Of a stretch of DNA of 64,000 bases, positions 1 through 64,000 are shown piece by piece (positions within the stretch are counted from its first letter, which is position 1; the number at the start of each line of letters is the position of its first letter). The stretch spans positions 64,001 to 128,000 of the forward strand of contig JAXHMY010000008.1 of assembly GCA_034520965.1 (NCBI GenBank), given 5' to 3'. The notes beneath the pieces are model-generated. The model did no database searches. It was not told the origin of the DNA and saw only the letters and a list, made by a program, of their open reading frames with translations. This DNA is from Spirochaetia bacterium (GTDB taxonomy: Bacteria; Spirochaetota; Spirochaetia; DSM-16054; Sediminispirochaetaceae). The translations under genes and the position numbers were made by a program.

Positions 1-2
1 TG

Positions 3-332
3 GCTATCTTCAGTGGCACTGAACGCAAGGGAGTTTGGTACCCAGCTCGAAATATTAAAATTTTTGCTACCTTCGGCGGAATCGACTTAGATTTTACCCA
101 GGCTATGCTCCCGCCGGGAGATACCTATATTGATGCAATGTGTGTCTTTGGCGGAGTGGATATTATTGTACCGGAAGGGGTGAATGTAGAGGTCAGCGGA
201 GTACCTATATTCGGAGGAATCGATAATAAATATGGCGATCGCCGCCTGCCGGGTGCTCCAACCCTGCATGTAAACGGCTTCGCGCTATTTGGCGGGATAG
301 ATGTAAAACCTGCTAAAAAACGACGCCGATAA
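3..332 (+). CDS. 5'-truncated LiaF/DUF1707-like cell-envelope stress protein (C-terminal beta-rich domain)
   Basis: Frame is open from the window edge (AIFSGTERKGVW...FGGIDLDFTQAM) into the 105..332 ORF; repeated FGG[IV]D[IV] motifs typical of this domain. Confidence 0.7.
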   Translation, partial: AIFSGTERKGVWYPARNIKIFATFGGIDLDFTQAMLPPGDTYIDAMCVFGGVDIIVPEGVNVEVSGVPIFGGIDNKYGDRRLPGAPTLHVNGFALFGGIDVKPAKKRRR

Positions 333-428
333 ACAATCTTACCGGCATATATGCCTGTAATAGCTGTTTCAGTGTTTTCTTGGCCGACGAATGGCTAAGT
401 AAGTGGTTATATGGTAAATTTAATACGG

Positions 429-1373
429 TTAGCTGTCGAGCTCTGGAAAGGGAGATCTCCATTGCCAGCCTGTTTGCCCTGTACTTCGATAGTGTTCGAG
501 GCGTCGAATGGTCAGCTCGGCAAATATTGGGTCAATATCACTGGTATAGCAGCTGCGCTGCAGTCGCTCGGCAGCAATTAAGCTGGTGCCGCTGTGACAA
601 AAAAGATCGCCCACTACCTGTGCTTCCGGTGCAGAATTAAGTAATCGTTCAATAGCACGAAGTGGTTTTTGGGCGAACGCTCCCGGAACATTTTCCTCCA
701 TCCGGTAAAAAACCTGTTGAATATCGAGCCATACATTGCCGGGTCGAATCGTGTCGGATAAGCTGCGCTGCATATTTTCAGTTCGGATACCCTGCACCGT
801 TTTATAATACCCTTTTAATACTTTGGGGATGTCGGTATAGCATACTTGAAACTGGGGATCCGCTTTTACATAGTAAAGCAGCTCCTGGCGCACTGCCATC
901 CAGTTTTTCTGCGTACCGTAACCGCGCTGGTTTCTCAGTGTGATAAAACTGCGCGATTTAAGTGAGGTGAATTCCCGCATCATTAACATAAAATCCGGCA
1001 GAGGCTGGAACCCGTTTTTCTGATCCGCACCCAGCCATATATAAAAGTGGGCGTTTGGGGCAAGTACCTCAATCGCATTCATAACCCAGGCTTTTGAAAA
1101 GTCTATATACCCATCAAGGGATTGTGCTGAGAGGGCTGAGGTCTGCTTTCCGCCAACAGAAAAGTTATAGGGCGGATCATTGACCATCAGGTCCACGTTG
1201 CGGCCATCAAACAAGCGGTTGAGGTCCTCTTTTTTGGCTGCATCAAGCACTCCTACTCGGTGGCGCCCTTCAGGATCCTCCCACACCTCGCCTTTTTCTA
1301 AACGGCAATACTGTAATAGTCTCTCTCGTAGTTCCGGGTTACTGTCAAGTCGAGGGAGGGTCTCTGAAGTCAT
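429..1373 (-). CDS. Site-specific DNA methyltransferase (N6A/N4C, beta-class motif order), no restriction partner seen
   Basis: Catalytic NDPPY precedes QKPL..IERLL and the SAM-binding motif I variant DLFCHSGT. Confidence 0.85.
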   Translation of the reverse strand: MTSETLPRLDSNPELRERLLQYCRLEKGEVWEDPEGRHRVGVLDAAKKEDLNRLFDGRNVDLMVNDPPYNFSVGGKQTSALSAQSLDGYIDFSKAWVMNAIEVLAPNAHFYIWLGADQKNGFQPLPDFMLMMREFTSLKSRSFITLRNQRGYGTQKNWMAVRQELLYYVKADPQFQVCYTDIPKVLKGYYKTVQGIRTENMQRSLSDTIRPGNVWLDIQQVFYRMEENVPGAFAQKPLRAIERLLNSAPEAQVVGDLFCHSGTSLIAAERLQRSCYTSDIDPIFAELTIRRLEHYRSTGQTGWQWRSPFPELDS

Positions 1374-1407
1374 GATCCCACTTTACCTGAAATCCCTGGG
1401 CTGTGCA

Positions 1408-2673
1408 TCACAGGGAGACTGAGGCTTCTGGGAAGCGCAGGGTAGCAAAATAATCATCTATCGTCTCAGCCCTCCGAATCATCCGAAAGCTTCCATCATC
1501 ATGGAGCAGCACCTCCGCTGAGCGCAGTTTCCCATTGTAGTTAAATCCCATTGCATACCCGTGGGCTCCGGCCTCATGCAGTGCTACTAAATCACCCTCT
1601 TCCAACTTCGGCAGGGAGCGGTCGACGGCAAACTTGTCATTGTTCTCGCAGAGCGATCCGGTCACGTCGTAGACATGGTCATGAGGTTGATCCTCTTTGC
1701 CGGGAACCGAAATATGATGGTAGGCCCCGTAGACCGCCGGACGCATCAAATTAGCCATGGACGCATCCAAGCCTGCATAGTCCTTGTACTTCTTGCTTAG
1801 GTGGCGGACTCTGCTTATCAGATAGCCGTGAGGTCCGGTTATAACCCGGCCGCACTCCATGACAATCCGCATCGGATCCAGGCCGGCGGGTTTAAGAATC
1901 TCTTCATACAGTTTCTGCACTCCCCGAGACACGTATTCAAGGTCTACTGGTTCTTCTTCGGGTTTATAGGGAATACCGACACCCCCTCCGAGATTGATCA
2001 TTTCGATCCGTACTCCGACCTCTCTCTGCAGATCCGCCGCCAGTTGAAAAAGCATACGGGCGGTTTCAATAAAGTAGTCCGGATTCAGCTCGTTGGAAGC
2101 TACCATGGTGTGCAGGGCAAACTTTTTAACTCCCTTCTCTTTCATAATTCGATAGGCCTCAAAAATCTGCTCATGGGTAAGGCCGTATTTTGCCTCAGTC
2201 GGTTCCCCGATAATTGCATTACCGGTACGCCGGTCACCGGGATTGTAGCGGAAACAGATAGTGTTGGGAATTCCGGCATGCTGCTCCAGATAATCAATAT
2301 GGGTAATATCATCGAGGTTGATTATTGCACCCAGATCTTTCGCGCGCTGATACTCTTTTGCTGGGGTATCATTCGAGCTAAACATAATATCTTCTCCACA
2401 GATACCGACTTTATCGGTCATCTCCAGTTCCGGCAGGGAGCTGCAGTCGGAGCCGAAGCCCTCTTCTTTCAATAGCTGCATGATGGAGGGGTTAGGACAG
2501 GCCTTTACAGCAAAGTAGTTTTTAAAGCCTCCGGGAACCCAGTCGAAGGCCTTGTTCATGTAGCGGGCTGTTTCTCGTATAGCCTTCTCGTCGTATAGGT
2601 GAAAGGGAGTCGGAATTTCAGCCGCGATCTCCTCTAATTTTTCTCGGGAAAATGGAAGTGTCTTGTCACTCAT
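1408..2673 (-). CDS. lysA: Diaminopimelate decarboxylase
   Basis: FAVKA PLP lysine, NLGGG, ECGR, GSLCENND, GAHGYAMGFNYNGK; next to dapL/dapA. Confidence 0.95.
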   Translation of the reverse strand: MSDKTLPFSREKLEEIAAEIPTPFHLYDEKAIRETARYMNKAFDWVPGGFKNYFAVKACPNPSIMQLLKEEGFGSDCSSLPELEMTDKVGICGEDIMFSSNDTPAKEYQRAKDLGAIINLDDITHIDYLEQHAGIPNTICFRYNPGDRRTGNAIIGEPTEAKYGLTHEQIFEAYRIMKEKGVKKFALHTMVASNELNPDYFIETARMLFQLAADLQREVGVRIEMINLGGGVGIPYKPEEEPVDLEYVSRGVQKLYEEILKPAGLDPMRIVMECGRVITGPHGYLISRVRHLSKKYKDYAGLDASMANLMRPAVYGAYHHISVPGKEDQPHDHVYDVTGSLCENNDKFAVDRSLPKLEEGDLVALHEAGAHGYAMGFNYNGKLRSAEVLLHDDGSFRMIRRAETIDDYFATLRFPEASVSL

Positions 2674-2703
2674 GGATTATTCTCTCCTTCAAGGTCTATG
2701 TAG

Positions 2704-3933
2704 TTATAACGTAAGGTTGTCTGTAATAGTGGTAACCGCCGCTCCAATATCTTCGCGGTGACCGAAAGCGCTCAGCCGGAAGTACCCTTCGCCCCCCGGA
2801 CCGAATCCAACACCAGGTGTACCGATAACACCCGTCTCCTGCAGCAGCTTATCAAAAAACTCCCATGAGCCCAGGTTATTGGGGGCTTTCAGCCAGATGT
2901 ACGGGGCGTTATCTCCGCCGAAGGCGGTCATGCCGATGGACTGCATGCCCCGACGTATAATACGGGCATTTTCCATATAGTACTCGACCAGCTCGCGACT
3001 TTCTTTCAAGCCCTGCTCGGTAAACACCGACAAGGCTCCTTCCTGCACAATATTGGAGGCGCCGTTAAAGAAGGTGCTCTGACGACGGTTCCACATGCTG
3101 CGGACCTCATCCGGGCGACTGTCTTCGACGGTAAGAGCAGAAGGCACCACCGACCAACCGAGCCGCACTCCGGTGAAGCCGGCGAACTTGGAAAGGCTGT
3201 TAATCTCGATGGCACACTCTTCGGCCCCTTCGACTTCATAAATTGTCTTTGGAAGAGCATCATCCTCAATATATTCTGAGTATGAGGCATCGTAGATAAT
3301 CACCGCTTTCTGTTTCCGGGCATAGTCGACAAAGCTTTTTAGTTGAGCATGGGTGGCAACCGCGCCGGTCGGGTTGTTCGGGCTGCAGAGGTAGATTATA
3401 TCCGCTTTTTCGCTCGGTGGAGCGGGAATAAAGCCGTTCTCTTCGTTACAGGGCATGTACAGCAGGCCTTTGTAACGTCCCTCTTCAGGGATATGCTCGC
3501 CGGTTCGGCCGCTAATGACATTCGAGTCGACATATACAGGGTAGGCAGGATCCTGCACCGCCACTACATTATCAAGTGAAAAAATCGACTGAATATTCCC
3601 CGAGTCGGGTTTGGCGCCGTCACTGATAAAAAATTCCTTCGGGTCCAGATGTACCTTGCGCCTCTGATAGTATTCCGCCAGTTTTTCTCGAAGGCGGCTG
3701 TCTCCCTGCTCATCTCCATAGCCGCTGTAGGTCTCACGCTTTGCCAGTTTATCTACTCCCCGGTGCAGCCCTTCAAGAACCGTTGCGGTGAGAGGTTCGG
3801 TGGTGTTTCCTATTCCCAGCTTTCGGATCTTGGTTTTTGGATATTCCTGCACATATGCTTCGGTTCTGCGTGCAATCTCAGGAAAAAGATAGCCCGCTGC
3901 TAATTTTCGGTAGTTGCTGTTAATTCTCGCCAT
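2704..3933 (-). CDS. dapL: LL-diaminopimelate aminotransferase
   Basis: YLFPEI, LGIGNTT, SDGAK, CSPNNPTG, SLSKFAGFTGVRLGW, GEGYFRLSAFG. Confidence 0.95.
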   Translation of the reverse strand: MARINSNYRKLAAGYLFPEIARRTEAYVQEYPKTKIRKLGIGNTTEPLTATVLEGLHRGVDKLAKRETYSGYGDEQGDSRLREKLAEYYQRRKVHLDPKEFFISDGAKPDSGNIQSIFSLDNVVAVQDPAYPVYVDSNVISGRTGEHIPEEGRYKGLLYMPCNEENGFIPAPPSEKADIIYLCSPNNPTGAVATHAQLKSFVDYARKQKAVIIYDASYSEYIEDDALPKTIYEVEGAEECAIEINSLSKFAGFTGVRLGWSVVPSALTVEDSRPDEVRSMWNRRQSTFFNGASNIVQEGALSVFTEQGLKESRELVEYYMENARIIRRGMQSIGMTAFGGDNAPYIWLKAPNNLGSWEFFDKLLQETGVIGTPGVGFGPGGEGYFRLSAFGHREDIGAAVTTITDNLTL

Positions 3934-4152
3934 TCATTCTGCTCCTTTGTGAGTTATGGGCTGGGTACTAAGCGGTGTCAATGCCCTCATTAGTAAAACT
4001 ACACTAGCAAAACCTGCAAGCGGCATATTTCTGCGCATGCAGAGAACTTTTGCCTGCAGGTAAAGTGTAGCCCTGGTGTGTGCAGGGTGCCCGGATTTCT
4101 GATACCCGGATTTCTCATAAGAGCTAAGCTCTCGAAAGCCAAGCTCCAGTTA

Positions 4153-5052
4153 TTATTGCGCCTTGGGTGCTCCAATTCTATCCAGAATCCCTTCTAAAGT
4201 ATTGTAGTGGGACTCGTCGGAGAAACTGCACATAGGAAGACGGAAGCTTTCTTCACACCATCCACGCATAGCCATGGCAGTTTTGATGGGAATCGGGTTC
4301 GTCTCTAAAAAGAGCGCCTTAAAGAACTCCATCAAGCGGTCTTCTTCCTTCTGCGCCTGGTCAAAGTTACCATCCAATGCGGCATGCACAAAATCAACCA
4401 TTTGACGGGGGATAAGGTTAGAAGCCACAGATACTACTCCATCACCGCCGGCCCGTAATAGACTCAAAGTCATATTGTCGTCGCCCGAGAGTACACTAAA
4501 ACCGTTGGAACGATTTTGAATGACCTCTTTCATTTGGTCAAGACTGCCGGAGGCTTCCTTGACGCCCTGAATATTGTCACAGTCGTTCATAAGTTTTACC
4601 AGTGTAGGAGTTTCAACATTTATTCCTGTCCGGCCTTTAATATTATATACCAGCACGGGTAGATCAACTGCATCTGCAATAGCCTTAAAATGAAGATAGA
4701 GGCCTCGTTGGGTTGGCTTATTGTAATATGGGTTTACCTGCAGCAGCGCATCGACTCCTGCCTCCTGGGCGTGTTTTGAGAGTCTGATGGCTTCGCTGGT
4801 AGCGTTACTTCCGGTTCCCGCAATAACCGGTACTCGTCCATTTGCATACTTTACCGTTAATTCGATAACTTGGTCGTGTTCTTCATGTGAAAGGGTGGGG
4901 CTCTCACCGGTGGTTCCACAGGGAACTAGTCCGTCGATTCCATTTTGAATTTGGTCTTCGATAATGCGTTGTAGTCCTGCTTCATCCACATTTCCTGTTT
5001 TAGTAAATGGGGTTATTATGGCTGTATATACACCTCTAAATGGTCGGTTCAT
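4153..5052 (-). CDS. dapA: 4-hydroxy-tetrahydrodipicolinate synthase
   Basis: GTTGESPTL, PYYNKP, YNI.GRTG, GVKEASG, SGDD, ETNPIPIK. Confidence 0.97.
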   Translation of the reverse strand: MNRPFRGVYTAIITPFTKTGNVDEAGLQRIIEDQIQNGIDGLVPCGTTGESPTLSHEEHDQVIELTVKYANGRVPVIAGTGSNATSEAIRLSKHAQEAGVDALLQVNPYYNKPTQRGLYLHFKAIADAVDLPVLVYNIKGRTGINVETPTLVKLMNDCDNIQGVKEASGSLDQMKEVIQNRSNGFSVLSGDDNMTLSLLRAGGDGVVSVASNLIPRQMVDFVHAALDGNFDQAQKEEDRLMEFFKALFLETNPIPIKTAMAMRGWCEESFRLPMCSFSDESHYNTLEGILDRIGAPKAQ

Positions 5053-5082
5053 ACTCTTCTCCTTGTTTATTAAGTGATCTTA

Positions 5083-5127
5083 TGTACATTCTAACTCATA
5101 TGTGGTATAATGTCTATATGTTAACAT
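5083..5127. promoter_or_regulatory. Overlapping divergent sigma70-type promoters with adjacent palindrome
   Basis: + strand TGTACA(5083-88)-17-TATAAT(5106-11) with extended TG; - strand TAGACA(5116-11)-17-TAGAAT(5093-88); palindrome ATGTTAACAT at 5118-5127. Confidence 0.55.
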
Positions 5128-5179
5128 CAAGTTTTTATTGTAACATATTGTTTAATAAATGGAGTAGGCAGGTATATAG

Positions 5180-5845
5180 ATGGAATCGGTAAGCAGTATG
5201 GTTAAAAAGCTGCTGAAGCAAAAACCCTTCTTATTGGAGGCTTTCGAAAGAGGTATTCTTAGTTATGGGAGTTTAGCTGAAGAGTTTAAACCCCTTATTG
5301 AACAATCTCTGAATAAAGAAGTAAAGGAATCGGCCATTGTTATGGCCTTGCGGCGGTATGCGGATGATGTCCAGCGCAATACACCGGTAATACGTGAAAA
5401 CCGCCTGTCTTGTGAAATTGTGATGAAGACTAATATATGCGATTTTAATATGCGCAAAACCGAGAACTTACTGCCGAGGTTGAAAGAGTTGTACGGAATT
5501 GTAAATCTGGGTCGTGGAGACTTTCTAAATGTAACCATCGGGAATGATGAGATCAGTATTGCGGTGAGTGACAAATATGAGAAAGAAGTACGAGATTTTT
5601 TAGGAGAGCAGGAAAACCTCGATTTTAGAGACGGATTGGTTTCTCTTACCCTCATTTTTTCAGGCGACTTTTTGCATACCCCCGGGGTTGTGTTTCAGGC
5701 GCTCAGAAAATTAGCCTGGGAAAATATTAATGTGTACGAAATTATTTCGACTATGACTGAGCTCACTGTAGTGATAGAGCGCTATGATTCCACAAGGGGA
5801 TATGAGGCGCTGCAGGAGTTTATTGAACGTCCGATTAAGTGGTAG
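5180..5845 (+). CDS. ACT-domain protein with helical N-terminus (often annotated aspartate kinase-like; candidate regulator)
   Basis: C-terminal aspartokinase-type ACT motif TPGVV...LAWENINVYEIIST.TELTVVI; no kinase domain; N-terminal helical GILSYGSLA..SAIVMALRRY. Confidence 0.7.
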   Translation: MESVSSMVKKLLKQKPFLLEAFERGILSYGSLAEEFKPLIEQSLNKEVKESAIVMALRRYADDVQRNTPVIRENRLSCEIVMKTNICDFNMRKTENLLPRLKELYGIVNLGRGDFLNVTIGNDEISIAVSDKYEKEVRDFLGEQENLDFRDGLVSLTLIFSGDFLHTPGVVFQALRKLAWENINVYEIISTMTELTVVIERYDSTRGYEALQEFIERPIKW

Positions 5846-5846
5846 C

Positions 5847-6038
5847 TTAAGTCATAGTGGTATTCGCTTCGTCCTTGTTCAGGGGACGGGGCTCCACTTT
5901 AATTTCTATGGTGCCGTCGGCATCGGTGTCATGAAGTGCATCAACTATGCCGACAATAATATTTTCCATAATTTGGTGTACAAACTTATTAGTGGGCACC
6001 CTTTTCCCGTTCACTTTAATACTCACTTTGCGTTCCAT
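5847..6038 (-). CDS. Small protein resembling the C-terminal extension of some MobB proteins
   Basis: VNGKRVPTNKFV..I..IIVGIV.AL pattern; SD GGAGG; overlaps mobB end. Confidence 0.55.
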   Translation of the reverse strand: MERKVSIKVNGKRVPTNKFVHQIMENIIVGIVDALHDTDADGTIEIKVEPRPLNKDEANTTMT

Positions 6039-6544
6039 ATTTCCTCCAAAAATTTAACTATAAGTTCAGGCTCCTCAGCCGGTAAAATTTGGGTATTTCC
6101 ACTTAGGGCGGTAGGACCTATCCCAGTATGAGATCCGTCGTGTTCTGCGGTCGCAATATAGGCAGTAAGTGTTTCTTTTGGAAATTTTGTTTCCGGCAGT
6201 TGTTCTGCAGAGCTGATTAGTTCGAAGCAGGGTATTCCCGGCAGCATGATTCCCTCTATGAGCAGAATTTCACAGTTCTGAAAAGCAGATAGCAGTTGTT
6301 CAAAGGAGGGGGTGGATTTGAATCTGATAAACCCTCCATGATCAGATAAATAGGCAACCTGTTCTGCTCCGTTTTGGAAAAAGAGATCGGTATCCTTGCC
6401 TGCTGTTTCAAAACTGGGGGGTGAATGACCCCGTTTAATGGTTCCAACTTTTAGTCCTCGAGCGGTGTACAAGCTTGTAAGTTGTGTGATGAGATGGGTT
6501 TTACCGGTATTTGACCAACCAACGAAAGATGCTGCATACTGCAT
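6023..6544 (-). CDS. mobB: Molybdopterin-guanine dinucleotide biosynthesis protein B
   Basis: FVGWSNTGKT P-loop, VGTIK.GH, GKDT, ILLIEG; start reassigned to ATG 6544. Confidence 0.8.
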   Translation of the reverse strand: MQYAASFVGWSNTGKTHLITQLTSLYTARGLKVGTIKRGHSPPSFETAGKDTDLFFQNGAEQVAYLSDHGGFIRFKSTPSFEQLLSAFQNCEILLIEGIMLPGIPCFELISSAEQLPETKFPKETLTAYIATAEHDGSHTGIGPTALSGNTQILPAEEPELIVKFLEEIWNAK

Positions 6545-6587
6545 ACTATACAGAACAGTGTAGGTTTTAAGGAGAAATATTGCAATT

Positions 6588-7097
6588 GTGCGACGCATAA
6601 TTATAATCACCGGACCGGTGAACAGCGGAAAAACAAGTTATCTGCACAGGTTAACCACCAATTATAAGCGGGAAGGGTATATCGTTGGAGGAATAACGGC
6701 CGAGGCTTTATATGAAAAGGGTCGGAAAATCGGCTACGACGTATGTGATCTTATTTCAAAACAGTGCTGTCCATTAGTAAGGAGCTCGGAAACAGCTGAT
6801 CATATGAAGGCAGCCGCAGGCGTCCAGCATGTCGGTCGCTTTGTGCTGCTTGAATCGGGCTTGGACTTTACCCGTCGCTGCATACAAGCTGCGGCCGGCG
6901 TTGATATAGTCTGTCTTGATGAAGTTGGTCCTTTAGAAATGGACGGCAGAGGCCATAGGCAGGTGTTGGATACGCTGCTTGCGGATTTTAAGGGTACTCT
7001 TCTGGTGGTTGCCCGGGACATAGTGTCGGATGCACTGATGATTATGGCAGAGAAGCAGGGGTGGATAGCTGAAAAACAATTCCCGAGTTCGTCCTAG
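6588..7097 (+). CDS. P-loop nucleoside triphosphatase (THEP1/DUF2478-like)
   Basis: ITGPVNSGKT, VGRF, LDEVGPLE.DG.G. Confidence 0.8.
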   Translation: MRRIIIITGPVNSGKTSYLHRLTTNYKREGYIVGGITAEALYEKGRKIGYDVCDLISKQCCPLVRSSETADHMKAAAGVQHVGRFVLLESGLDFTRRCIQAAAGVDIVCLDEVGPLEMDGRGHRQVLDTLLADFKGTLLVVARDIVSDALMIMAEKQGWIAEKQFPSSS

Positions 7098-7148
7098 CGT
7101 GCGGCGGTTAACCGCCGCCACGCTACCAAAATGCCAACGGCATTTTGG
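7095..7148. terminator. Double hairpin between convergent genes (probable bidirectional terminator)
   Basis: Palindrome GCGGCGGTTAACCGCCGC (7101-7118) extended by TAGCGT/ACGCTA; CCAAAATGCC-AAC-GGCATTTTGG (7126-7148); no long U-tract. Confidence 0.55.
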
Positions 7149-7373
7149 CTAACGGCGCTTTATGCGTACTCTAAACTGAGTTTCTGCGATATCACATGCG
7201 ATTTTAACAGAGTCTTCGGGATTACGGGTTGAGACAAGTTCAACCATACCTTCATTCGGTCGAATTGTGATGCTTTTGATGGAATCGACCGTTTGTAATG
7301 CTTTTTTGAAGGTGTCGGCATTTGCAGCACTCAATTTGTCTATAAGATAATAGTAAGTTTTTTCCTTGGCCAT
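7149..7373 (-). CDS. Small hypothetical protein, possibly HMA/ferredoxin-like fold without CxxC
   Basis: 74 aa from ATG 7373; pattern ..IKKAL..V..I.SI.I; consensus promoter immediately upstream. Confidence 0.55.
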   Translation of the reverse strand: MAKEKTYYYLIDKLSAANADTFKKALQTVDSIKSITIRPNEGMVELVSTRNPEDSVKIACDIAETQFRVRIKRR

Positions 7374-7379
7374 AATTAG

Positions 7380-7408
7380 ACTATACACATCCTTTTTGAA
7401 GGTGTCAA
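7380..7408 (-). promoter_or_regulatory. sigma70 promoter, likely leaderless transcript
   Basis: TTGACA-17-TATAGT with extended TG, 6 nt before ATG 7373; no SD. Confidence 0.7.
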
Positions 7409-7593
7409 AGACTTTTAATTTGTCACAGCTTTGTAAGAGCTTTTCAAGCCCACATGACTATAATTTTCATCAAAGACCAAATAAAGTCGCTTACCTGTGA
7501 AAATACATCAAAATATTTGAAAAAACTTGAAAACTCGCCACAATAGCGTTACTCTTTCTTTGTAAACTATAAAACTTAGTTAGGAGTTGATCT

Positions 7594-8193
7594 ATGAAAA
7601 AGAGTATTTTACTGATTACCGTTGTACTCGCCGTAGCTTTGCTATTCTCCTGTGCTGGTGACAAAGAAAGTGCACCGCAACAGCCTGAGCAGGAAAAAAC
7701 AGATACGTCAAATTTACCGGATTTTGTTATGAACCCACCACTAGCTTCGGATGCAATCTACGGGGTTGGGTATGCAAAACAGTCCTCTCTGCCCCTCTCT
7801 ATAAAAGTAGCAGAGGCCAATGCACGAGCGGATATAGCGAACCAGATTGATGCACAAATTAAGAGTGCTGTAACCTCTTACGCCCAGGAATCAGGAGTTG
7901 GAGATGATACACAGTTAATTGAGTTTGCCGAAACCATTACACGTCAGGTAACTGATACTACCCTCAATGGTGCGATTACTCAGCAGCGTCATCCAATGGA
8001 AGACGGTGGTGTATGGATCCTGATGGTCTACAACAAAGAGAGTATGCTTAGTTCCTTTGAAGAAGCTGCCAAGAGTTTTGAGCGCAGCGAAGGGGCGGAA
8101 TTTGCAGAGTTCAAAGCCGATCAGGCTTTAGAGCGTTTGGAGTATGAAACCGAGAATAACCCGACCAAGTCGAACCCGGTAAAGGGAGAGTAA
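7594..8193 (+). CDS. LPP20-family lipoprotein
   Basis: Signal peptide with lipobox LFSC; PDFVMNPP..DAIYGVGYA, A.ANARADIA; SD AGGAG. Confidence 0.8.
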   Translation: MKKSILLITVVLAVALLFSCAGDKESAPQQPEQEKTDTSNLPDFVMNPPLASDAIYGVGYAKQSSLPLSIKVAEANARADIANQIDAQIKSAVTSYAQESGVGDDTQLIEFAETITRQVTDTTLNGAITQQRHPMEDGGVWILMVYNKESMLSSFEEAAKSFERSEGAEFAEFKADQALERLEYETENNPTKSNPVKGE

Positions 8194-8214
8194 CTCCGAA
8201 ATAAACTCTTTATT

Positions 8215-8253
8215 AAAGAAGGCCCCTTACAGCATGTAAGGCGGCCTTCTTTT
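8215..8253 (+). terminator. Intrinsic terminator
   Basis: AAGAAGGCC..CTTAC-agcat-GTAAG..GGCCTTCTTTT after the lipoprotein gene. Confidence 0.75.
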
Positions 8254-8420
8254 GTTATGTGCCACCAAACCAACCTACGAAAGGTCTTGAATTTGAAAAC
8301 AGGCGTTTCAAAACAGGTTTTTTTGAAATGCTTGGATTTTTGAAAACGCATGGTTAGAAATTGTTATGAATGTTTGCTATACTCTTATCCAGCACATATA
8401 CAAAATAAAGAGAGTATTAA

Positions 8421-9314
8421 ATGCTTCATAAGATACTTCATATTTGCAAGCTTTTTGTGCCGGCAATATTTTTCATAACGATACTGCTTTCCTGCACCAG
8501 CGGTGCTTTCCAGGCCGGCTCCAAAACAGATGCAGCGGATTCTGTCGAGAGCAGTAATTCGAATCAAGTATCCGAAAATATAGAGTCAGAGCGGCCCCCG
8601 GTTATAGAAGTATCAGGGCTTATCGATTTTAACCAGTCCCCATATCGCAATCTGTTAAACACGGTTCCGGATAAAGGGAACCCGACTTTTTTTGCGGCAG
8701 TCCCTAGAATGGCCAATCGTGAAAATGAGTACAGAATGGGGCATATGCTGCTTGCCCGGCAAGCTGCAATGTATCGAGAGGCTGCGGTAAGCGCAAAGTT
8801 TCTCACCCAAAGCAATAATCGCGATATGGGATATCGCGAACAGGTGGATGTGGACATAGATAAAAGCTTGGTACGGTCAGTGGTAGATAAAATCAAGATT
8901 ACCAATCACTATCAGGATGCACACGGTTCGTATTTTTCTGGAGTTTTAAAGAATATTACAATTTCTGAATTCAATGTGCAGACTGAAGTTGTGGGAAATG
9001 TCCCGCAATGGTTTATCGACCCGCCTTCTTATGAGGGGTTTATCGTGGCGGTAGGTACATCCGGACGGCACATGTTCATTGCAGAATCTTTCCTCCAGTC
9101 GGATCGCCAAGCCTTGGCAGCTATTGCGAAGCAGCTTAATATCGAAGTGAAGCATAAAAGGGATGATTTAGAGAAAGAGTACCAGGGGAGTGCATATCAG
9201 CAGTTGAATCTGCAGATCACCGATACAACTGTGCACGGTTTTTATGTTATTGATAGATGGGTTTCAAAAGATGGAAACACCTACTATAGCTTGGCTGTAT
9301 GTCCCGTCAAATAA
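8421..9314 (+). CDS. Lipoprotein with C-terminal LPP20-like domain
   Basis: Lipobox LLSC; PQWFIDPP...VAVG...ALAAIAKQL. Confidence 0.7.
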   Translation: MLHKILHICKLFVPAIFFITILLSCTSGAFQAGSKTDAADSVESSNSNQVSENIESERPPVIEVSGLIDFNQSPYRNLLNTVPDKGNPTFFAAVPRMANRENEYRMGHMLLARQAAMYREAAVSAKFLTQSNNRDMGYREQVDVDIDKSLVRSVVDKIKITNHYQDAHGSYFSGVLKNITISEFNVQTEVVGNVPQWFIDPPSYEGFIVAVGTSGRHMFIAESFLQSDRQALAAIAKQLNIEVKHKRDDLEKEYQGSAYQQLNLQITDTTVHGFYVIDRWVSKDGNTYYSLAVCPVK

Positions 9315-9330
9315 AGGGGAGAGGGAAACC

Positions 9331-10039
9331 ATGAAAAGATGTAAAGGTTTGTATACAAGTGCAGCAGCCCTCTTGTTGTTCCTGGTCGGTATCGGATTTA
9401 CAAGGGAGTTTGCTTGGAGAGAAGGGCAACCTCAGTGATCTTGTACTCAATGCAGTTCGGCAGCACGCCGACTCACTGCGTATTAGTTTAACCAGGGAGA
9501 CAGTTGAACTGCAGATAGGCGAGCCTTTGACAATTGAAGGAACCCTGCGCAGTAGTCTGACATCCCACTCGGGCCCCATTAAAATTGTGCTCAAAGACAA
9601 GGTGGGTCAAAAGCTTACCGAGACGACTACAGATTCCCGGGGGCAGTTTTTACTGCAGCTCCCGGAAGGTCTTTCGACGGCTGGGGACTCCACACTTATA
9701 ATTTTTCCTGAGGTAAATGCATTCGAGGAGCTTGAAAGTCAGGAGCTTGATTCTGCATATGAGGAACTTGCTGTAAAAGTAAACATGGTTCCTGCGGGAT
9801 TGCTTTGTAGAGGACTTTCCAAAGTACATCGAGGAGCCCCGGATATGGCACAGGCGTGGGCGGTGGTAAGTCTTGAGTATAACGGGCGCTCTATTTACAG
9901 TTACGAAAGCGATGCAGTAAAAGATGGGGGCATTAATCCGGCTCAAGCGCATAGTCGAGTCCTCTCAAAACTTCTTAAAAACTTGGAAAGTGAAGAAGTT
10001 CTGTTCAGCAACATCAAAAAAGCCCTGGAGGAAATATAA
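9331..10039 (+). pseudogene. Disrupted exported protein/lipoprotein (signal peptide out of frame with body)
   Basis: SD and ATG 9331 give signal peptide MKRCKGLYTSAAALLLFLVG, closing at 9438; the long body (9359..10039) is in another frame from ~9390. Confidence 0.5.
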
Positions 10040-10041
10040 TT

Positions 10042-10746
10042 TTGAACGAATTACTATGGATTGTACTTTTATTTGTGAACTTCGGAGCAATTCTGTTGGC
10101 CTATCGAATTTGGGGACGACTGGGATTGTTTATTTGGATCCCTGTTGCAGTGATGGTGGCTAACGTTCAGGTGACCAAGACTATCGAACTTTTTGGTATT
10201 ACCGCCACTTTAGGAAATATTGTATATGCTTCAAGTTTTCTGGTAACCGATATTCTCAACGAAAATTACGGAAAGAAAGAGGCCGGCCGGGCGGTGGTGA
10301 TTGGGTTCTTTTCACTGATAATGTTTACGCTTTTAATGAACCTTGCACTGTTTTTTGTGCCTTCGGCAGAAGATTTTGCCCATGAGAGCCTTGTAACTGT
10401 TTTTGGTTTTCTCCCGCGTATAATGTTGGCCAGTCTCATTGCGTACGGAGTGTCCCAGGGTCATGACATCTGGGCCTTTAATCTGTGGAAGAAAAAATGG
10501 CCTGCCACAAAGTATCTCTGGCTGCGAAATAACCTTAGCACTATGGTGAGTCAGTTGTTGGATTCCCTTATTTTTACTTTAATCGCTTTTTACGGAGTTT
10601 TCTCAACTGGAGTACTTCTAGAGATTATGATAACCACCTACGTACTGAAATGGATTGTTGCAGCCTTGGATACGCCCTTTGTCTACCTTGGCAAGTACAT
10701 GTTTAAACGTTATGAGAATCTCTCCATCTCTAACGCGCTGTTTTAG
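10042..10746 (+). CDS. Queuosine precursor transporter (VUT/YhhQ family)
   Basis: ANVQV.K, FLVTDILNENYGK, ASL.AY..SQ.HD, LWLRNNLST.VSQLLDS, LDTPF. Confidence 0.9.
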   Translation: MNELLWIVLLFVNFGAILLAYRIWGRLGLFIWIPVAVMVANVQVTKTIELFGITATLGNIVYASSFLVTDILNENYGKKEAGRAVVIGFFSLIMFTLLMNLALFFVPSAEDFAHESLVTVFGFLPRIMLASLIAYGVSQGHDIWAFNLWKKKWPATKYLWLRNNLSTMVSQLLDSLIFTLIAFYGVFSTGVLLEIMITTYVLKWIVAALDTPFVYLGKYMFKRYENLSISNALF

Positions 10747-10750
10747 AGGT

Positions 10751-11545
10751 TCAAAGGGTAATATGTTTTTTTATGTTGGCTATGCTGCCTCTTGTGCCGC
10801 AAAGCATATGGTGCTCTGCGGTCTGACGATGGACCATAGTTGCATACTGCACAGAGTTTCCATTGACATACTCTAAAGTGTAGGAGCGGCTCTGAATTAT
10901 ACTGTGAGCAGCGGCAATGTCCCAGATGTAGGCGGGTGGAATCAAGGCCCCCAAGACCACCGGGTGTATAAGGGGGCTTATGATGTGGAGAATTGAGCTG
11001 CCTATACTTCTGATTTTACCTGGAAAAGGGGAAAAATCGTATTTTCGATGCACCTTTGAGCCGACCATCAACTGGGTACCGGGAACATTATTTGCAGCAT
11101 CAGAAGTGGTGGGCATACCATCGATTTTTAACTTGTTCCCCGGCAGCAGACGTAAGAACACCCCGTAATCCGGATCGCTGCCCCATCTGGGTGCAGAAAT
11201 AATACCGCCAATCGGTTCCAGTTCTGCATCTAATATTCCAACTGCTACACACCATCCGGGCATACCCTGACTGAATGTGTCGGTGCCGTCTATCGGATCT
11301 ATGGTAAAGGTAAAATCACGGCCTGAACGAAACTCGCTGGGGAACTCTTCACTTACAATATTTGCATCGGGAAATTCCTGTCGGATTACAGTGGTCAGCT
11401 GTTTCTCAATTGCTAAATCAACTTCTGTCAATACAGAACCGTCTTCCTTATAGCTGCGCACTACTTCCCGTTGTTGGGATCGAGCCATTTGCCCTGCTTT
11501 ATATACCTCGGTTACTATTTGTTCAAAATTATGCACGTTATCCAC
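10751..11545 (-). CDS. Inositol monophosphatase family protein
   Basis: TEVD..IE, SEE, IDPIDGT, WDIAAA. Confidence 0.85.
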   Translation of the reverse strand: MDNVHNFEQIVTEVYKAGQMARSQQREVVRSYKEDGSVLTEVDLAIEKQLTTVIRQEFPDANIVSEEFPSEFRSGRDFTFTIDPIDGTDTFSQGMPGWCVAVGILDAELEPIGGIISAPRWGSDPDYGVFLRLLPGNKLKIDGMPTTSDAANNVPGTQLMVGSKVHRKYDFSPFPGKIRSIGSSILHIISPLIHPVVLGALIPPAYIWDIAAAHSIIQSRSYTLEYVNGNSVQYATMVHRQTAEHHMLCGTRGSIANIKKHITL

Positions 11546-11642
11546 CTCGTTTTTAGTATAGGAGAATTGTTGGCTAAAGACAATCGTTTCAGTAAATTCA
11601 GTAAATTCTAATGGCTCCAGTGGTCGTGCAATTGTCGTTTTG

Positions 11643-12551
11643 CTATTTGTCGTTGTCTTTATTTTGAGGGACTTTATTTTGAGGCTTAAATAAAAGTGAG
11701 AAGGTTGCTTCGGAGAACATAAGTGCTATGCCGGCCACCACCACCAGTACCCCGGCTAATTGAAGCCTTGTCAGAGAGAAACCGGGCAATGAGAGTTTGA
11801 GGAGCAGCAGCGGGTTGAGAATAAGGGTAATGTTGTGGAACGCAACCAGGGTAGAGGCTCGGGCGTGTTTGTAGAAACCGATTTGAGTAAAGGAAAAGGC
11901 GATTGCCCCAAAGAGAAAACTGGCGAGAAAAATGATCCAGCCTGCCGTGTTATGGGGAATCAACTGGATATGGGTACCAAAGCTCTGTCCAATTCCTTTT
12001 AAGATCGGGTCCATGGCAGCTGCACAGCCGGTGAGCGTCCCGAACAGCAGCCCTAAGGTTCGCTTCCAGCGCATTTTAACCGCCAGACCAAGCAGCAGAA
12101 AATTGAGCGGAAAATAGATAGCCAGGAAATACAACACCGTATTCAGCTCAACTGCGCTCATGGGGGGGACGTCATTAGTGCTGCGGCTGAGTCCAATCAA
12201 TATTGTTCCGGCTGCAATAATAAAGGCTCCGAGGTGCTGCAGTACAGTGTGTTTTTCATGCAGTATGTGTTCGGAGAATAGCATCAGCACTACCAGTCCA
12301 AAGCCGAACATGCTGGTATAATAGGAGGTTGGCGCATAGAGATTGGCTATCAGAACCCACAGAAAAGCAAGATTGTTGAGGATTATACCGCTAAAGTAAG
12401 CAATCTTCTTGCCTCGCTGATGGGCTATCGGATGGCTCCGGTCCTGTTCCGGGCGCAGGGCATCAATACCATATTTCTGTAGGCCCTTTGAGATATGTAT
12501 TTGTGTAGTGGCGATTATACCTATAAGCGAGGCAATTAGTGTCGGTTCCAT
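11643..12551 (-). CDS. Multi-pass membrane protein, DMT/NIPA-like transporter
   Basis: About 9 hydrophobic segments; KGLQK and IL.E motifs; start reassigned to ATG 12551. Confidence 0.55.
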   Translation of the reverse strand: MEPTLIASLIGIIATTQIHISKGLQKYGIDALRPEQDRSHPIAHQRGKKIAYFSGIILNNLAFLWVLIANLYAPTSYYTSMFGFGLVVLMLFSEHILHEKHTVLQHLGAFIIAAGTILIGLSRSTNDVPPMSAVELNTVLYFLAIYFPLNFLLLGLAVKMRWKRTLGLLFGTLTGCAAAMDPILKGIGQSFGTHIQLIPHNTAGWIIFLASFLFGAIAFSFTQIGFYKHARASTLVAFHNITLILNPLLLLKLSLPGFSLTRLQLAGVLVVVAGIALMFSEATFSLLFKPQNKVPQNKDNDK

Positions 12552-12678
12552 ATTTCTTCTTTTATTGTTCAGCACTATATCCCGTTAGAGGAGTGATGTA
12601 AATATCTTTATTTGTTATTCTTAACGCAGTTATTATTAACACAATGTTCAAGCGAAATTGAGCTAAAAAGGACACAAC

Positions 12679-13875
12679 ATGCGTACAAGCAAACTAGTAT
12701 TATTGACAGTTTTTTTAGTCGTACCTAGCCTTAGTGCGGCTTTCTCCAGTAATGTGGAACCCCAGATCATGTCAAAGGCAGCGGCAGTGTATGATTTTGA
12801 AACCGGCACCCTTCTGTATCAGAAAAATGGGGATATTCGAATTCCTCCCGCTTCGATGACCAAACTGATGACACTGCACCTCACCTATCGGGCGATTGAG
12901 GAAGGGCTGCTCAATTTGGATACACGCATCAAGGTCGAGGCGGGGGATGATTTTTCCAATATGCCCCGTAGATCCTCTCTTATGTTTATTGAGGAAGGGC
13001 AGGAGGTAAGCGTACTGCAGCTTATGCGAGGGCTCGCGGTTCCTTCCGGCAATGATGCAGCTCACATGCTGGCCCGTGTGGTTTCCGGCTCGGTAGAAGA
13101 ATTTGTGGAAGAGATGAACCGCGAAGCCGAAAAAATGGGATATGATAATATACACTTCGAAGATCCGGCAGGTTTAAGCGCGCAGAGTTATGTAACCGCT
13201 AAGGAGTTTGGACTGTTTTGTCTTGATTATATCCGTAGTCATCCGGACTCCCTTGAACTACTGCACAGCCAGGAAGAGTTTATTTATCCCACCGCCAAGA
13301 TATTACAGGAAGGTGCCCACTCGAGTTATGGACCGATTACTCAAGAAAATTATAATATTCTGATCGGTCGCCATCCATGGGTTGATGGGTTGAAAACTGG
13401 CTACATTGATGAGTCGGGCTATAATATTGCGCTGACCGCAACGGCGGGCGACCGTCGAGTGGTGACAGTAATTTTAGGCGGTCCGGGTGAAAATATACGC
13501 GAAGGAGCATTTACCCGTGCAATTGACGGGGTAAATCTGCTCTCCTACGGTTTCTATCATTTTACCCGGGTGGAACCAAAATTCCCAAGTCTGCAGGAAC
13601 TACGGGTATGGGGGGGCACCCGAAAAACCGTGCACCCTCAGCTGCATGCGCCCGAAGCCCTTGTGTTGCCACTGGATGTTGCTGCAACCCTAGAAGTGCG
13701 GCATGAACTTGACCTACCCTTATCTGCGCCGTTGATGGGCGGGGAAGAGATAGGCCGTACCTTAATTACAAGTGGCCAAAAGGACATTCGCAGCTACCCG
13801 ATTCTGATCAAAGAACCGGTGGAAGAGGGGACTTGGTGGCAGCAGCTGGCAGATTCACTACTGCAGCTGCGATGA
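12679..13875 (+). CDS. D-alanyl-D-alanine carboxypeptidase (peptidase S11, PBP5 family)
   Basis: Signal peptide; PASMTK (SxxK), SGNDAA (SxN), GLKTG; C-terminal PBP5 domain. Confidence 0.92.
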   Translation: MRTSKLVLLTVFLVVPSLSAAFSSNVEPQIMSKAAAVYDFETGTLLYQKNGDIRIPPASMTKLMTLHLTYRAIEEGLLNLDTRIKVEAGDDFSNMPRRSSLMFIEEGQEVSVLQLMRGLAVPSGNDAAHMLARVVSGSVEEFVEEMNREAEKMGYDNIHFEDPAGLSAQSYVTAKEFGLFCLDYIRSHPDSLELLHSQEEFIYPTAKILQEGAHSSYGPITQENYNILIGRHPWVDGLKTGYIDESGYNIALTATAGDRRVVTVILGGPGENIREGAFTRAIDGVNLLSYGFYHFTRVEPKFPSLQELRVWGGTRKTVHPQLHAPEALVLPLDVAATLEVRHELDLPLSAPLMGGEEIGRTLITSGQKDIRSYPILIKEPVEEGTWWQQLADSLLQLR

Positions 13876-13898
13876 GCTGCAGTAGTGCCGGCGAGCTC

Positions 13899-14258
13899 CT
13901 AGTAGGGAAATTTTTCATCCGGTCGTCGCTCTGGAATAGCTTCGGGGAATTTTCCCGAAGCGGCGAACTGATGCGAGAGGAACAAGCCGCAGTAGCACTG
14001 CCCATATTCTGCAATGTCGTCAGAAGAGTAGTCGCAGGGGCACATAATGTCCCGGTCATGCTCACGGTCACCATAGCTGTCACGACAGGGGCATTGAAAG
14101 AATCCGAATCGCTGGTAGTTCTGAAGTAGCCCTTGAGCTAAATCATCTAGAAAATGCTCATCCGGAACCACTGCCCAGTTGTACTGCCGGGCGGCCCGAT
14201 GTATAAAATCAAGGACATCCTCAAGGGTTTTGTCATTCTTCTGTTCATTATGCTTCAT
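13899..14258 (-). CDS. Ferredoxin:thioredoxin/glutaredoxin reductase catalytic subunit
   Basis: CPC...CPC...CYCGLF and IPERR motifs. Confidence 0.9.
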   Translation of the reverse strand: MKHNEQKNDKTLEDVLDFIHRAARQYNWAVVPDEHFLDDLAQGLLQNYQRFGFFQCPCRDSYGDREHDRDIMCPCDYSSDDIAEYGQCYCGLFLSHQFAASGKFPEAIPERRPDEKFPY

Positions 14259-14270
14259 CTACATATATCC

Positions 14271-14576
14271 TCAGCTATCGATGCCTAGAGATCTGCTCCA
14301 CGCTTTTTCAATAAACCCAAGTTGATAATCGGCGTTATCTACGATCAGCGTAGGATACAGTCCTCTTTGTCCGAATTTTTCTTTAAATTCACTGGATAGC
14401 TGTTTTTTTTGCTCGGGAGACAGTGTGTCGACATAGATGTATCTATATTCGATATCCTTATTGTTCAGATACTCCATTCCACGCTTACAAAAAGCGCAGG
14501 TAGAGAGTGCCAATAAAATTACATCCTTGTCCTTCCAGGAGCCTTCGTGTTTTTCAAATGGTACCCAATCAAACAT
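14271..14576 (-). CDS. Glutaredoxin-family protein
   Basis: ALSTCAFC, YPTL; SD AAGGAGG before ATG 14576. Confidence 0.85.
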   Translation of the reverse strand: MFDWVPFEKHEGSWKDKDVILLALSTCAFCKRGMEYLNNKDIEYRYIYVDTLSPEQKKQLSSEFKEKFGQRGLYPTLIVDNADYQLGFIEKAWSRSLGIDS

Positions 14577-14696
14577 GTTGTGCTTCCTCCTTATGTTATT
14601 TATTAGTGTTTGGATAATGAAAGTCAAGCCGGTTAATCAAAAAATAGAAAAACATCACAGTTAGAATGCCCAAGATATCGTTGTCCAGGGATTCGC

Positions 14697-15710
14697 TTAC
14701 ATCCTGATGTGAGTCGGGTTGATCGAACTCAGATCAGGTGCACCGGTCATTATCATTACCTGTTCCAGTTCCGACTGTAGGGTTCGCAATGTAGTAGAAA
14801 CAGCTTCGGCGCCGCCGCCTATAGCTGCAATTGCAAGGGGACGGCCTATCATAACCGCAGTTGCACCAAGCGCAAGCATTTTGAATACATCCGCACCGGA
14901 GCGGATACCTCCGTCTACCAGAACCGGGATAGAGTTATCGACTGCTTTTACAATTCCGGGCAGAACTTCGGCTGTACCGGGAGTGTGATCGAGTACTCGT
15001 CCTCCGTGATTAGAAACAACAATTGCGGACGCCCCTGCATCAACCGCTATTTGGGCTTCGTCGGGGGTCATAATTCCCTTCAGGATAAACTGCATCTTTG
15101 ACCTGCTGATTAACTGTCTAATTTCTGTAGGCATTTTTGGATACACCGGTTGCCCAAGCTCTTTGAGCGTAATTAAACCGGCCGCATCAATATCCATTCC
15201 GCATATCTCTGCTCCGATACTGTTCAGTTGTGCAATTCGCTGTAAAAGTTGGGTATCCTCCCAGGGTTTAATAAATGGAATGCCCCCTGAGGGATAAGTT
15301 TTAAGAGTGTCAATAGCAGCTTCGAAAATCTCCGGAACTTCCCCATCTCCGGTCCCACCAAGAGTTCCGGCTTGGGCCGCACCGCCTACCATCGCCGCAA
15401 TGTACTCTTTCTCATGCAGATCTCTGGTCATATTGTAGTGGACCCCTCCCAACGGACTGATGAGGATCGGCATACTTAGTGAGCGGTTCAACAGCTTAAT
15501 TCTCGTTTCGGGGCTGTGAACCGAGTGGATAGTTCGCATATTTATTTTGACCCGGCTGAGAGCCTCGAGGTTCTCCATAAAAGCAGAACCCGTGCCGGTA
15601 CCGCCCATTCCAGGAACTTCTCCCTTGCAGGCACGGCCGTCGCACACCGGGCACACCCGGCAGAAACCCCGCATTCGCTCTCGAGCGGTGGTAAAAACCT
15701 GTTTATCCAT
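14697..15710 (-). CDS. FMN-dependent alpha-hydroxy acid dehydrogenase/oxidase with N-terminal Cys cluster
   Basis: LKGI, VVSNHGGRVLD, DGGIRSG.DV.K.LALGA; N-terminal CRVCPVCDGRAC. Confidence 0.9.
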   Translation of the reverse strand: MDKQVFTTARERMRGFCRVCPVCDGRACKGEVPGMGGTGTGSAFMENLEALSRVKINMRTIHSVHSPETRIKLLNRSLSMPILISPLGGVHYNMTRDLHEKEYIAAMVGGAAQAGTLGGTGDGEVPEIFEAAIDTLKTYPSGGIPFIKPWEDTQLLQRIAQLNSIGAEICGMDIDAAGLITLKELGQPVYPKMPTEIRQLISRSKMQFILKGIMTPDEAQIAVDAGASAIVVSNHGGRVLDHTPGTAEVLPGIVKAVDNSIPVLVDGGIRSGADVFKMLALGATAVMIGRPLAIAAIGGGAEAVSTTLRTLQSELEQVMIMTGAPDLSSINPTHIRM

Positions 15711-16677
15711 GAGCCTTGTTATACACCCGCCAAGTGGTCTCGATTATTTCTTCAGCACTGCTGTACTGGGCCTTCCAATTGAGCAGCTGTGATGCCAGCT
15801 TGGCCGAGGCCACCAGTTTAGCAGGATCCCCGGCGCGTCGTTCTACTATGTTCAGTGGTATTTTTAAACCTGTAATTCTACGGGCCGATTCGACAATTTC
15901 CAGAACGCTCAAACCTGTTTCGCTGCCAAGATTGACCACCATGCTTTTCCTGGATGCAAAGACCTGTTCCGCAGCCTTTACATGGGCCTCGGCTAAATCG
16001 GTTACATGGATGTAGTCGCGAACTCCGGTTCCGTCCTTTGTGTCATAATCATCGCCGAACACAAGCAGCTCTTCCCGCGCTCCTACTGCTACTTCCATAA
16101 CAACCGGAATAAGGTTGGCGGGGTTTTTTTCTATACCGTTGATGCGCCCCTGCGGATCGTAGCCGGCGGCATTGAAGTAACGCAGGGAGGCGTATTTGAG
16201 ACCACGCAGTTGATCGTACCAGCCCAGATTGCGCTCTATGTCAAGTTTAGTAAAGCCGTAATAATTGCTGGGGTTGGTTGGGTGCGTCTCATCTACCGGC
16301 AGATATTCCGGTTCGCCGTACACGGCGGCTGAGGAGGAAAGCACAAAGGTGTGTATATCGTGCTGGGCCGCAGCTATCATGAGGTTAAGCGATCCGCTGA
16401 TGTTGTTGATTGAGTATTTTTCAGGGCTTACCATTGATTCTCCGGCAGCCTTAAAAGCAGCCAGATGAATTACGGCATCCCAGCCCTCTGCACAAACTGC
16501 AGATAATCTCTGCTGATCTAATATATCCCCTTCAAAAAACTGCGCATCCGTATGTATATTTGTACGCAATCCGCTGGACAGATTGTCAAATACTCCAACT
16601 TGATGTCCCTTCTCTAAGAAGGCTATTGAAACGTGGCTGCCGATGTAACCGGCCCCTCCGACTAAAAGTACACGCAT
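15703..16677 (-). CDS. galE: UDP-glucose 4-epimerase
   Basis: GGAGYIGSH, SSSAAVYG, YGFTK, LRYFNAAG, DGTGVRDYIHV. Confidence 0.95.
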   Translation of the reverse strand: MRVLLVGGAGYIGSHVSIAFLEKGHQVGVFDNLSSGLRTNIHTDAQFFEGDILDQQRLSAVCAEGWDAVIHLAAFKAAGESMVSPEKYSINNISGSLNLMIAAAQHDIHTFVLSSSAAVYGEPEYLPVDETHPTNPSNYYGFTKLDIERNLGWYDQLRGLKYASLRYFNAAGYDPQGRINGIEKNPANLIPVVMEVAVGAREELLVFGDDYDTKDGTGVRDYIHVTDLAEAHVKAAEQVFASRKSMVVNLGSETGLSVLEIVESARRITGLKIPLNIVERRAGDPAKLVASAKLASQLLNWKAQYSSAEEIIETTWRVYNKAHG

Positions 16678-16720
16678 AGGCATCTCCAGGCTATTATATA
16701 TAACCTTTATACCTGAAAAA

Positions 16721-16954
16721 TTAGCTGGATGCAATGGAGGCGTCGTAGCCCAAATTCTGTACTAATTTGACTAGTTTGTTCAGCTGTTCATCTTGGGATT
16801 CTTCATCATGGATGCTCATATCTACCCGAACCTCATGCAGACCTGCTTCTACCTTAATCTCTTCTATTCCGGAAAGTTTCCGACCGTAATGTTCGATAGA
16901 GTAGGCGCATGATGGGCAGGTTGCCCCTTGTAAATTCAGTTTTCTCTGTATCAT
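16721..16954 (-). CDS. Heavy-metal-associated (HMA) domain protein
   Basis: GATCPSC metal motif, LGY.A C-terminus. Confidence 0.85.
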   Translation of the reverse strand: MIQRKLNLQGATCPSCAYSIEHYGRKLSGIEEIKVEAGLHEVRVDMSIHDEESQDEQLNKLVKLVQNLGYDASIASS

Positions 16955-16960
16955 GTTTTA

Positions 16961-16989
16961 AATATACTATTCATACTTAAATATGACAA
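16961..16989 (-). promoter_or_regulatory. Promoter (likely leaderless) with overlapping palindrome
   Basis: TTGTCA-17-TATATT-6nt-ATG; TCATACTTAAATATGA (16971-16986) near-perfect palindrome. Confidence 0.6.
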
Positions 16990-17007
16990 ATATACTAATG
17001 AAAATTC

Positions 17008-17045
17008 AGAAAAAGGCTGCCTAAGACAATTTTTCAGGCAGCCTT
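17008..17045 (-). terminator. Intrinsic terminator downstream of the phosphomutase gene
   Basis: AAGGCTGCCT / AGGCAGCCTT stem followed by a U-run on the minus strand. Confidence 0.75.
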
Positions 17046-17076
17046 CTCTATTTCAAATCTTCAAATCTCCAAACTT

Positions 17077-18421
17077 CTAATCTTCAAATTGTTTTAAGAC
17101 GCTTCGGATTTCATCCAATCGCTGCTCGAGCTGCTGCTGGTCCGGGGCTTCCACCACCAGACGTAGATAGGGCTCGGTATTTGAGGGACGTACATTGAAC
17201 CACCAGTCGGGGTATTCAATTCGATAGCCGTCAAAGTCAAGCAGTGCGGAGGGCTTTTTTTGTGCGCTAAAATGCTCCTTTAAGGCCTCCATAGCAGCCT
17301 TTTTTTCTTCAATTCGAAAGTTGATTTCGCCGGAGTTGGCATAGACCTTAATTTCGTCAATGAGTTGGCTTAGGCTGACTCCCTCTTTTTTTACTTCCAG
17401 TACTACCTGCAGTACCAGCAAGCTGGCGAGAATGCCCGAGTCACAATTATAAAAATCGCGGAAATAGTAGTGCCCGGCCAGTTCTCCACCAAAGACGGCA
17501 TTCAACTCGCGCATCTTCAGCTTGGCATAGGCGTGCCCTACTTTCCACGTATGGGGAGTTCCGCCTAACTTCTCAATATACTCCGAGACTGAGCGGGACG
17601 TACGTATGTCCTGCAGCACCGGACCCTTTTCCCGTTCAAGGTAGTAACGACCGAGTACGGCAATAATGAGGTCCGGAGAAATAAAGCTGCCCTTTTCATC
17701 TACAAACATAACCCGGTCGGCATCACCGTCATAGATAATTCCAATGATCGCTGCTGTTCTTCATAACCCCGTCTTTAAGGTCGCGTACATTCTCCTCTTC
17801 CAAGGGATTTGGCGCATGGTTGGGAAATGTACCGTCCAGGGTGTCGAACAGATAGTGCGGCTCTTCGCCCAGCAAGTCTTTTATCAATAAGGCAGCCATC
17901 CCGTTGGAACAGTCTATCGTCAGATTCAGGGAAGAAAGTTCCTCCGGCACGTACTGCTTCAAGAACTGAACATACGCATCTTTAACTGCAAAGGGTACGA
18001 TAGTGCCTCTTTTTTCTGCAGGCTCGACTATACCGTTGCTGATCAACTGTTCAAGGTCGGCAAGCCCTGAATAATAACCGACAGGGAGGGCACCGCTGCG
18101 GGACACCTTTAGTCCGTTGTACTCTTTGGGATTATGACTGGCCGTTATTTGTACCGATGCATCAAAGTTAAAATGAGCGGTCCCGAAATAGACCATGGGG
18201 GTAGTGGCAAGTCCCATATCGTAGATGTCGGCCCCGGCATCATTTACTCCGCGGCTGAGGGCCTCAAAGATCTCCTCGGTGCTGCTGCGTACATCCCGCC
18301 CTACCAAAACCTTGTTGGTATTCAGTAAACGGGGGAGAAAAAAACCGATTTTATATACGTCTTCGGCAGTAAAATCCTGGTTGTATATTCCGCGAATATC
18401 GTAAGCCTTAAATGCTTTCAT
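17077..18421 (-). CDS. Phosphomannomutase/phosphoglucomutase with one +1 frameshift near 17745 (probable sequence error)
   Basis: FKAYDIRG and ITASHNP in 17729..18421; GGELAGH and VRPSNTEP in 17077..17709; removing one base restores DIGIIYDGDADR. Confidence 0.85.
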
Positions 18422-18433
18422 ACTAACTCCTTA

Positions 18434-18884
18434 TTATCGGGGCAAAAAACTGTCTAAATTACCTGTGTCATACATTTCACAAAACCACGCACTCTTGTCA
18501 GCAAAATGAATTGCATACACTGTTCGATCAATCAATCGCTGAAGTTTGTGAGGAGATTTTACCTGCTCTATAGAGCGTTTACCCTGCAATACCCGCACTG
18601 CGTCACGTCGGGCTACCGGTTGAAGGGCTGTAACTGAGTCTAGAGCAGCATATAGTTTAGTCTTTTTGTAGGTGCTGCGTGAAGAACCTATCAAACGATT
18701 GATGGGTCGCTCAGAAGCAAAATCTTCAAAGATAAGATTGCTGCCTACAATATAGAGTAGTCCCCCCTTTGTCATAATTCTACCGTTGTGCTGCTGAAGT
18801 AAAAAGGCGTAGGTCTTCCATTCCAGGGATTCCCTCATTTTCGAGTTCTAAGCGTTTTAAGAAATCAGTAGTTTCACTGCTCAT
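18434..18884 (-). CDS. Hypothetical protein; true start probably 18884 with a +1 frameshift near 18830
   Basis: ATG 18884 lies 1 nt after the OsmC stop and reads MSSETTDFLKRLELENEG; removing one base joins it to SLEWKTY of the 18434..18838 ORF. Confidence 0.5.
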
Positions 18885-18885
18885 G

Positions 18886-19305
18886 TTAGATGTATCTAAT
18901 CTCGTAATCGACGGTGATAGCTTTTTTCAGTAGGGCACTTACTCCGCAGTACCGTTCCTGACTGAGGTTGACCGCTTTCTCGACTTTCTTTTCATCCAGA
19001 TTGTCGGATTTTTTAAACTCGTATATTACTTTGATGCTTGAATAGTGCTTTGGATGCTCCTCGGTAACCTCCGCTTCTACTTCGATGTTGAAATACGTGT
19101 GGGGCTGCTGCATCTTTTTTAAAAGTGAAACAACATCCATTCCGCTGCAGCCTGCCAGTGAGGCCAATAGCAACGGCTTAGGCCGCGGTCCATTGTCTTC
19201 GCCGCCCACCGTTTCATCGGCATCCATTAGAATTTTGTGGCCGCTGACCTCTGATTCAAAGGCCATCCCCTCTTTCCATGTACAATTTAAGCTGTGGTGT
19301 GACAT
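18886..19305 (-). CDS. OsmC-family protein
   Basis: GPRP..LLLASLAGCSGMDV, SQERYCGV; SD AGGAGG before ATG 19305. Confidence 0.9.
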   Translation of the reverse strand: MSHHSLNCTWKEGMAFESEVSGHKILMDADETVGGEDNGPRPKPLLLASLAGCSGMDVVSLLKKMQQPHTYFNIEVEAEVTEEHPKHYSSIKVIYEFKKSDNLDEKKVEKAVNLSQERYCGVSALLKKAITVDYEIRYI

Positions 19306-19386
19306 AATTCCTCCTTTGTGATTACTAAATATAGCAATAAATCCAAGCGAAGGCAAAAAAGCTGGTGCAGTCACTTTAGTTCATTT

Positions 19387-19662
19387 TTACAAAACCTGTA
19401 TTACTTCGGGAAGATTCTTGAGTTTTTCATAAAGAATCTGCATCTGCTCCGAATTTTGTATGTAGACAGTGGTAGTAAAACTCATGTATTTTTCCCTTCC
19501 GCTGCTTTTGTGTTTCCACTCTTTAGGTGACAGCAGCAGGTCATGGAAAACCGACTCAAGCTTGGCTTGTTCCCACTGGCTTGAATCGGGCATGTCCGTA
19601 ATTATTTTCATCACGGTACGGGCTGGATAGTGGGGGTGTTGATTATCGGAAAATGATGACAT
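19387..19662 (-). CDS. DUF493/YbeD-family protein
   Basis: YP...MKII, SS..KY.SFT, LYEKL..LPEV..VL. Confidence 0.75.
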   Translation of the reverse strand: MSSFSDNQHPHYPARTVMKIITDMPDSSQWEQAKLESVFHDLLLSPKEWKHKSSGREKYMSFTTTVYIQNSEQMQILYEKLKNLPEVIQVL

Positions 19663-19700
19663 ACTATACTCCTCTAATACAGGATACTAGTTGGATTAAT

Positions 19701-20654
19701 ATGGATACAATACAGCTGCAGAAAGATTTTGGCAAACTTCTAAAAAAAAATCACCAGGAATTCAGAAATTTATTTTCCTCAATGGAAACCGACTGCTACC
19801 GTGTGTATAACTGGAATATCTCCGAAATACCCTGGCTAATAGACATCTATAGTAACTACCTGCACATCTCTTCGCTGGCTCAAACTCACCAGCCGGATTT
19901 GCTGGATGCTGAATCCGAGCTTTTAGAAACCGCCTCGCGAATGCTGTATGTGCCGCTGGAACGGATTTTTTTTAAGCACCGCTTTGTGCAAGGGCGCCAG
20001 GTCCAACATGAAAAACTGGATCAGTCGGGACACACCTTGACAGTAAAAGAACAGGGACTTCTGTTCAAAGTAAATCTTTTGGATTATCTGGATACTGGTT
20101 TATTTATAGATCTCAGGATTAGCCGGCAGCTTGTGCGTGAGGCAGCTGCCGGGATGCGGGTATTAAATCTGTTTGCATATACCGGTGCATTTACCGTGTA
20201 CGCGGCTGCTGGAGCCGCAGCTAGGACTGTGTCGGTAGACTTGTCGGCACCCTATATGCGTTGGGCTCAGGATAATATGGAACTGAACGGGCTCTCGGGA
20301 GATATGCACTCTTTTATTAACTCTGATGTGCGCGAATATCTGCAGACGGCAATTGAAAGCGGTGAGCAATATGACCTGATAATTTTGGATCCGCCTACTT
20401 TCTCCAACAGCCGCAAAACAGAGGGAACCTTCGATCTTCAGAGGGATTATGTGTGGTTTATCGGGCAGTGCCTAAAACTGCTTTCTAAGGACGGGAGTCT
20501 GCTGTTTTCTACAAACTATCACAAGTTTCATTTTGATCCGGGACGGCTGCACGGAGCCGAGGTACAAAATACTACTTCAACCACAATTCCGCCGGATTTT
20601 AACGGCAAGCGCAGGCCTCACCGCAGCTGGGTAATCCGGCGAAAAACCAGGTAA
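19701..20654 (+). CDS. SAM-dependent rRNA methyltransferase, RlmK-like
   Basis: CYRVY, VNL.DYLDTGLF.D.R, LNLFAYTGAF, DPPTFSNSRK, TIPPDF. Confidence 0.85.
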   Translation: MDTIQLQKDFGKLLKKNHQEFRNLFSSMETDCYRVYNWNISEIPWLIDIYSNYLHISSLAQTHQPDLLDAESELLETASRMLYVPLERIFFKHRFVQGRQVQHEKLDQSGHTLTVKEQGLLFKVNLLDYLDTGLFIDLRISRQLVREAAAGMRVLNLFAYTGAFTVYAAAGAAARTVSVDLSAPYMRWAQDNMELNGLSGDMHSFINSDVREYLQTAIESGEQYDLIILDPPTFSNSRKTEGTFDLQRDYVWFIGQCLKLLSKDGSLLFSTNYHKFHFDPGRLHGAEVQNTTSTTIPPDFNGKRRPHRSWVIRRKTR

Positions 20655-20678
20655 TTCGCCGGACTTCAAACCGCTGCA

Positions 20679-22373
20679 CTATTTTTCCATCTTCTTTTTA
20701 AGTTTGGCCCAAGTGTCCCTCATAGAAACGGTGCGGTTGAAAACCGGCCGGCCGGGAGCGGAGTGCTTTATGTCTACGCAAAAGTAACCCTTGCGCAAAA
20801 ATTGATAAAAGCTTCCAGGTTCGGCGTTTTTTAGCGAGGGTTCCAGTTTCGCATTGTCGACTATCTGCAGCGATTCGGGATTCATTTCATCTAAAAAATC
20901 ACCGGTGGCTTCTCCAGGGTTTTCAGTAGTAAAAAGATGGTCGTATATTCGCACTTCCGCCTCTAAGGCATGGCGCGCCGACACCCAGTGGCTCGTTCCC
21001 TTTACTTTACGCCCATCATCGGTCCAGCCTCCGCGTGAAGCCGGATCATAGGTGCAGTGTATCTCTTCTATCTCCCCACTGTCGGGATTCTTATTGTAGT
21101 CAACGCAGGTAATGTAATAGGCATGTTTCAAGCGGACTTCTCTACCGGGGGCCAGTCTAAAAAACTTCTTGGGAGGTTCTTCCATGAAGTCTTCACGTTC
21201 TATATACAGCTCACGACTAAAGGGAATTTGCCGGCTGCCGGCGGAGGCGTCCTCGGGGTTGTTCTCTGCGTCCAGCCACTCCTCCTGATCTTCAGGGTAG
21301 TTGTCGATTATCACTTTTACCGGATCGATGACCCCCATCACCCGCTGAGCCCTCTGGTTTAGATCCTCCCGCAGGCAATGCTCTAAAAGGGCAATGTCGA
21401 TTGTGCTATTGGCCTTGGCTACCCCGATTCGGTCTGCAAAATCACGAATCGACTCGGGAGTGTAGCCCCGGCGGCGAAAGCCGGAAATTGTCGGCATACG
21501 CGGATCGTCCCATCCATCTACATGTCCTTCTTGGACAAGTTTTAGGAGTTTCCGCTTGCTCATCACCGTATAATTCAAATTAAGCCGGGCAAATTCGTAC
21601 TGCCGTGGTTGATGTTCAATCCCGGAAGCCTCTACCACCCAGTCGTATAATGGACGGTGGTCTTCAAACTCCAGAGTACAAATAGAGTGGGTAATCCCCT
21701 CGATTGCATCAGAAAGGGGGTGGGTAAAGTCATACATGGGGTAAATCGTCCAAGTTTCGCCGGTACGATGGTGTTTTACTTTCTTTATACGGTAGAGGGT
21801 AGGGTCGCGCATATTCAGGTTTCCGGAAGCCATGTCTATCTTTGCTCGCAGCACATAAGCTCCTTCTTCGAATTCCCCTGCTCTCATCCGTTTGAACAAA
21901 TCCAGACTCTCTTCGATAGGCCTTGACCGATCGGGGCTCTCTTTTCCCGGCTCTTTTAAGGTTCCCCGGTACTTCCGAATATCCTCCGGTGAGAGGCTGT
22001 CTATATAGGCCTTTCCAGCCCTGATGAGGGTAACCGCATATTCGTACAACTGTTCAAAATAATCCGAAGCAAAATACTCGTGGCTGTCCCAGTCGAAGCC
22101 GAGCCAATGCACGTCCTCCTTAATTGAATCGATATATTCGACCTCTTCTTTTTCAGGATTGGTATCATCAAAGCGCAGGTGGCAGCGGCCCTTGTATTTC
22201 TCAGCCAGACCAAAATTGAGGCAGATCGATTTTGCATGCCCGATATGGAGGTAGCCGTTCGGTTCAGGGGGGAAACGGGTCACCACCTGCCCGCCATGCT
22301 TTCCCTCTTCCAAATCTTTTACGATAACCCGTTCAATAAAATTAAGGGAAGTTTCATTTTTAGTTGTGTCCAT
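20679..22373 (-). CDS. glnS: Glutamine--tRNA ligase
   Basis: [42 protein letters not shown]. Confidence 0.97.
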
Positions 22374-22565
22374 ATTATCCACCTCTTTCGTTATGTGCCT
22401 GTATTAATAATTGATGTTATGATTCTTGCTGTGCTGATAGTAGCATACTGGAAAAAAAAAGTAAGGCGTCTGTATATCTATAAAAAACAGTGCCCGGATT
22501 TGGACTACCCTGTACCCATAAACGACCTTGGTTGCGTTCTAAACCGGGCCATATTCTTATAATCT

Positions 22566-23690
22566 TTATCCAATGTGGGTAACCTTAAATAGAAGGCCGG
22601 GCTTATAAAAGGTAACGCAGTTTCTCCCGTTCTCCTTTGAGTAATATAGTGCTTTATCAGCCTGTTCGATAAGTTTCAGCGGTGCGGCATACCGGGTTGA
22701 GTTAATATGGTTTACTCCAATACTCACCGTGATTTTCAAGGTCTTTTCCATGTAATGCACTTCCATAAGCTCAATTTCTTTGCGAACTCGTTCGGCCACA
22801 TGAAATGCAGCCTCCTTCGTGCTCTCGGGAAGCAAAATGATAAACTCTTCGCCCCCAAAGCGGGCAATTACATCCTCCTGCCGCAGTGTATGTTCCAGGT
22901 TTCGGGATAGATGGAACAGCACCTTGTCACCGGCCAGGTGGCCGTGGAGGTCGTTGAGCTGTTTAAAGTGGTCTATATCCAGCAGAAGAATGGATATGCT
23001 GTTGTTATGACGCCGGACTTTAGCTAACTCTTCACTAAGCCGTTTTTGAAAGAAAGAGTGATTATACAGCTGGGTCTTGAAATCGGTTACGCTGCTGCGG
23101 TAGTGAATTACATTTTGAAAGCTTAAGGATGCAAACTTCAATAGGCGGTCGATATATATTATCTCTTCATCAGAATACTCACCGTCTATTATCTTCTTAC
23201 CGACAATAATCATGCCGTAAAGCTCATCCGGACCGCTGATGGGTATAATTATTTCAGGATTAAGCGGTTTGAGCTGCTCCGCCGCAGCTTTACTCTGAAC
23301 TGAGTATTCAAACAGTGAGAAACTGATGGTTCCCGGATAAGAGGAAAAGTATCGGTTGTAAGACTCCAGGGAATGAATTGGAGCAGGGGATTCAACCCGT
23401 TTTAAATTATGATAACAAATTGTGCGCGGCTTTTGATCATCCCCATGCAGCTTCAGGACAAACTGGAGAAAACTCGGTACAAATCGGTCTACCAGATTTG
23501 AGGTGATATATTCAATCAGGCTGTCGCCGCTGTCTTGATTGAATATTTCAATTGCATCCGAGAGCAATTCCTCCAGATCGTGGATCCGGCGTTTGGAATG
23601 GGCCAGGTAATTAAAAATACCTAAAGAGTTCAGCAGATCGTAGTGCTTTATAGCCTCAGGGCTTTTCATAAAATCGTCAACGTATTTCAT
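22566..23690 (-). CDS. Diguanylate cyclase (GGEEF) with N-terminal sensory/GAF-like region
   Basis: D.KTQLYN, DIDHFK..ND..GH..GD, RFGGEEF, ADKALY.SK..GRN. Confidence 0.9.
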   Translation of the reverse strand: MKYVDDFMKSPEAIKHYDLLNSLGIFNYLAHSKRRIHDLEELLSDAIEIFNQDSGDSLIEYITSNLVDRFVPSFLQFVLKLHGDDQKPRTICYHNLKRVESPAPIHSLESYNRYFSSYPGTISFSLFEYSVQSKAAAEQLKPLNPEIIIPISGPDELYGMIIVGKKIIDGEYSDEEIIYIDRLLKFASLSFQNVIHYRSSVTDFKTQLYNHSFFQKRLSEELAKVRRHNNSISILLLDIDHFKQLNDLHGHLAGDKVLFHLSRNLEHTLRQEDVIARFGGEEFIILLPESTKEAAFHVAERVRKEIELMEVHYMEKTLKITVSIGVNHINSTRYAAPLKLIEQADKALYYSKENGRNCVTFYKPGLLFKVTHIG

Positions 23691-23720
23691 AGTTGGTTTT
23701 ATCTAAAATACCCCAAATTC

Positions 23721-23921
23721 TTATACTTCACAAGTAGGTTCTTGGGCGTCACCGCTGGGATCACTATTTTTTATTATCTGTGCTAAATCAGGAAAAACGG
23801 CCTTATAATTGTAGTCGAGTATATAGTGCCCCAGATCAAAGACCCCTTTATTGTGATAGTCAATAAGGCGGGAATCGGCGGCTGCGTGGCTGAACTGGGG
23901 CTTTGTAAACTCACGATGCAT
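23721..23921 (-). CDS. Possible small hypothetical protein
   Basis: 66-aa ORF filling the gap between co-oriented genes; no motif. Confidence 0.3.
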   Translation of the reverse strand: MHREFTKPQFSHAAADSRLIDYHNKGVFDLGHYILDYNYKAVFPDLAQIIKNSDPSGDAQEPTCEV

Positions 23922-23930
23922 TCTAAGAAC

Positions 23931-24848
23931 TCACTCTCCTTGAATCATTTCTTGAGTAAACTGTGTATATTCTACCAAATTTGAGTCGTTCTGCAAATCG
24001 AATGCATGGGTTAAGCAATACAGTTCATAGGTAAATCGGTATAACTGTTGCAAGGACGGCGTGAAATCCGATATATAAGGCCTAAGGCTCTGCAGCTGCT
24101 GATATGCAGCGCTATAGTTCTGGCGATACAGGTGAAAACGAACCAAGCTAAGGGTTAAAACCGCTTTTTCGATGGTACTGTTTTGTTGATCCCTGAGCTG
24201 GTTTTTTATGAGCGGAGCTATAAGGTGATCGTTGCCCGATTGCCCGTCATGAATATAAAATTCTGCCAAATGCAGAGCAGCCCCTTCCTGCTGCAATCTC
24301 TGTTCGCGCTGTACAGAAAAAAGCTCGGGTTGGCGAACTGCATGCTCTTCCAGTATAAAAATGGTGTCATGAATATTCTGCAGTGGTAAGGCTTCCCGGC
24401 TGAGGAACTCTCCGCGCCCTTTGAGCGGTGATTTAGTGATTGGGCTATAAATAGCATTACTGTGCCACTCAAGCTGAGGAGCTGTAACAGAGCTAAATTT
24501 CGGAATGATACAGAGAGTTCCGTGTTCAAAGTAATTGGACACCTCGATACGCTCAACTGCAGCCTCCTGCTCACAGGTTTTCCATAAGGCGCATATCAGT
24601 TGATATTTGGACTTGAGGCTCATGTTGTGAACCAGCTCAAGCGGCAAGATCAATCCGCTGTAAAGACTGTGGACCGCACAATACGCATTTAAGTGGTCCA
24701 CAGGGTTTAATGCTGTCGAGGACGGAAAAACATCTACCTTGCAGTGAGCGCTCTTCCGAAGGGCTTTGGAACCCTTGTAGGAGCTGAGACAACTGATGTT
24801 GAACAGTAGAATACTTGCCGTCAATAAAATAAGTGCGGGGTATCGCAT
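23931..24848 (-). CDS. Hypothetical lipoprotein with helical (TPR-like) C-terminus
   Basis: SD GGAGG before ATG 24848; hydrophobic leader ending NISC. Confidence 0.55.
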   Translation of the reverse strand: MRYPALILLTASILLFNISCLSSYKGSKALRKSAHCKVDVFPSSTALNPVDHLNAYCAVHSLYSGLILPLELVHNMSLKSKYQLICALWKTCEQEAAVERIEVSNYFEHGTLCIIPKFSSVTAPQLEWHSNAIYSPITKSPLKGRGEFLSREALPLQNIHDTIFILEEHAVRQPELFSVQREQRLQQEGAALHLAEFYIHDGQSGNDHLIAPLIKNQLRDQQNSTIEKAVLTLSLVRFHLYRQNYSAAYQQLQSLRPYISDFTPSLQQLYRFTYELYCLTHAFDLQNDSNLVEYTQFTQEMIQGE

Positions 24849-24994
24849 AATCTCCTCCATAATTCTGTGATAGATTAGTGCTGTATTAATAGAGGAGAAA
24901 AACGTATTCCTGCTTCAGAAAAAATTAAAAAAAATATAAAAACACAGGCCATCCTATATTGAGGTTCTTTCAAAATGCTAATTTTGGAAGAACC

Positions 24995-26287
24995 TCACAT
25001 CGTAGTCTGATATTGCATAGGAACTTTCACTTTAATTTCAGTGCCCCGTCCTAGAGATGAGCTAATGGAAAATTCGCCATTCAGCATCTTCGTCCGCTCT
25101 TCCATACTGGTCAGACCGAGGTGAGTTTCGGTTTGGTTTGCCTGAGCAAAGCCATGGGAAGGGTTGAAACCTCGGCCGTTGTCCTGGATACGAAGGAGTA
25201 AGTGGGGGGATGAGGCTATTAAACGGACGGAAATTTTGGTAGCTGTGGAGTGTTTGCGGATGTTCTGCAGCGCTTCCTGGGTAATCCGGTACAGGTTTAT
25301 TTCAGTGGTGTAGTCGCTCTGCAGTGAATTCACTCCTACCGGAAAAAAGCGCACCTGGCTTCCGGTTTGTACAGCCAGGTTATTGCACAAACCGCGGACA
25401 GCTCCAACCAAACCTATGTGGTCTAAATTATAAGGCCTGATTTCACCGGATATACGCCGGGTTGCCTGAATTATCTCCTGCATCATACTTGATATGCTGC
25501 TGAGTTCGCTGATAGGTACCCCTTTGGAGTTATCGAAAGTATAGACCATATTATCAATATTCATTTTCATAGATGCTAAATCCTGGACTATATCATCATG
25601 AAGGTCGTAGGAAATTTGCTTGCGCTCATCTTCCTGCATACGCAAAAGCGACTGAGTCAGCATTCTGATACGCTCTTCGGCTATATGCTTTTGTCGGCTA
25701 GAGAGCAGGAACATGAGAAAGCCCAGCAGCAGCAATACGAGGGTAGTCAAAATAAGATTATTAAACAGTTGGAACCTATTCAACTGTTCTAAACTGTAGG
25801 CCCGGATAGTTTCATCCAAACGGATTAGATCCTGTTCAAAACTTCGCATGAGGAGAGTAGGTGAAAAGAGAGAAGGAAATTCTGTGTGTTTTGCAAGTGC
25901 CAGCTTGTTAATGAGGCTATGAACATCACGCAGGACAAAGGGCCACTTGATATAGAGAGCGTGCAAGGTAGTTTCCAGTTCTTCAACTCTAAGCTTTGCT
26001 GCGAACAGCTCGTCACTAAGAAAGTTTTTCTGCAGGATAGTTTCAAACCTGGATAGCTTGGTGAGTAATTGTGAGTACGAAGAGGGGCCATAAGAACTTT
26101 GATACAGCTCCTCTTTCAGATCAATCCAGGAGATATACAGCTTTGAAACCCTTCGCTCCTGCTTGGTGATGGATCGCTGCACATGGGACGTATAGAAATA
26201 AATCCCCACCAACATCACGAAGGCAGTAAACAGGGTAAAACCTGCCATTAAAAACTGTTTATAATTATGTGTCTGCCGTGTTCTCAT
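24995..26287 (-). CDS. Membrane sensor histidine kinase (HisKA_3, NarX/LiaS type)
   Basis: Two TM segments; ERKQISYDLHDDI.Q; QEALQNIRKH; DNGRGF; GL.SMEER; G.GT. Confidence 0.9.
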   Translation of the reverse strand: MRTRQTHNYKQFLMAGFTLFTAFVMLVGIYFYTSHVQRSITKQERRVSKLYISWIDLKEELYQSSYGPSSYSQLLTKLSRFETILQKNFLSDELFAAKLRVEELETTLHALYIKWPFVLRDVHSLINKLALAKHTEFPSLFSPTLLMRSFEQDLIRLDETIRAYSLEQLNRFQLFNNLILTTLVLLLLGFLMFLLSSRQKHIAEERIRMLTQSLLRMQEDERKQISYDLHDDIVQDLASMKMNIDNMVYTFDNSKGVPISELSSISSMMQEIIQATRRISGEIRPYNLDHIGLVGAVRGLCNNLAVQTGSQVRFFPVGVNSLQSDYTTEINLYRITQEALQNIRKHSTATKISVRLIASSPHLLLRIQDNGRGFNPSHGFAQANQTETHLGLTSMEERTKMLNGEFSISSSLGRGTEIKVKVPMQYQTTM

Positions 26288-26305
26288 GCAGTCGTTTTAA
26301 GCACT

Positions 26306-26749
26306 TTAGATCTCCAGATTATTCATTTTTTTTACCCGCTGAAGATGCCGTCCTCCGGCAAATTCGGCATCGATAAAGGAGTCTAATATTTTTTCGACAG
26401 GTTCGGTATAGTCAATTCTACCGCCAAAGGCGATAAAGTTTACATTATTGTGTTCACGGGCCATTTGGGCGGCAAAGCTGTTCTGCAGCATTGCACAGGT
26501 TATGCCCTTCATTTTATTGGCGCTGATGGAAATACCTATGCCCGTCCCGCAGCATACGATTCCAAAATCGTAACCACCCCGACGGAATTCTTTCACTGCA
26601 TCAACAGCTTTATCCGGATAATCAACCGATTCTTCCGAAAAGACCCCCACGTCTTTTACCTCAAAGCCCCGCTTCTCTAGGTGTTCGATAATTACTTTTT
26701 TTATGTGTAAAGCTCCATGGTCTATTCCGATTACTACTTTCGCTGCCAT
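26306..26749 (-). CDS. rpiB: Ribose-5-phosphate isomerase B (RpiB/LacA/LacB family)
   Basis: DHGA, VDYPD, CGTGIGISISANK, AREHNN, F.GGRH..RV. Confidence 0.9.
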   Translation of the reverse strand: MAAKVVIGIDHGALHIKKVIIEHLEKRGFEVKDVGVFSEESVDYPDKAVDAVKEFRRGGYDFGIVCCGTGIGISISANKMKGITCAMLQNSFAAQMAREHNNVNFIAFGGRIDYTEPVEKILDSFIDAEFAGGRHLQRVKKMNNLEI

Positions 26750-26909
26750 CTGATGCCTCCTGACAGTTATTCTAATGACTTACTCAAGTTGCGGCAACAG
26801 TTATCAGTGATGTAGATGTAGCGGGAATCCTCATCAAACCGGTTGATCCTTCGACCTTGCTTGAATATATTGAAGACAGTCTTACCTAGAGCATAGAGAG
26901 GGTATGTAA

Positions 26910-27782
26910 ATGATTGATATAAGCCCAATAAGAGCAGACCTCTTAAAAGCGCAAAAAAATGAAATTACCGAGTATCTCATCTACAATAAACTATCAACTA
27001 GACAAAAGGACCGTCGAAACAGGGTTACCCTGCAGAAAATTAGCAGTGAGGAGTATCAGCATTATGAATTTTGGCGGGAGTACACAGGAGTAGAACTCAA
27101 GCCTAGGCGCCTCAAAATTTGGTTCTATCTGCTGATCACACGGCTGTTTGGACTTACCTTCGGAGTCAAACTGATGGAATTGGGAGAAGAAACCGCACAA
27201 ATTAATTACCAGAAAATCCAAGAATACATTCCACCTGCTAAGAAGATCATAGCGGACGAAGATTCCCATGAAAAAGCTTTAATCAATATCATCGAGGAAG
27301 AGCGCCTCTCATATGTTGGTTCGATTGTGCTGGGGCTAAACGATGCCCTGGTCGAGTTAACCGGAACCCTGGCCGGATTATCTTTTGCATTACAAAACAA
27401 CCGTCTCATTGCAGTGGTTGGATTGATTACGGGAATTGCGGCTGCATTATCAATGGCCGCCTCGGAGTACCTCTCTAAACGGTCTGAAGGCAAGCATAGC
27501 CGGGCTTTGCGCTCTTCTTTATACACCGGAGTAGCGTATATCGGAACCGTTTTTTTGCTTGTAATACCCTTCTTCCTGCTTCCGATGTATCAAATTGCGC
27601 TGCCGGTTACCCTGGGTATTGGTTTATTAATTATACTTGTATTCAATTTTTATATTTCTGTTGCCAAGGATTACAACTTTTTGCATCGCTTTGGAGAAAT
27701 GGCTGCCATTAGTTTAGGGGTTGCATTTGTTTCATTTATTATTGGATTTGTCATACGCTCTGTATTTGGCGTTGATGTCTAA
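26910..27782 (+). CDS. Rubrerythrin/ferritin-like domain fused to VIT1/CCC1 transporter
   Basis: NEITE..IY, EE..HY.FW, DE..HE; VLGLNDALVELTG.LAG, LSMAASEYLS. Confidence 0.85.
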   Translation: MIDISPIRADLLKAQKNEITEYLIYNKLSTRQKDRRNRVTLQKISSEEYQHYEFWREYTGVELKPRRLKIWFYLLITRLFGLTFGVKLMELGEETAQINYQKIQEYIPPAKKIIADEDSHEKALINIIEEERLSYVGSIVLGLNDALVELTGTLAGLSFALQNNRLIAVVGLITGIAAALSMAASEYLSKRSEGKHSRALRSSLYTGVAYIGTVFLLVIPFFLLPMYQIALPVTLGIGLLIILVFNFYISVAKDYNFLHRFGEMAAISLGVAFVSFIIGFVIRSVFGVDV

Positions 27783-27882
27783 GTAAAGGAAAGACTTTCA
27801 TTTTTGCAGCTTCTGGGGGTTTGCTTTTTTCTGCAAAGGTTAGTATTTTAGTAGTGAATACGCAACACATACGGAGTTATCT

Positions 27883-28635
27883 ATGCCACTACTTACAATT
27901 CGCAACCTGGCCTCTACAGTGTATGACGCTGCCGAGGAACAGAATAAACAAATCTTAAACGGAGTCGACCTGGATATTAACCCCGGTGAGATCCATATGC
28001 TGATGGGGACTAACGGTTCAGGAAAATCAACTCTGGCCCACGCCTTGATGGGCCACCCACATCATACAATAACCGCCGGGTCGGTTCAATTCCAAGATAA
28101 AGATCTGCTGGCGATGAAGCCCGACGAAAGGGCCAGAGCCGGCCTGTATTTAGCCTTCCAATATCCGGCGGCGATCCCCGGGCTCCCGGTGGCAACCTTT
28201 TTAAAGAAAGCAACTGAAGCCCGTCGGAATGAAGAGATCAGCGTGCGGGAGTTTCAAAAGGAACTCCGCGGATTGATGGGTGAGCTGGAAATTCCTAAGT
28301 CCTTCCTGGGGCGCTCATTGCATGACGGCTTTTCCGGGGGCGAGAAGAAGCGAATGGAGGTTCTGCAGCTGAACCTGCTGAAGCCGAGTTTGGCCATCCT
28401 CGATGAAACAGACTCCGGATTAGATATTGATGCTCTTAAACTGCTGTTCTCTAATATAAGAGAAAAAACCAGTGAGGGAAGATCTTTACTGATCATAAGT
28501 CATTACGATCGAATTTTAGACTACATAACTCCGGATTATGTGCATATCATGCAGGCCGGCAAGCTTGTCCGCAGTGGCGGGGTCGAGTTGAGTCGCTTTA
28601 TCCACAGTGAAGGCTTCGAAGCGGCTGTCCACTAG
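27883..28635 (+). CDS. sufC: Fe-S cluster assembly ATPase SufC
   Basis: [37 protein letters not shown]. Confidence 0.95.
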
Positions 28636-28648
28636 GGAGTTATGTAAT

Positions 28649-30076
28649 ATGAATAATACACAGCGAGAACATTTAAGCAGCATCAATAGTGACTATGAAG
28701 AACTGTATGGATTTAAGGCTTCCTCCGAATACATGGAGTCTGCTACCCGAGGCTTAAGTGAAGATGTGGTCAGGGAAATTTCGAAAATGAAAAACGAACC
28801 GCAATGGATGCTTGATTTCAGGCTCGAAGCTCTGGCGACTTTTTATAGGATGCCCGATCCTCAGTGGATAGATGCTTCCGTTTTTTCTTCAATCAACTAT
28901 GACAACCTTTTTTACTATGCCCGGGCAACGGACAAACAGTTTAACGATTGGGATGACGTCCCTGAGCATATTAAGGAGACCTTCGATAAGCTTGGTGTTC
29001 CCGAAGCTGAAAAGAAATTTTTAGCCGGGGCATCAGCTCAGTTTGAATCAGAAGTGGTCTATCATCACATGCAGGAAGAGCTTGAGAAGCAGGGTGTGAT
29101 TTTCATGGACATCGATTCAGGCCTGCAGCAGCATGAGGAGTTGTTTCGACGCTATTTTGCAAGCCAAGTGCCCATGGACGACAATAAGTTTGCTGCACTT
29201 AACTCGGCCGCATGGTCGGGGGGGAGCTTTATCTATATTCCCCCTGGAGTAAAAGTGGATATTCCTTTACAGGCCTACTTCCGGATTAATGCCGAAAGCA
29301 TGGGCCAGTTTGAGCGGACTTTAATTATTGCCGATAAGGGTGCCTCAGTTCATTACATCGAAGGCTGTACTGCTCCGGTATACTCCAGCGATTCCTTTCA
29401 TACCGGCGTGATCGAATTGTTTGCGATGGAGGGGGCGTCCCTTCGGTACACCACCATCCAAAACTGGTCGAACAATGTGCTGAACTTGGTTACCCAACGG
29501 GCCGTTGCCCATAAAGATGCCAAAGTAGAATGGATGGACGGTAATCTGGGTGCCCGGACCACTATGAAATACCCCGCAGTCTCACTGATAGGGGAAGGGG
29601 CGCGAGGCCGGGTGCTCTCAATCGGCTACGCGAATGATATCCAACGCCAGGATGCGGGGGCTAAAGTAATTCATGCCGCCCCGCATACATCCTCCTCGAT
29701 TACCGCCAAGTCTATTTCCCATAACGGCGGACGCAGCTCCTATCGCGGCCTGGTCAAAGTACTTCCCGGGGCCAGTGATGTAACCTCAAATGTCAATTGT
29801 GACGCTCTGCTGCTTGATGATCGGTCCCGTTCGGATACCTACCCGACCATCGATGTGCAGGAGAACCGGCAGGTGAACGTGGCTCATGAGGCAAGCGTGG
29901 GAAAGATAAGTGACGAAGCCCTGTTTTATCTAATGAGCAGGGGAATTGCCGAAGAAGAGGCCTTGTTTATGATTGTAAATGGCTTTATTGAAGAGTTTGC
30001 GAAGGAGCTCCCGATGGAATATGCGGTAGAACTCAACCGGTTGATTCAACTGGAAATGGAAGGAGCGGTAGGTTGA
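28649..30076 (+). CDS. sufB: Fe-S cluster assembly protein SufB
   Basis: [46 protein letters not shown]. Confidence 0.95.
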
Positions 30077-31311
30077 TGGCAGCAGATACATTACAAGTTA
30101 ATAATATACAAAAGGAAGCGCAGGCACAGATAGCTTCTCTTCCCGCTCCAGGAGCTCCGGATGAAGCCTGGCGCAGGGTTCCCCTGGGACCGATTTCAGC
30201 TTTGCTCCAAAATCAGAGCGCAGCCTCACAGGTAAAGAGCGGAAGGGTTGATATTTATGCCGATAATACCCTTTTATCACCCCTCGATACTTCGGGCGGA
30301 GGAGTAAGCCCTGTAGTCAAGAGATGGCGAGAACTGGAAGCTCTGCGGCAGGAGCACCGGCTGGAGCGGCCGAATGACATTGAGCAGAACCAACTGTTTG
30401 CATACCCTCTTGCATATGCTCAAAGTATCTACCAATTGAAAATTGCTGCCGAGGACTCTACTGAAACTATTCAAATTGATATCCGCCTCAATGCCAATGA
30501 AACTGACGGAGTTTCGACTCCGATTTATTATTTCCCAGTGTTGCTGATTCATGCTGAAAAAAACAGCTCGGCTTCGGTTCAGATCAAGCTTCATTTAGGC
30601 GAAGAAAATCAAACGGCGGTGATGCTGTCCCGTACAGTTTTAATACTTGAAGATGGCGCCTCAGTTGACTATCAGGATGCTGCTGCGGCTACGAATAGAA
30701 TTACTGCCGGCTATCAACTGGAACAGGCGTATCTTGGAAGGGATGCCCAACTGCGGATAGGACGGGAGATCGGCAGTTTTGAAACGGGTATGCACGATGG
30801 TCGCTATGCATTGCTGGGGCGAGGGGCCCGCTTGGAGGAATATACTCTCATGCAAGCGGGAGATATCGGCAGCAGCGATCGCAGTTTTTGTGGTCAAAAG
30901 TCTGTGGTTGAGCAGTATGCCCCCCATACTATGAGTAATGTGGAAACCCGTTCAATTTTAGGAGCAGCAGCCCACGGCATGTTTGTGGGTACCATTAAGA
31001 TTCCTACCGGAGCACCCGGTTCTAGCGGTCATGAGCAGCACCGAAGCTTGCTGCTCAGTCCGCAGAGTCGAATAGAGTCGCTCCCGGAGCTTGAAATAGT
31101 TGAGAATGATGTAAGCTGCAGCCATGGTTCAACGGTAACCGAGCTTGACCCCGAATCCCGCTATTATCTTGAATCGCGGGGTATTAGCCGGGAAGATACT
31201 CGAGTTTTGTTGACCGCTGCATTTACCGATCAGCTTAGATCGCGCATGCCCGGTGCACAGTTCGAACTGAATGAGTTAGCATATGTAGAGGAGGAGAGTA
31301 GCAGTGAGTGA
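30076..31311 (+). CDS. sufD: Fe-S cluster assembly protein SufD (divergent)
   Basis: EAWR N-terminus; PELEI.ENDV.CSHG.TV; YYLESRGI. Confidence 0.85.
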   Translation: MAADTLQVNNIQKEAQAQIASLPAPGAPDEAWRRVPLGPISALLQNQSAASQVKSGRVDIYADNTLLSPLDTSGGGVSPVVKRWRELEALRQEHRLERPNDIEQNQLFAYPLAYAQSIYQLKIAAEDSTETIQIDIRLNANETDGVSTPIYYFPVLLIHAEKNSSASVQIKLHLGEENQTAVMLSRTVLILEDGASVDYQDAAAATNRITAGYQLEQAYLGRDAQLRIGREIGSFETGMHDGRYALLGRGARLEEYTLMQAGDIGSSDRSFCGQKSVVEQYAPHTMSNVETRSILGAAAHGMFVGTIKIPTGAPGSSGHEQHRSLLLSPQSRIESLPELEIVENDVSCSHGSTVTELDPESRYYLESRGISREDTRVLLTAAFTDQLRSRMPGAQFELNELAYVEEESSSE

Positions 31312-31741
31312 TAGTTTATACCGGGATATTTTGCTTGATCATTATAAATCCAAGAAACATAGATTTGAAATTGTAGACCCAACTAGCAAAGAAGAGGGGA
31401 AAAACCCGCTTTGTGGCGACACTATAACCTTGTTCACCAAAATGAACGGGACGCACATTGAAAAGGTAAGTTACGACGGCCACGGCTGTTCTATTTCTAT
31501 GGCCTCCAGCAGTATGCTCTGTGAGGCCCTGGAGGGGCATACTGTGGATGAGGCCTTGGAGAGGATCCAGCAATTTAAGGAGATGCTGCTTACCGATCAT
31601 GAGGTAGAGTTCCCGGATGATATAGCCGACCTAGAGGCGATGTCCGGGGTGAAGCAGTATCCGGTGCGGATAAAATGTGCGTTGTTGGTGTGGAATACTG
31701 CAGAGCAAATGCTCAAGGAGTCACAGCCGGATGTACAGTAA
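31304..31741 (+). CDS. sufU: SUF system sulfur-transfer/scaffold protein SufU
   Basis: LYRD.LLDHY, NPLCGD, GCSISMAS, PVRIKCALL.W. Confidence 0.9.
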   Translation: MSDSLYRDILLDHYKSKKHRFEIVDPTSKEEGKNPLCGDTITLFTKMNGTHIEKVSYDGHGCSISMASSSMLCEALEGHTVDEALERIQQFKEMLLTDHEVEFPDDIADLEAMSGVKQYPVRIKCALLVWNTAEQMLKESQPDVQ

Positions 31742-32039
31742 AGAAGAACTGCTTGTGAAGCTGCGGCCGGTAGAGGACCCTGAAATCGGATTCTCGATCG
31801 TAGATATGGGGCTGATTTATGAGCTCTATCAGGATGAAGAGGAAAGGGTGCATGTAAAGATGACACTTACCACTCCTATGTGTCCTATCGGCCCTTCAAT
31901 CGGCGAGAACGTGAAACAGACGCTCCTATCGGATCCTCATATTCCTGAAGTTGATTTTGAGTGGACCTTTAGCCCCCCTTGGGACCCTAAGACGATGGCA
32001 AATGATGAAGTAAAGTGGGAAATGGGCATTTTCTCCTAA
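31731..32039 (+). CDS. Metal-sulfur cluster assembly factor (DUF59/SufT)
   Basis: VEDPEIG.SIVDMGLIY, MTLTTPMCP, PPW. Confidence 0.9.
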   Translation: MYSKEELLVKLRPVEDPEIGFSIVDMGLIYELYQDEEERVHVKMTLTTPMCPIGPSIGENVKQTLLSDPHIPEVDFEWTFSPPWDPKTMANDEVKWEMGIFS

Positions 32040-32072
32040 GCTTTTCTTAGTCCTCCTTAGTGGTCCAAGCCA

Positions 32073-32100
32073 TTGACAATTCCTCGCATGCCGATACACT
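32073..32100 (+). promoter_or_regulatory. Putative sigma70 promoter of ettA
   Basis: TTGACA-16-TACACT. Confidence 0.5.
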
Positions 32101-32139
32101 ACTACATAAATACAGCAATAAAATAAAGGACACATACAG

Positions 32140-33825
32140 ATGGCAGAAGGCGATAAGAAGGTAATTTACTCCATGATGCGGGTGAGTAAATTGCATGGTA
32201 AGAAGAAGGTTCTCAAGGATATATCTCTCTCCTATTATTACGGGGCAAAAATCGGCGTGCTGGGACTCAACGGTTCCGGTAAGAGCACACTGTTGCGGAT
32301 CATGGCCGGAGTAGATACTCATTATGAGGGCGAAGCGGTGCTCTCTCCTGGTTACTCAGTTGGCTTTTTAGAGCAAGAACCCCATCTGGCGGCCGGGAAA
32401 ACCGTACGAGAGGTGGTTGAAGAGGGTGCTCAGGAGGCTGTGAGTCTACTTGCTGAATACGATCGTATTAATGAGCAGTTTGCAGAACCTATGGAAGCGG
32501 ATGAAATGGAAAAACTCCTCCAACGCCAGGGTGAGGTGCAGGAGAAACTCGATGAGGTAGACGCCTGGAATCTCGACTCGCATCTGCAGCTTGCTATGGA
32601 TGCCCTGCGTTGTCCTCCTGAAGAGCAGGTGGTTGATAATCTATCAGGAGGTGAACGTCGTCGTGTAGCCCTCGTTAGGTTATTGCTGCAGAATCCGGAT
32701 ATCCTGCTGCTGGACGAACCGACCAACCATCTGGATGCAGAGTCGGTGGAATGGCTGGAGCAGCATTTGCAGCAGTATGCAGGGACGGTTATAGCGGTTA
32801 CCCACGATCGTTACTTTCTGGATAATGTAGCCGGGTGGATACTCGAGCTGGATATGGGGGAAGGTATTCCGTATCGCGGAAATTACTCCTCATGGCTGGA
32901 GCAGAAGCGCGGCCGGCTTGAACTGGAGGAGAAGCGGGAAAGCGAGCGGCAGAAAACCCTTAGTCGTGAGTTGGAGTGGATTCGTATGGCCCCCAAGGCG
33001 CGGCAGGCAAAAAGCAAGGCCAGGATTAACTCTTACGAGGATCTTTTAACCCAGAATCAGGAAAAGCGACAGCAGGAGCTACAGATTTTTATTCCACCCG
33101 GTCCCCGTCTGGGAGATGTGGTAATCGAAGCGGACAAGGTGTCAAAGGCTTACGATAATCGGCTGCTGGTCGATGACCTTAGCTTCTCTGTTCCCCCCGC
33201 AGCGATAGTGGGGATTATCGGGCCAAACGGTGCCGGAAAGACTACCCTGTTTCGCATGATTACCGGGAAAGAGAATCCGGATAGGGGTACTTTGAAAATC
33301 GGTGAGACAGTAAAATTAGGGCATGTTGATCAGATGCGTGAAGCCCTTGAACCGGATAAAAGTGTTTGGGAGATGATTTCCGACGGACAGGAGGAAATTC
33401 AGCTTGGCAAGCGAACCGTCAACTCCCGAGGCTATGTGTCCCGCTTTAATTTCCTAGGGGCCGATCAGCAGAAGAAAGTGGGGGTGCTCTCCGGGGGAGA
33501 GCGGAACCGTATCCAAGTGGCTATGATGCTCAAAAGTGGAGCTAACTGTCTGCTGCTGGATGAACCGACCAATGATCTGGATGTAAATACGATGCGTGCC
33601 CTGGAGGACGGGCTTCTGGGGTTTGCCGGCTGTGTTCTGGTTATCTCCCACGACCGCTGGTTTCTAGACCGCATTGCTACTCACATTCTAGCCTTTGAAG
33701 GCGACAGTTCGGTACGTTGGTTTTACGGAAACTACTCCGAATATGAAGAGGATAGGCATCGGCGTCTGGGAATCGAAGCGGACACTCCGCATAGGGTAAA
33801 ATACCGTAAATTAACAAGGGATTAG
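32140..33825 (+). CDS. ettA: Energy-dependent translational throttle protein (ABC-F)
   Basis: GAKIGVLGLNGSGKS, AMDALRCPP, ELEWIR..PKARQAKSKAR, two ABC domains. Confidence 0.95.
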   Translation: MAEGDKKVIYSMMRVSKLHGKKKVLKDISLSYYYGAKIGVLGLNGSGKSTLLRIMAGVDTHYEGEAVLSPGYSVGFLEQEPHLAAGKTVREVVEEGAQEAVSLLAEYDRINEQFAEPMEADEMEKLLQRQGEVQEKLDEVDAWNLDSHLQLAMDALRCPPEEQVVDNLSGGERRRVALVRLLLQNPDILLLDEPTNHLDAESVEWLEQHLQQYAGTVIAVTHDRYFLDNVAGWILELDMGEGIPYRGNYSSWLEQKRGRLELEEKRESERQKTLSRELEWIRMAPKARQAKSKARINSYEDLLTQNQEKRQQELQIFIPPGPRLGDVVIEADKVSKAYDNRLLVDDLSFSVPPAAIVGIIGPNGAGKTTLFRMITGKENPDRGTLKIGETVKLGHVDQMREALEPDKSVWEMISDGQEEIQLGKRTVNSRGYVSRFNFLGADQQKKVGVLSGGERNRIQVAMMLKSGANCLLLDEPTNDLDVNTMRALEDGLLGFAGCVLVISHDRWFLDRIATHILAFEGDSSVRWFYGNYSEYEEDRHRRLGIEADTPHRVKYRKLTRD

Positions 33826-33829
33826 GCTT

Positions 33830-34738
33830 ATGAAAACATTGGCATTCGGCGAAGTACTGTGGGATATCATTAATGGAACAGAGTATATCGGAGGCGCCCC
33901 GTTTAATTTAGCCTCTCATCTGGCACAGATGGGGGCTGACTCGGCTATGGTATCGGCTGTTGGTGATGATGAGCGGGGAGTTCGCGCTCTGCAGAGTGTA
34001 AAAGAGAAGGGAGTCGTGGATAGCTATATTGCCACTCTCCCTGGTGTCCCTACCGGCATCGTAGAGGTGGAACTTGATGCAGCGGGAAAGCCGACGTATG
34101 TGATTCGAGAGGGAAGCGCATGGGATTCGATCGAGCTATCTGAAACTCAGATGAAGGCAATCCGCGTAGAAGACTGGGACATAGTGGCCTTTGGTTCGCT
34201 GGCTCAGCGTACAAAAAACAATCAGGCTATCCTTGAGCAGGTATTGGAGGCTGCGGCTCCCAAAGAGGTTTTTTGTGATGTCAATCTTCGCCTGGACTAC
34301 TACTCTAAGGCGGTTATTTCGCGCTCCCTGAAACACAGTACTATTTTGAAGCTGAATGATGAGGAAGTGCCGGTTATATCAAAACTGCTCTACGGTGAAG
34401 AGCTGTCGGACCGGGATTTTTGCCGGAGGATGACTGAGGACTGGAATATTCATACTACCGCCATTACCCGCGGCAAACAGGGTGCATCTGTGTACAGAGC
34501 GGAAGACTACATCCACGTTCCGGTTGTAGATGTTCCGGTGGTGGATACCGTTGGCGCCGGTGACAGCTTCTCGGCGGCTTTCTTGTTCGGGTTCTTCTTT
34601 ACCCATGATATCGACAAGGCGGCCAATTTGGCTTCTTTGGTAAGCTCGTACGTTACTTCAAGGAGCGGAGCTATACCCCACTATGATGAACCGGTGCAGA
34701 AGGCGATTGAACGGGTCCATCGCGAGGCTATAGAATAG
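33830..34738 (+). CDS. PfkB-family carbohydrate kinase (fructokinase-like)
   Basis: GEVLWD, GGAPFN, DVNLR, LKLNDEE, DTVGAGDSF. Confidence 0.9.
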   Translation: MKTLAFGEVLWDIINGTEYIGGAPFNLASHLAQMGADSAMVSAVGDDERGVRALQSVKEKGVVDSYIATLPGVPTGIVEVELDAAGKPTYVIREGSAWDSIELSETQMKAIRVEDWDIVAFGSLAQRTKNNQAILEQVLEAAAPKEVFCDVNLRLDYYSKAVISRSLKHSTILKLNDEEVPVISKLLYGEELSDRDFCRRMTEDWNIHTTAITRGKQGASVYRAEDYIHVPVVDVPVVDTVGAGDSFSAAFLFGFFFTHDIDKAANLASLVSSYVTSRSGAIPHYDEPVQKAIERVHREAIE

Positions 34739-34761
34739 TACTGTATTCCGTCCGGCAGTTA

Positions 34762-35106
34762 TTAATCAAATATTATAACAGCCGTCATTATCAGAGGGAT
34801 TCGGCCGATGTTGGCGATGCTGTGTGATTCTCCATCTCTGGTAATCACTACATCTCCGGGACCGACCTTTTTGCTACCCTCCGACTCCTCGACTTCCCCA
34901 TCTCCCTCGTGAATTAGGTAGTATTCAGTTTCGCCGTCATGTTGGTGCGGGCCTATACTGGCACCGACTGGAATGTCGATACGAGCCATGAGCCGACCGT
35001 TTTTTATCTGATCTTTATCCACTAAATGGGTGATAGCGATAGTTCCGGAACCTCCTCGCATATTCTCTTTCAGTTCAGTCTGCATTGCATCTCTTTTGTT
35101 GATCAT
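34762..35106 (-). CDS. Cupin domain protein
   Basis: MRGG.G, SIG.HQH..E.E.Y.I..G.G, GESHSI.N. Confidence 0.85.
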   Translation of the reverse strand: MINKRDAMQTELKENMRGGSGTIAITHLVDKDQIKNGRLMARIDIPVGASIGPHQHDGETEYYLIHEGDGEVEESEGSKKVGPGDVVITRDGESHSIANIGRIPLIMTAVIIFD

Positions 35107-35124
35107 CTGCTAGCCTCCATGCGT

Positions 35125-35400
35125 TTATTTTCTTGGTGGAAAATCGTAGTGTCGCTCAAACAACTTTTTTACTTGAGCAGCCACTTTTTCGTCGTCCGGT
35201 CCTTCTACTCTTATTTTTACTTCATCCTTCTGTACAAGGCCAAGCGAAAGCAGCCCCATGACGCTGTTCAAATTGACACTGAAACCATGTGCTTCAGCGC
35301 TGATTTTGCCGGAGTAATCTCTTATCTCCTCAATGATAACTCCCGAAGGACGGACATGAATGCCGGCTTGGTTTTGTACAACAGCGGTTTTTTCTACCAT
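35125..35400 (-). CDS. ptsH: HPr-family phosphocarrier protein
   Basis: NQAGIHVRPS (His15 region), SVMGLLSLG (Ser46 region), EGPDD; start at ATG 35400. Confidence 0.85.
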   Translation of the reverse strand: MVEKTAVVQNQAGIHVRPSGVIIEEIRDYSGKISAEAHGFSVNLNSVMGLLSLGLVQKDEVKIRVEGPDDEKVAAQVKKLFERHYDFPPRK

Positions 35401-35577
35401 GGTGGTATTGTAATGCAAAGAATCTAATATTTGAAGCCGCATAATAAAAATTTATAGTTGAAGAATTACTATTTATTGAGGTAATCTGTGTAACAGAGTT
35501 GTATGGAAAATTTTGTGCTTCAGGGGTTGAATCTTATCTAAGTGATCTTAAACCGGAGTATACTCTGCATATAAACA

Positions 35578-35868
35578 ATGAAAATAGCCGAATACGGCTA
35601 TTCTCATACTAGTAAAAGGAAAAAGGAAATGAACGAATCACTCATACCCGGCCGCTGGTACAGGCTGGAGTTACCATTGGAAAAAATTTTTTATGCCGAA
35701 TACATTGTCGAAAAAAACAATCCCCAGGTTAGTTGGTTCCGTTTTCTTGATGGTTCCCGTAAGGCAACCGGAGATGTTCTTCCTTATGTAACTTCTATCA
35801 TAGAAATTGAGGCTCCCGAGAAAAGCCGTAATTACGATATCCGTGACTATACGGATGTGGAAGAATAA
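35578..35868 (+). CDS. Hypothetical protein (start may be ATG 35629)
   Basis: ORF co-oriented with and 9 nt before the next gene; no motif. Confidence 0.5.
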   Translation: MKIAEYGYSHTSKRKKEMNESLIPGRWYRLELPLEKIFYAEYIVEKNNPQVSWFRFLDGSRKATGDVLPYVTSIIEIEAPEKSRNYDIRDYTDVEE

Positions 35869-35877
35869 GGGGACGGG

Positions 35878-37074
35878 GTGAAGTTGCAGAGGCTGGATAG
35901 GGTGGCACTGTTTGCCGCCTTATCACTTTTTTTGTCGATAATCGAACTTGTCATACCCAAACCAATCCCTTTTTTTAGGCTAGGCCTGGCCAATTTGCCG
36001 TTGTTAATTGCTCTGACTTTTTTTAATCGGCGTGAATTTGTGCTTCTGGTACTTTTAAAGGTCTTTGGGCAGGGGATTGTCTCCGGTACCCTCTTTTCAT
36101 ACGTGTTTTTATTTTCTGCAACCGGAAGTTTTTCCTCCGGTGCGGTTATGCTGCTGCTGCGCAGATGGTATCCAAAGGGAATCTCTCTTGTGGGAATCGG
36201 GGTAGTGGGAGCCTTCGCAAGCAATAGTGCCCAGCTGCTGTTTGCCTCGCTGTATATTTTTGGACGGAGTACCTGGCTGATTGCACCACTATTTTTACTG
36301 ATTGGAACTGTCAGCGGGATGATTCTAGGCGCTACTGCCGGCTATCTATTGCAGCATTCAAGATGGCTGGCGGTTATGCCGGTTGAAGAGTCGCCGGACC
36401 AGCCTTCCCAGCCTCCAAAACATGAAAAACATGCGGAAAAGATGGATGCACCCGTTGTGCGGGTTACACCCATGGTCCGGCTCCTCACCGGTTTGTTGAT
36501 GATTGCTCCTTTTATAATGCAGCCTCAGATTCTCCTCAAGTTTGTCCATATTCTGCTGTTTGGTGTGGCTTCTCTCTACCTGGGAAAGCGTGTGCGAATT
36601 CTTCCCGGAATAATGATAGCTGCCGCAGTAACCGGAGCCCAATTGTTGACTCCTCTAGGCGAGGTGCTTACCTACATCGGCTCCTTCCCGATTACCGCTG
36701 GGGCCCTCCGGCAGGGTGTGCTGCGGGGGCTGAACTTGGTGGGATTGGTATATTTGTCACGGTATGCGGTTTCTTCGGGGCTGCCGATCCCCGGGAAATT
36801 GGGTGCGCTTCTCTACAGGGTGTTTTATTACTTTGAAGAATTGACTGCCTATAGGGTGGTACGGGACAGGAGTACCGGTTTTCGGGGGAATATCAAACAG
36901 GCTCTTATGGGAATAGACGGTTTTTTATTGGAGCTTTCGCTTTCATCAGCAGGAGCAGCTGAAGGCAGAGCGGCAAAGCTGGTTATGCCGGGACTCGGTG
37001 TCCATATAATACTGCCATTGGTGGGTGTAGGGCTCCATTGGATTCTATATGCGGTCGGGTTTGTATATTTATGA
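35878..37074 (+). CDS. Gx transporter family (so-called heptaprenyl diphosphate synthase component I) protein with C-terminal EcfT-like membrane domain
   Basis: LSIIE..IPKP.PF.RLGLAN, SGTLFS, S.VG..V.GA..SN..Q; second hydrophobic domain with ITAGALRQG..RGL.L. Confidence 0.7.
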   Translation: MKLQRLDRVALFAALSLFLSIIELVIPKPIPFFRLGLANLPLLIALTFFNRREFVLLVLLKVFGQGIVSGTLFSYVFLFSATGSFSSGAVMLLLRRWYPKGISLVGIGVVGAFASNSAQLLFASLYIFGRSTWLIAPLFLLIGTVSGMILGATAGYLLQHSRWLAVMPVEESPDQPSQPPKHEKHAEKMDAPVVRVTPMVRLLTGLLMIAPFIMQPQILLKFVHILLFGVASLYLGKRVRILPGIMIAAAVTGAQLLTPLGEVLTYIGSFPITAGALRQGVLRGLNLVGLVYLSRYAVSSGLPIPGKLGALLYRVFYYFEELTAYRVVRDRSTGFRGNIKQALMGIDGFLLELSLSSAGAAEGRAAKLVMPGLGVHIILPLVGVGLHWILYAVGFVYL

Positions 37075-37102
37075 AAAGGAGTATAAAATTTCGGCTGTTG
37101 TA

Positions 37103-37131
37103 TTGACATAGTTGTAGAGTACTGTTAGCGT
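37103..37131 (+). promoter_or_regulatory. sigma70 promoter of the ilv-leu leader
   Basis: TTGACA(37103-08)-17-TAGCGT(37126-31) with extended TG. Confidence 0.65.
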
Positions 37132-37174
37132 TCTTGTAACTATAAACTTTCACTTATTCTGAGGAGAATGCAGT

Positions 37175-37378
37175 ATGCAGAACGCAATAATGAACGTGAT
37201 GACCGCTATTTCAATTTCTATTATCGCCCTCATCATCATTATTATTGTTGCAAGTCTGTCTCTCCTAATTACCAACCTGCTACTAAGCCTATCGGGCATT
37301 ATTATTCTACTAATTAGTGGAGCTCGAGGTGAGTTCCATTGTTCCTGCCGTAGTAATACGGCCCCTGCACACTGCTAA
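37175..37378 (+). CDS. Ile/Leu-rich attenuation leader peptide of the ilv-cim-leu operon
   Basis: SD GAGGAG 8 nt upstream; 15 Ile, 10 Leu and 2 Val in the first 47 codons; 6 of 10 Leu codons are CTA; directly upstream of ilvB. Confidence 0.8.
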   Translation: MQNAIMNVMTAISISIIALIIIIIVASLSLLITNLLLSLSGIIILLISGARGEFHCSCRSNTAPAHC

Positions 37379-37570
37379 ATAGCAGCCCGCAGCGGGAAAA
37401 GCATAGGAACAATGAAGCTACCTCGACTCATCCACCCTGGTTATAGGTATATCTAAAGTATAGATATGCAGGTAACCGGGGACCGGTATATCCTAAAGTC
37501 GAGAGCTGCTGCCGATTGTTCCTCCTTTTCTCACTCCTGCGGGAATGTCTTAAATTGAGAGGAGGAGAGG
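37324..37570 (+). promoter_or_regulatory. Alternative-helix RNA switch ending in an SD-sequestering stem
   Basis: 37324-46 pairs with 37405-26; 37386-427 alternatively pairs with 37498-543; 37522-33 pairs with SD region 37556-67. Confidence 0.7.
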
Positions 37571-39238
37571 ATGAAAGGCGCGAGAATACTGGTTGAAGCA
37601 TTAAAAAAAGAGGGAGTTGATACTCTTTTTTGTTATAACGGCGGGGCCGTTATTTCGATTTTTGATGAGCTTTACACCCACGGTAAAGAGATCAATTTAA
37701 TCCAGCCCCGGCACGAGCAAGGGGGAACCCATGCTGCTGATGGGTACGCCCGTTCAACCGGCAAACCGGGGGTTGTATTAGTAACCTCCGGTCCGGGGGC
37801 TACCAATACCATCACCGGTATTGCTACCGCATATATGGATTCGGTGCCCTTGGTGGTGTTTACCGGGCAGGTGTCTACCGGAATGATAGGGACCGATGCG
37901 TTTCAGGAAGCTGATACGGTGGGCATCACAATGCCCATTACTAAAGCCAACTTTCTGGTAAAGAACGTAGAGGAACTTGCTTCTACGGTGAAGAAGGCCT
38001 TCCATCTGGCTATCACCGGCAGACCGGGTCCGGTGGTTGTGGACATCCCCAAGGATGTTCAGATGGACGAGACCGATTTTTCCTACCCCCTTACTCCCGA
38101 CTTGCCCGGATATCGGCCCAAGGATAGCGGCCATCCTCGCCAAGTGAAAACCCTGAAAAAATACCTTCATGAAGCCCGTAAGCCGGTGGTCATCTCCGGT
38201 GGAGGGGTAAACAGCGCCGGAGCAACCGAGCTGATGAACGAGTTCTGTGATCGCTACGGTGTACCGGTGGTGACAACTCTGCTGGGCCATGGAGTTTCCC
38301 CACAGCATGAAGAGCTCAATTACGGACCAATCGGAATGCACGGTTCTCTGTACGGTAACTATGCCCTGCAAAATTGTGACCTGCTTATGGCATTCGGGAC
38401 CCGCTTCTCCGACCGTATTATGGGGGATCCCGATGTGTTCGCCGAACAGGCTCGAATTGTTCACGTAGATATTGATGCTGCAGAAATCGGAAAGAACATT
38501 TCTGTTGATTTGCCGATAGTGGGGCCGATTTCCGGTGTGTTGGAGGAGCTCAACCGCGAGGAGAGCTACGCTGACTATTCCAAGTGGGTAGAAGAACTCC
38601 GAGCATACCGTAGCGAAAACCCCCTCGAATTTGATCAAAGCGATGTTTTAAAGCCGCAATACCTTATCCAACTTGCACAGAAGTACTTTCCCGAAAATAC
38701 CATAGTAGCCTCCGATGTAGGCCAGAACCAGATGTGGGTGGCTCAGTACTTTCACTTTCATCGCGGCCGTCGTCTGCTTACCTCCGGAGGCCTTGGTACA
38801 ATGGGCTACGGCCTGCCTGCGGCTATTGGTGCTGCAGTTGGGAACCCGGATGCCCAAGTACTGACGGTATCCGGGGATGGGGGCTTCCAAATGAATATGC
38901 AGGAAATGGCTACCGTGAAGCAGTACGGGCTGAAAGTAAAAATGCTGGTTCTGGACAATAGTTGCCTCGGTATGGTGCGCCAGTGGCAGCAGTTGTTATT
39001 TGATAAGCGCTACTCAGGTACATGCATGAATGATAACCCGGATTTCGGCTTGATGGCAAAAGCAATGGGTATTCCTTCATTGAAGCTTGAAAAAGTTTCC
39101 GAGGCCGAGCAGACAATGAAGGCCTTTGCCGAGAGCGAGGGGAGTATGCTGCTGCATGCCGTGATTGAGGGCGAAGAGAACGTGGTTCCGATGGTACCGG
39201 CGGGAAAACCTTTAGATAAAGTAATTCGCAAAATCTAG
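37571..39238 (+). CDS. ilvB: Acetolactate synthase large subunit
   Basis: RHEQG..HAADGYAR, TSGPGATN, AFQEAD, DVGQNQMW, GDGGFQMN, LGMVRQWQ. Confidence 0.97.
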   Translation: MKGARILVEALKKEGVDTLFCYNGGAVISIFDELYTHGKEINLIQPRHEQGGTHAADGYARSTGKPGVVLVTSGPGATNTITGIATAYMDSVPLVVFTGQVSTGMIGTDAFQEADTVGITMPITKANFLVKNVEELASTVKKAFHLAITGRPGPVVVDIPKDVQMDETDFSYPLTPDLPGYRPKDSGHPRQVKTLKKYLHEARKPVVISGGGVNSAGATELMNEFCDRYGVPVVTTLLGHGVSPQHEELNYGPIGMHGSLYGNYALQNCDLLMAFGTRFSDRIMGDPDVFAEQARIVHVDIDAAEIGKNISVDLPIVGPISGVLEELNREESYADYSKWVEELRAYRSENPLEFDQSDVLKPQYLIQLAQKYFPENTIVASDVGQNQMWVAQYFHFHRGRRLLTSGGLGTMGYGLPAAIGAAVGNPDAQVLTVSGDGGFQMNMQEMATVKQYGLKVKMLVLDNSCLGMVRQWQQLLFDKRYSGTCMNDNPDFGLMAKAMGIPSLKLEKVSEAEQTMKAFAESEGSMLLHAVIEGEENVVPMVPAGKPLDKVIRKI

Positions 39239-39249
39239 GAGGAAAAACA

Positions 39250-39767
39250 ATGGGTGAAGATAAAAGTACTTATACAGATCATGTAATTTCAATGCTGGTT
39301 TTTAATCATCCGGGAGTGTTGTCAAAGATTACCAGTTTAATTACACGGCGGGGATTTAACATCGACAGTATTGCCGCCGGGCCGACCAAAGAGAAGGATA
39401 TGTTCCGGCTCACTATTATGGTAAAGGGGGATGATCGGAGTATCGAACAGATCCAGAAGCAGTTATATAAGATTGTGGACACCTTCAAAATTATGACTAT
39501 CCACCCGGCTCGGAAGGTTGAGCGTGAAATCGGCCTGATCAAAGTGAAGGCTCCGATGGAAGAGCGAAACGAGGGCTGCAGATGGTAAAATGTATTCAAA
39601 AGGTTCAGATACCTGACTCAAGTACCAGTCGGTTTGTTGTTGGATAACCAGAGCAGTGATGAGGTCGATTGCTTTATCAGTTTGTTTCCACTGTTAATCA
39701 GATTGTGGAAGTCGCCAGGACAGGAATCGTGGCGATGGATCGTTGGGAGAAAAACGGTGCATCTTGA
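39250..39767 (+). CDS. ilvN: Acetolactate synthase small subunit, several indels in the 3' half (probable consensus errors)
   Basis: [26 protein letters not shown]-terminal [13 protein letters not shown] found in another frame ending TGA 39767. Confidence 0.8.
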
Positions 39768-39810
39768 GGTGCAGTGGGAAGCAATAAAATTAAAATTTAA
39801 GGAGAAAAAA

Positions 39811-40804
<994 letters not shown>

Positions 40805-40814
40805 GGAGATAGAT

Positions 40815-42494
40815 ATGAGCAATCAGGTAAAGGTGTACGATACGACCCTGCGGGACGGCGCTCAGTCGGTGGGGGTTACCTTTCTCTCTGCATGATGAAG
40901 TGCGGTGATGGAAGCCCTTGATGATATGGGGATGCACTATATCGAAGCCGGTTGGCCCGGTTCGAATCCGAAGGATGCGGCTTTTTTTGAGGCCGCCCAG
41001 TCCATACGGCTGCGTAACTCACGCTTAGCTGCTTTTGGTTCAACCCGTATGAAGAATACCAAAGTTGAACAGGACCGCAATCTGGACTTGCTGCTGCGCA
41101 GCAATGTGCCGGTGATTACCATTTTCGGAAAGTCCTGGGATCTGCATGTGCTTGAGGCGTTGGGGACAAGTCCTGAGGAGAACCTGGAGATGATTTACTC
41201 TTCCGTACGTTACTTAAAATCGCGGGTGGATGAGGTAGTGTTCGATGCCGAGCACTACTTCGACGGAGTGAAAGCGAATCCCGAGTACGCCTTTGCCACT
41301 TTGAACGCAGCCGCGGAAGCCGGAGCGGATTGGCTGGTGCTGTGTGATACCAATGGAGGTACTCTCCCGGACGCCTTCCAGCGTGAGACAGAGAAGGTTA
41401 TCGACCGCTACTCTTTGCCGGTCGGCGTTCATGCGCATAACGATTCTGATTCGGCTGTAGCAAACTCACTTTTAGGGGTGGGAGCCGGTGCGCAGATGGT
41501 GCAGGGAACCATTAACGGTTTAGGCGAGCGATGCGGGAACGCAAACTTGTGCAGTGTAGTGCCGAATTTGAGCCTGAAACAGTCCTATTCAACGGTCGGT
41601 GAGGAGAATATCCGCAAACTGCAGAAGGTCTTCTCCACTTCTCGTATCGGAGATGTCGAATACTACCCCGATCGAGCACATGCCCTTTGTGGGACAGCAT
41701 GCTTTCAGCCATAAGGGGAGAATTCGTGTATCAGCGGTACGCAAAAACCCCCTGACCTACGAACACATTGACCCCGAGCTGGTCGGAGACAGTCGTTTTA
41801 CCACTGTCTCAGAGCTCTCGGGAAAGAGTAATATTATTGAAAAGACTAAAAATATGGGTCTTGGTCAGGAGTTGAGCGGTGAGGCAGCCGGCAAAATTGT
41901 GGAAAAGGTAAAAGAACTGGAGTCACAGGGCTATCACTTTGAGGGTGCGGAAGCCTCCTTCGAACTTCTATCGGCCGCTCTGATGGGTTCACTGAAAGAG
42001 TACTTTACCCTGCACGGGTACCGAATTATGATCTGGAACAATGGGGACGGGAATACCTGGTCTGAAGCTACTATAAAAGCCTCTGTTCCGGAGGATGTGT
42101 CCCATCAACAGGGTCACAGTGAAGCTGTTGAACACACCTCTGCCGACGGCAGCGGACCGGTTGAGGCCTCTGGCAGAAGCCGCTGGAAAGGCGCTGGAGA
42201 AAATTTCATCCGCATATTAAGAATACCCGCCTTACCGATTACAAGGTGCGTATTTTGAACGAGGAATCGGGAACCTGCGCACTTACTCGGGTAATCATAA
42301 ATACTTCCGATGAAGAGACCAGCTGGGGAACAGTGGGAGTTTCGGAGAACATAATAGAGGCCTCATGGCAGGCTTTAACCGATTCTCTCATTTACAAATT
42401 GAAAAAAGACGAAGCCAAACGGGCTGCTGACGGCGAAAAAACAGATGCGTCAGTCGATAATGGAAAGGAGCATGTATATGGGACGATATCTTAA
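40815..42494 (+). CDS. cimA: (R)-citramalate synthase, split by about three frameshift zones
   Basis: YDTTLRDGAQ, IEAGWPGSNPKD, FGKSWDLHV, FDAEHYFDG, FEGAEASFELL, WGTVGVSENIIEASWQAL across four frame segments. Confidence 0.85.
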
Positions 42495-44067
42495 AATTTT
42501 TGATACCACATTACGCGATGGTGAACAGTCGCCGGGGGCCTCAATGACCCTCGATCAAAAGGTGGAAATGGCCGAGGCCCTTGAGAGCCTCGGGGTGGAT
42601 GTCATTGAAGCCGGATTTCCGGTTTCCTCCAAGGTTCAGTTCGAGGCGGTACGCCGCGTTGCCGGAACCCTCAAAAAGGCAGCGGTGGTCGGCCTTTCGC
42701 GCTGTGTAAAAAAGGACATTGATATCACCTACGAAGCGGTGAAAGATGCGGTGCATCCGATGCTGCATCTCTTTATCGCCACCAGTCCGCTACACCGGGA
42801 ATTTAAACTAAAAAAGGACCGCAGTCAGGTACTCGAGTCGATTGCAACGCACCTCGATTATGCGCGTCAGTTTTTTAAGCGTATAGAATTTTCACCTGAA
42901 GATGCATCCCGCACCGAAACTGATTTTTTGTTAGAGGTGATTAAAACAGCGATCGCCCACGGGGCAACTACCATCAACATTCCCGATACCGTGGGCTTTT
43001 CCATGCCCGACGAGTTCGGACAGTTAATTGAGAAGCTGGTGAAGGAAGTTCCGGAATTCCAGAGCGGTGCTGTTGATCTTTCAGTGCACTGTCACAACGA
43101 TTTAGGCTTGGCAGCCGCCAACTCTCTTGCTGCGGTAAAGGCCGGTGCAAGCCAGGTTGAAGTAACCTTGAACGGGATCGGTGAACGGGCCGGAAATTGC
43201 GCCTTGGAAGAGCTAGTGATGGGGCTGGAGGTGCGCCGTGACCTCTACAATGTGGATACCCACATACAAAAGGAGTATCTGTATCCAACCGGAAAACTGC
43301 TGCAGAACCTGACCGGGCTTCTGTTCCAACGGAACAAACCTATTTTTGGGGACAACGTGTTTACCCATGAGTCGGGAATACATCAGCATGGGGTCCTCGC
43401 TCACCGGGAAACCTACGAAATTATGAATCCCAATACCATCGGCCGTCACAGTGAAAGCCTGGTAATGGGACGCCATTCGGGAAAGCACGCACTCCAGGAA
43501 AAACTGCGCCAGTACAATATCCGTCTATCCGAGGAGCAGTTCCAGAAGGTGTTTGAACGTTTTGCGGAGATAGCGGACAAGAAAAAAGAGGTCTACGATG
43601 AGGACCTGTTCTCGATTGTCTCCAATGTGCTCGGTGGAACAATCGACGGGTATCGGATGCCCTATTTTCATGTGTACACCGGTAATACCTTGATTCCTTC
43701 GGCGACGATTAAGCTGACCGAGAAAGACGAGGAGTATATCGCCTCCGCCACCGGTGACGGTCCGGTTGATGCGGTGTTCAATGCTATCGATAAGTGTTGT
43801 CACATCAAGACCAGACTTGAAGAGTACATTATTCAAGCAGTTGGTTCCGGTAAAGATGCGCAGGGACAAGTAAAATTGATGCTTGAAATTGAAGATGAGT
43901 TGTTTGCCGGGAAGGCTTCCTCGACGGATATTGTTGAAGCATCGGCTCTAACGTATTTGAATGCAGTGAACCGGTATGTTCTTAAGCGGCTTTCCAATGG
44001 GCATTCAGGGGGAGACGCGCAGGATTCTCAGATGGCTGAAACCACCGGTAAGGGCCGGGCAGAGTGA
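42478..44067 (+). CDS. leuA: 2-isopropylmalate synthase
   Basis: FDTTLRDGEQSPG, HCHNDLGLA, GIGERAGN, HESGIHQHG, GDGPVDA regulatory domain; SD AGGAG. Confidence 0.95.
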   Translation: MGRYLKIFDTTLRDGEQSPGASMTLDQKVEMAEALESLGVDVIEAGFPVSSKVQFEAVRRVAGTLKKAAVVGLSRCVKKDIDITYEAVKDAVHPMLHLFIATSPLHREFKLKKDRSQVLESIATHLDYARQFFKRIEFSPEDASRTETDFLLEVIKTAIAHGATTINIPDTVGFSMPDEFGQLIEKLVKEVPEFQSGAVDLSVHCHNDLGLAAANSLAAVKAGASQVEVTLNGIGERAGNCALEELVMGLEVRRDLYNVDTHIQKEYLYPTGKLLQNLTGLLFQRNKPIFGDNVFTHESGIHQHGVLAHRETYEIMNPNTIGRHSESLVMGRHSGKHALQEKLRQYNIRLSEEQFQKVFERFAEIADKKKEVYDEDLFSIVSNVLGGTIDGYRMPYFHVYTGNTLIPSATIKLTEKDEEYIASATGDGPVDAVFNAIDKCCHIKTRLEEYIIQAVGSGKDAQGQVKLMLEIEDELFAGKASSTDIVEASALTYLNAVNRYVLKRLSNGHSGGDAQDSQMAETTGKGRAE

Positions 44068-44075
44068 GGGAGAAT

Positions 44076-45368
44076 ATGAGCACAGAAGACCAGAAACAGA
44101 CTCTCACCGAAAAGATTTTCAGCGACAAAGCCGGACGAGTTGTGAAGGCCGGCGACTACCTGCTGCTGGATGTTGACGTTGCTTTAGGCAATGATATCAC
44201 GGCGCCGGTAGCAATCAAGGAATTCGAAAAATTCAAAGGCCGCCGGGTATATGATCCGGAGCGGGTCGTGTTTGTAGCCGACCATTTCACACCCAATAAG
44301 GACATCCAGTCGGCGATGCAGGTAAAGATGGTTCGCGATTTTGCCCGGGCCCACGGTATTAAAAACTTTTTTGATGTGGGGAAGATGGGCATCGAACATG
44401 TGCTTTTACCGGAACAGGGTTTGGTGAAGTCGGGGGATCTGGTAGTTGGTGCCGATAGCCACACCTGTACCTACGGCGCTCTGGGAGCATTTTCGACCGG
44501 GGTGGGGTCAACCGACCTGGCGGGGGTGTTTTTTACCGGGAAGGCGTGGTTCAAGGTACCCGAGGCAATCCGGGTAGAGCTAAAAGGGCAGTTTTCACCG
44601 GGAGTATCCGGAAAAGATCTTATTCTGCATCTTATCTCTCTGCTGGGGGTCGACGGGGCTAATTATCAGGCTCTGGAGTTCACCGGGCCGGGAGTTGCGG
44701 CAGTAAGTATGGACTCTCGGTTTACCGTCAGCAATATGGCAATCGAAGCTGGAGGAAAGGCGGGCCTGTTTCCGGTAGATGCCGTTACCCAAGCCTATGA
44801 GGATGCTCGGGGTATAAAGGTTACTCCACGCAGCGCCGATGAGGACGCCGTGTACAGCCGCAGCATAGAAATTGATTTAAGTACTCTAGAACCAACGGTC
44901 GCCCGCCCGTTTCTGCCGGATAATGGCGCGACTATCAGCAGCTTGACTGCAGAAAAGATAAAAATTGACCAGGTGGTCATAGGCAGCTGTACCAACGGCC
45001 GGATCGAAGACCTGCGGGCTGCTGCGGCGGTGTTGGGCGATGAGCCGATAGCCGAAGGCCTGCGCTGCATCATTCTGCCCGGATCGCAGGAGGTGTATCT
45101 GCAGGCCCTGCGGGAGGGATTAACTGAAAAATTCGTAAGTGCCGGCTGTGCATTTTCAACCCCCACCTGTGGTCCCTGTCTGGGCGGACATATGGGTATT
45201 TTGGCTGCGAAGGAGGTGGCGGTCTCTACCACCAACCGTAACTTTGTCGGCCGAATGGGTCATTCCAGCAGTGAAGTCTACCTTGCATCTCCCGTGGTTG
45301 CTGCAGCCACTGCTGTAAAGGGCTATCTGTGTGGCCCGGATGCTGCGGCCCTCGAGAGGCTGACATAG
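44076..45368 (+). CDS. leuC: 3-isopropylmalate dehydratase large subunit
   Basis: DSHTCTYGA, IGSCTNGR, CGPCLGG, STTNRNFVGRMG. Confidence 0.95.
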   Translation: MSTEDQKQTLTEKIFSDKAGRVVKAGDYLLLDVDVALGNDITAPVAIKEFEKFKGRRVYDPERVVFVADHFTPNKDIQSAMQVKMVRDFARAHGIKNFFDVGKMGIEHVLLPEQGLVKSGDLVVGADSHTCTYGALGAFSTGVGSTDLAGVFFTGKAWFKVPEAIRVELKGQFSPGVSGKDLILHLISLLGVDGANYQALEFTGPGVAAVSMDSRFTVSNMAIEAGGKAGLFPVDAVTQAYEDARGIKVTPRSADEDAVYSRSIEIDLSTLEPTVARPFLPDNGATISSLTAEKIKIDQVVIGSCTNGRIEDLRAAAAVLGDEPIAEGLRCIILPGSQEVYLQALREGLTEKFVSAGCAFSTPTCGPCLGGHMGILAAKEVAVSTTNRNFVGRMGHSSSEVYLASPVVAAATAVKGYLCGPDAAALERLT

Positions 45369-45455
45369 AGGCTGACATAAAGTCTGAATGAAGGATGCGC
45401 CGCATTTGAGTTGGAGAGAAGAGAAACGCAATAAACGAAAAGAGTGAGGATATAA

Positions 45456-45974
45456 ATGATACGAGAAGGTAAGGTCTTTAAGTTTGGAGACCACATAAAC
45501 ACCGATGAGATTATTCCGGCCCGTTATCTGGCCACCACCGACCCTGAAGAGCTGGCAAAGAACTGTATGGAGGATGCCAGGCCGGGTTTCGGGCGGCGGG
45601 AGGATGTGTCCGGCAGCATTATGGTGGCCGGCGAGAATTTTGGCTGCGGCTCATCCCGTGAGCATGCACCAATAGCGATAAAGGCTGCCGGAATTCAATG
45701 CGTAGTTGCAAAGAGTTTTGCCAGAATTTTTCTGCGAAACTGCATTAACATTGGGCTTCCGATTGTGGAACTGGATCAGACCGATACAATAGAAGAGGGA
45801 AATTACCTCAAAATAGATTTTAATGCTGGACAGGTATCAAATATTAGCCAGGGTACAGAGTATACTACCAATACTTACCCGGAGTTTCTGCAGCAGATTA
45901 TTCACAGCGGTGGTTGGCTGACCTATGCTACCACTAACCTGGCTCCTAAATGGGTTCTGGAAGGGGAGCGTTGA
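45456..45974 (+). CDS. leuD: 3-isopropylmalate dehydratase small subunit
   Basis: INTDEIIPARYL, NFGCGSSREHAP, SFARIF.RN..NIG. Confidence 0.95.
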   Translation: MIREGKVFKFGDHINTDEIIPARYLATTDPEELAKNCMEDARPGFGRREDVSGSIMVAGENFGCGSSREHAPIAIKAAGIQCVVAKSFARIFLRNCINIGLPIVELDQTDTIEEGNYLKIDFNAGQVSNISQGTEYTTNTYPEFLQQIIHSGGWLTYATTNLAPKWVLEGER

Positions 45975-45975
45975 A

Positions 45976-47043
45976 ATGAAATATAAGATAGCGGTTTTAC
46001 CTGGTGATGGAATCGGGCCTGAGGTGATGGAGGCTGCCCAAAGGGTACTTGCAGCGGTGAGCAAAAAGTTTAACCTCCAGTTTGAGTTCAGCTACGGACT
46101 TATCGGAGGGGCGGCTCTGGATGCGGAAGACACCCCCCTTCCGGAGGAAACCCTTAAACTGTGCCGCAGTGCCGACGCAGTCTTGCTGGGCAGTGTCGGG
46201 GGCCCCAAATGGGATACCCTCCCGCCGGAAAAGCGACCCGAACGGGGCGGTTTATTAGCCCTGCGGAAACAGCTGAATCTGTTTGCTAATTTACGGCCGG
46301 TGCGGGTGTATCCGTCCATTTCTCACCTCTCTCCTCTCAACAGCCGCCGTCTTGAAAACGGGGTGGATCTGTTGACGGTCCGGGAACTTTCCGGCGGTAT
46401 CTATTTTGGTGAGCCGAAAGAAAAGGGCGATACGAGTGGACTGGATACTATGTACTACGACAAGCAGACTATCAGTCGAGTAGCCAGGCTTGCCTTTGAG
46501 GCTGCCGGTCGCCGGCGGAATAAGCTTACTTCGGTTGATAAGGCAAACGTGTTGTACAGTTCGCTTTTATGGCGGGAGACTGTCGAGGAAATAGCTCCCG
46601 AGTATCCGGAGGTAGAACTGGATCATATGTATGTCGATAACGCGGCTATGCAGATGATCGTCAACCCGGGGCAGTTTGATGTAATTCTCACGGGAAACCT
46701 GTTTGGGGATATCCTGTCCGATGAGTCCGCCGCCCTGCCGGGTTCGCTGGGGGTCTTGCCCTCGGCCTCGCTGGGTGATTCGGTACATCTGTTTGAACCG
46801 GCCGGCGGATCGGCACCGGACCTTGCCGGACTGGACAAGGCTAATCCGGTGGCACAAATATTATCGGCGGCCATGATGTGTGAGTACGGATTGGATTTAC
46901 CCGATGCGGCTGCAGCTATCCGAGAAGCGGTTGAGCAGAGTTTTACTGAAGGAATCTGTACTGCCGATTTACTCTCCGGTTCCGAAAGCCCGGCGGCCGG
47001 TACCACCCAGGTTGCTCGGGCGATTGCAGGGTATATCAAATAG
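45976..47043 (+). CDS. leuB: 3-isopropylmalate dehydrogenase
   Basis: LPGDGIGPEV, RPERGGLL.LRK, DKANVL, NLFGDILSDE, EPAGGSAPDL. Confidence 0.95.
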   Translation: MKYKIAVLPGDGIGPEVMEAAQRVLAAVSKKFNLQFEFSYGLIGGAALDAEDTPLPEETLKLCRSADAVLLGSVGGPKWDTLPPEKRPERGGLLALRKQLNLFANLRPVRVYPSISHLSPLNSRRLENGVDLLTVRELSGGIYFGEPKEKGDTSGLDTMYYDKQTISRVARLAFEAAGRRRNKLTSVDKANVLYSSLLWRETVEEIAPEYPEVELDHMYVDNAAMQMIVNPGQFDVILTGNLFGDILSDESAALPGSLGVLPSASLGDSVHLFEPAGGSAPDLAGLDKANPVAQILSAAMMCEYGLDLPDAAAAIREAVEQSFTEGICTADLLSGSESPAAGTTQVARAIAGYIK

Positions 47044-47193
47044 TTCGATCCATTTGACCGGTGCTTTGGTATCTATATGCTATTCTATAAATGTGCTTGC
47101 GAAAAATCAATTTTTACTATGTAATAGATCATTGATCGGGCCGAGTGGAGACTGTAACACAGCCCGGTCCAAATTATCAGTGAGAGGCGTTGT

Positions 47194-48054
47194 ATGAATA
47201 AGGTCCTTGAAAAGCTTCAGCTATCCGATCAAGTGTATAAGATGAAGCTTGAAGCTCCTCTAATTGCCCAGGAGCGAAAACCTGGTCAATTTGTAATAGT
47301 ACAAAAAGACACAAATTTTGGTGAACGAGTTCCCCTTACCATCGCGGATGCTGATCCGGAGGAAGGCTCCATAACAATCATTTTTCAGGCTGTCGGTAAA
47401 ACGACCATTGAGTTGTCGCAATTTGAGCCGGGTGATTCAATTGAGAATGTCCTGGGCCCATTGGGACAACCCACCCATATTGAAAAGCTGGGTACTGTGG
47501 TATGTGTCGGCGGAGGAATCGGGGTTGCCCCTATGCATCCGATTGCGAAAGCTATGAAGGCTGCCGGGAACAAGGTGGTCATAATTATCGGAGCCAGGAC
47601 TAAAGAATTGGTGATTATGGAAGAGGAGATGAAGGCGATCGCCGATGAGCTGATTGTTGTAACCGATGACGGCAGCTACGGGCGCAAGGCGCTGGTTACC
47701 GAACCTCTGAAGGAGATTTGCGAACAGGATCCCCCCGATCAGGTAGTGGCAATTGGTCCTCCGATTATGATGAAATTCGCCGCCGAGACAACTCGGCCCT
47801 TCGGAGTTCACACTGTGGTGTCCTTGAATACTATTATGGTTGACGGCACCGGTATGTGCGGCGGCTGCCGGGTTACAGTTGGCGGCAAGACCAAGTTTGT
47901 CTGCGTCGACGGCCCCGAGTTTAACGGCCACAAGGTCGATTTTGAAAATATGATGCTGCGCTTAGGTGCGTATAAAGAACAGGAAGAGGAGCATGCCCAT
48001 AAATGCCTGCTCGATGCACAGATTGAACAGATGCAAGGAAAGGAGTCCAAATGA
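47194..48054 (+). CDS. nfnA: Electron-bifurcating transhydrogenase small subunit (NfnA/SudB-like)
   Basis: GERVPLTIAD, GGGIGVAP, MVDGTGMCGGCRV..KFVCVDGPEF. Confidence 0.85.
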   Translation: MNKVLEKLQLSDQVYKMKLEAPLIAQERKPGQFVIVQKDTNFGERVPLTIADADPEEGSITIIFQAVGKTTIELSQFEPGDSIENVLGPLGQPTHIEKLGTVVCVGGGIGVAPMHPIAKAMKAAGNKVVIIIGARTKELVIMEEEMKAIADELIVVTDDGSYGRKALVTEPLKEICEQDPPDQVVAIGPPIMMKFAAETTRPFGVHTVVSLNTIMVDGTGMCGGCRVTVGGKTKFVCVDGPEFNGHKVDFENMMLRLGAYKEQEEEHAHKCLLDAQIEQMQGKESK

Positions 48055-49532
48055 AGCCTGCCGAAGAACTAAAGCGTGAAGCGGATGAACTGTTCTCTGA
48101 AATTGAAGGTATAGAACTGAAAAACAAGGATCGTCTTAAACTGCCCCCCCAGGACATGCCTAATCAGAATCCCCTGGAACGGATTCAGAATATGAATGAA
48201 GTAGCTACAGGCTATTTCGAGCCGCAGGTGCGGGTAGAGGCCGCCCGCTGTTTACAGTGCAAAAATGCTCCCTGTATCCAGGGCTGTCCGGTAGAGATAA
48301 ACATTCCGGCCTTCTTAAAAGCCGCCGAAGAGGGCGATTTTGATAAATCGGTTAAAATTATCAAAGAGAGCAGCCTTCTTCCGGCAATCTGCGGGCGTGT
48401 ATGCCCCCAGGAGACCCAGTGCCAGGCTACCTGTACCGTGGGCAAAGCAAAAAAGGATCCCCTCAAATCGGTTTCTATCGGACGAATAGAGCGCTATGTA
48501 GCCGATATAGAGCGGGAGAGCGGTAAGAAATCTATACCTGAGATAGCCCCCGAAACGGGGAAAAAGGTGGCGGTTATCGGATCCGGGCCGGCGGGCATAA
48601 CCGCTGCTGCGGACTTACGCAAAGCCGGACATCGGGTAACCATTTTTGAAGCCTTCCATCGGCCGGGCGGAGTTATGATTTACGGTATCCCCGAATTTAG
48701 GCTGCCGAAAGCGATTGTCCAGGAAGAGTTTGATACTTTAACTGCGATGGGGGTTGAGCTGCAGACCAATTTTCTGGTCGGACGGACCCGAAAACTCACC
48801 GACTTAATTGAAAAGGACGGATATAACGCCATTTTTATCGGCAGCGGAGCCGGCCTTCCAAAGTTTATGAATATTGAGGGCGAGAATCTGGTGGGAGTTT
48901 TCAGTGCCAACGAGTATTTGACCCGCTCCAACATGATGAAAGCCTACGATGAAGACCGTGCGGATACGCCAATTTACCACTCAAAGCGGGTTGCCGTGCT
49001 TGGTGGTGGAAATGTAGCCATGGACGCCGCTCGTACTGCCCTGCGGTTGGGTGCTGAAAAGGTGTACATTGTATATCGCCGGACCGAAAAAGAGATGCCC
49101 GCCCGTGTCGAAGAGGTTCACCACGCAAAGGAAGAGGGAATTGAGTTCCTCCTGCTCCACAACCCCAAACGGATTCTCGGCAATGAAAAGGGGCGTGTAG
49201 AGGGCCTGGAACTTTTAAGCTACGAGCTTGGTGAGCCGGATGACTCCGGCCGGCGTCGTCCCATCCCAATCGAGGGCAGTGAAAGCATTCTGGATGTAGA
49301 TACTGTGATTGTGTCTATCGGAAATGATTCAAACCCACTGCTTGAGCACACCACCGACAACCTTGAAACCAACAAATGGGGCAATATCGTGGTAAACGAG
49401 GACCTGGAAACCTCCATCGACCGGGTATATGCCGGAGGCGATATTGTGCTTGGTGCTGCAACGGTTATTCTGGCGATGGGGCAGGGGCGTACGGCCGCCG
49501 CCCAGATCAATGAGCGGCTGGCAAAGGAATAG
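48051..49532 (+). CDS. nfnB: Electron-bifurcating transhydrogenase large subunit (NfnB/SudA; GltD-like)
   Basis: RCLQCK..PC..GCPV, CGRVCPQE.QC, GSGPAG, GGGNVAMD, GAATVILAMG. Confidence 0.85.
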   Translation: MKPAEELKREADELFSEIEGIELKNKDRLKLPPQDMPNQNPLERIQNMNEVATGYFEPQVRVEAARCLQCKNAPCIQGCPVEINIPAFLKAAEEGDFDKSVKIIKESSLLPAICGRVCPQETQCQATCTVGKAKKDPLKSVSIGRIERYVADIERESGKKSIPEIAPETGKKVAVIGSGPAGITAAADLRKAGHRVTIFEAFHRPGGVMIYGIPEFRLPKAIVQEEFDTLTAMGVELQTNFLVGRTRKLTDLIEKDGYNAIFIGSGAGLPKFMNIEGENLVGVFSANEYLTRSNMMKAYDEDRADTPIYHSKRVAVLGGGNVAMDAARTALRLGAEKVYIVYRRTEKEMPARVEEVHHAKEEGIEFLLLHNPKRILGNEKGRVEGLELLSYELGEPDDSGRRRPIPIEGSESILDVDTVIVSIGNDSNPLLEHTTDNLETNKWGNIVVNEDLETSIDRVYAGGDIVLGAATVILAMGQGRTAAAQINERLAKE

Positions 49533-49572
49533 TAACTAGGCCGCTTCCTCCGAAGTGCTTCTCCCGAGGAGC

Positions 49573-50223
49573 TTACTCGGAAGATGTACAGCGAATATGC
49601 TCTCCCCCAATAATCAACTGGGGGAGGGTTTGGTCATGTTCATCAAAGGGCACCGTTTCCAGTAGCTGGACCGAAAAACCGATACCTACGGGGGTCATCT
49701 CTTTCGCATCTATGTGCGAGATATGCCGGCTAATCCACTTATCGTAGAACCCTTTCCCACGGCCTAAACGATTGCCCCGGCGGTCAAAGGCCAGTCCGGG
49801 GGTGGCAATAAGACAGTGAACCCCCTGCTGAGGGGGAAACACCGGGGCTGTACTGCGGGGCTCCCAAAGCCCGTAGGGGTTGTACTCAAGGTCAAGCTTT
49901 GGCTCAAGTATCTCAGAGTCCGACTGAGCTTCCCATATCAGATGGAACTCCATCTCATTGCCGTGAAGCCGCGGGGCCCATATCCGTTTACCCTGCAAGA
50001 CAGCTGCCTTGATCAGCCCTTGAGTATCGATTTCACCCTTCATGGACAGAAACAGCAGCACATCATGGCTCGAATCCCACTCCGGCAAGCCGAGAAACTT
50101 CTCCGTCATGGAAGTAGCCTCCTGTTTCTGCAGTTGTACCGGAAACTCTTTTATACGGCTGCGTACTTGTGAGCGCAGCCGAGCTTTTTCTGATTTTTTG
50201 TTCTTATTATTTTTGTCCGGCAT
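49573..50223 (-). CDS. 5-formyltetrahydrofolate cyclo-ligase
   Basis: K..LR, EIDT, PGLAFD..GNRLGRGKGFYD, VPFDEHD. Confidence 0.9.
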   Translation of the reverse strand: MPDKNNKNKKSEKARLRSQVRSRIKEFPVQLQKQEATSMTEKFLGLPEWDSSHDVLLFLSMKGEIDTQGLIKAAVLQGKRIWAPRLHGNEMEFHLIWEAQSDSEILEPKLDLEYNPYGLWEPRSTAPVFPPQQGVHCLIATPGLAFDRRGNRLGRGKGFYDKWISRHISHIDAKEMTPVGIGFSVQLLETVPFDEHDQTLPQLIIGGEHIRCTSSE

Positions 50224-50233
50224 TGCAGCACCT

Positions 50234-51481
50234 CTATTCCCCTTTCTTTTTGTGTGAACCCGCAAGTTTCAGGGCTACTGCTGTTTCCAGGTGATAAGTG
50301 TGGGGAAACATATCCATTGGCTGTAGTTCTGTAATTTCATAGCCGGCGTGTATAAAAGAGACCAAGTCCCGGGCAAGAATCCCTGGATTACAGGATACGT
50401 AAAGGATTAGGGGAATACCCAATGCAGCCATCGATTCCGCCTTTCCATCCAGTCCCTGTCGCGGAGGGTCGAATATCGCCACTTGGGTCTGCGAAGCCAG
50501 TTCGGTGATAGTCCGGATGATTTCTTGGAAAGGGGCCTTGCGGAAGGAATAGCTGCTTGCAGTGCCAGTCTCAGCCTCTACCCCAGCTCCGGGTTTGGCC
50601 TGGTTCTCTGGCCCGGAGGCGTCAATTTGCTCAGCAGCCCGGCGGGCCTTTTTTATGGCAGGCCGGGAAATATCATAGCCAATTACTTGTACTCCCAAGT
50701 TTGCCAAAGGAAGGGAAAGGTTCCCATCTCCGCAAAACAGGTCCAAAACAGTTTGCCCGGTCCGGCCGGTCCGGTCTGCTTGGACATGCGGCCGGACGTG
50801 GCGGAGGATAAACTCCTGCAGATGCGTATTTACCTCACGATTGGCCTGCAGAAAGCTTTGAGTGGAATGCCGGCCCTTATATATGAAATGGAAGGACGCC
50901 GATTGTCCATCCTCCGATATAATTTCAACCTCCACCGGAAGCTGTGCTGATTCTTTTTCCTGTAATCCCGCAAGTTTCTCTTTTATCCGTGGAATTACCG
51001 CATTCAAGGCCGGCTCCATTACCAGGCACTGGTCAATTGGAACTACCGTGTTGCTGTGTTCTCTGAAAAACCCCAGCTCACCGGAGGCATTTACCTTAAG
51101 CTGGGCGGTGCGGCGATAGTTGTAGGTTTTTGGTGAGGCGATGGCCGCGGGTACAGGGTAGTCGATTTTAGCGGACTTGTGCAGTACGTGCTGCAGGTGC
51201 GCCCGCTTGGACCCCAGTTGTTGCGAGTAGTCGATATGCTGCCACTGGCATCCGCCGCACTCGCCAAAGTAAGGGCAGGGGGCCTCGACTCTTTTGGGAG
51301 AGGGGGTGTCGAAGGCGACCACCCTTCCACGCAGAAACTTTTTCTTGTGCTGGGTGATCTCTACCTGCACTATATCCCCCGGCGCGGTGAAAGGTACAAA
51401 GCACACCATGTTTTCGATCCGTCCCACGCCTTCGCCGCCAAAGGCCAGATCATTAATTTCAATTCGATATAATTCATTCAT
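50234..51481 (-). CDS. TRAM-domain RNA uracil-5-methyltransferase (RlmD-like)
   Basis: TRAM N-terminus, CPYFGECGGC Fe-S motif, SFLQAN, DLFCG.G, DPPR.G, YVSCNP, DMFPHT.HLE. Confidence 0.9.
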   Translation of the reverse strand: MNELYRIEINDLAFGGEGVGRIENMVCFVPFTAPGDIVQVEITQHKKKFLRGRVVAFDTPSPKRVEAPCPYFGECGGCQWQHIDYSQQLGSKRAHLQHVLHKSAKIDYPVPAAIASPKTYNYRRTAQLKVNASGELGFFREHSNTVVPIDQCLVMEPALNAVIPRIKEKLAGLQEKESAQLPVEVEIISEDGQSASFHFIYKGRHSTQSFLQANREVNTHLQEFILRHVRPHVQADRTGRTGQTVLDLFCGDGNLSLPLANLGVQVIGYDISRPAIKKARRAAEQIDASGPENQAKPGAGVEAETGTASSYSFRKAPFQEIIRTITELASQTQVAIFDPPRQGLDGKAESMAALGIPLILYVSCNPGILARDLVSFIHAGYEITELQPMDMFPHTYHLETAVALKLAGSHKKKGE

Positions 51482-51576
51482 TACCGTCAATAGTGGTTTA
51501 AGCTTGGAAAAAAATCAACACTGCTGTACAATATCTCAAATACTCCGAGCATTATAATATCAATTGGCGGGTCTGG

Positions 51577-53034
51577 ATGCTAAGCTTTTTTAATATTGGC
51601 TCAATTTTACTCTTTATCTACTTTGCCTTCGTAATAGTGCTTACTATTCAAATTGTGCTGGATAACAAGCCCCCTGAGGTTGCAGTGGCCTGGTTACTTG
51701 CCATTTACTTTCTCCCGTATTTTGGGGCGGGGCTGTTTCTTTTAAGCGGGGTGAATTGGAAAAAAAGAAAAATCATGAAACAGCTCCCGGAACGCAGCTT
51801 TAAAACCTACCTTGGTCCTATCCTGGAGCAGCAGAAAACATTTTTGCAGGAAGCCCATACCAATAACGAGCTTGACAATGATATGGTCAAAGCCATTAGT
51901 TTAGCCCTGCAGGCCGGCAACAGCATTGTTACTCTTAATAATAGGGTTGATCTGTATTATGAGGGAGGGAAGTTTTTTGATGACTTAATAGTCGATCTGG
52001 AAAACGCCCAAGAAACCATTAATCTGGAGTTTTTCGTTTTTCGGTCGGATGAACTTGGGCGTCGCATAACGACTATTCTGGAGCGTAAGGCCCGTGAAGG
52101 GGTAAAGGTCAGGCTGCTTTTTGACGGGGTCGGCTGTTTTAACAAGCAGAGCTGGAAATTTAAACGTGAATTGAAGAATTCCGGGATCGACGCTCACTAT
52201 TTTTTGGACCCCCTGAATATCCTCTCCAGTCGTTTGTTAAACTATCGTAACCACCGTAAAATTGTGGTAATCGACGGACAAATCGGATATACCGGCGGCA
52301 TGAATATTGGGCTTGAGTATATTGACGGGGGGCCGCAGTTCCATCGCTGGCGTGATACCCATGTTCGTATGGTTGGAGAGAGTGTGCAGCTGCTGCAGGG
52401 TGTGTTTTTGTCCGACTGGTACAATAGTGGAGGAGATGTAGTTCAGGATGCTCGATTTTTCCCGCTTCCGGCTGCTCGGGGTGACTATTTGCCGACCCAA
52501 ATTGTGGTCAGTGGTCCCGATTCCGATTGGAATTCTATCAAGAAGTTGTTTCAGCTTCTTATAAGCAATGCAAATTCCCGAATTTGCATACAAAGCCCCT
52601 ATTTTATTCCGGATCAGTCACTGATGAACGCCCTCGAAACGGCCGCTCTCAGCGGGGTAGAGGTAAATTTGATGATGACCGGCTTGCCGGATAAACGAGT
52701 TCCCTTCTGGGTTGCCCATACGTATTTTGAAGATCTGTTAAAGGCGGGGGTACACATTTATTTATATGAAGGGGGTTTTTTGCATGCCAAGGTTTTGATT
52801 GTTGATGAAATGATGTCGACTGTCGGCAGCTGTAATATGGATATTCGTAGTTTTCATCTGGATTACGAGGTAAATGCATTTTTTTATAATGCAGAAATTA
52901 CCGCCGATCTTATTGCACAATTCAACGCTGATGTTGCAGAATGTAAAAAGATCACCTTTGAAGACATCCGGGAGTTTTCAATTCTCCGTCGTCTGAGAAA
53001 CTCGATTTTTAGAATGATTGCTCCCGTGCTGTAA
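51577..53034 (+). CDS. cls: Cardiolipin synthase
   Basis: Two N-terminal TMs; HKD motifs NHRKIVVIDG and LHAKVLIVD. Confidence 0.93.
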   Translation: MLSFFNIGSILLFIYFAFVIVLTIQIVLDNKPPEVAVAWLLAIYFLPYFGAGLFLLSGVNWKKRKIMKQLPERSFKTYLGPILEQQKTFLQEAHTNNELDNDMVKAISLALQAGNSIVTLNNRVDLYYEGGKFFDDLIVDLENAQETINLEFFVFRSDELGRRITTILERKAREGVKVRLLFDGVGCFNKQSWKFKRELKNSGIDAHYFLDPLNILSSRLLNYRNHRKIVVIDGQIGYTGGMNIGLEYIDGGPQFHRWRDTHVRMVGESVQLLQGVFLSDWYNSGGDVVQDARFFPLPAARGDYLPTQIVVSGPDSDWNSIKKLFQLLISNANSRICIQSPYFIPDQSLMNALETAALSGVEVNLMMTGLPDKRVPFWVAHTYFEDLLKAGVHIYLYEGGFLHAKVLIVDEMMSTVGSCNMDIRSFHLDYEVNAFFYNAEITADLIAQFNADVAECKKITFEDIREFSILRRLRNSIFRMIAPVL

Positions 53035-53071
53035 CCGGCCTAAAAGGGAGCACTAATAAGAGGTAGTGTAA

Positions 53072-55033
53072 TTGAATAAATTTTTGCTTCACAGCAGTTC
53101 CATGGTGGTGCTCCTTTCTTTATTTTTGATGTCTATTCCCCAGTTCGTCTTTGGTTCCGACATCTCCTCCGGTCAAGATCTCGGACTTACCCATATTGCC
53201 CGGGCCGATAACGGGGGAATGTATGCCCTGTCGAGTAATAAGGGGGCCTTGTATTCAAAGGACCGCGGCCGTAAATGGCAGACTATCAATCAGGGATTGC
53301 CCCTTGAACAAGTGTGGCCCTTTGACCGGAGACATTACCGTCGGTTTACCTCCTTCAGTCTTGATAGTCAGGATACCCACCGGTTAGCAGCTACTACCAG
53401 TTCCGCCCTGTACACCAGCAGAGACGCCGGCCGTACTTGGGCGGAAGTGAGGCTTAGCTATCCGGTAAAATCCAGGGATTACCTCACTGCGGTGAGCTTT
53501 GATCCCGATCAACCCCGGCGGATATACCTCGGCACTTCCTTTAACGGACTGTTCGTTAGTGAAGATGAAGGCCGCAACTGGAGAAAAGAGTCCGAGTACT
53601 TGGATAAGCTCTATCGGGGAGCCGGCTTTTATGAGGAAATTACCGATCTTACGATGGTTCCCGGCCTGGAAAAGCAGCTTTTTATTGCTTCCAGCTTTGA
53701 TAATCTCATTTACCGGTATCATACCGAGACCCACGAGATTTCTGTTATTGAACTCCCGGAGCAGGTGAAAGGATTGCTGTCCATTAATAATTACAGGGGG
53801 GGAATTACAGACGACCCGTCTCTGGAGGTGCATTCTGAAGGCAGCCGGGGGGTGTATAACTTACAGAGCAGACAGTGGAGTTTTCGACCGCCCCTGCTGC
53901 GGTCACAAAATCGTGGAAACAGCGATCCAAGGGACAACGAGATCGAAGCTGCACAAGAAGAAATCCGTGCAATATATCTGAATGCCTATAATGTGACCGG
54001 AACGCGGCTGGAGGACCATATCTCTTTTATGAAAGAGCATGGGTTTAACGGTATCGTGGTGGATGTAAAAGATGATTGGGGCCGTTTGACCTACGGCTCG
54101 GAGCTTAAGCGCCCTGCAGAAATCGGCGCAGTTCATACGGTTTTTGATATTGAAGAACTGCTGAAGAAAGCCCATGACGAGGGCTTGTATATTATCGGTC
54201 GGATGGTTGTGTTTAAGGATAAGCGCCTGTATCAAGCTGATAACTACGCCCAGGCTCTGTGGGATGTAGAAAAGGATGCGCCCTGGGGGCACATGGTTTC
54301 TGAAACATATGAACAGGAGGGGAAACAGAAAAGCCGCTTTGTGCAGCGGGAGTTCTGGACCGACCCCTTTAGCGAGGCTGTGTGGGATTACAACCTAGAA
54401 ATTGCGGAAGAACTCGAAGCCATGGGAATAGATGAAATACAGTTCGATTACATTCGATTTCCTTCCGACGGTGACCTCTCGACAGTCCGTTATCGGCACC
54501 GTAAACCGGGCATGCAGAAGACTGAAGCCATCGAGTCGTTTGCGAAAAAGGCAGCAGCTAAACTCTCAGTTCCAATTTCCGCAGATCTGTATGGGTTCAA
54601 TTCATGGTATCGGATGGGAAATTGGATCGGACAGGACATCGCTATGCTGGCCGAATATGTCGATGTGATTTGCCCGATGTACTATCCCTCCCATTTTCCT
54701 CATCAGTTTCTTTCACAGGATAATTACATCGAGCGTGCCTTTGAACTGTACAAGAAGGGCACCCAACGGGCACAGCTGATTGTCGGGGCAGGTACCAGTA
54801 TCCGTCCCTATGTGCAGGCTTTTCTGATGGGCCATGAATTGTCGATGGAGGAAGCGGAATACCACAGCTATCTCAACCGTCAGTTAGAGGGCATACTCCA
54901 GGCTGAAGGAGGCGGCTACACCCTGTGGAATAATATGAACAAGTACTATATGGTAAACGGAAGGGTGTCGGAATTGAACCAGTGGATGTTGGAATTAGAA
55001 GAGGCGGGAGAGACGCCGAATCCGACACTATAA
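53072..55033 (+). CDS. Exported protein: Asp-box beta-propeller fused to putative glycoside hydrolase (DUF4015-like)
   Basis: SxDxGxxW repeats (SKDRGRKW, SRDAGRTW, SEDEGRNW); VVDVKDD.G, DEIQFDYIRFP, PMYYPSHF. Confidence 0.75.
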   Translation: MNKFLLHSSSMVVLLSLFLMSIPQFVFGSDISSGQDLGLTHIARADNGGMYALSSNKGALYSKDRGRKWQTINQGLPLEQVWPFDRRHYRRFTSFSLDSQDTHRLAATTSSALYTSRDAGRTWAEVRLSYPVKSRDYLTAVSFDPDQPRRIYLGTSFNGLFVSEDEGRNWRKESEYLDKLYRGAGFYEEITDLTMVPGLEKQLFIASSFDNLIYRYHTETHEISVIELPEQVKGLLSINNYRGGITDDPSLEVHSEGSRGVYNLQSRQWSFRPPLLRSQNRGNSDPRDNEIEAAQEEIRAIYLNAYNVTGTRLEDHISFMKEHGFNGIVVDVKDDWGRLTYGSELKRPAEIGAVHTVFDIEELLKKAHDEGLYIIGRMVVFKDKRLYQADNYAQALWDVEKDAPWGHMVSETYEQEGKQKSRFVQREFWTDPFSEAVWDYNLEIAEELEAMGIDEIQFDYIRFPSDGDLSTVRYRHRKPGMQKTEAIESFAKKAAAKLSVPISADLYGFNSWYRMGNWIGQDIAMLAEYVDVICPMYYPSHFPHQFLSQDNYIERAFELYKKGTQRAQLIVGAGTSIRPYVQAFLMGHELSMEEAEYHSYLNRQLEGILQAEGGGYTLWNNMNKYYMVNGRVSELNQWMLELEEAGETPNPTL

Positions 55034-55057
55034 CTACGTGAGGAGTCGCGCAGAGGT

Positions 55058-55864
55058 ATGGATTTATTCAGTGATGTATGGCTAGTAACGAATGTCCTGA
55101 GGCCGTTCTTAGATATCTCTATTCTGGCCTTTCTGTTCTACCAGATCTACAAGCTTATTGCTCAGACTCGTGCTATTCAGTTGATAAAAGGGGCTATGTT
55201 TCTTTTATTGATTTATGCGGTGGCCTTTTTCTTTCATCTGCAGACCCTGTTGTGGATTATAAACAGTTTAGCTACAGTGCTGGTGATTGTTATAGCGATT
55301 GTATTTCAGCCGGAACTGCGCGCAATGTTTACGCGTATCGGACGGGGGGAGCTGTTTCGCTTTGCCTCTCGGGCTAACGTGGAACATATTGAAACCGTTA
55401 TCAATGCCTTGGAAGTGCTGGCAGGCCGTAAAAGGGGTGCTTTGATTGTATTTCCCCGGCAGGTAGGTCTAAAAAACCTAATCGACAATGGAACCCGTCT
55501 GAATGCCGAGCTGTCATCGAGCCTGTTAATTACAATTTTTGGCTTTGACACTCCCCTCCACGACGGAGCGGTGGTAGTGCAATCGGGAAAGCTGGTTGCG
55601 GCCGCCTGTTTTTTACCTTTGAGTGAGCAGGTAGATATACGCCGCAGTTTTGGTACACGACACCGAGCGGCACTGGGAATGGCTGAAGAAACCGACTCGG
55701 TAATTTTGGTGTTGTCCGAGGAGACCGGAGCCTTGTCTTTGGCATACGATGCAAACCTCTATTATGATCTGTCCTCAAAAGAGGTGCGTCGGACACTGGG
55801 GAACCTGCTGGGAGTATCCGGGGAATCAGCGGAAGAGAGTGAGGATATTTCAGTTGCATCTTAA
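55058..55864 (+). CDS. cdaA: Diadenylate cyclase
   Basis: Three TMs, VFQPELR, TPLHDGA, FGTRHRAA. Confidence 0.95.
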   Translation: MDLFSDVWLVTNVLRPFLDISILAFLFYQIYKLIAQTRAIQLIKGAMFLLLIYAVAFFFHLQTLLWIINSLATVLVIVIAIVFQPELRAMFTRIGRGELFRFASRANVEHIETVINALEVLAGRKRGALIVFPRQVGLKNLIDNGTRLNAELSSSLLITIFGFDTPLHDGAVVVQSGKLVAAACFLPLSEQVDIRRSFGTRHRAALGMAEETDSVILVLSEETGALSLAYDANLYYDLSSKEVRRTLGNLLGVSGESAEESEDISVAS

Positions 55865-56807
55865 TAAAATTTTTGAACGAATCACCCATAACTGGCCCAT
55901 AAAAATTCTCTCGATTACAGCGGCGGTACTGCTGTTTCTGTTTAATCAAATGGCCACACTTGAAGAGCGCTTTCTGAGCGTTCCCTTGGAAATTCGTACC
56001 AGCGAACAGTATATACCTGCAGAGAATTACCCGCACACAGTGCGAGTAACAATGCGGGGGCAGAGTGAGGACATAAACCTCGTGTTGGAAGATGATGTAA
56101 AAGTATATGCTGATTTTAGCGAATACAGCCGGGAGGGGCGGTACACTGTGCCTATCCGGGTAGTGAAAGAGGGCCGCTTGGCCCATATAGACCCCCTTGA
56201 ACTGCATGTAGAGCCCAAAAAAATAAGCTTAAAGATAGAAAAAAAACTATCTAAAAGTGTAGATATAGAACCGCGCTTAGTCGGATATCCAGCTAAGGGA
56301 TATGAACTTACCCAATATTTTCTCACCCCGTCATCAGTTGAGATAGAAGGGGTGGAGAGTACTGTAAAGGGCCTTGAATCTATAGAGACGGAACCCATCG
56401 ATCTGTCGGGAAGGAACGAAGATTTTACCGTGCGTTTACGATTGAAGAAGCCGGATCAGTTTACAGCATTTCCCGGGGGCGATACGGTGGAGTTTTTTGG
56501 TATAGTACAAGAGAAGACTATTCTTAAGACTGTTGAGGATATCGATTTAATAGCTCTGGATCTGGCCGGTGATTTAGCAGTTTCCGGAGTACCCGAAGAC
56601 GCCTGGATGACGGTACAGGGGAGTCAGTTACAGCTGGAGCAGGTGAATAATGAAGATTTTATGCTTACCTTTGACTGTTCCGATATTGAAGAGCCGGGTA
56701 CATACACTCTTTCGGTAACACCGGATGTGCCGCGGGGAGTGCTTGTGATGAAATACAGCCCCACCAGTGTAGAGATAGAAGTTTCCGAATTAGAGGAGCC
56801 GGAATGA
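55854..56807 (+). CDS. cdaR: CdaA regulator, YbbR-domain protein
   Basis: NWPIKILS..AA..L TM anchor, YbbR repeats; follows cdaA; TTG start inferred. Confidence 0.85.
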   Translation: MHLNKIFERITHNWPIKILSITAAVLLFLFNQMATLEERFLSVPLEIRTSEQYIPAENYPHTVRVTMRGQSEDINLVLEDDVKVYADFSEYSREGRYTVPIRVVKEGRLAHIDPLELHVEPKKISLKIEKKLSKSVDIEPRLVGYPAKGYELTQYFLTPSSVEIEGVESTVKGLESIETEPIDLSGRNEDFTVRLRLKKPDQFTAFPGGDTVEFFGIVQEKTILKTVEDIDLIALDLAGDLAVSGVPEDAWMTVQGSQLQLEQVNNEDFMLTFDCSDIEEPGTYTLSVTPDVPRGVLVMKYSPTSVEIEVSELEEPE

Positions 56808-57178
56808 TTTTAGGAATGGGTATAGATATAGTAAGCGTAGAGCGGATGCGTCACTGGTGGAAAAACGATAGGCTGCTGCGTCGGTTTTTTCATGACGATG
56901 AAATTGAGGCGGTGCACCATAGAAAAAGCGGCTCTATACTCTCTTTGGCAGCCCGTTTTGCTGCGAAAGAGGCCTTCGGCAAAGCTCTCGGAACCGGTAT
57001 GCGAGGTTTGGTTCTGCGGGATATTCAGGTAGTGAACTCTCATAATGGAAAACCGGATATTCAGCTGCACGGTACTGCCTTGGAGGCTTTCCATCGGCAT
57101 CGAGGCCATTCAATTCATCTTACCATGACCCATGAACACGATATGGCAGTAGCTTTAATAGTAATAGAGGGAGATTGA
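56804..57178 (+). CDS. acpS: Holo-ACP synthase
   Basis: GIDIV, LAARFAAKEAFGKALGTG, GKP, TH. Confidence 0.95.
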   Translation: MILGMGIDIVSVERMRHWWKNDRLLRRFFHDDEIEAVHHRKSGSILSLAARFAAKEAFGKALGTGMRGLVLRDIQVVNSHNGKPDIQLHGTALEAFHRHRGHSIHLTMTHEHDMAVALIVIEGD

Positions 57179-57179
57179 G

Positions 57180-58028
57180 ATGAGTGTAAAAGCCGGCGAT
57201 TCTATTACCTTTTTTTCTAAAAATAGTATCACTTGTCCGGTGTGCAGCAGTGAGTTTTATAGGGAAGATTTGCGTACAGGACGCGGTCGCTTGATTGCAG
57301 GCTCGCTTACGGAGGAGCTGCGCCGGCTGTATGAACCTACCGAAAAATACGGTGAGGTGTATCCCCTGATCTACAGTATAACCGTCTGCCCGGAATGTCT
57401 CTATGCAGCTTTTCCACAGGATTTTGACGCTATCCCGCCGGCTACAGCCACCGCCTTGGATGAGTCCCGCGAGAGCCGCCGGAATAGTCTGTTGAAAATA
57501 TTTCCCGATTTGGATTTTACTCAACCCCGTGATTTGCCCTCAGGAATTGCCTCCTACCACTATGCAATGATGAGTATGGAATCCTTCCCCCCTGAGATGA
57601 GTCCCACTATCAAAAAAGGTCTGTGTTCCCTGCGGGCTGCATGGTTATGTAACGACCTTCACCGTAAGCAGCCCGGAGAACATTATGACTATCTTGGCCA
57701 GCTCTACTATCATAAGGCCTGGTTTTTTTACTTAGAAGCCCTTCGGTATGAAGAGGAGGGGAAGGAAGGCATCACGGATGCCGGTTTTCTCGGACCTGAT
57801 TTAGATCAGAATTACGGCTATGACGGAGTATTGTATATTTCCGCTTTGCTGGAGTTTAATTACGGAGCACAGGACAATGAGGAAACACGTCGGATGTCTC
57901 TGGAACGGGCTAAAACTACTGTAGGAAGGCTGTTTGGATTGGGTAAGGCCTCCAAAGATAAACCTTCGACATTGTTGGAACGGGCGCGCGACCTGCATGC
58001 GAGTATTAACAGTGAACTAAAAGGTTGA
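57180..58028 (+). CDS. DUF2225 domain protein
   Basis: CPVC and VCPECLYA Zn-like motifs, LRAAWL, helical C-terminus. Confidence 0.8.
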   Translation: MSVKAGDSITFFSKNSITCPVCSSEFYREDLRTGRGRLIAGSLTEELRRLYEPTEKYGEVYPLIYSITVCPECLYAAFPQDFDAIPPATATALDESRESRRNSLLKIFPDLDFTQPRDLPSGIASYHYAMMSMESFPPEMSPTIKKGLCSLRAAWLCNDLHRKQPGEHYDYLGQLYYHKAWFFYLEALRYEEEGKEGITDAGFLGPDLDQNYGYDGVLYISALLEFNYGAQDNEETRRMSLERAKTTVGRLFGLGKASKDKPSTLLERARDLHASINSELKG

Positions 58029-58044
58029 TTGAGAGTATTTGGCA

Positions 58045-58806
58045 ATGGCGGCTCGAATAAAAGTGACAATTGCGTATGATGGTACGCGTTATGCCGGGTG
58101 GCAGATTCAGCCTAAAGACCCGACGATTCAGGCGGAAGTAGAGCGAGCTGCTGCTGCGGTGCTGAATCAAAAAGTAGCGGTAGTTGCCTCTGGGCGGACC
58201 GACTCAGGAGTGCATGCCCGCGGTCAGGTGTGTCACTTCGATTCTCCTAACGAGCGTATGCCACCGGAAAAGTACTCCCTGGCGCTGAACCGCCACCTTC
58301 CGCAGGATATACGGGTTCTTGAAAGCCGCCTGGTTGCGAATGATTTTCATGCCAGGTATAGTGCCGTTGCGCGGGAGTACCGCTACTATCTGCTTCAATC
58401 ACGCATTGCCGAGCCCTTTGACCGTCCGTACTGTTATTCCCATTCCCAGCTTCCACCGGTAGCACTGCTGGACGCATATGCCGCCTGTCTGGTTGGGGTG
58501 CATGACTTTACCACTTTTTCTGCAATCGGTGACGAAAGCCTTTCTAAAGTAAGAAAAGTCCACTCGGCTTCGGTTTTTATGCAGAAGGGAGCAGTGGTGT
58601 TTCGGATTGTTGGAAATGCCTTTTTATGGCGGATGGTACGGTCCTTGGTAGGAACAATGCTGGAGTTGGGACGAGCCGGGGAAGATCCCCAATGCATGGC
58701 ACGGCTGATCCATCGGCAGGAGCGAACCGCAGCCGGGGCGACCGCCCCGCCGCAGGGTCTATTTTTACATAAGGTGAGTTATGGAACATCCGACAGAAGA
58801 AGATAA
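58045..58806 (+). CDS. truA: tRNA pseudouridine(38-40) synthase
   Basis: YDGT.Y.GWQ.Q, SGRTDSGVHA, FHARYSA, FLWRMVR. Confidence 0.95.
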   Translation: MAARIKVTIAYDGTRYAGWQIQPKDPTIQAEVERAAAAVLNQKVAVVASGRTDSGVHARGQVCHFDSPNERMPPEKYSLALNRHLPQDIRVLESRLVANDFHARYSAVAREYRYYLLQSRIAEPFDRPYCYSHSQLPPVALLDAYAACLVGVHDFTTFSAIGDESLSKVRKVHSASVFMQKGAVVFRIVGNAFLWRMVRSLVGTMLELGRAGEDPQCMARLIHRQERTAAGATAPPQGLFLHKVSYGTSDRRR

Positions 58807-59593
58807 ACTTAAAATTTATTGGCACATATTGCGCTCTGCCGAGGCGTATTTGCAGGGCGGGTGGCCCGTAGATACCTCCGACCCGCCCCAGAAGCTGTAT
58901 CCACCGGGTACCCGAAGTGTCGACCAGGGTTTCGATCAATTGCGCTCACACTTCAGTGGGGATTCCCGGTATCGGGAGGAAACCCAAGGCCGGTCCCAGG
59001 GCAGTGCCGACTCCCAAAGCCCCGCTTTTGATACCCTCGATCAGATTTCCGCTGAAATTCGGACGTGTCAGAAATGCCGTCTCGCGGGAAATCGGATTAA
59101 TGCCGTGCCCGGAGACGGGGCTCCCAATCCAAAACTTATGATTATCGGCGAGGCTCCCGGTGCGCAGGAGGATGCAAGTGGTCATGCCTTTGTTGGACGT
59201 GCCGGGCAGTATCTTGATAAATGGCTACAGGCTATAAATTTAGACCGAGCCCGGGATGTGTTTATCGGAAACATTATAAAATGCCGGCCCCCCGATAATC
59301 GTGACCCCCTGCCGGATGAAACTGCAGCATGTATGCCTTATTTGCACCGACAGTTGGATATTATACAGCCGAGGGCAATTTTAACTCTTGGAAGAATATC
59401 TACCCATATTCTAACCGGCACAAGCGATGGAATTGGCAAGCTCCATGGCCGAACTTATCATTTCAGGGGTGTTCCGCTTATTCCCACTTATCACCCCAGC
59501 GCGGTGTTGCGGAACCCGGTCTACCGCAAACCCGTATGGGATGATCTGCAGAAGCTGCAGCGACTCATCGAACAGCAGGAAGCGGGGGCCTAA
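58781..59593 (+). CDS. Uracil-DNA glycosylase family 4
   Basis: C..C.L, IGEAPG.QED, FVGRAG, KCRPP.NR.P, TYHPS. Confidence 0.9.
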   Translation: MEHPTEEDKLKIYWHILRSAEAYLQGGWPVDTSDPPQKLYPPGTRSVDQGFDQLRSHFSGDSRYREETQGRSQGSADSQSPAFDTLDQISAEIRTCQKCRLAGNRINAVPGDGAPNPKLMIIGEAPGAQEDASGHAFVGRAGQYLDKWLQAINLDRARDVFIGNIIKCRPPDNRDPLPDETAACMPYLHRQLDIIQPRAILTLGRISTHILTGTSDGIGKLHGRTYHFRGVPLIPTYHPSAVLRNPVYRKPVWDDLQKLQRLIEQQEAGA

Positions 59594-59596
59594 AGG

Positions 59597-61624
59597 GTGA
59601 CGTCTGAAGAGTCAAACGCAGCAGCACCGGATGAGTTTCTTCAGGTGGTGTTCAACATACCCGTGGAAGGCCCTTTTACCTATCGCCGGCCCGAACCAAA
59701 AGAGAAAACGGGTACTAAAAAATCGCGAAAAGAACCCGCTCTGGTACGAAGGGGAATGCGGGTAGAGGCACCCTTTCGGGGGCGCCTGATGACCGGTTTT
59801 GTTGTGGATACTTCTACAGAGCGCCCCGAGGGAGATTTCAAAATACTGCCGGTAAAGCGAGCCCTTGATACGGAGGTTCTGTTCGGAGACACTCAAATTG
59901 ACTTAGCCCGGTGGATCTCCCGCATGTATTTCTGCTCCCTGGGAGAGTCTCTTTCGGTTATAATTCCCGGAGGCAAACGGGAGAGCAGTGCCGAGTTTAT
60001 CCCCGCCGAAGAAGATTCCTTTCATATACCCGCACAGCTCTCCCCAGCCCAGGAGCAGGCCTTGGAACGGATTGCGGCGGGAACAGAGCGGATGTATTAC
60101 CTGTACGGGGTCACCGGGTCCGGTAAAACCGAGGTTTTTTTACAGCTTGCCAAACATACTATTGAGGCCGGCGGAGCTGTCATTTATTTGGTGCCGGAAA
60201 TTGCCCTTACTCACCAGCTTATTCAACAGGTGCAGTCGCGCTTTGAAGGTGCCGCCGCGGTCTGGCATTCAAAGCTTACCCCCTCGCAAAAACTGAAAGA
60301 GTGGCGCCGCATGCAGGCGGGGGAAGTACGTTTTGTGATAGGTGCGAGGAGCGCAGTGTTCAGTCCGATGGATAACATAGGATTGATAATCGTAGATGAG
60401 GAGCACGAGAGCTCTTATAAATCGGGCCAAACTCCCCGCTACCACGCACGGCAGGTGGCCATGAAGCGCTGCATACTCGCAGAGGCAAAGCTGGTGATGG
60501 GCAGTGCAACTCCAAGCCTGGAAGCTTATGAGCTTATGAACCGCGGCCAAATAGTTAAACTGGAGTTGCCCGACAGAGTATCCGGGGGACAGATGCCGGT
60601 GGTCGAGTCAGTTTCGATGCAGGGGCAGAAGCGGGCTATCTCCGACCGCTTAACCGAGGAAATTCACAAGACCGCCGCGATGGGAAAGCAGACTATCCTG
60701 TTTCTCAACCGTCGCGGATTCAGTTACTTTTTTCACTGCCGGAGCTGCGGATACGAGATGAAATGCAGTCACTGTTCGGTGAATCTTACCTATCATAAGG
60801 GCAAGCACAGAATGATCTGCCACTATTGCGGCTACAGCCGCAGGCCGGTGGATGTGTGTCCGGAGTGCGGCTCGCTGGATATAGGATACTCGGGTTTTGG
60901 AACGGAAAAAATCGAGGAAGACATCCGCCAGTTGTTCCCGCAGCTGAGGATTGCCCGGGTTGATACCGATTCAACCCGTAAGAAGGGGAGTCTGCAGGCA
61001 ATTTTAAAAGATTTTAAGGCCGGTGAATACGATCTGCTTTTAGGGACCCAGATGGTTGCGAAGGGACTGAACTTTCCTAAAGTGCGGCTGGTTGGAATTG
61101 TACTGGCCGATAGTGCACTGAATCTTCCCGATTTTCGCGCCGGTGAACGGACTTTTAACTTAATAGTACAGGTCTCCGGCAGGGCCGGCAGGTTTATGGA
61201 AGAGGGGAAGGTGCTGGTTCAAACCTATAAGCCCCAGGTCTCGGCCATTAAAAAGGCGGTTGAACATGATGTTGCCCGCTTCTACGAGGAGGAGCTTGAA
61301 ATCCGCCGTCAGCTGATGTTTCCACCCTTCTACCGACTGTTTCGGATAGTGGTGAGGGGGCGTGATAAGGGCCGTGTACTTTCGGTAATTGAACATATCG
61401 AAGCTCAATTAGCACCGGTGGAACAGGTAGATTCCACCACCGAAGTGCTGGGCCCCTCTCCCTGCCCAATTGAAGTAATTGCCGGAAACCATCGTGAGCA
61501 ACTGCTTATTCGCAGCCAAAATTTTGCAAAAGTCCACTCTTTCCTCTACCAGTGGCATCTCAGCTTTGAAAGGCCGAGGGCTGTCCATGTCGAAATTGAT
61601 GTAGACCCGGTGAGCCTGCTATAA
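59597..61624 (+). CDS. priA: Primosomal protein N' (replication restart helicase)
   Basis: GVTGSGKTEV, DEEHE, LNRRG, four CxxC pairs, GTQMVAKG, QVSGRAGR. Confidence 0.97.
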   Translation: MTSEESNAAAPDEFLQVVFNIPVEGPFTYRRPEPKEKTGTKKSRKEPALVRRGMRVEAPFRGRLMTGFVVDTSTERPEGDFKILPVKRALDTEVLFGDTQIDLARWISRMYFCSLGESLSVIIPGGKRESSAEFIPAEEDSFHIPAQLSPAQEQALERIAAGTERMYYLYGVTGSGKTEVFLQLAKHTIEAGGAVIYLVPEIALTHQLIQQVQSRFEGAAAVWHSKLTPSQKLKEWRRMQAGEVRFVIGARSAVFSPMDNIGLIIVDEEHESSYKSGQTPRYHARQVAMKRCILAEAKLVMGSATPSLEAYELMNRGQIVKLELPDRVSGGQMPVVESVSMQGQKRAISDRLTEEIHKTAAMGKQTILFLNRRGFSYFFHCRSCGYEMKCSHCSVNLTYHKGKHRMICHYCGYSRRPVDVCPECGSLDIGYSGFGTEKIEEDIRQLFPQLRIARVDTDSTRKKGSLQAILKDFKAGEYDLLLGTQMVAKGLNFPKVRLVGIVLADSALNLPDFRAGERTFNLIVQVSGRAGRFMEEGKVLVQTYKPQVSAIKKAVEHDVARFYEEELEIRRQLMFPPFYRLFRIVVRGRDKGRVLSVIEHIEAQLAPVEQVDSTTEVLGPSPCPIEVIAGNHREQLLIRSQNFAKVHSFLYQWHLSFERPRAVHVEIDVDPVSLL

Positions 61625-61631
61625 GTGAACC

Positions 61632-61773
61632 CAGCAATTCGCAATTTGAAATTTTTTGGAAAAATTTCAAATTGCGAATGCTTACATTTTGTTTAAGATA
61701 AGTAGTTTATCTTAAAGATGTTGTGGGTATTCTCATTTTGGAAGTCTTATGACTTCCAAAATGAGAATTCCTG
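61632..61773. mobile_element. 142-bp non-autonomous (MITE-like) insertion made of three hairpins
   Basis: 9-bp direct repeats AAGTGAACC (61623-31, 61774-82); imperfect 22-bp terminal inverted repeats (17/22); perfect stems of 20, 10 and 18 bp. Confidence 0.7.
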
Positions 61774-61790
61774 AAGTGAACCGGCTATAA

Positions 61791-61819
61791 TTGACGGCAA
61801 GGGTTCTTTTTAGTACTAT
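61791..61819 (+). promoter_or_regulatory. sigma70 promoter of def-fmt, likely leaderless
   Basis: TTGACG-17-TACTAT, 6 nt before ATG 61826, no SD. Confidence 0.65.
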
Positions 61820-61825
61820 TAAACC

Positions 61826-62314
61826 ATGTTAGATATAGTAACTCTAGGCGATGATGTTCTAAGGGAACAGGTCGATGAAATAAAAGATGTAGACGGTGAA
61901 ATTGCCGACTTAGCGCAAAATATGATATCAGCGATGTACCACGGCGACGGTGTGGGCTTAGCCGCACCACAGGTAGGATTGCTGAAGAGCATGTTCGTAT
62001 GTCACGTAAACGGTGATCAGCCGCGGGTGTTCATAAATCCCCAGATTATCGGGACCAGTCAAGAACTTTTTCCGTATGAGGAAGGTTGTCTGAGTATTCC
62101 CGGAATGTACGGCGATGTAATTCGCCCGGCTATGGTCACTGTACAAGCCGTCAACGAGCAGGGCAAACCCTTTAAACTGGATGCAGAGGGCCTGTTGGCC
62201 AGAGTAGTTCAACATGAAATTGACCACCTAAAGGGTGTTCTGTTTATTGACCATCTAGACGAAAAGCAGCGTGAGCGCTTGCTCAAAGCGTATAGCAAGA
62301 AAATGCGGAAATAG
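61826..62314 (+). CDS. def: Peptide deformylase
   Basis: GVGLAAPQVG, EGCLSIP, QHEIDHLKG. Confidence 0.97.
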   Translation: MLDIVTLGDDVLREQVDEIKDVDGEIADLAQNMISAMYHGDGVGLAAPQVGLLKSMFVCHVNGDQPRVFINPQIIGTSQELFPYEEGCLSIPGMYGDVIRPAMVTVQAVNEQGKPFKLDAEGLLARVVQHEIDHLKGVLFIDHLDEKQRERLLKAYSKKMRK

Positions 62315-62321
62315 CCGGAAC

Positions 62322-63275
62322 ATGCGTATCCTCTTCGCCGGTACCCCGGAAATTGCGGTGCCCTCGCTGAAAGCCGTTGCGGCACAGCATACTGTCGTTG
62401 GAGTACTTACCAATCCTGATCGGGCCCGCGGTCGCGGCCGTACACCTGAACCACCCCCGGTTAAACAGGCAGCCGGGGAGCTTGGGCTTCCGGTCTTTCA
62501 ACCGCCTGTGCTCAAAAGTGAGGCCCGGCAGCTCCTCTCACCATTAATGGCCGATATATTAGTAGTATTTGCCTACGGGCGTATATTCGGTCCCAAGTTT
62601 TTAGGCCTTTTCCCCAAGGGCGGGGTGAACGTGCACCCCTCGCTGCTTCCGCGTTACCGGGGGAGCATCCCGATTATTGCGCCGATTATAAACGGCGATC
62701 CTGAAACAGGGGTGACGGTACAGAAAATCGCCCTTGAGATGGACACCGGGGATATTTTAGCTCAGAAGCGCTTCGCTCTGGACTCAACTATTACGGCGGA
62801 TCAGCTAACTGTGTATGCGGCGGATACCGGTGCCGAATTACTTCTCTCCGCCCTGTCCGATCTGGAAGCAGGAACTGCAGCTCCGATGGCTCAGGATCCT
62901 TTGTATGCCACTTATTGTCGTAAACTCAATAAAGGCGATGGTAAAATAAACTGGCAGCTTCCGAATTACATGATCGAGCGCATGGTACGCGGGTTTTTCC
63001 CCTGGCCTAAGGCTTTTACGGAGTGGAATGGCAAGCGTCTTACCGTGTTAGAGGCATCGTTGTCCTCGGAGTTGTCCTCGGAAACGACAAAGGGCAAGGC
63101 GGGTACGGTGCGTGGTATAGACAGGGAAAATAGAATTCTGGTACAAACAGGAAGGGGCGTATTGGCTATCCGCAGACTACAACTGCAGGGCAAGCAGCCC
63201 CTTGAGTCGCAGGCTTTTGTAAACGGGAATAAAGAGATAATCGGATCGCAGCTTGGAGATAATCTTTGGAGATAA
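62322..63275 (+). CDS. fmt: Methionyl-tRNA formyltransferase
   Basis: FAGTP, NVHPSLLPRYRG..PI, MDTGDI, KINW, PWP.A. Confidence 0.95.
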   Translation: MRILFAGTPEIAVPSLKAVAAQHTVVGVLTNPDRARGRGRTPEPPPVKQAAGELGLPVFQPPVLKSEARQLLSPLMADILVVFAYGRIFGPKFLGLFPKGGVNVHPSLLPRYRGSIPIIAPIINGDPETGVTVQKIALEMDTGDILAQKRFALDSTITADQLTVYAADTGAELLLSALSDLEAGTAAPMAQDPLYATYCRKLNKGDGKINWQLPNYMIERMVRGFFPWPKAFTEWNGKRLTVLEASLSSELSSETTKGKAGTVRGIDRENRILVQTGRGVLAIRRLQLQGKQPLESQAFVNGNKEIIGSQLGDNLWR

Positions 63276-63278
63276 TCA

Positions 63279-64000
63279 ATGAACCATGAAACGGATAATA
63301 TGAATAACAATCAGAACCACGGTGCCGGTGGGTTTTTTAAGAAAAAGGGTTTTCCTAGAAAACCGCAGAGTCAGGAGAGTCGTTTTTTTCGAATGATCCT
63401 CTACTTTTCTTTAGGTACCATAGGAGCAGCCCTTTTAATTGGTATTGTAACTTTCATGATTACCCTTGAGGGAAACGAGGAGACCAAGGTCCCGGACCTG
63501 CGGGGTATGGAACTGGCCAATGCAATTATTGAACTCCAAGATAAAGCCTTATACGGTACTGTACAGTTACGATACTCAAATAAGCTTTCCGACAAGGGGA
63601 CGGTGCTCGGACAGGATCCGATACCGGGGGCGGTAGTGAAAGCGAAAAGCGAAGTGCTCCTGCGGGTGAGCAAGGGTGCAGCTGTAGAGAAGCTGGATAA
63701 TTTTGTGGGCTGGAATGTGAGCGAGCTGGAGACCCACTTAAAGAGTCTCGAATCGGTCTACGGGCCGCTGCTCAAGCTGCAGAAACCCTATATCCGTGTA
63801 TATGATGAGTCCCCCTCAGGTACTATTTTAGAGCAAAAGCCGTCTCCCGGAACTGAGTTGACCGTACTAACCGAGCTTGAGCTGGTGGTAAGCCGCGGTC
63901 CGGAAGGTCAAAGTACTGAAGTGAAAGACTATATTGATATGGAATGGCGCAGAGCTCTGGCCGAGATAGTCTCAGCCGGTTATCCCTTTATTTTTACAAT
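63279..64000 (+). CDS. PASTA-domain membrane protein (3'-truncated by the window)
   Basis: Manual translation from ATG 63279: TM segment then VPDLRG...KGTVLGQDP.PG..VK....V.LRVSKG and a second PASTA-like repeat. Confidence 0.85.
   Translation, partial: MNHETDNMNNNQNHGAGGFFKKKGFPRKPQSQESRFFRMILYFSLGTIGAALLIGIVTFMITLEGNEETKVPDLRGMELANAIIELQDKALYGTVQLRYSNKLSDKGTVLGQDPIPGAVVKAKSEVLLRVSKGAAVEKLDNFVGWNVSELETHLKSLESVYGPLLKLQKPYIRVYDESPSGTILEQKPSPGTELTVLTELELVVSRGPEGQSTEVKDYIDMEWRRALAEIVSAGYPFIFT

Follow-up and report, generated by a model that had tools for sequence, protein, structure and literature searches.

A 67-codon upstream open reading frame (uORF), located ahead of ilvB in the window (64,000 nt, the whole stretch of DNA that was analysed), is regarded here as a conserved, lineage-specific leader and probably a ribosome-mediated attenuator of the ilvBNC-cimA-leuACDB operon. 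That the leader peptide serves as a sensor of branched-chain amino acids (BCAA) is the part of this reading held with high confidence, and we lean towards the specific premature-termination mechanism set out below as its means of control. Features of the attenuator class that were found are a uORF led by a Shine-Dalgarno (SD) sequence, an enrichment in codons for the products of the operon and mutually exclusive helices that depend on ribosome position, the last of these in silico. A BCAA-sensing leader had been proposed in the preliminary description of this DNA, and the proposal is supported by the ilvB-linked distribution of the uORF, its preserved Ile, Leu and CTA content and the abutting, mutually exclusive helices.

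According to the list of open reading frames (ORFs) and its translations, the uORF occupies positions 37175-37378 of the + strand (67 codons plus TAA; ATG at 37175, TAA at 37376-37378) and its product, translated from the same positions, is MQNAIMNVMTAISISIIALIIIIIVASLSLLITNLLLSLSGIIILLISGARGEFHCSCRSNTAPAHC. The SD sequence GAGGAG (37161-37166, + strand) lies 8 nt upstream of the ATG, and its GGAG core is present in all nine genus sequences that cover the site. The promoter, read from the sequence at 37103-37131 of the + strand, consists of the -35 element TTGACA (37103-37108), a 17-nt spacer and the extended -10 element TGn-TAGCGT (37123-37131), with the start of transcription predicted at about 37138. 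It was missed by a consensus scan because the -10 hexamer matches the consensus at three of six positions only; TTGACA and TGnTAnnnT are kept in 9/9 genus sequences that reach the promoter region. A gap of 192 nt separates the uORF stop codon from the ilvB ATG (37571), which belongs, together with the ribosome-binding site (RBS) GAGAGGAGGAGAGG, to positions 37557-37573 of the + strand (sequence and folding). The promoter, the strong SD sequence and the 67-codon uORF 192 nt before ilvB, all listed in the preliminary description, were thus borne out by the sequence and its translation, and matches to Pfam and NCBIfam agree with the ilv-cim-leu operon that it had placed downstream: the genes that follow the leader are ilvB, ilvN, ilvC, cimA, leuA, leuC, leuD and leuB. 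The NCBIfam matches include TIGR00118 (730 bits) for ilvB, TIGR00977 for cimA, in two fragments of 369.5 and 196.3 bits, and NF002086 (726 bits). Apparent frameshifts were observed in ilvN, ilvC and cimA.

Of the first 47 codons, 15 encode Ile, 10 encode Leu and 2 encode Val, which confirms the earlier figure of 27; the peptide contains the described runs IIIIIV, LLL and IIILLI, and CTA is used, as stated before, for six of the ten Leu codons. The control-codon region proper, codons 12-47 (37208-37315, + strand), holds 14 Ile and 10 Leu codons, including the six CTA. A six-frame survey of the whole genome gave 22,335 ORFs with a length of 40 aa or more; the uORF alone reaches 25 Ile plus Leu within a 47-aa window, and it belongs to the four ORFs that have at least 15 Ile. 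Six other Ile-rich ORFs, including one with 18 Ile, were inspected (two ORFs of 206-207 aa on contig C9 were left out of this inspection), and none of the six has an SD sequence or a BCAA gene downstream. The composition of the uORF is not due to chance. The enrichment in CTA is likewise real: across 1,653 long ORFs of the genome this codon, whose genome-wide frequency the preliminary description had asked for, accounts for 6.2% of the Leu codons and is the rarest of them, and against this background six CTA among ten Leu codons have a binomial probability of about 1e-5. One gene for tRNA-Leu(UAG) is present and tRNA-Leu(CAG) was not found among 37 tRNA genes of the assembly, which is 86% complete. 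CTA may act as a hungry codon, should its tRNA be scarce; it may also be favoured by RNA pairing, for example in CUCCUA or in the hairpin UCUACUAAUUAGUGGA.

In the order to which the genome belongs there is a single family, represented by 17 species genomes from four genera; an ilvB match was obtained in 16 of the 17. In each of the 16 ilvB-bearing family genomes examined, which represent three genera, the uORF occurs as a single copy upstream of ilvB, with an open frame of 54-67 codons. Within the genus, the leader DNA was matched in 9/9 other genomes, so that the uORF is found in 10/10 genomes including the window's own, one copy being cut at a contig end. Counts in these ten are 14-18 Ile, 8-11 Leu, 4-7 CTA and 0-3 Val; the enrichment in Ile and Leu and the CTA bias, which the preliminary description had suggested looking for in related ilvB upstream regions, are kept in all of them, and the differences in uORF length in the genus alignment are multiples of three. 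The uORFs of the two sister genera (3/3 genomes each) are SD-led, 54-58 codons long and located 116-215 nt upstream of ilvB; they show no DNA match to the leader and yet contain runs such as III, IIII and LLL(L). In one sister genus the Ile triplets are split by E, N, P, H, K and R, and only two columns of the peptide are invariant across the family, both of them Ile.

A peptide profile was built from the 16 family peptides and searched through 201 genomes of the class. Confident matches were confined to the family (the window's own genome and nine of the ten others), with one match per genome, each directly upstream of ilvB; two marginal matches (E about 3e-3) occurred elsewhere in the class. 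Among proteins of 29-118 aa in a collection of 5.8 billion proteins, 18 clusters matched, and those with names are hypothetical proteins, one of them from Sediminispirochaeta smaragdinae (a 54-aa homologue). The occurrence of homologues away from BCAA genes had been named in the preliminary description as the finding that would speak against a leader; no homologue away from ilvB was found in the 201 class genomes or among the proteins of 29-118 aa. In 12 further families of the class, 20 regions ahead of ilvB were also inspected: G056 alone has an Ile/Leu-rich uORF close to ilvB, three regions have uORFs at least 500 nt away, and 16 have none by the criteria set. Outside the Sediminispirochaetaceae, the family whose IlvB is most similar is represented by five genomes, none of which has an Ile/Leu uORF near ilvB, and among the ilvB loci scanned outside the class two passed a similar uORF filter. 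The closest IlvB loci come from records titled Sediminispirochaeta, Sediminispirochaetaceae and Spirochaetia MAGs. A literature search found no report of this Sediminispirochaeta leader.

Two readings deny the uORF a regulatory role. The preservation of frame, SD sequence and Ile/Leu content in 16/16 genomes, length differences in multiples of three within the genus and a composition unique among 22,335 ORFs leave a vanishingly small probability for a frame that is open by chance in AT-rich spacer DNA, which has only the general frequency of short ORFs in its favour and is refuted by conservation. If the uORF encoded a small, hydrophobic and functional membrane peptide, simply transcribed along with the operon, and the structured RNA behind it were a separate element (a riboswitch, say, or the binding site of a protein), this would account for about 40 very hydrophobic residues that would be called a transmembrane segment, for the hypothetical protein annotated in public records and for the selection seen on the amino-acid identity of the hydrophobic part. 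A hydrophobic helix under ordinary selection would, however, swap Ile and Val freely, and here 14-18 Ile stand against 0-3 Val, although the two residues are equally common genome-wide (6.7% each). The Ile triplets interrupted by charged or polar residues and by proline in one sister genus, the restriction of invariant family columns to two Ile, the lack of any occurrence away from ilvB and the absence of coding-type variation from the C-terminal third all argue against such a peptide, as does the lack of a family match: none was obtained for the 67-aa product in Pfam-A or NCBIfam, and an Rfam 15 scan of 36500-38000 on both strands (E up to 10) returned four chance-level matches, all to unrelated families. 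We consider a membrane peptide quite unlikely.

The pattern of substitution divides the uORF. Among seven close genomes, 9, 8 and 16 of the 36 columns of the Ile/Leu region vary at codon positions 1, 2 and 3, respectively, an excess of third-position variation that marks this part as translated, whereas the corresponding values for the last 20 codons are 3, 6 and 5 of 20. A hairpin within the coding region keeps its pairing by a compensatory double change that alters amino acids. We conclude that selection acts on the 5' two-thirds of the uORF at the level of codons and on the 3' third at the level of RNA; translation of the uORF is likely on the evidence of these substitutions.

The region 37140-37600 folds far better than shuffled sequences (z = -7.1). 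In the structure derived from the genus alignment (66 pairs), 94.9% of cells are paired, versus 33-52% when the partners are slid, and 13 pairs show changes on both sides, versus 3.7±1.6 in shuffles, none of 500 shuffles reaching 13. All elements lie on the + strand. The 5' hairpin P0 (37184-37248), whose 3' arm is the Ile-codon run AUCAUCAUUAUUAUU, has 14 pairs with 97-100% of cells paired and one-sided changes only. Arm A (37320-37345), identified from folding and the alignment as the 5' arm of a predicted antiterminator, is located inside the uORF (codons 49-57) and starts 5 nt past the last Ile codon. Segment B (AGGAACAAUGAAGCUACCUCGACUC, 37405-37429; folding) can pair with A or with segment D. 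The helix A:B encloses two inner hairpins (37347-37395), where helices 5 and 6 show compensatory changes; the uORF stop codon (37376-37378) sits at the loop of the second hairpin, a position kept in the genus alignment. The alternative helix B:D encloses hairpin C (37435-37481), in which helix 8 has 15 pairs, six of them changed on both sides. Segment D (37497-37523; AGUCGAG, AGCU and AUUGUUCCU) is, by duplex folding, the complement of B and the predicted 3' arm of a terminator. It is followed, 2 nt past the B:D closing stem, by the U-tract UUUUCUC (37526-37532), read from the sequence; this tract is part of a pyrimidine stretch (37521-37532) that, according to folding, is able to pair with the ilvB SD sequence at 37557-37570.

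Both duplexes are found in 10/10 genus genomes, A:B with -26 to -36 kcal/mol (z -4.1 to -7.4) and B:D with -18 to -27 kcal/mol (z -2.7 to -6.4). The register of B:D moves between species, with 6-10 closing pairs persisting. A:B is kept in all three genera, in one of them with different letters (UUUCGUCGUUC pairing with GAACGACGAAA). The B-to-D stretch folded alone closes 0-2 nt before a run of U4-5 in 9/10 genus genomes; genus member G006 lacks a U4 run.

All folding is equilibrium modelling with an assumed ribosome footprint of 28 nt, and the switch was modelled in the ten genus genomes on transcripts cut at the U-tract. The closing stem of B:D forms with a mean probability of 0.00-0.28 while a ribosome occupies the Ile/Leu codons (at most 0.07 in eight of the ten genomes) and with one of 0-0.48 when no ribosome is present; once the ribosome has moved past the control codons, the value lies at 0.42-0.99 in nine of the ten. 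Genome G005, in which the contig is cut at the 5' end, shows no switch (0.02 with the ribosome beyond the control codons). In the models of G009 and G008, A can re-pair with B once the ribosome is at the last codons, so that termination would depend on suitable timing or on several ribosomes in succession.

These results are consistent with the following scheme. A shortage of Ile-tRNA or Leu-tRNA would halt the ribosome somewhere among the roughly 25 control codons, which all lie upstream of arm A; A would stay paired with B as antiterminator, RNA polymerase would read through and the operon would be on. With Ile and Leu in good supply, the ribosome would pass along arm A in the direction of the stop codon, which is located in the A:B loop, and the freed B would form with D the branched helix that, together with UUUUCUC, would end transcription before ilvB and turn the operon off. 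Absence of translation would leave the antiterminator in place and hence read-through as the default. Because any stall upstream of A is equivalent, a long peptide can have its control codons scattered along it. In the read-through RNA of this genome, pairing of the D/U-tract region with the ilvB SD sequence may add a translational layer. The complementarities, their conservation and the U-tract are observed, and we infer the stall, its timing and the termination event itself.

The output step is the least canonical part of the scheme. The proposed terminator has a branched interior of 85 nt and an AU-rich closing stem, and a consensus scan found no canonical intrinsic terminator in the leader. 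Across positions 30001-50000 of the window, the same type of terminator is not in excess (17 found versus 19.7±4.7 expected), and its lack in the leader therefore says little. The sister genera keep the uORF and A:B, have other linkers and show no comparable stem plus U-tract, so that the output step cannot be generalised to them. Further, the ilvB SD sequence of this genome stays closed when a ribosome stalls at the control codons, which is awkward for the 'on' state; sequestration of the SD sequence in the read-through RNA needs the further assumption that the very strong SD sequence tolerates it or that translation of the uORF re-opens it.

That same sequestration invites a purely translational reading, in which the D/U-tract (37515-37532) hides the ilvB RBS, the ribosome on the uORF decides whether B takes D, and no termination takes place. 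The ilvB SD sequence is indeed fully paired with the linker, its opening energy in the free full-length leader of this genome (12.6 kcal/mol by folding) drops to 6-7 kcal/mol with a ribosome on arm A, the anti-SD sequence of the linker is the main SD partner in 7/9 genus genomes, and the leader lacks a canonical terminator. The polarity is wrong, however: a stall at codons 1-44 gives 11-14 kcal/mol and one at codons 45-47 gives 15-17 kcal/mol, and the SD sequence opens only once the ribosome is past the Ile/Leu codons, i.e., when amino acids are plentiful. Nor is the arrangement shared by the family, since the SD partner varies, the SD sequence is unpaired in G013 and G010 and no modulation is seen in G014; no SD partner common to the family was found, the partner being the linker in 7/9 genus genomes and lying inside the uORF in G001, G016 and G015. 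The conserved U4-5 run right after the closing stem would also be left unexplained, and we judge control by translation alone improbable. An erm-type model, in which a stall at the control codons opens the ilvB SD sequence, was rejected by folding in this genome and is unsupported in G014, G013 and G015. RNAalifold pairs the uORF motif UCUCUCCU (37259-37266) with the ilvB SD sequence, which speaks for translational control and resembles the actinobacterial LEU element upstream of leuA, where, in the part of the source available (PMC1262725), a uORF is combined with a compact structured domain and pyrimidine-rich Leu codons pair with the leuA SD sequence. Unlike in the LEU element as described in that part (PMC1262725), the predicted SD partner is here the local linker, and masking of the Leu codons leaves the SD sequence closed. 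A composite of the two outputs, namely a default-on three-segment attenuator geared to sensitivity, both transcriptional and translational, in which any one of about 25 hungry Ile or Leu codons, distributed along a peptide as long as a transmembrane segment, would keep ribosomes off A and, on full-length mRNA, each ribosome that finishes the uORF would hand D from the ilvB RBS to B and so license translation of ilvB, is unlikely as well, though less so than translation alone. The same sensor and A:B switch could act through Rho-dependent termination or polarity, with the C/U-rich, G-poor linker as a site for Rho to load, open or masked depending on which of the alternative helices forms. Rho is encoded in the genome (TIGR00767, 713 bits, above the cut-off), reading by eye shows that in all three genera the linker ahead of ilvB is rich in pyrimidines and poor in G, the sister genera do without the stem plus U-tract, and canonical terminators are not in excess around the locus (17 versus 19.7±4.7 expected). 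A paper on termination in Borrelia burgdorferi (PMC10319736) reportedly covers both intrinsic and Rho-dependent termination. A rut site is not recognisable with the methods used, and the closing stem followed by U4-5 in 9/10 genus genomes corresponds to what an intrinsic terminator requires; a Rho-dependent output is accordingly as doubtful as the purely translational one.

RNA data that bear on the premature-termination mechanism consist of assembled contigs of relatives, 85-99% like the window, which cannot show true ends or levels. All five salt-lake metatranscriptome runs from close relatives yielded contigs that cover the leader, and two of the runs have a contig that extends into ilvB (X16, 37295-38220; X19, 37171-38208). 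At 37515 and 37516, leader contigs of two separate studies break off with no loose end, whereas the DNA runs X1, X2 and X9 continue past this point; the stops are a weak hint. In four of the five RNA runs nothing covers the DNA upstream of about 37160, which counts as no finding; the RNA contigs start at 37160-37184, preceded by adapter letters, and no start of transcription is claimed from them. In X17, X18 and X20 the leader-only contigs are deeper than the ilvB contigs; contig depth cannot rank parts of a gene.

In function, the BCAA leaders of enteric bacteria and the Staphylococcus aureus peptide described below are nearest to the present leader. The enteric leaders, leuL, ilvL (of ilvGMEDA) and ivbL (of ilvBN), comprise about 14-32 codons, and leuL uses the rare codon CUA. 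Like them, the present leader consists of an SD-led uORF rich in codons for the end products, located upstream of the first gene and followed by mutually exclusive helices. It differs in having no sequence, Rfam or Pfam match, in its length of 54-67 codons, with about 25 control codons spread over 36 codons, in the location of the stop codon inside the antiterminator loop, in read-through as the predicted default without translation, and in a predicted terminator that is a branched helix with an AU-rich closing stem.

Comparable leaders have been described elsewhere. The attenuator peptide of the Staphylococcus aureus ilv-leu operon has 26 residues, with III followed by LL, and genetic support; a canonical hairpin with poly-U lies 52 nt past its stop codon, and in the model stalling leads to read-through (PMC5794164, in the part available). 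Both systems have an Ile/Leu-rich leader peptide before an ilv-leu operon and a terminator/antiterminator model; compared with that part of the S. aureus report, the leader described here is 2.5 times longer, has a non-canonical predicted terminator and is known from sequence alone. For the phylum, the preliminary description had known of no characterised example. This holds in so far as the Leptospira case is a prediction, but the phylum is not wholly without precedent: in the available part of a paper on the uORF of Corynebacterium ilvB-II (PMC10272879), the Leptospira ilvB motif (PMC8632094) is re-read as a predicted Val-rich uORF. That motif has seven representatives, with runs of Val, about 70 nt upstream (PMC10272879, PMC8632094, both as far as available). 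As with Corynebacterium ilvB-II and Leptospira, a conserved BCAA-rich uORF lies here within structured RNA upstream of ilvB; the Leptospira motif, as characterised in the accessible parts of these sources, belongs to another class of the phylum and has Val runs; the Rfam scan of the present leader matched no family.

The leader is a probable lineage-restricted leader-peptide attenuator that is unusually long and codon-dense. As long as a stall has the same effect wherever it occurs upstream of the antiterminator arm, leaders of this kind can hold control codons by the dozen. Annotators label the leader peptide a hypothetical protein and RNA-family libraries are without it; the 18 known 'hypothetical proteins' of the peptide family should be re-labelled as ilv-leu leader peptides. 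Since one member of the family, Sediminispirochaeta smaragdinae (with the 54-aa homologue), is in culture, the model is directly testable.

The motif UCUCUCCU (37259-37266; codons 29-31 of the 67-codon Ile/Leu-rich upstream frame, or uORF, at 37175-37378 on the forward strand) has two possible partners, at 37164-37169 and at 37561-37567. Single-sequence folds predict that it pairs with the uORF's own SD, and RNAalifold predicts pairing with the SD of ilvB. On these models, the pairing could make initiation of the uORF self-limiting; alternatively, it could be incidental, arising from the CU-rich codons for Leu and Ser.

Within and after hairpin C, the leader element at 37435-37481 between the uORF and ilvB, lies a near-direct repeat, GGTATATCTAAAGT (37446-37459) and GGTATATCCTAAAGT (37485-37499), which may be a candidate protein-binding site. 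An element resembling a terminator, made up of the hairpin ATAACGGCGGGGCCGTTAT with a T-rich tail behind it (37635-37663), is located within the 5' end of the ilvB CDS, where it overlaps conserved N-G-G-A-V codons; it is probably incidental.

The ilvN, ilvC and cimA genes downstream (39250-42258) have apparently broken frames. The ORF of ilvN ends at 112 aa, and ilvC and cimA are each covered by two overlapping frames (39634-40368 and 40193-40804; 40905-41714 and 41599-42258, respectively). The break in ilvC looks like a single additional base within a G/C run. The three breaks probably reflect indel errors in the assembly and not pseudogenes.

The 37 tRNA genes detected by ARAGORN in the whole genome (assembly 86% complete) include neither tRNA-Leu(CAG) nor tRNA-Ile(GAU), although CTG, the codon matching the former, is the most frequent Leu codon. 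Because the assembly is incomplete to this degree, both tRNAs may simply be unassembled.

Among the ilvB upstream loci compared, one from another family of the class (L143, genome G056) carries an SD-led 38-codon uORF, MNRNTVLHGQRQRFFPSLALLSIIIILLLIPFRGAREA, ending 77 nt upstream of ilvB. A 39-codon uORF containing VAIIIVVLGVLLRV lies 253 nt before ilvB in an Anaerolineae MAG (L080) and is a candidate ILV leader in the Chloroflexota. The L143 frame may mean that a second spirochaete family has its own, independent Ile/Leu leader.

Follow-up and report, generated by a model that had tools for sequence, protein, structure and literature searches.

In the window, the 64,000-nt stretch of DNA analysed here, ilvB is preceded by a long leader whose RNA forms a terminator-less switch, and the folding models support an action of this switch on ilvB translation. 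The element is real and conserved; in the sequence-only reading that first described it, the output logic is right and the trigger is wrong. We put at roughly 50% the probability that the leader is a gate-and-timing translational attenuator, in which output would be set by the timing and number of ribosomes passing over the leader tail and not by the site at which a ribosome stalls. The sensor is likely helix 0, a gate that lies upstream of the coordinates covered by the sequence-only reading.

The leader and its operon comprise the following features:
37103..37131, + strand: predicted promoter (TTGACA, 17-nt spacer, TAGCGT), read from the sequence, with a probable transcript start at about 37139
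37161..37167, + strand: Shine-Dalgarno sequence (SD) of the leader ORF, likewise read from the sequence
37175..37378, + strand: leader ORF of 67 aa, with 27 Ile/Leu/Val in codons 1–47 and none in the 20-codon tail
37571..39238, + strand: ilvB, TIGR00118 above cut-off, first gene of the operon
from ilvB at 37571, + strand: operon in the order ilvB-ilvN-ilvC-cimA-leuA-leuC-leuD-leuB

Profile matches identify ilvN, cimA, and leuA, while ilvC, leuC, leuD, and leuB were assigned by eye on their translations. Between 39250 and 41714 the window carries overlapping ORFs instead of intact ilvN, ilvC, and cimA; in alignments with both L002 and L007, its ilvN and ilvC show single-base indels, which are either assembly errors or recent decay.

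The family comprises 17 genomes, and a search widened to the order yielded these 17 again. In 15 of them the beginning of the ilvB orthologue is present (one of the other two lacks the gene start and one gave no match), and the long leader is present in all 15. A sixteenth leader, L046, lies on a metagenome contig and is the one new family leader among at least 160 loci from IlvB scans of metagenome and genome contigs, the other 159 being outside the leader counts. By genus, the 16 leaders divide into g1 (n = 10, the window's own genus), g4 (n = 3), and g2 (n = 3). An SD lies upstream of the leader start in all complete relatives (in L010 counted from the second Met), and TTGACA is found 5′ of the leader in 15/15 leaders having that DNA. 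A consensus promoter scan left the TTGACA/TAGCGT promoter unflagged, and the same scan, having missed the main promoter, showed no second promoter for ilvB.

The leader ORF precedes a biosynthetic operon and is rich in cognate codons, as in a classical attenuator. Over the 16 leaders, which as kin are not independent, CTA accounts for 66 of 126 Leu codons (6% in the genome) and ATT for 166 of 234 Ile codons (43% in the genome), a bias that argues for a sensor instead of a membrane protein in its own right. The leader peptide gave no NCBIfam family and no Atlas match, and Rfam 15 covariance models on 36000–38500 gave one match (E 0.93), which lies outside the leader.

The family offers a natural comparison, because a classical ilv attenuator stands on a paralogous ilvB in the same genomes. 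There, 12 of 13 loci (L206–L217) have a Val/Leu-rich classical leader bearing both a GC stem and a U tract, for example:
G000 C7, start 108168, − strand: paralogous-ilvB leader L209, a classical attenuator

Among 15 orthologue loci of other families, 8 carry a short leader, again with GC stem and U tract, and together with the paralogous loci this points to the terminator-less form as a family-specific replacement. The family's terminator-less leaders span 54–67 codons, versus 23–40 in classical ilv attenuators. The eight classical leaders of other families (L016–L019, L021, L025, L026, and L029) have a terminator stem sequence in common, and all eight look leaderless, since TTGAC lies only 35–39 nt 5′ of the leader start in 8/8. 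When the genome was scanned twice for related leaders ahead of other operons, only the paralogous-ilvB attenuator and one unplaced Thr/Ile mini-ORF came up, the first scan being insensitive enough to miss the ilvB leader itself. The mini-ORF, a Thr/Ile-rich 10-codon ORF with an SD on the + strand of G000 C2 at 399403, lies about 120 nt 5′ of a gene and is a possible thr-type leader.

The entrance to the leader ORF is closed by a helix of its own, which the sequence-only reading missed, as it did the latch hairpin described below:
37162..37266, + strand: helix 0, the gate, formed by the leader SD, start, and first codons on one side and the Ile run with Leu codons 30–31 on the other

The first 105 nt from the leader SD fold into one long hairpin (z −4.36, 0/200 shuffles) in a region with inverted repeats I1/I3. 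The SD pairs with Leu codons 25–31 in 13 of the 15 complete leaders, from three genera, and the pairing probability is at least 0.89 in 12 leaders; in L003 and L008 the SD favours a local upstream partner. Both sides have changed in 6 of the 33 pairs of helix 0. Opening of the leader ribosome-binding site (RBS) costs 8.5–18.8 kcal/mol, and at least 13 kcal/mol in 10/15 leaders, a level that ordinary genes with a GGAG SD (250 of 621 tested) reach in 8 of 250 cases. The cost exceeds both null means in 14/14 leaders; in single-leader tests (3/50 or better), the synonymous null is beaten in 6/14 and the codon-order null in 8/14. The null costs are themselves already 6–11, because Leu and Ile codons are pyrimidine-rich. 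The paralogous terminator-type leaders (n = 12) have RBS costs of 4.8–17.8, two of them at 13 or more, indicating that some self-pairing accompanies any Leu-rich leader, and the terminator-type leaders of other families have costs below 6 in 7/8.

The gate responds to the position of the ribosome. A ribosome sitting on the Ile/Leu codons (about 18–37 in the window) brings the cost of opening the leader RBS down to 3.9–7.3 kcal/mol, and the gate shuts again behind the ribosome past about codon 39. In the growing transcript, the cost rises from 8.4 to 15.6 once 37255–37270 is exposed.

RNA data came from four small-share salt-lake metatranscriptomes, as contigs only, mostly less than 95% alike and silent on ends and levels. 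Contigs of relatives leave 37036–37119 uncovered in 4/4 runs, a weak indication, and start at 37164–37184 in three of the four runs and at 37238 in the fourth. Starts at 37164–37171 fall at the foot of helix 0, some 25–30 nt past the predicted transcript start.

The same run of codons could be read as a target for Rho. In that account, which we consider unlikely, the C-rich, G-poor Ile/Leu run would be a Rho loading site shielded by stalled ribosomes, and the helices would merely pause polymerase or couple translation. Rho is encoded in the genome, and the run is 108–141 nt long with C at 0.22–0.28 and G at 0.09–0.17 in 16/16 leaders, but this composition follows from the Ile/Leu codons, and the ribosome-free run lies mostly inside helix 0, which makes it a poor single-stranded site. 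RNA contigs are deeper on the leader than on the stretch just 3′ of it in 3/4 runs, although contigs cannot rank expression, and in one run an unbroken single contig extends through to 38208. Loading of Rho would furthermore leave unexplained the retention of the 2:3 helix and the second uORF of genus g4, both described below.

Downstream of the control codons, the proposed switch is built from these elements:
37316..37340, + strand: latch hairpin, a self-fold of segment 1 after ribosome passage, present in the 2:3 fold
37320..37347, + strand: segment 1, with 25 pairs to 37404–37429 and 92% of alignment cells paired
37348..37399, + strand: two hairpins inside the 1:2 domain, of which the second contains the leader stop codon
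37386..37429, + strand: segment 2 (2a, 37386–37401; 2b, 37404–37429), bearing AGGA and AUG
37435..37481, + strand: spacer hairpin, a bridge between segments 2 and 3 with a putative role as timer
37497..37543, + strand: segment 3, whose partner is segment 2 or the ilvB SD
37556..37573, + strand: segment 4, the ilvB SD and start codon

All four segments were found where the sequence-only reading had placed them, and three of its pairings, 1:2, the spacer hairpin, and 3:4, together make up the minimum-free-energy (MFE) fold of 37320–37580 (−113 kcal/mol, z −7.04, 0/200 shuffles). Its alternative 2:3 pairing forms on masking of segment 1, with 35 pairs between 37386 and 37543, and the 2:3 state lies about 5 kcal/mol above 1:2 plus 3:4. 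The 9-mer at 37338–37346 has an exact copy at 37515–37523, and both are complementary to 37405–37413. Duplex energies in the window are −37.8 for 1:2 and −48.7 for 2:3 (0/200 dinucleotide shuffles each), and −21.4 for 3:4 (8/200).

Conservation differs among the helices. Helix 1:2 surpasses 200 shuffles in 16/16 leaders (at most 5/200), helix 2:3 surpasses shuffles in 10/10 g1 leaders and L013/L014 and not in g4 or L012, and helix 3:4 does so clearly in just 2/16; the segment windows of these duplex tests were hand-set and may have missed a 2:3 partner in g4 and L012. In a 10-row alignment, both sides have changed in 3/25 pairs of 1:2 and in 8/35 of 2:3, the modest figure for 2:3 arising from shifts of register. 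The inner and spacer hairpins have both sides changed in 14/36 pairs (0/500 shuffles). The proposal that 3:4 hides the ilvB SD stands insofar as the pairing is present in the MFE fold, but it concerns the weakest helix, for which the 10-row alignment gave no covariation signal. The latch, scored within genus g1 only, has 10 pairs, 4 of them changed on both sides (0/500 shuffles). The barrier to return to 1:2 is higher once segment 3 exists in 9/10 leaders (19.4 versus 6.6 in the window); latch barriers are low in L005 (4.5) and L006 (4.8).

A scan of the + strand of the leader found no terminator-like site, in agreement with the earlier claim that none is present. T runs reach at most 4 in the final 75 nt of the window's leader, and they are no longer than 4 in 12/16 leaders, the window's included, versus at least 6 in 11/12 paralogous attenuators. 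These counts speak against a disguised classical logic, in our judgement a poor candidate, in which 1:2 would be the starvation antiterminator and 2:3, enclosing the spacer hairpin and with a U-rich tract after it, would be a weak intrinsic terminator. Such a design would fit the 5–7 T that follow the 2:3 core in L004, L005, L006, and L046, and it has a parallel in terminator-type relatives, whose antiterminator arm, judged by eye, likewise lies past the last control codon. However, the 2:3 pairing extends beyond the T tract, the read-through state leaves the ilvB SD shut (4–12 kcal/mol), and segment 3 is missing in g4. A terminator-like hairpin lies early in ilvB, at 37635–37653; hairpins of this kind occur at the frequency expected by chance for the scan.

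In the folding model, a ribosome keeps 13 or 16 nt unpaired, counted from the P site. The polarity drawn in the sequence-only reading, with 1:2 plus 3:4 closed, 2:3 open, and a ribosome on segment 1 opening ilvB, is upheld in this model: opening the ilvB SD costs more in the 1:2 state than with a ribosome on or past segment 1 in 10/10 g1 leaders (for L008, the scan covers positions up to +5 only). Accessibility of the SD thus depends on segment 1 occupancy in the model, a footprint there lowering the opening cost. The ilvB RBS of L013/L014 goes from 9.7 in the 1:2 state to 6–8 after the flip, and that of L012, also of g2, changes little. A ribosome on segment 1 would therefore be the ON state in all three genera, with L012 doubtful. 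A direct action of the Leu-codon anti-SD on ilvB was considered and rejected, as a ribosome on the run barely alters the ilvB SD. Equilibrium folding did not reproduce antitermination in the classical controls, which cautions that kinetic switches escape such folds.

The proposed trigger, a stall on codons 42–47, fails in the model, since a ribosome stalled there falls short of segment 1 and 1:2 plus 3:4 stays. Segment 1 begins 4–8 nt beyond the last Ile codon. When codon 47 occupies the A site, opening of the window's ilvB SD costs 11.8 kcal/mol with the 13-nt footprint (12.1 kcal/mol with the 16-nt footprint); the 13-nt figure drops to 1.7 for codon 54 and to 0.1 for the leader stop. The flip comes at codon 53–54, not 47, and is then maintained to the stop, so the SD would be opened by a ribosome traversing the Ile/Leu-free tail. 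The companion claim, that full translation means OFF, holds if tail passage precedes the synthesis of segment 3 and not otherwise.

That a ribosome on codons 42–47 itself weakens 1:2 so that 2:3 wins is accordingly very unlikely. L013/L014 do flip when the last Ile codon occupies the A site, and L039 one codon later, and multiloop energies carry an error of several kcal/mol, a general uncertainty that counts in favour of a direct stall; against it, the flip needs 4–7 further codons in the window, in L002–L007, in L046, and in all g4 leaders. Direct stalling also runs into a paradox, in that free re-initiation would send more ribosomes over segment 1 in plenty than in shortage, which is the wrong sign.

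A further alternative invokes a second frame over segment 1:
37317..37382, + strand: +1-frame ORF covering segment 1, with many Val/Ile/Leu codons, which has a part in this alternative only

That starved ribosomes slip or hop and stall on Ile-Val codons centred on segment 1 has in its favour 45 Ile/Leu/Val codons in seven g1/g4 lineages versus 29–32 expected from composition nulls, an SD opened to 0.7–4.9 in g1 by a ribosome placed there, and the frameshift-driven opening of ermC with ketolides described in part of PMC5009743, but it is highly improbable: no shifty site was seen, g4 has no +1 start codon, stops lie just 5′ in L010 and L011, a hop would be caught by in-frame AUU codons, g2 lacks the enrichment, many of the T's are required by 1:2, the latch, and an inner hairpin, and the kin counted are not independent.

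In g4, the output takes a different form. Segment 2 is there the locked RBS of a second uORF whose end overlaps the ilvB start (3/3), and there is no segment 3; coupling of this uORF to ilvB would give the same polarity by a different route. A segment-2 uORF in genus g1 was rejected as not conserved, the segment 2 AUG of the window opening 14 codons only. In L012–L014, the spacer hairpin carries an SD-like GGAAGG 9 nt 5′ of an ATG, kept between segment 2 and ilvB, and the ORF runs into the start of ilvB, with an overlap of 4 nt (L012) or 26 nt (L013/L014); this g2 ORF is possibly a coupled uORF. L008 has a duplicated SD and ATG, in another frame, about 17 nt 5′ of the ilvB start.

The gate-and-timing attenuator would combine these elements as follows. 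The helices, their conservation, the g4 uORF, and the footprint dependence in the folding model are computed; all of the timing, a single round of initiation, how long the latch lasts, polarity, and a regulatory response to Ile/Leu itself we infer. The first ribosome would load onto nascent RNA ahead of the synthesis of codon 30, and helix 0 would then close behind it, the leader SD pairing with Leu codons 30–31 and shutting the leader. With charged tRNA-Ile/Leu plentiful, this lone ribosome would track polymerase and clear segment 1 before segment 3 is made, so that 1:2 and then 3:4 would form and ilvB would stay untranslated, the later genes of the operon following through polarity or decay. 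With Ile/Leu scarce, the 27 slow codons would hold the ribosome back; on codons of about 18–37 it would keep the gate open, and further ribosomes would queue. Late or queued ribosomes would cross segment 1 with segments 2–4 already made and free segment 2, which would strip segment 3 from the ilvB SD and turn ilvB on, while the latch hairpin would retard the return to 1:2. In the g4 variant, the freed segment 2 would be the RBS of the uORF coupled to ilvB.

A toy simulation with assumed rates demonstrates that this logic is feasible, not that it is actual. With the gate, the open-time fraction rises from 0.005 to 0.19 at 4-fold slowing; without it, the response has the wrong sign (0.67 to 0.02). 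Induction with the gate is 2.5- to 40-fold and larger where the basal level is near zero, with 2.5-fold at fast initiation and a collapse at extreme starvation. Delay by itself already induces.

Leader-peptide switches in the literature found rely on the position of the stall. The conserved geometry excludes such logic in most of the leaders described here, and a self-occluding helix at the entrance would offer one of arrival time and ribosome number. A broader statement, which we advance tentatively and at somewhat less than even odds, is that the leader is a traffic or timing sensor of amino acids whose control codons lock their own entrance, whose slowing keeps it open, and whose late or queued ribosomes in the tail would switch the gene on; the output module would be exchangeable between genera (anti-anti-SD helix or second uORF), and the device would have replaced a terminator-type attenuator in one family. 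If true, it would be a new terminator-less way for tRNA charging to set gene expression.

In E. coli, the trp leader is able to occlude its own RBS once termination has occurred. A comparative survey by Lopatovskaya and colleagues (2010) may cover leaders of the kind described here. Among the papers listed by full-text literature searches, none was on the ilvB element or on a self-gating amino-acid leader. Classical ilv attenuators (E. coli, Corynebacterium ilvB-II), as far as PMC10272879 presents them in the parts available, share the Ile/Leu/Val-rich, CUA-rich leader before ilvB; unlike them, the leader described here is longer and has no GC stem with U tract, and thus no intrinsic terminator. 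As for tna-type Rho attenuators, Rho and a run with C above G are present, but the run is folded.

The ermC-type attenuators, in the portions of PMC8274638 and PMC5009743 available, resemble the ilvB leader in setting 1:2 and 3:4 against 2:3, a ribosome on segment 1 freeing the SD, and the two-leader ermA/ermB cascades in the same portions have a second leader ORF, comparable to g4. Alternative helices that hide or free the target SD are likewise found in the ilvB leader, with 3:4 lacking covariation. There, a drug arrests the ribosome at the helix-breaking position; here, the slow codons stop short of segment 1 and none lie in the tail, so that a stalled ribosome does not cover segment 1, L013, L014, and L039 alone coming near to it.

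Initiation-level attenuation with downstream polarity has been established experimentally for mycobacterial poly-Cys leader ORFs such as Ms5788A, according to the sections of 10.1101/834739 available. The ilvB leader would share amino-acid sensing at translation initiation, and differs in that Ms5788A, in those sections, has one duplex of control codons with the target SD and a leaderless ORF, whereas here an SD-led ORF of 54–67 codons, self-occlusion, and a multi-helix relay are found. The LEU element, 5′ of leuA in Actinobacteria, is described in the available part of PMC1262725 as terminator-less, with a Leu-codon run that pairs with an SD box; the ilvB leader is also terminator-less and also has Leu codons paired with an SD. 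In the LEU element as presented there, it is the SD of the regulated gene that pairs, whereas here the partner is the SD of the leader itself, with additional helices or a second uORF leading on to ilvB; pairing of control codons with the SD of the regulated gene, common to the LEU and poly-Cys leaders, is thus absent from the ilvB leader. The same part of PMC1262725 lists several other terminator-less leaders of unclear mechanism, and these merit a check for pairing with their own SD.
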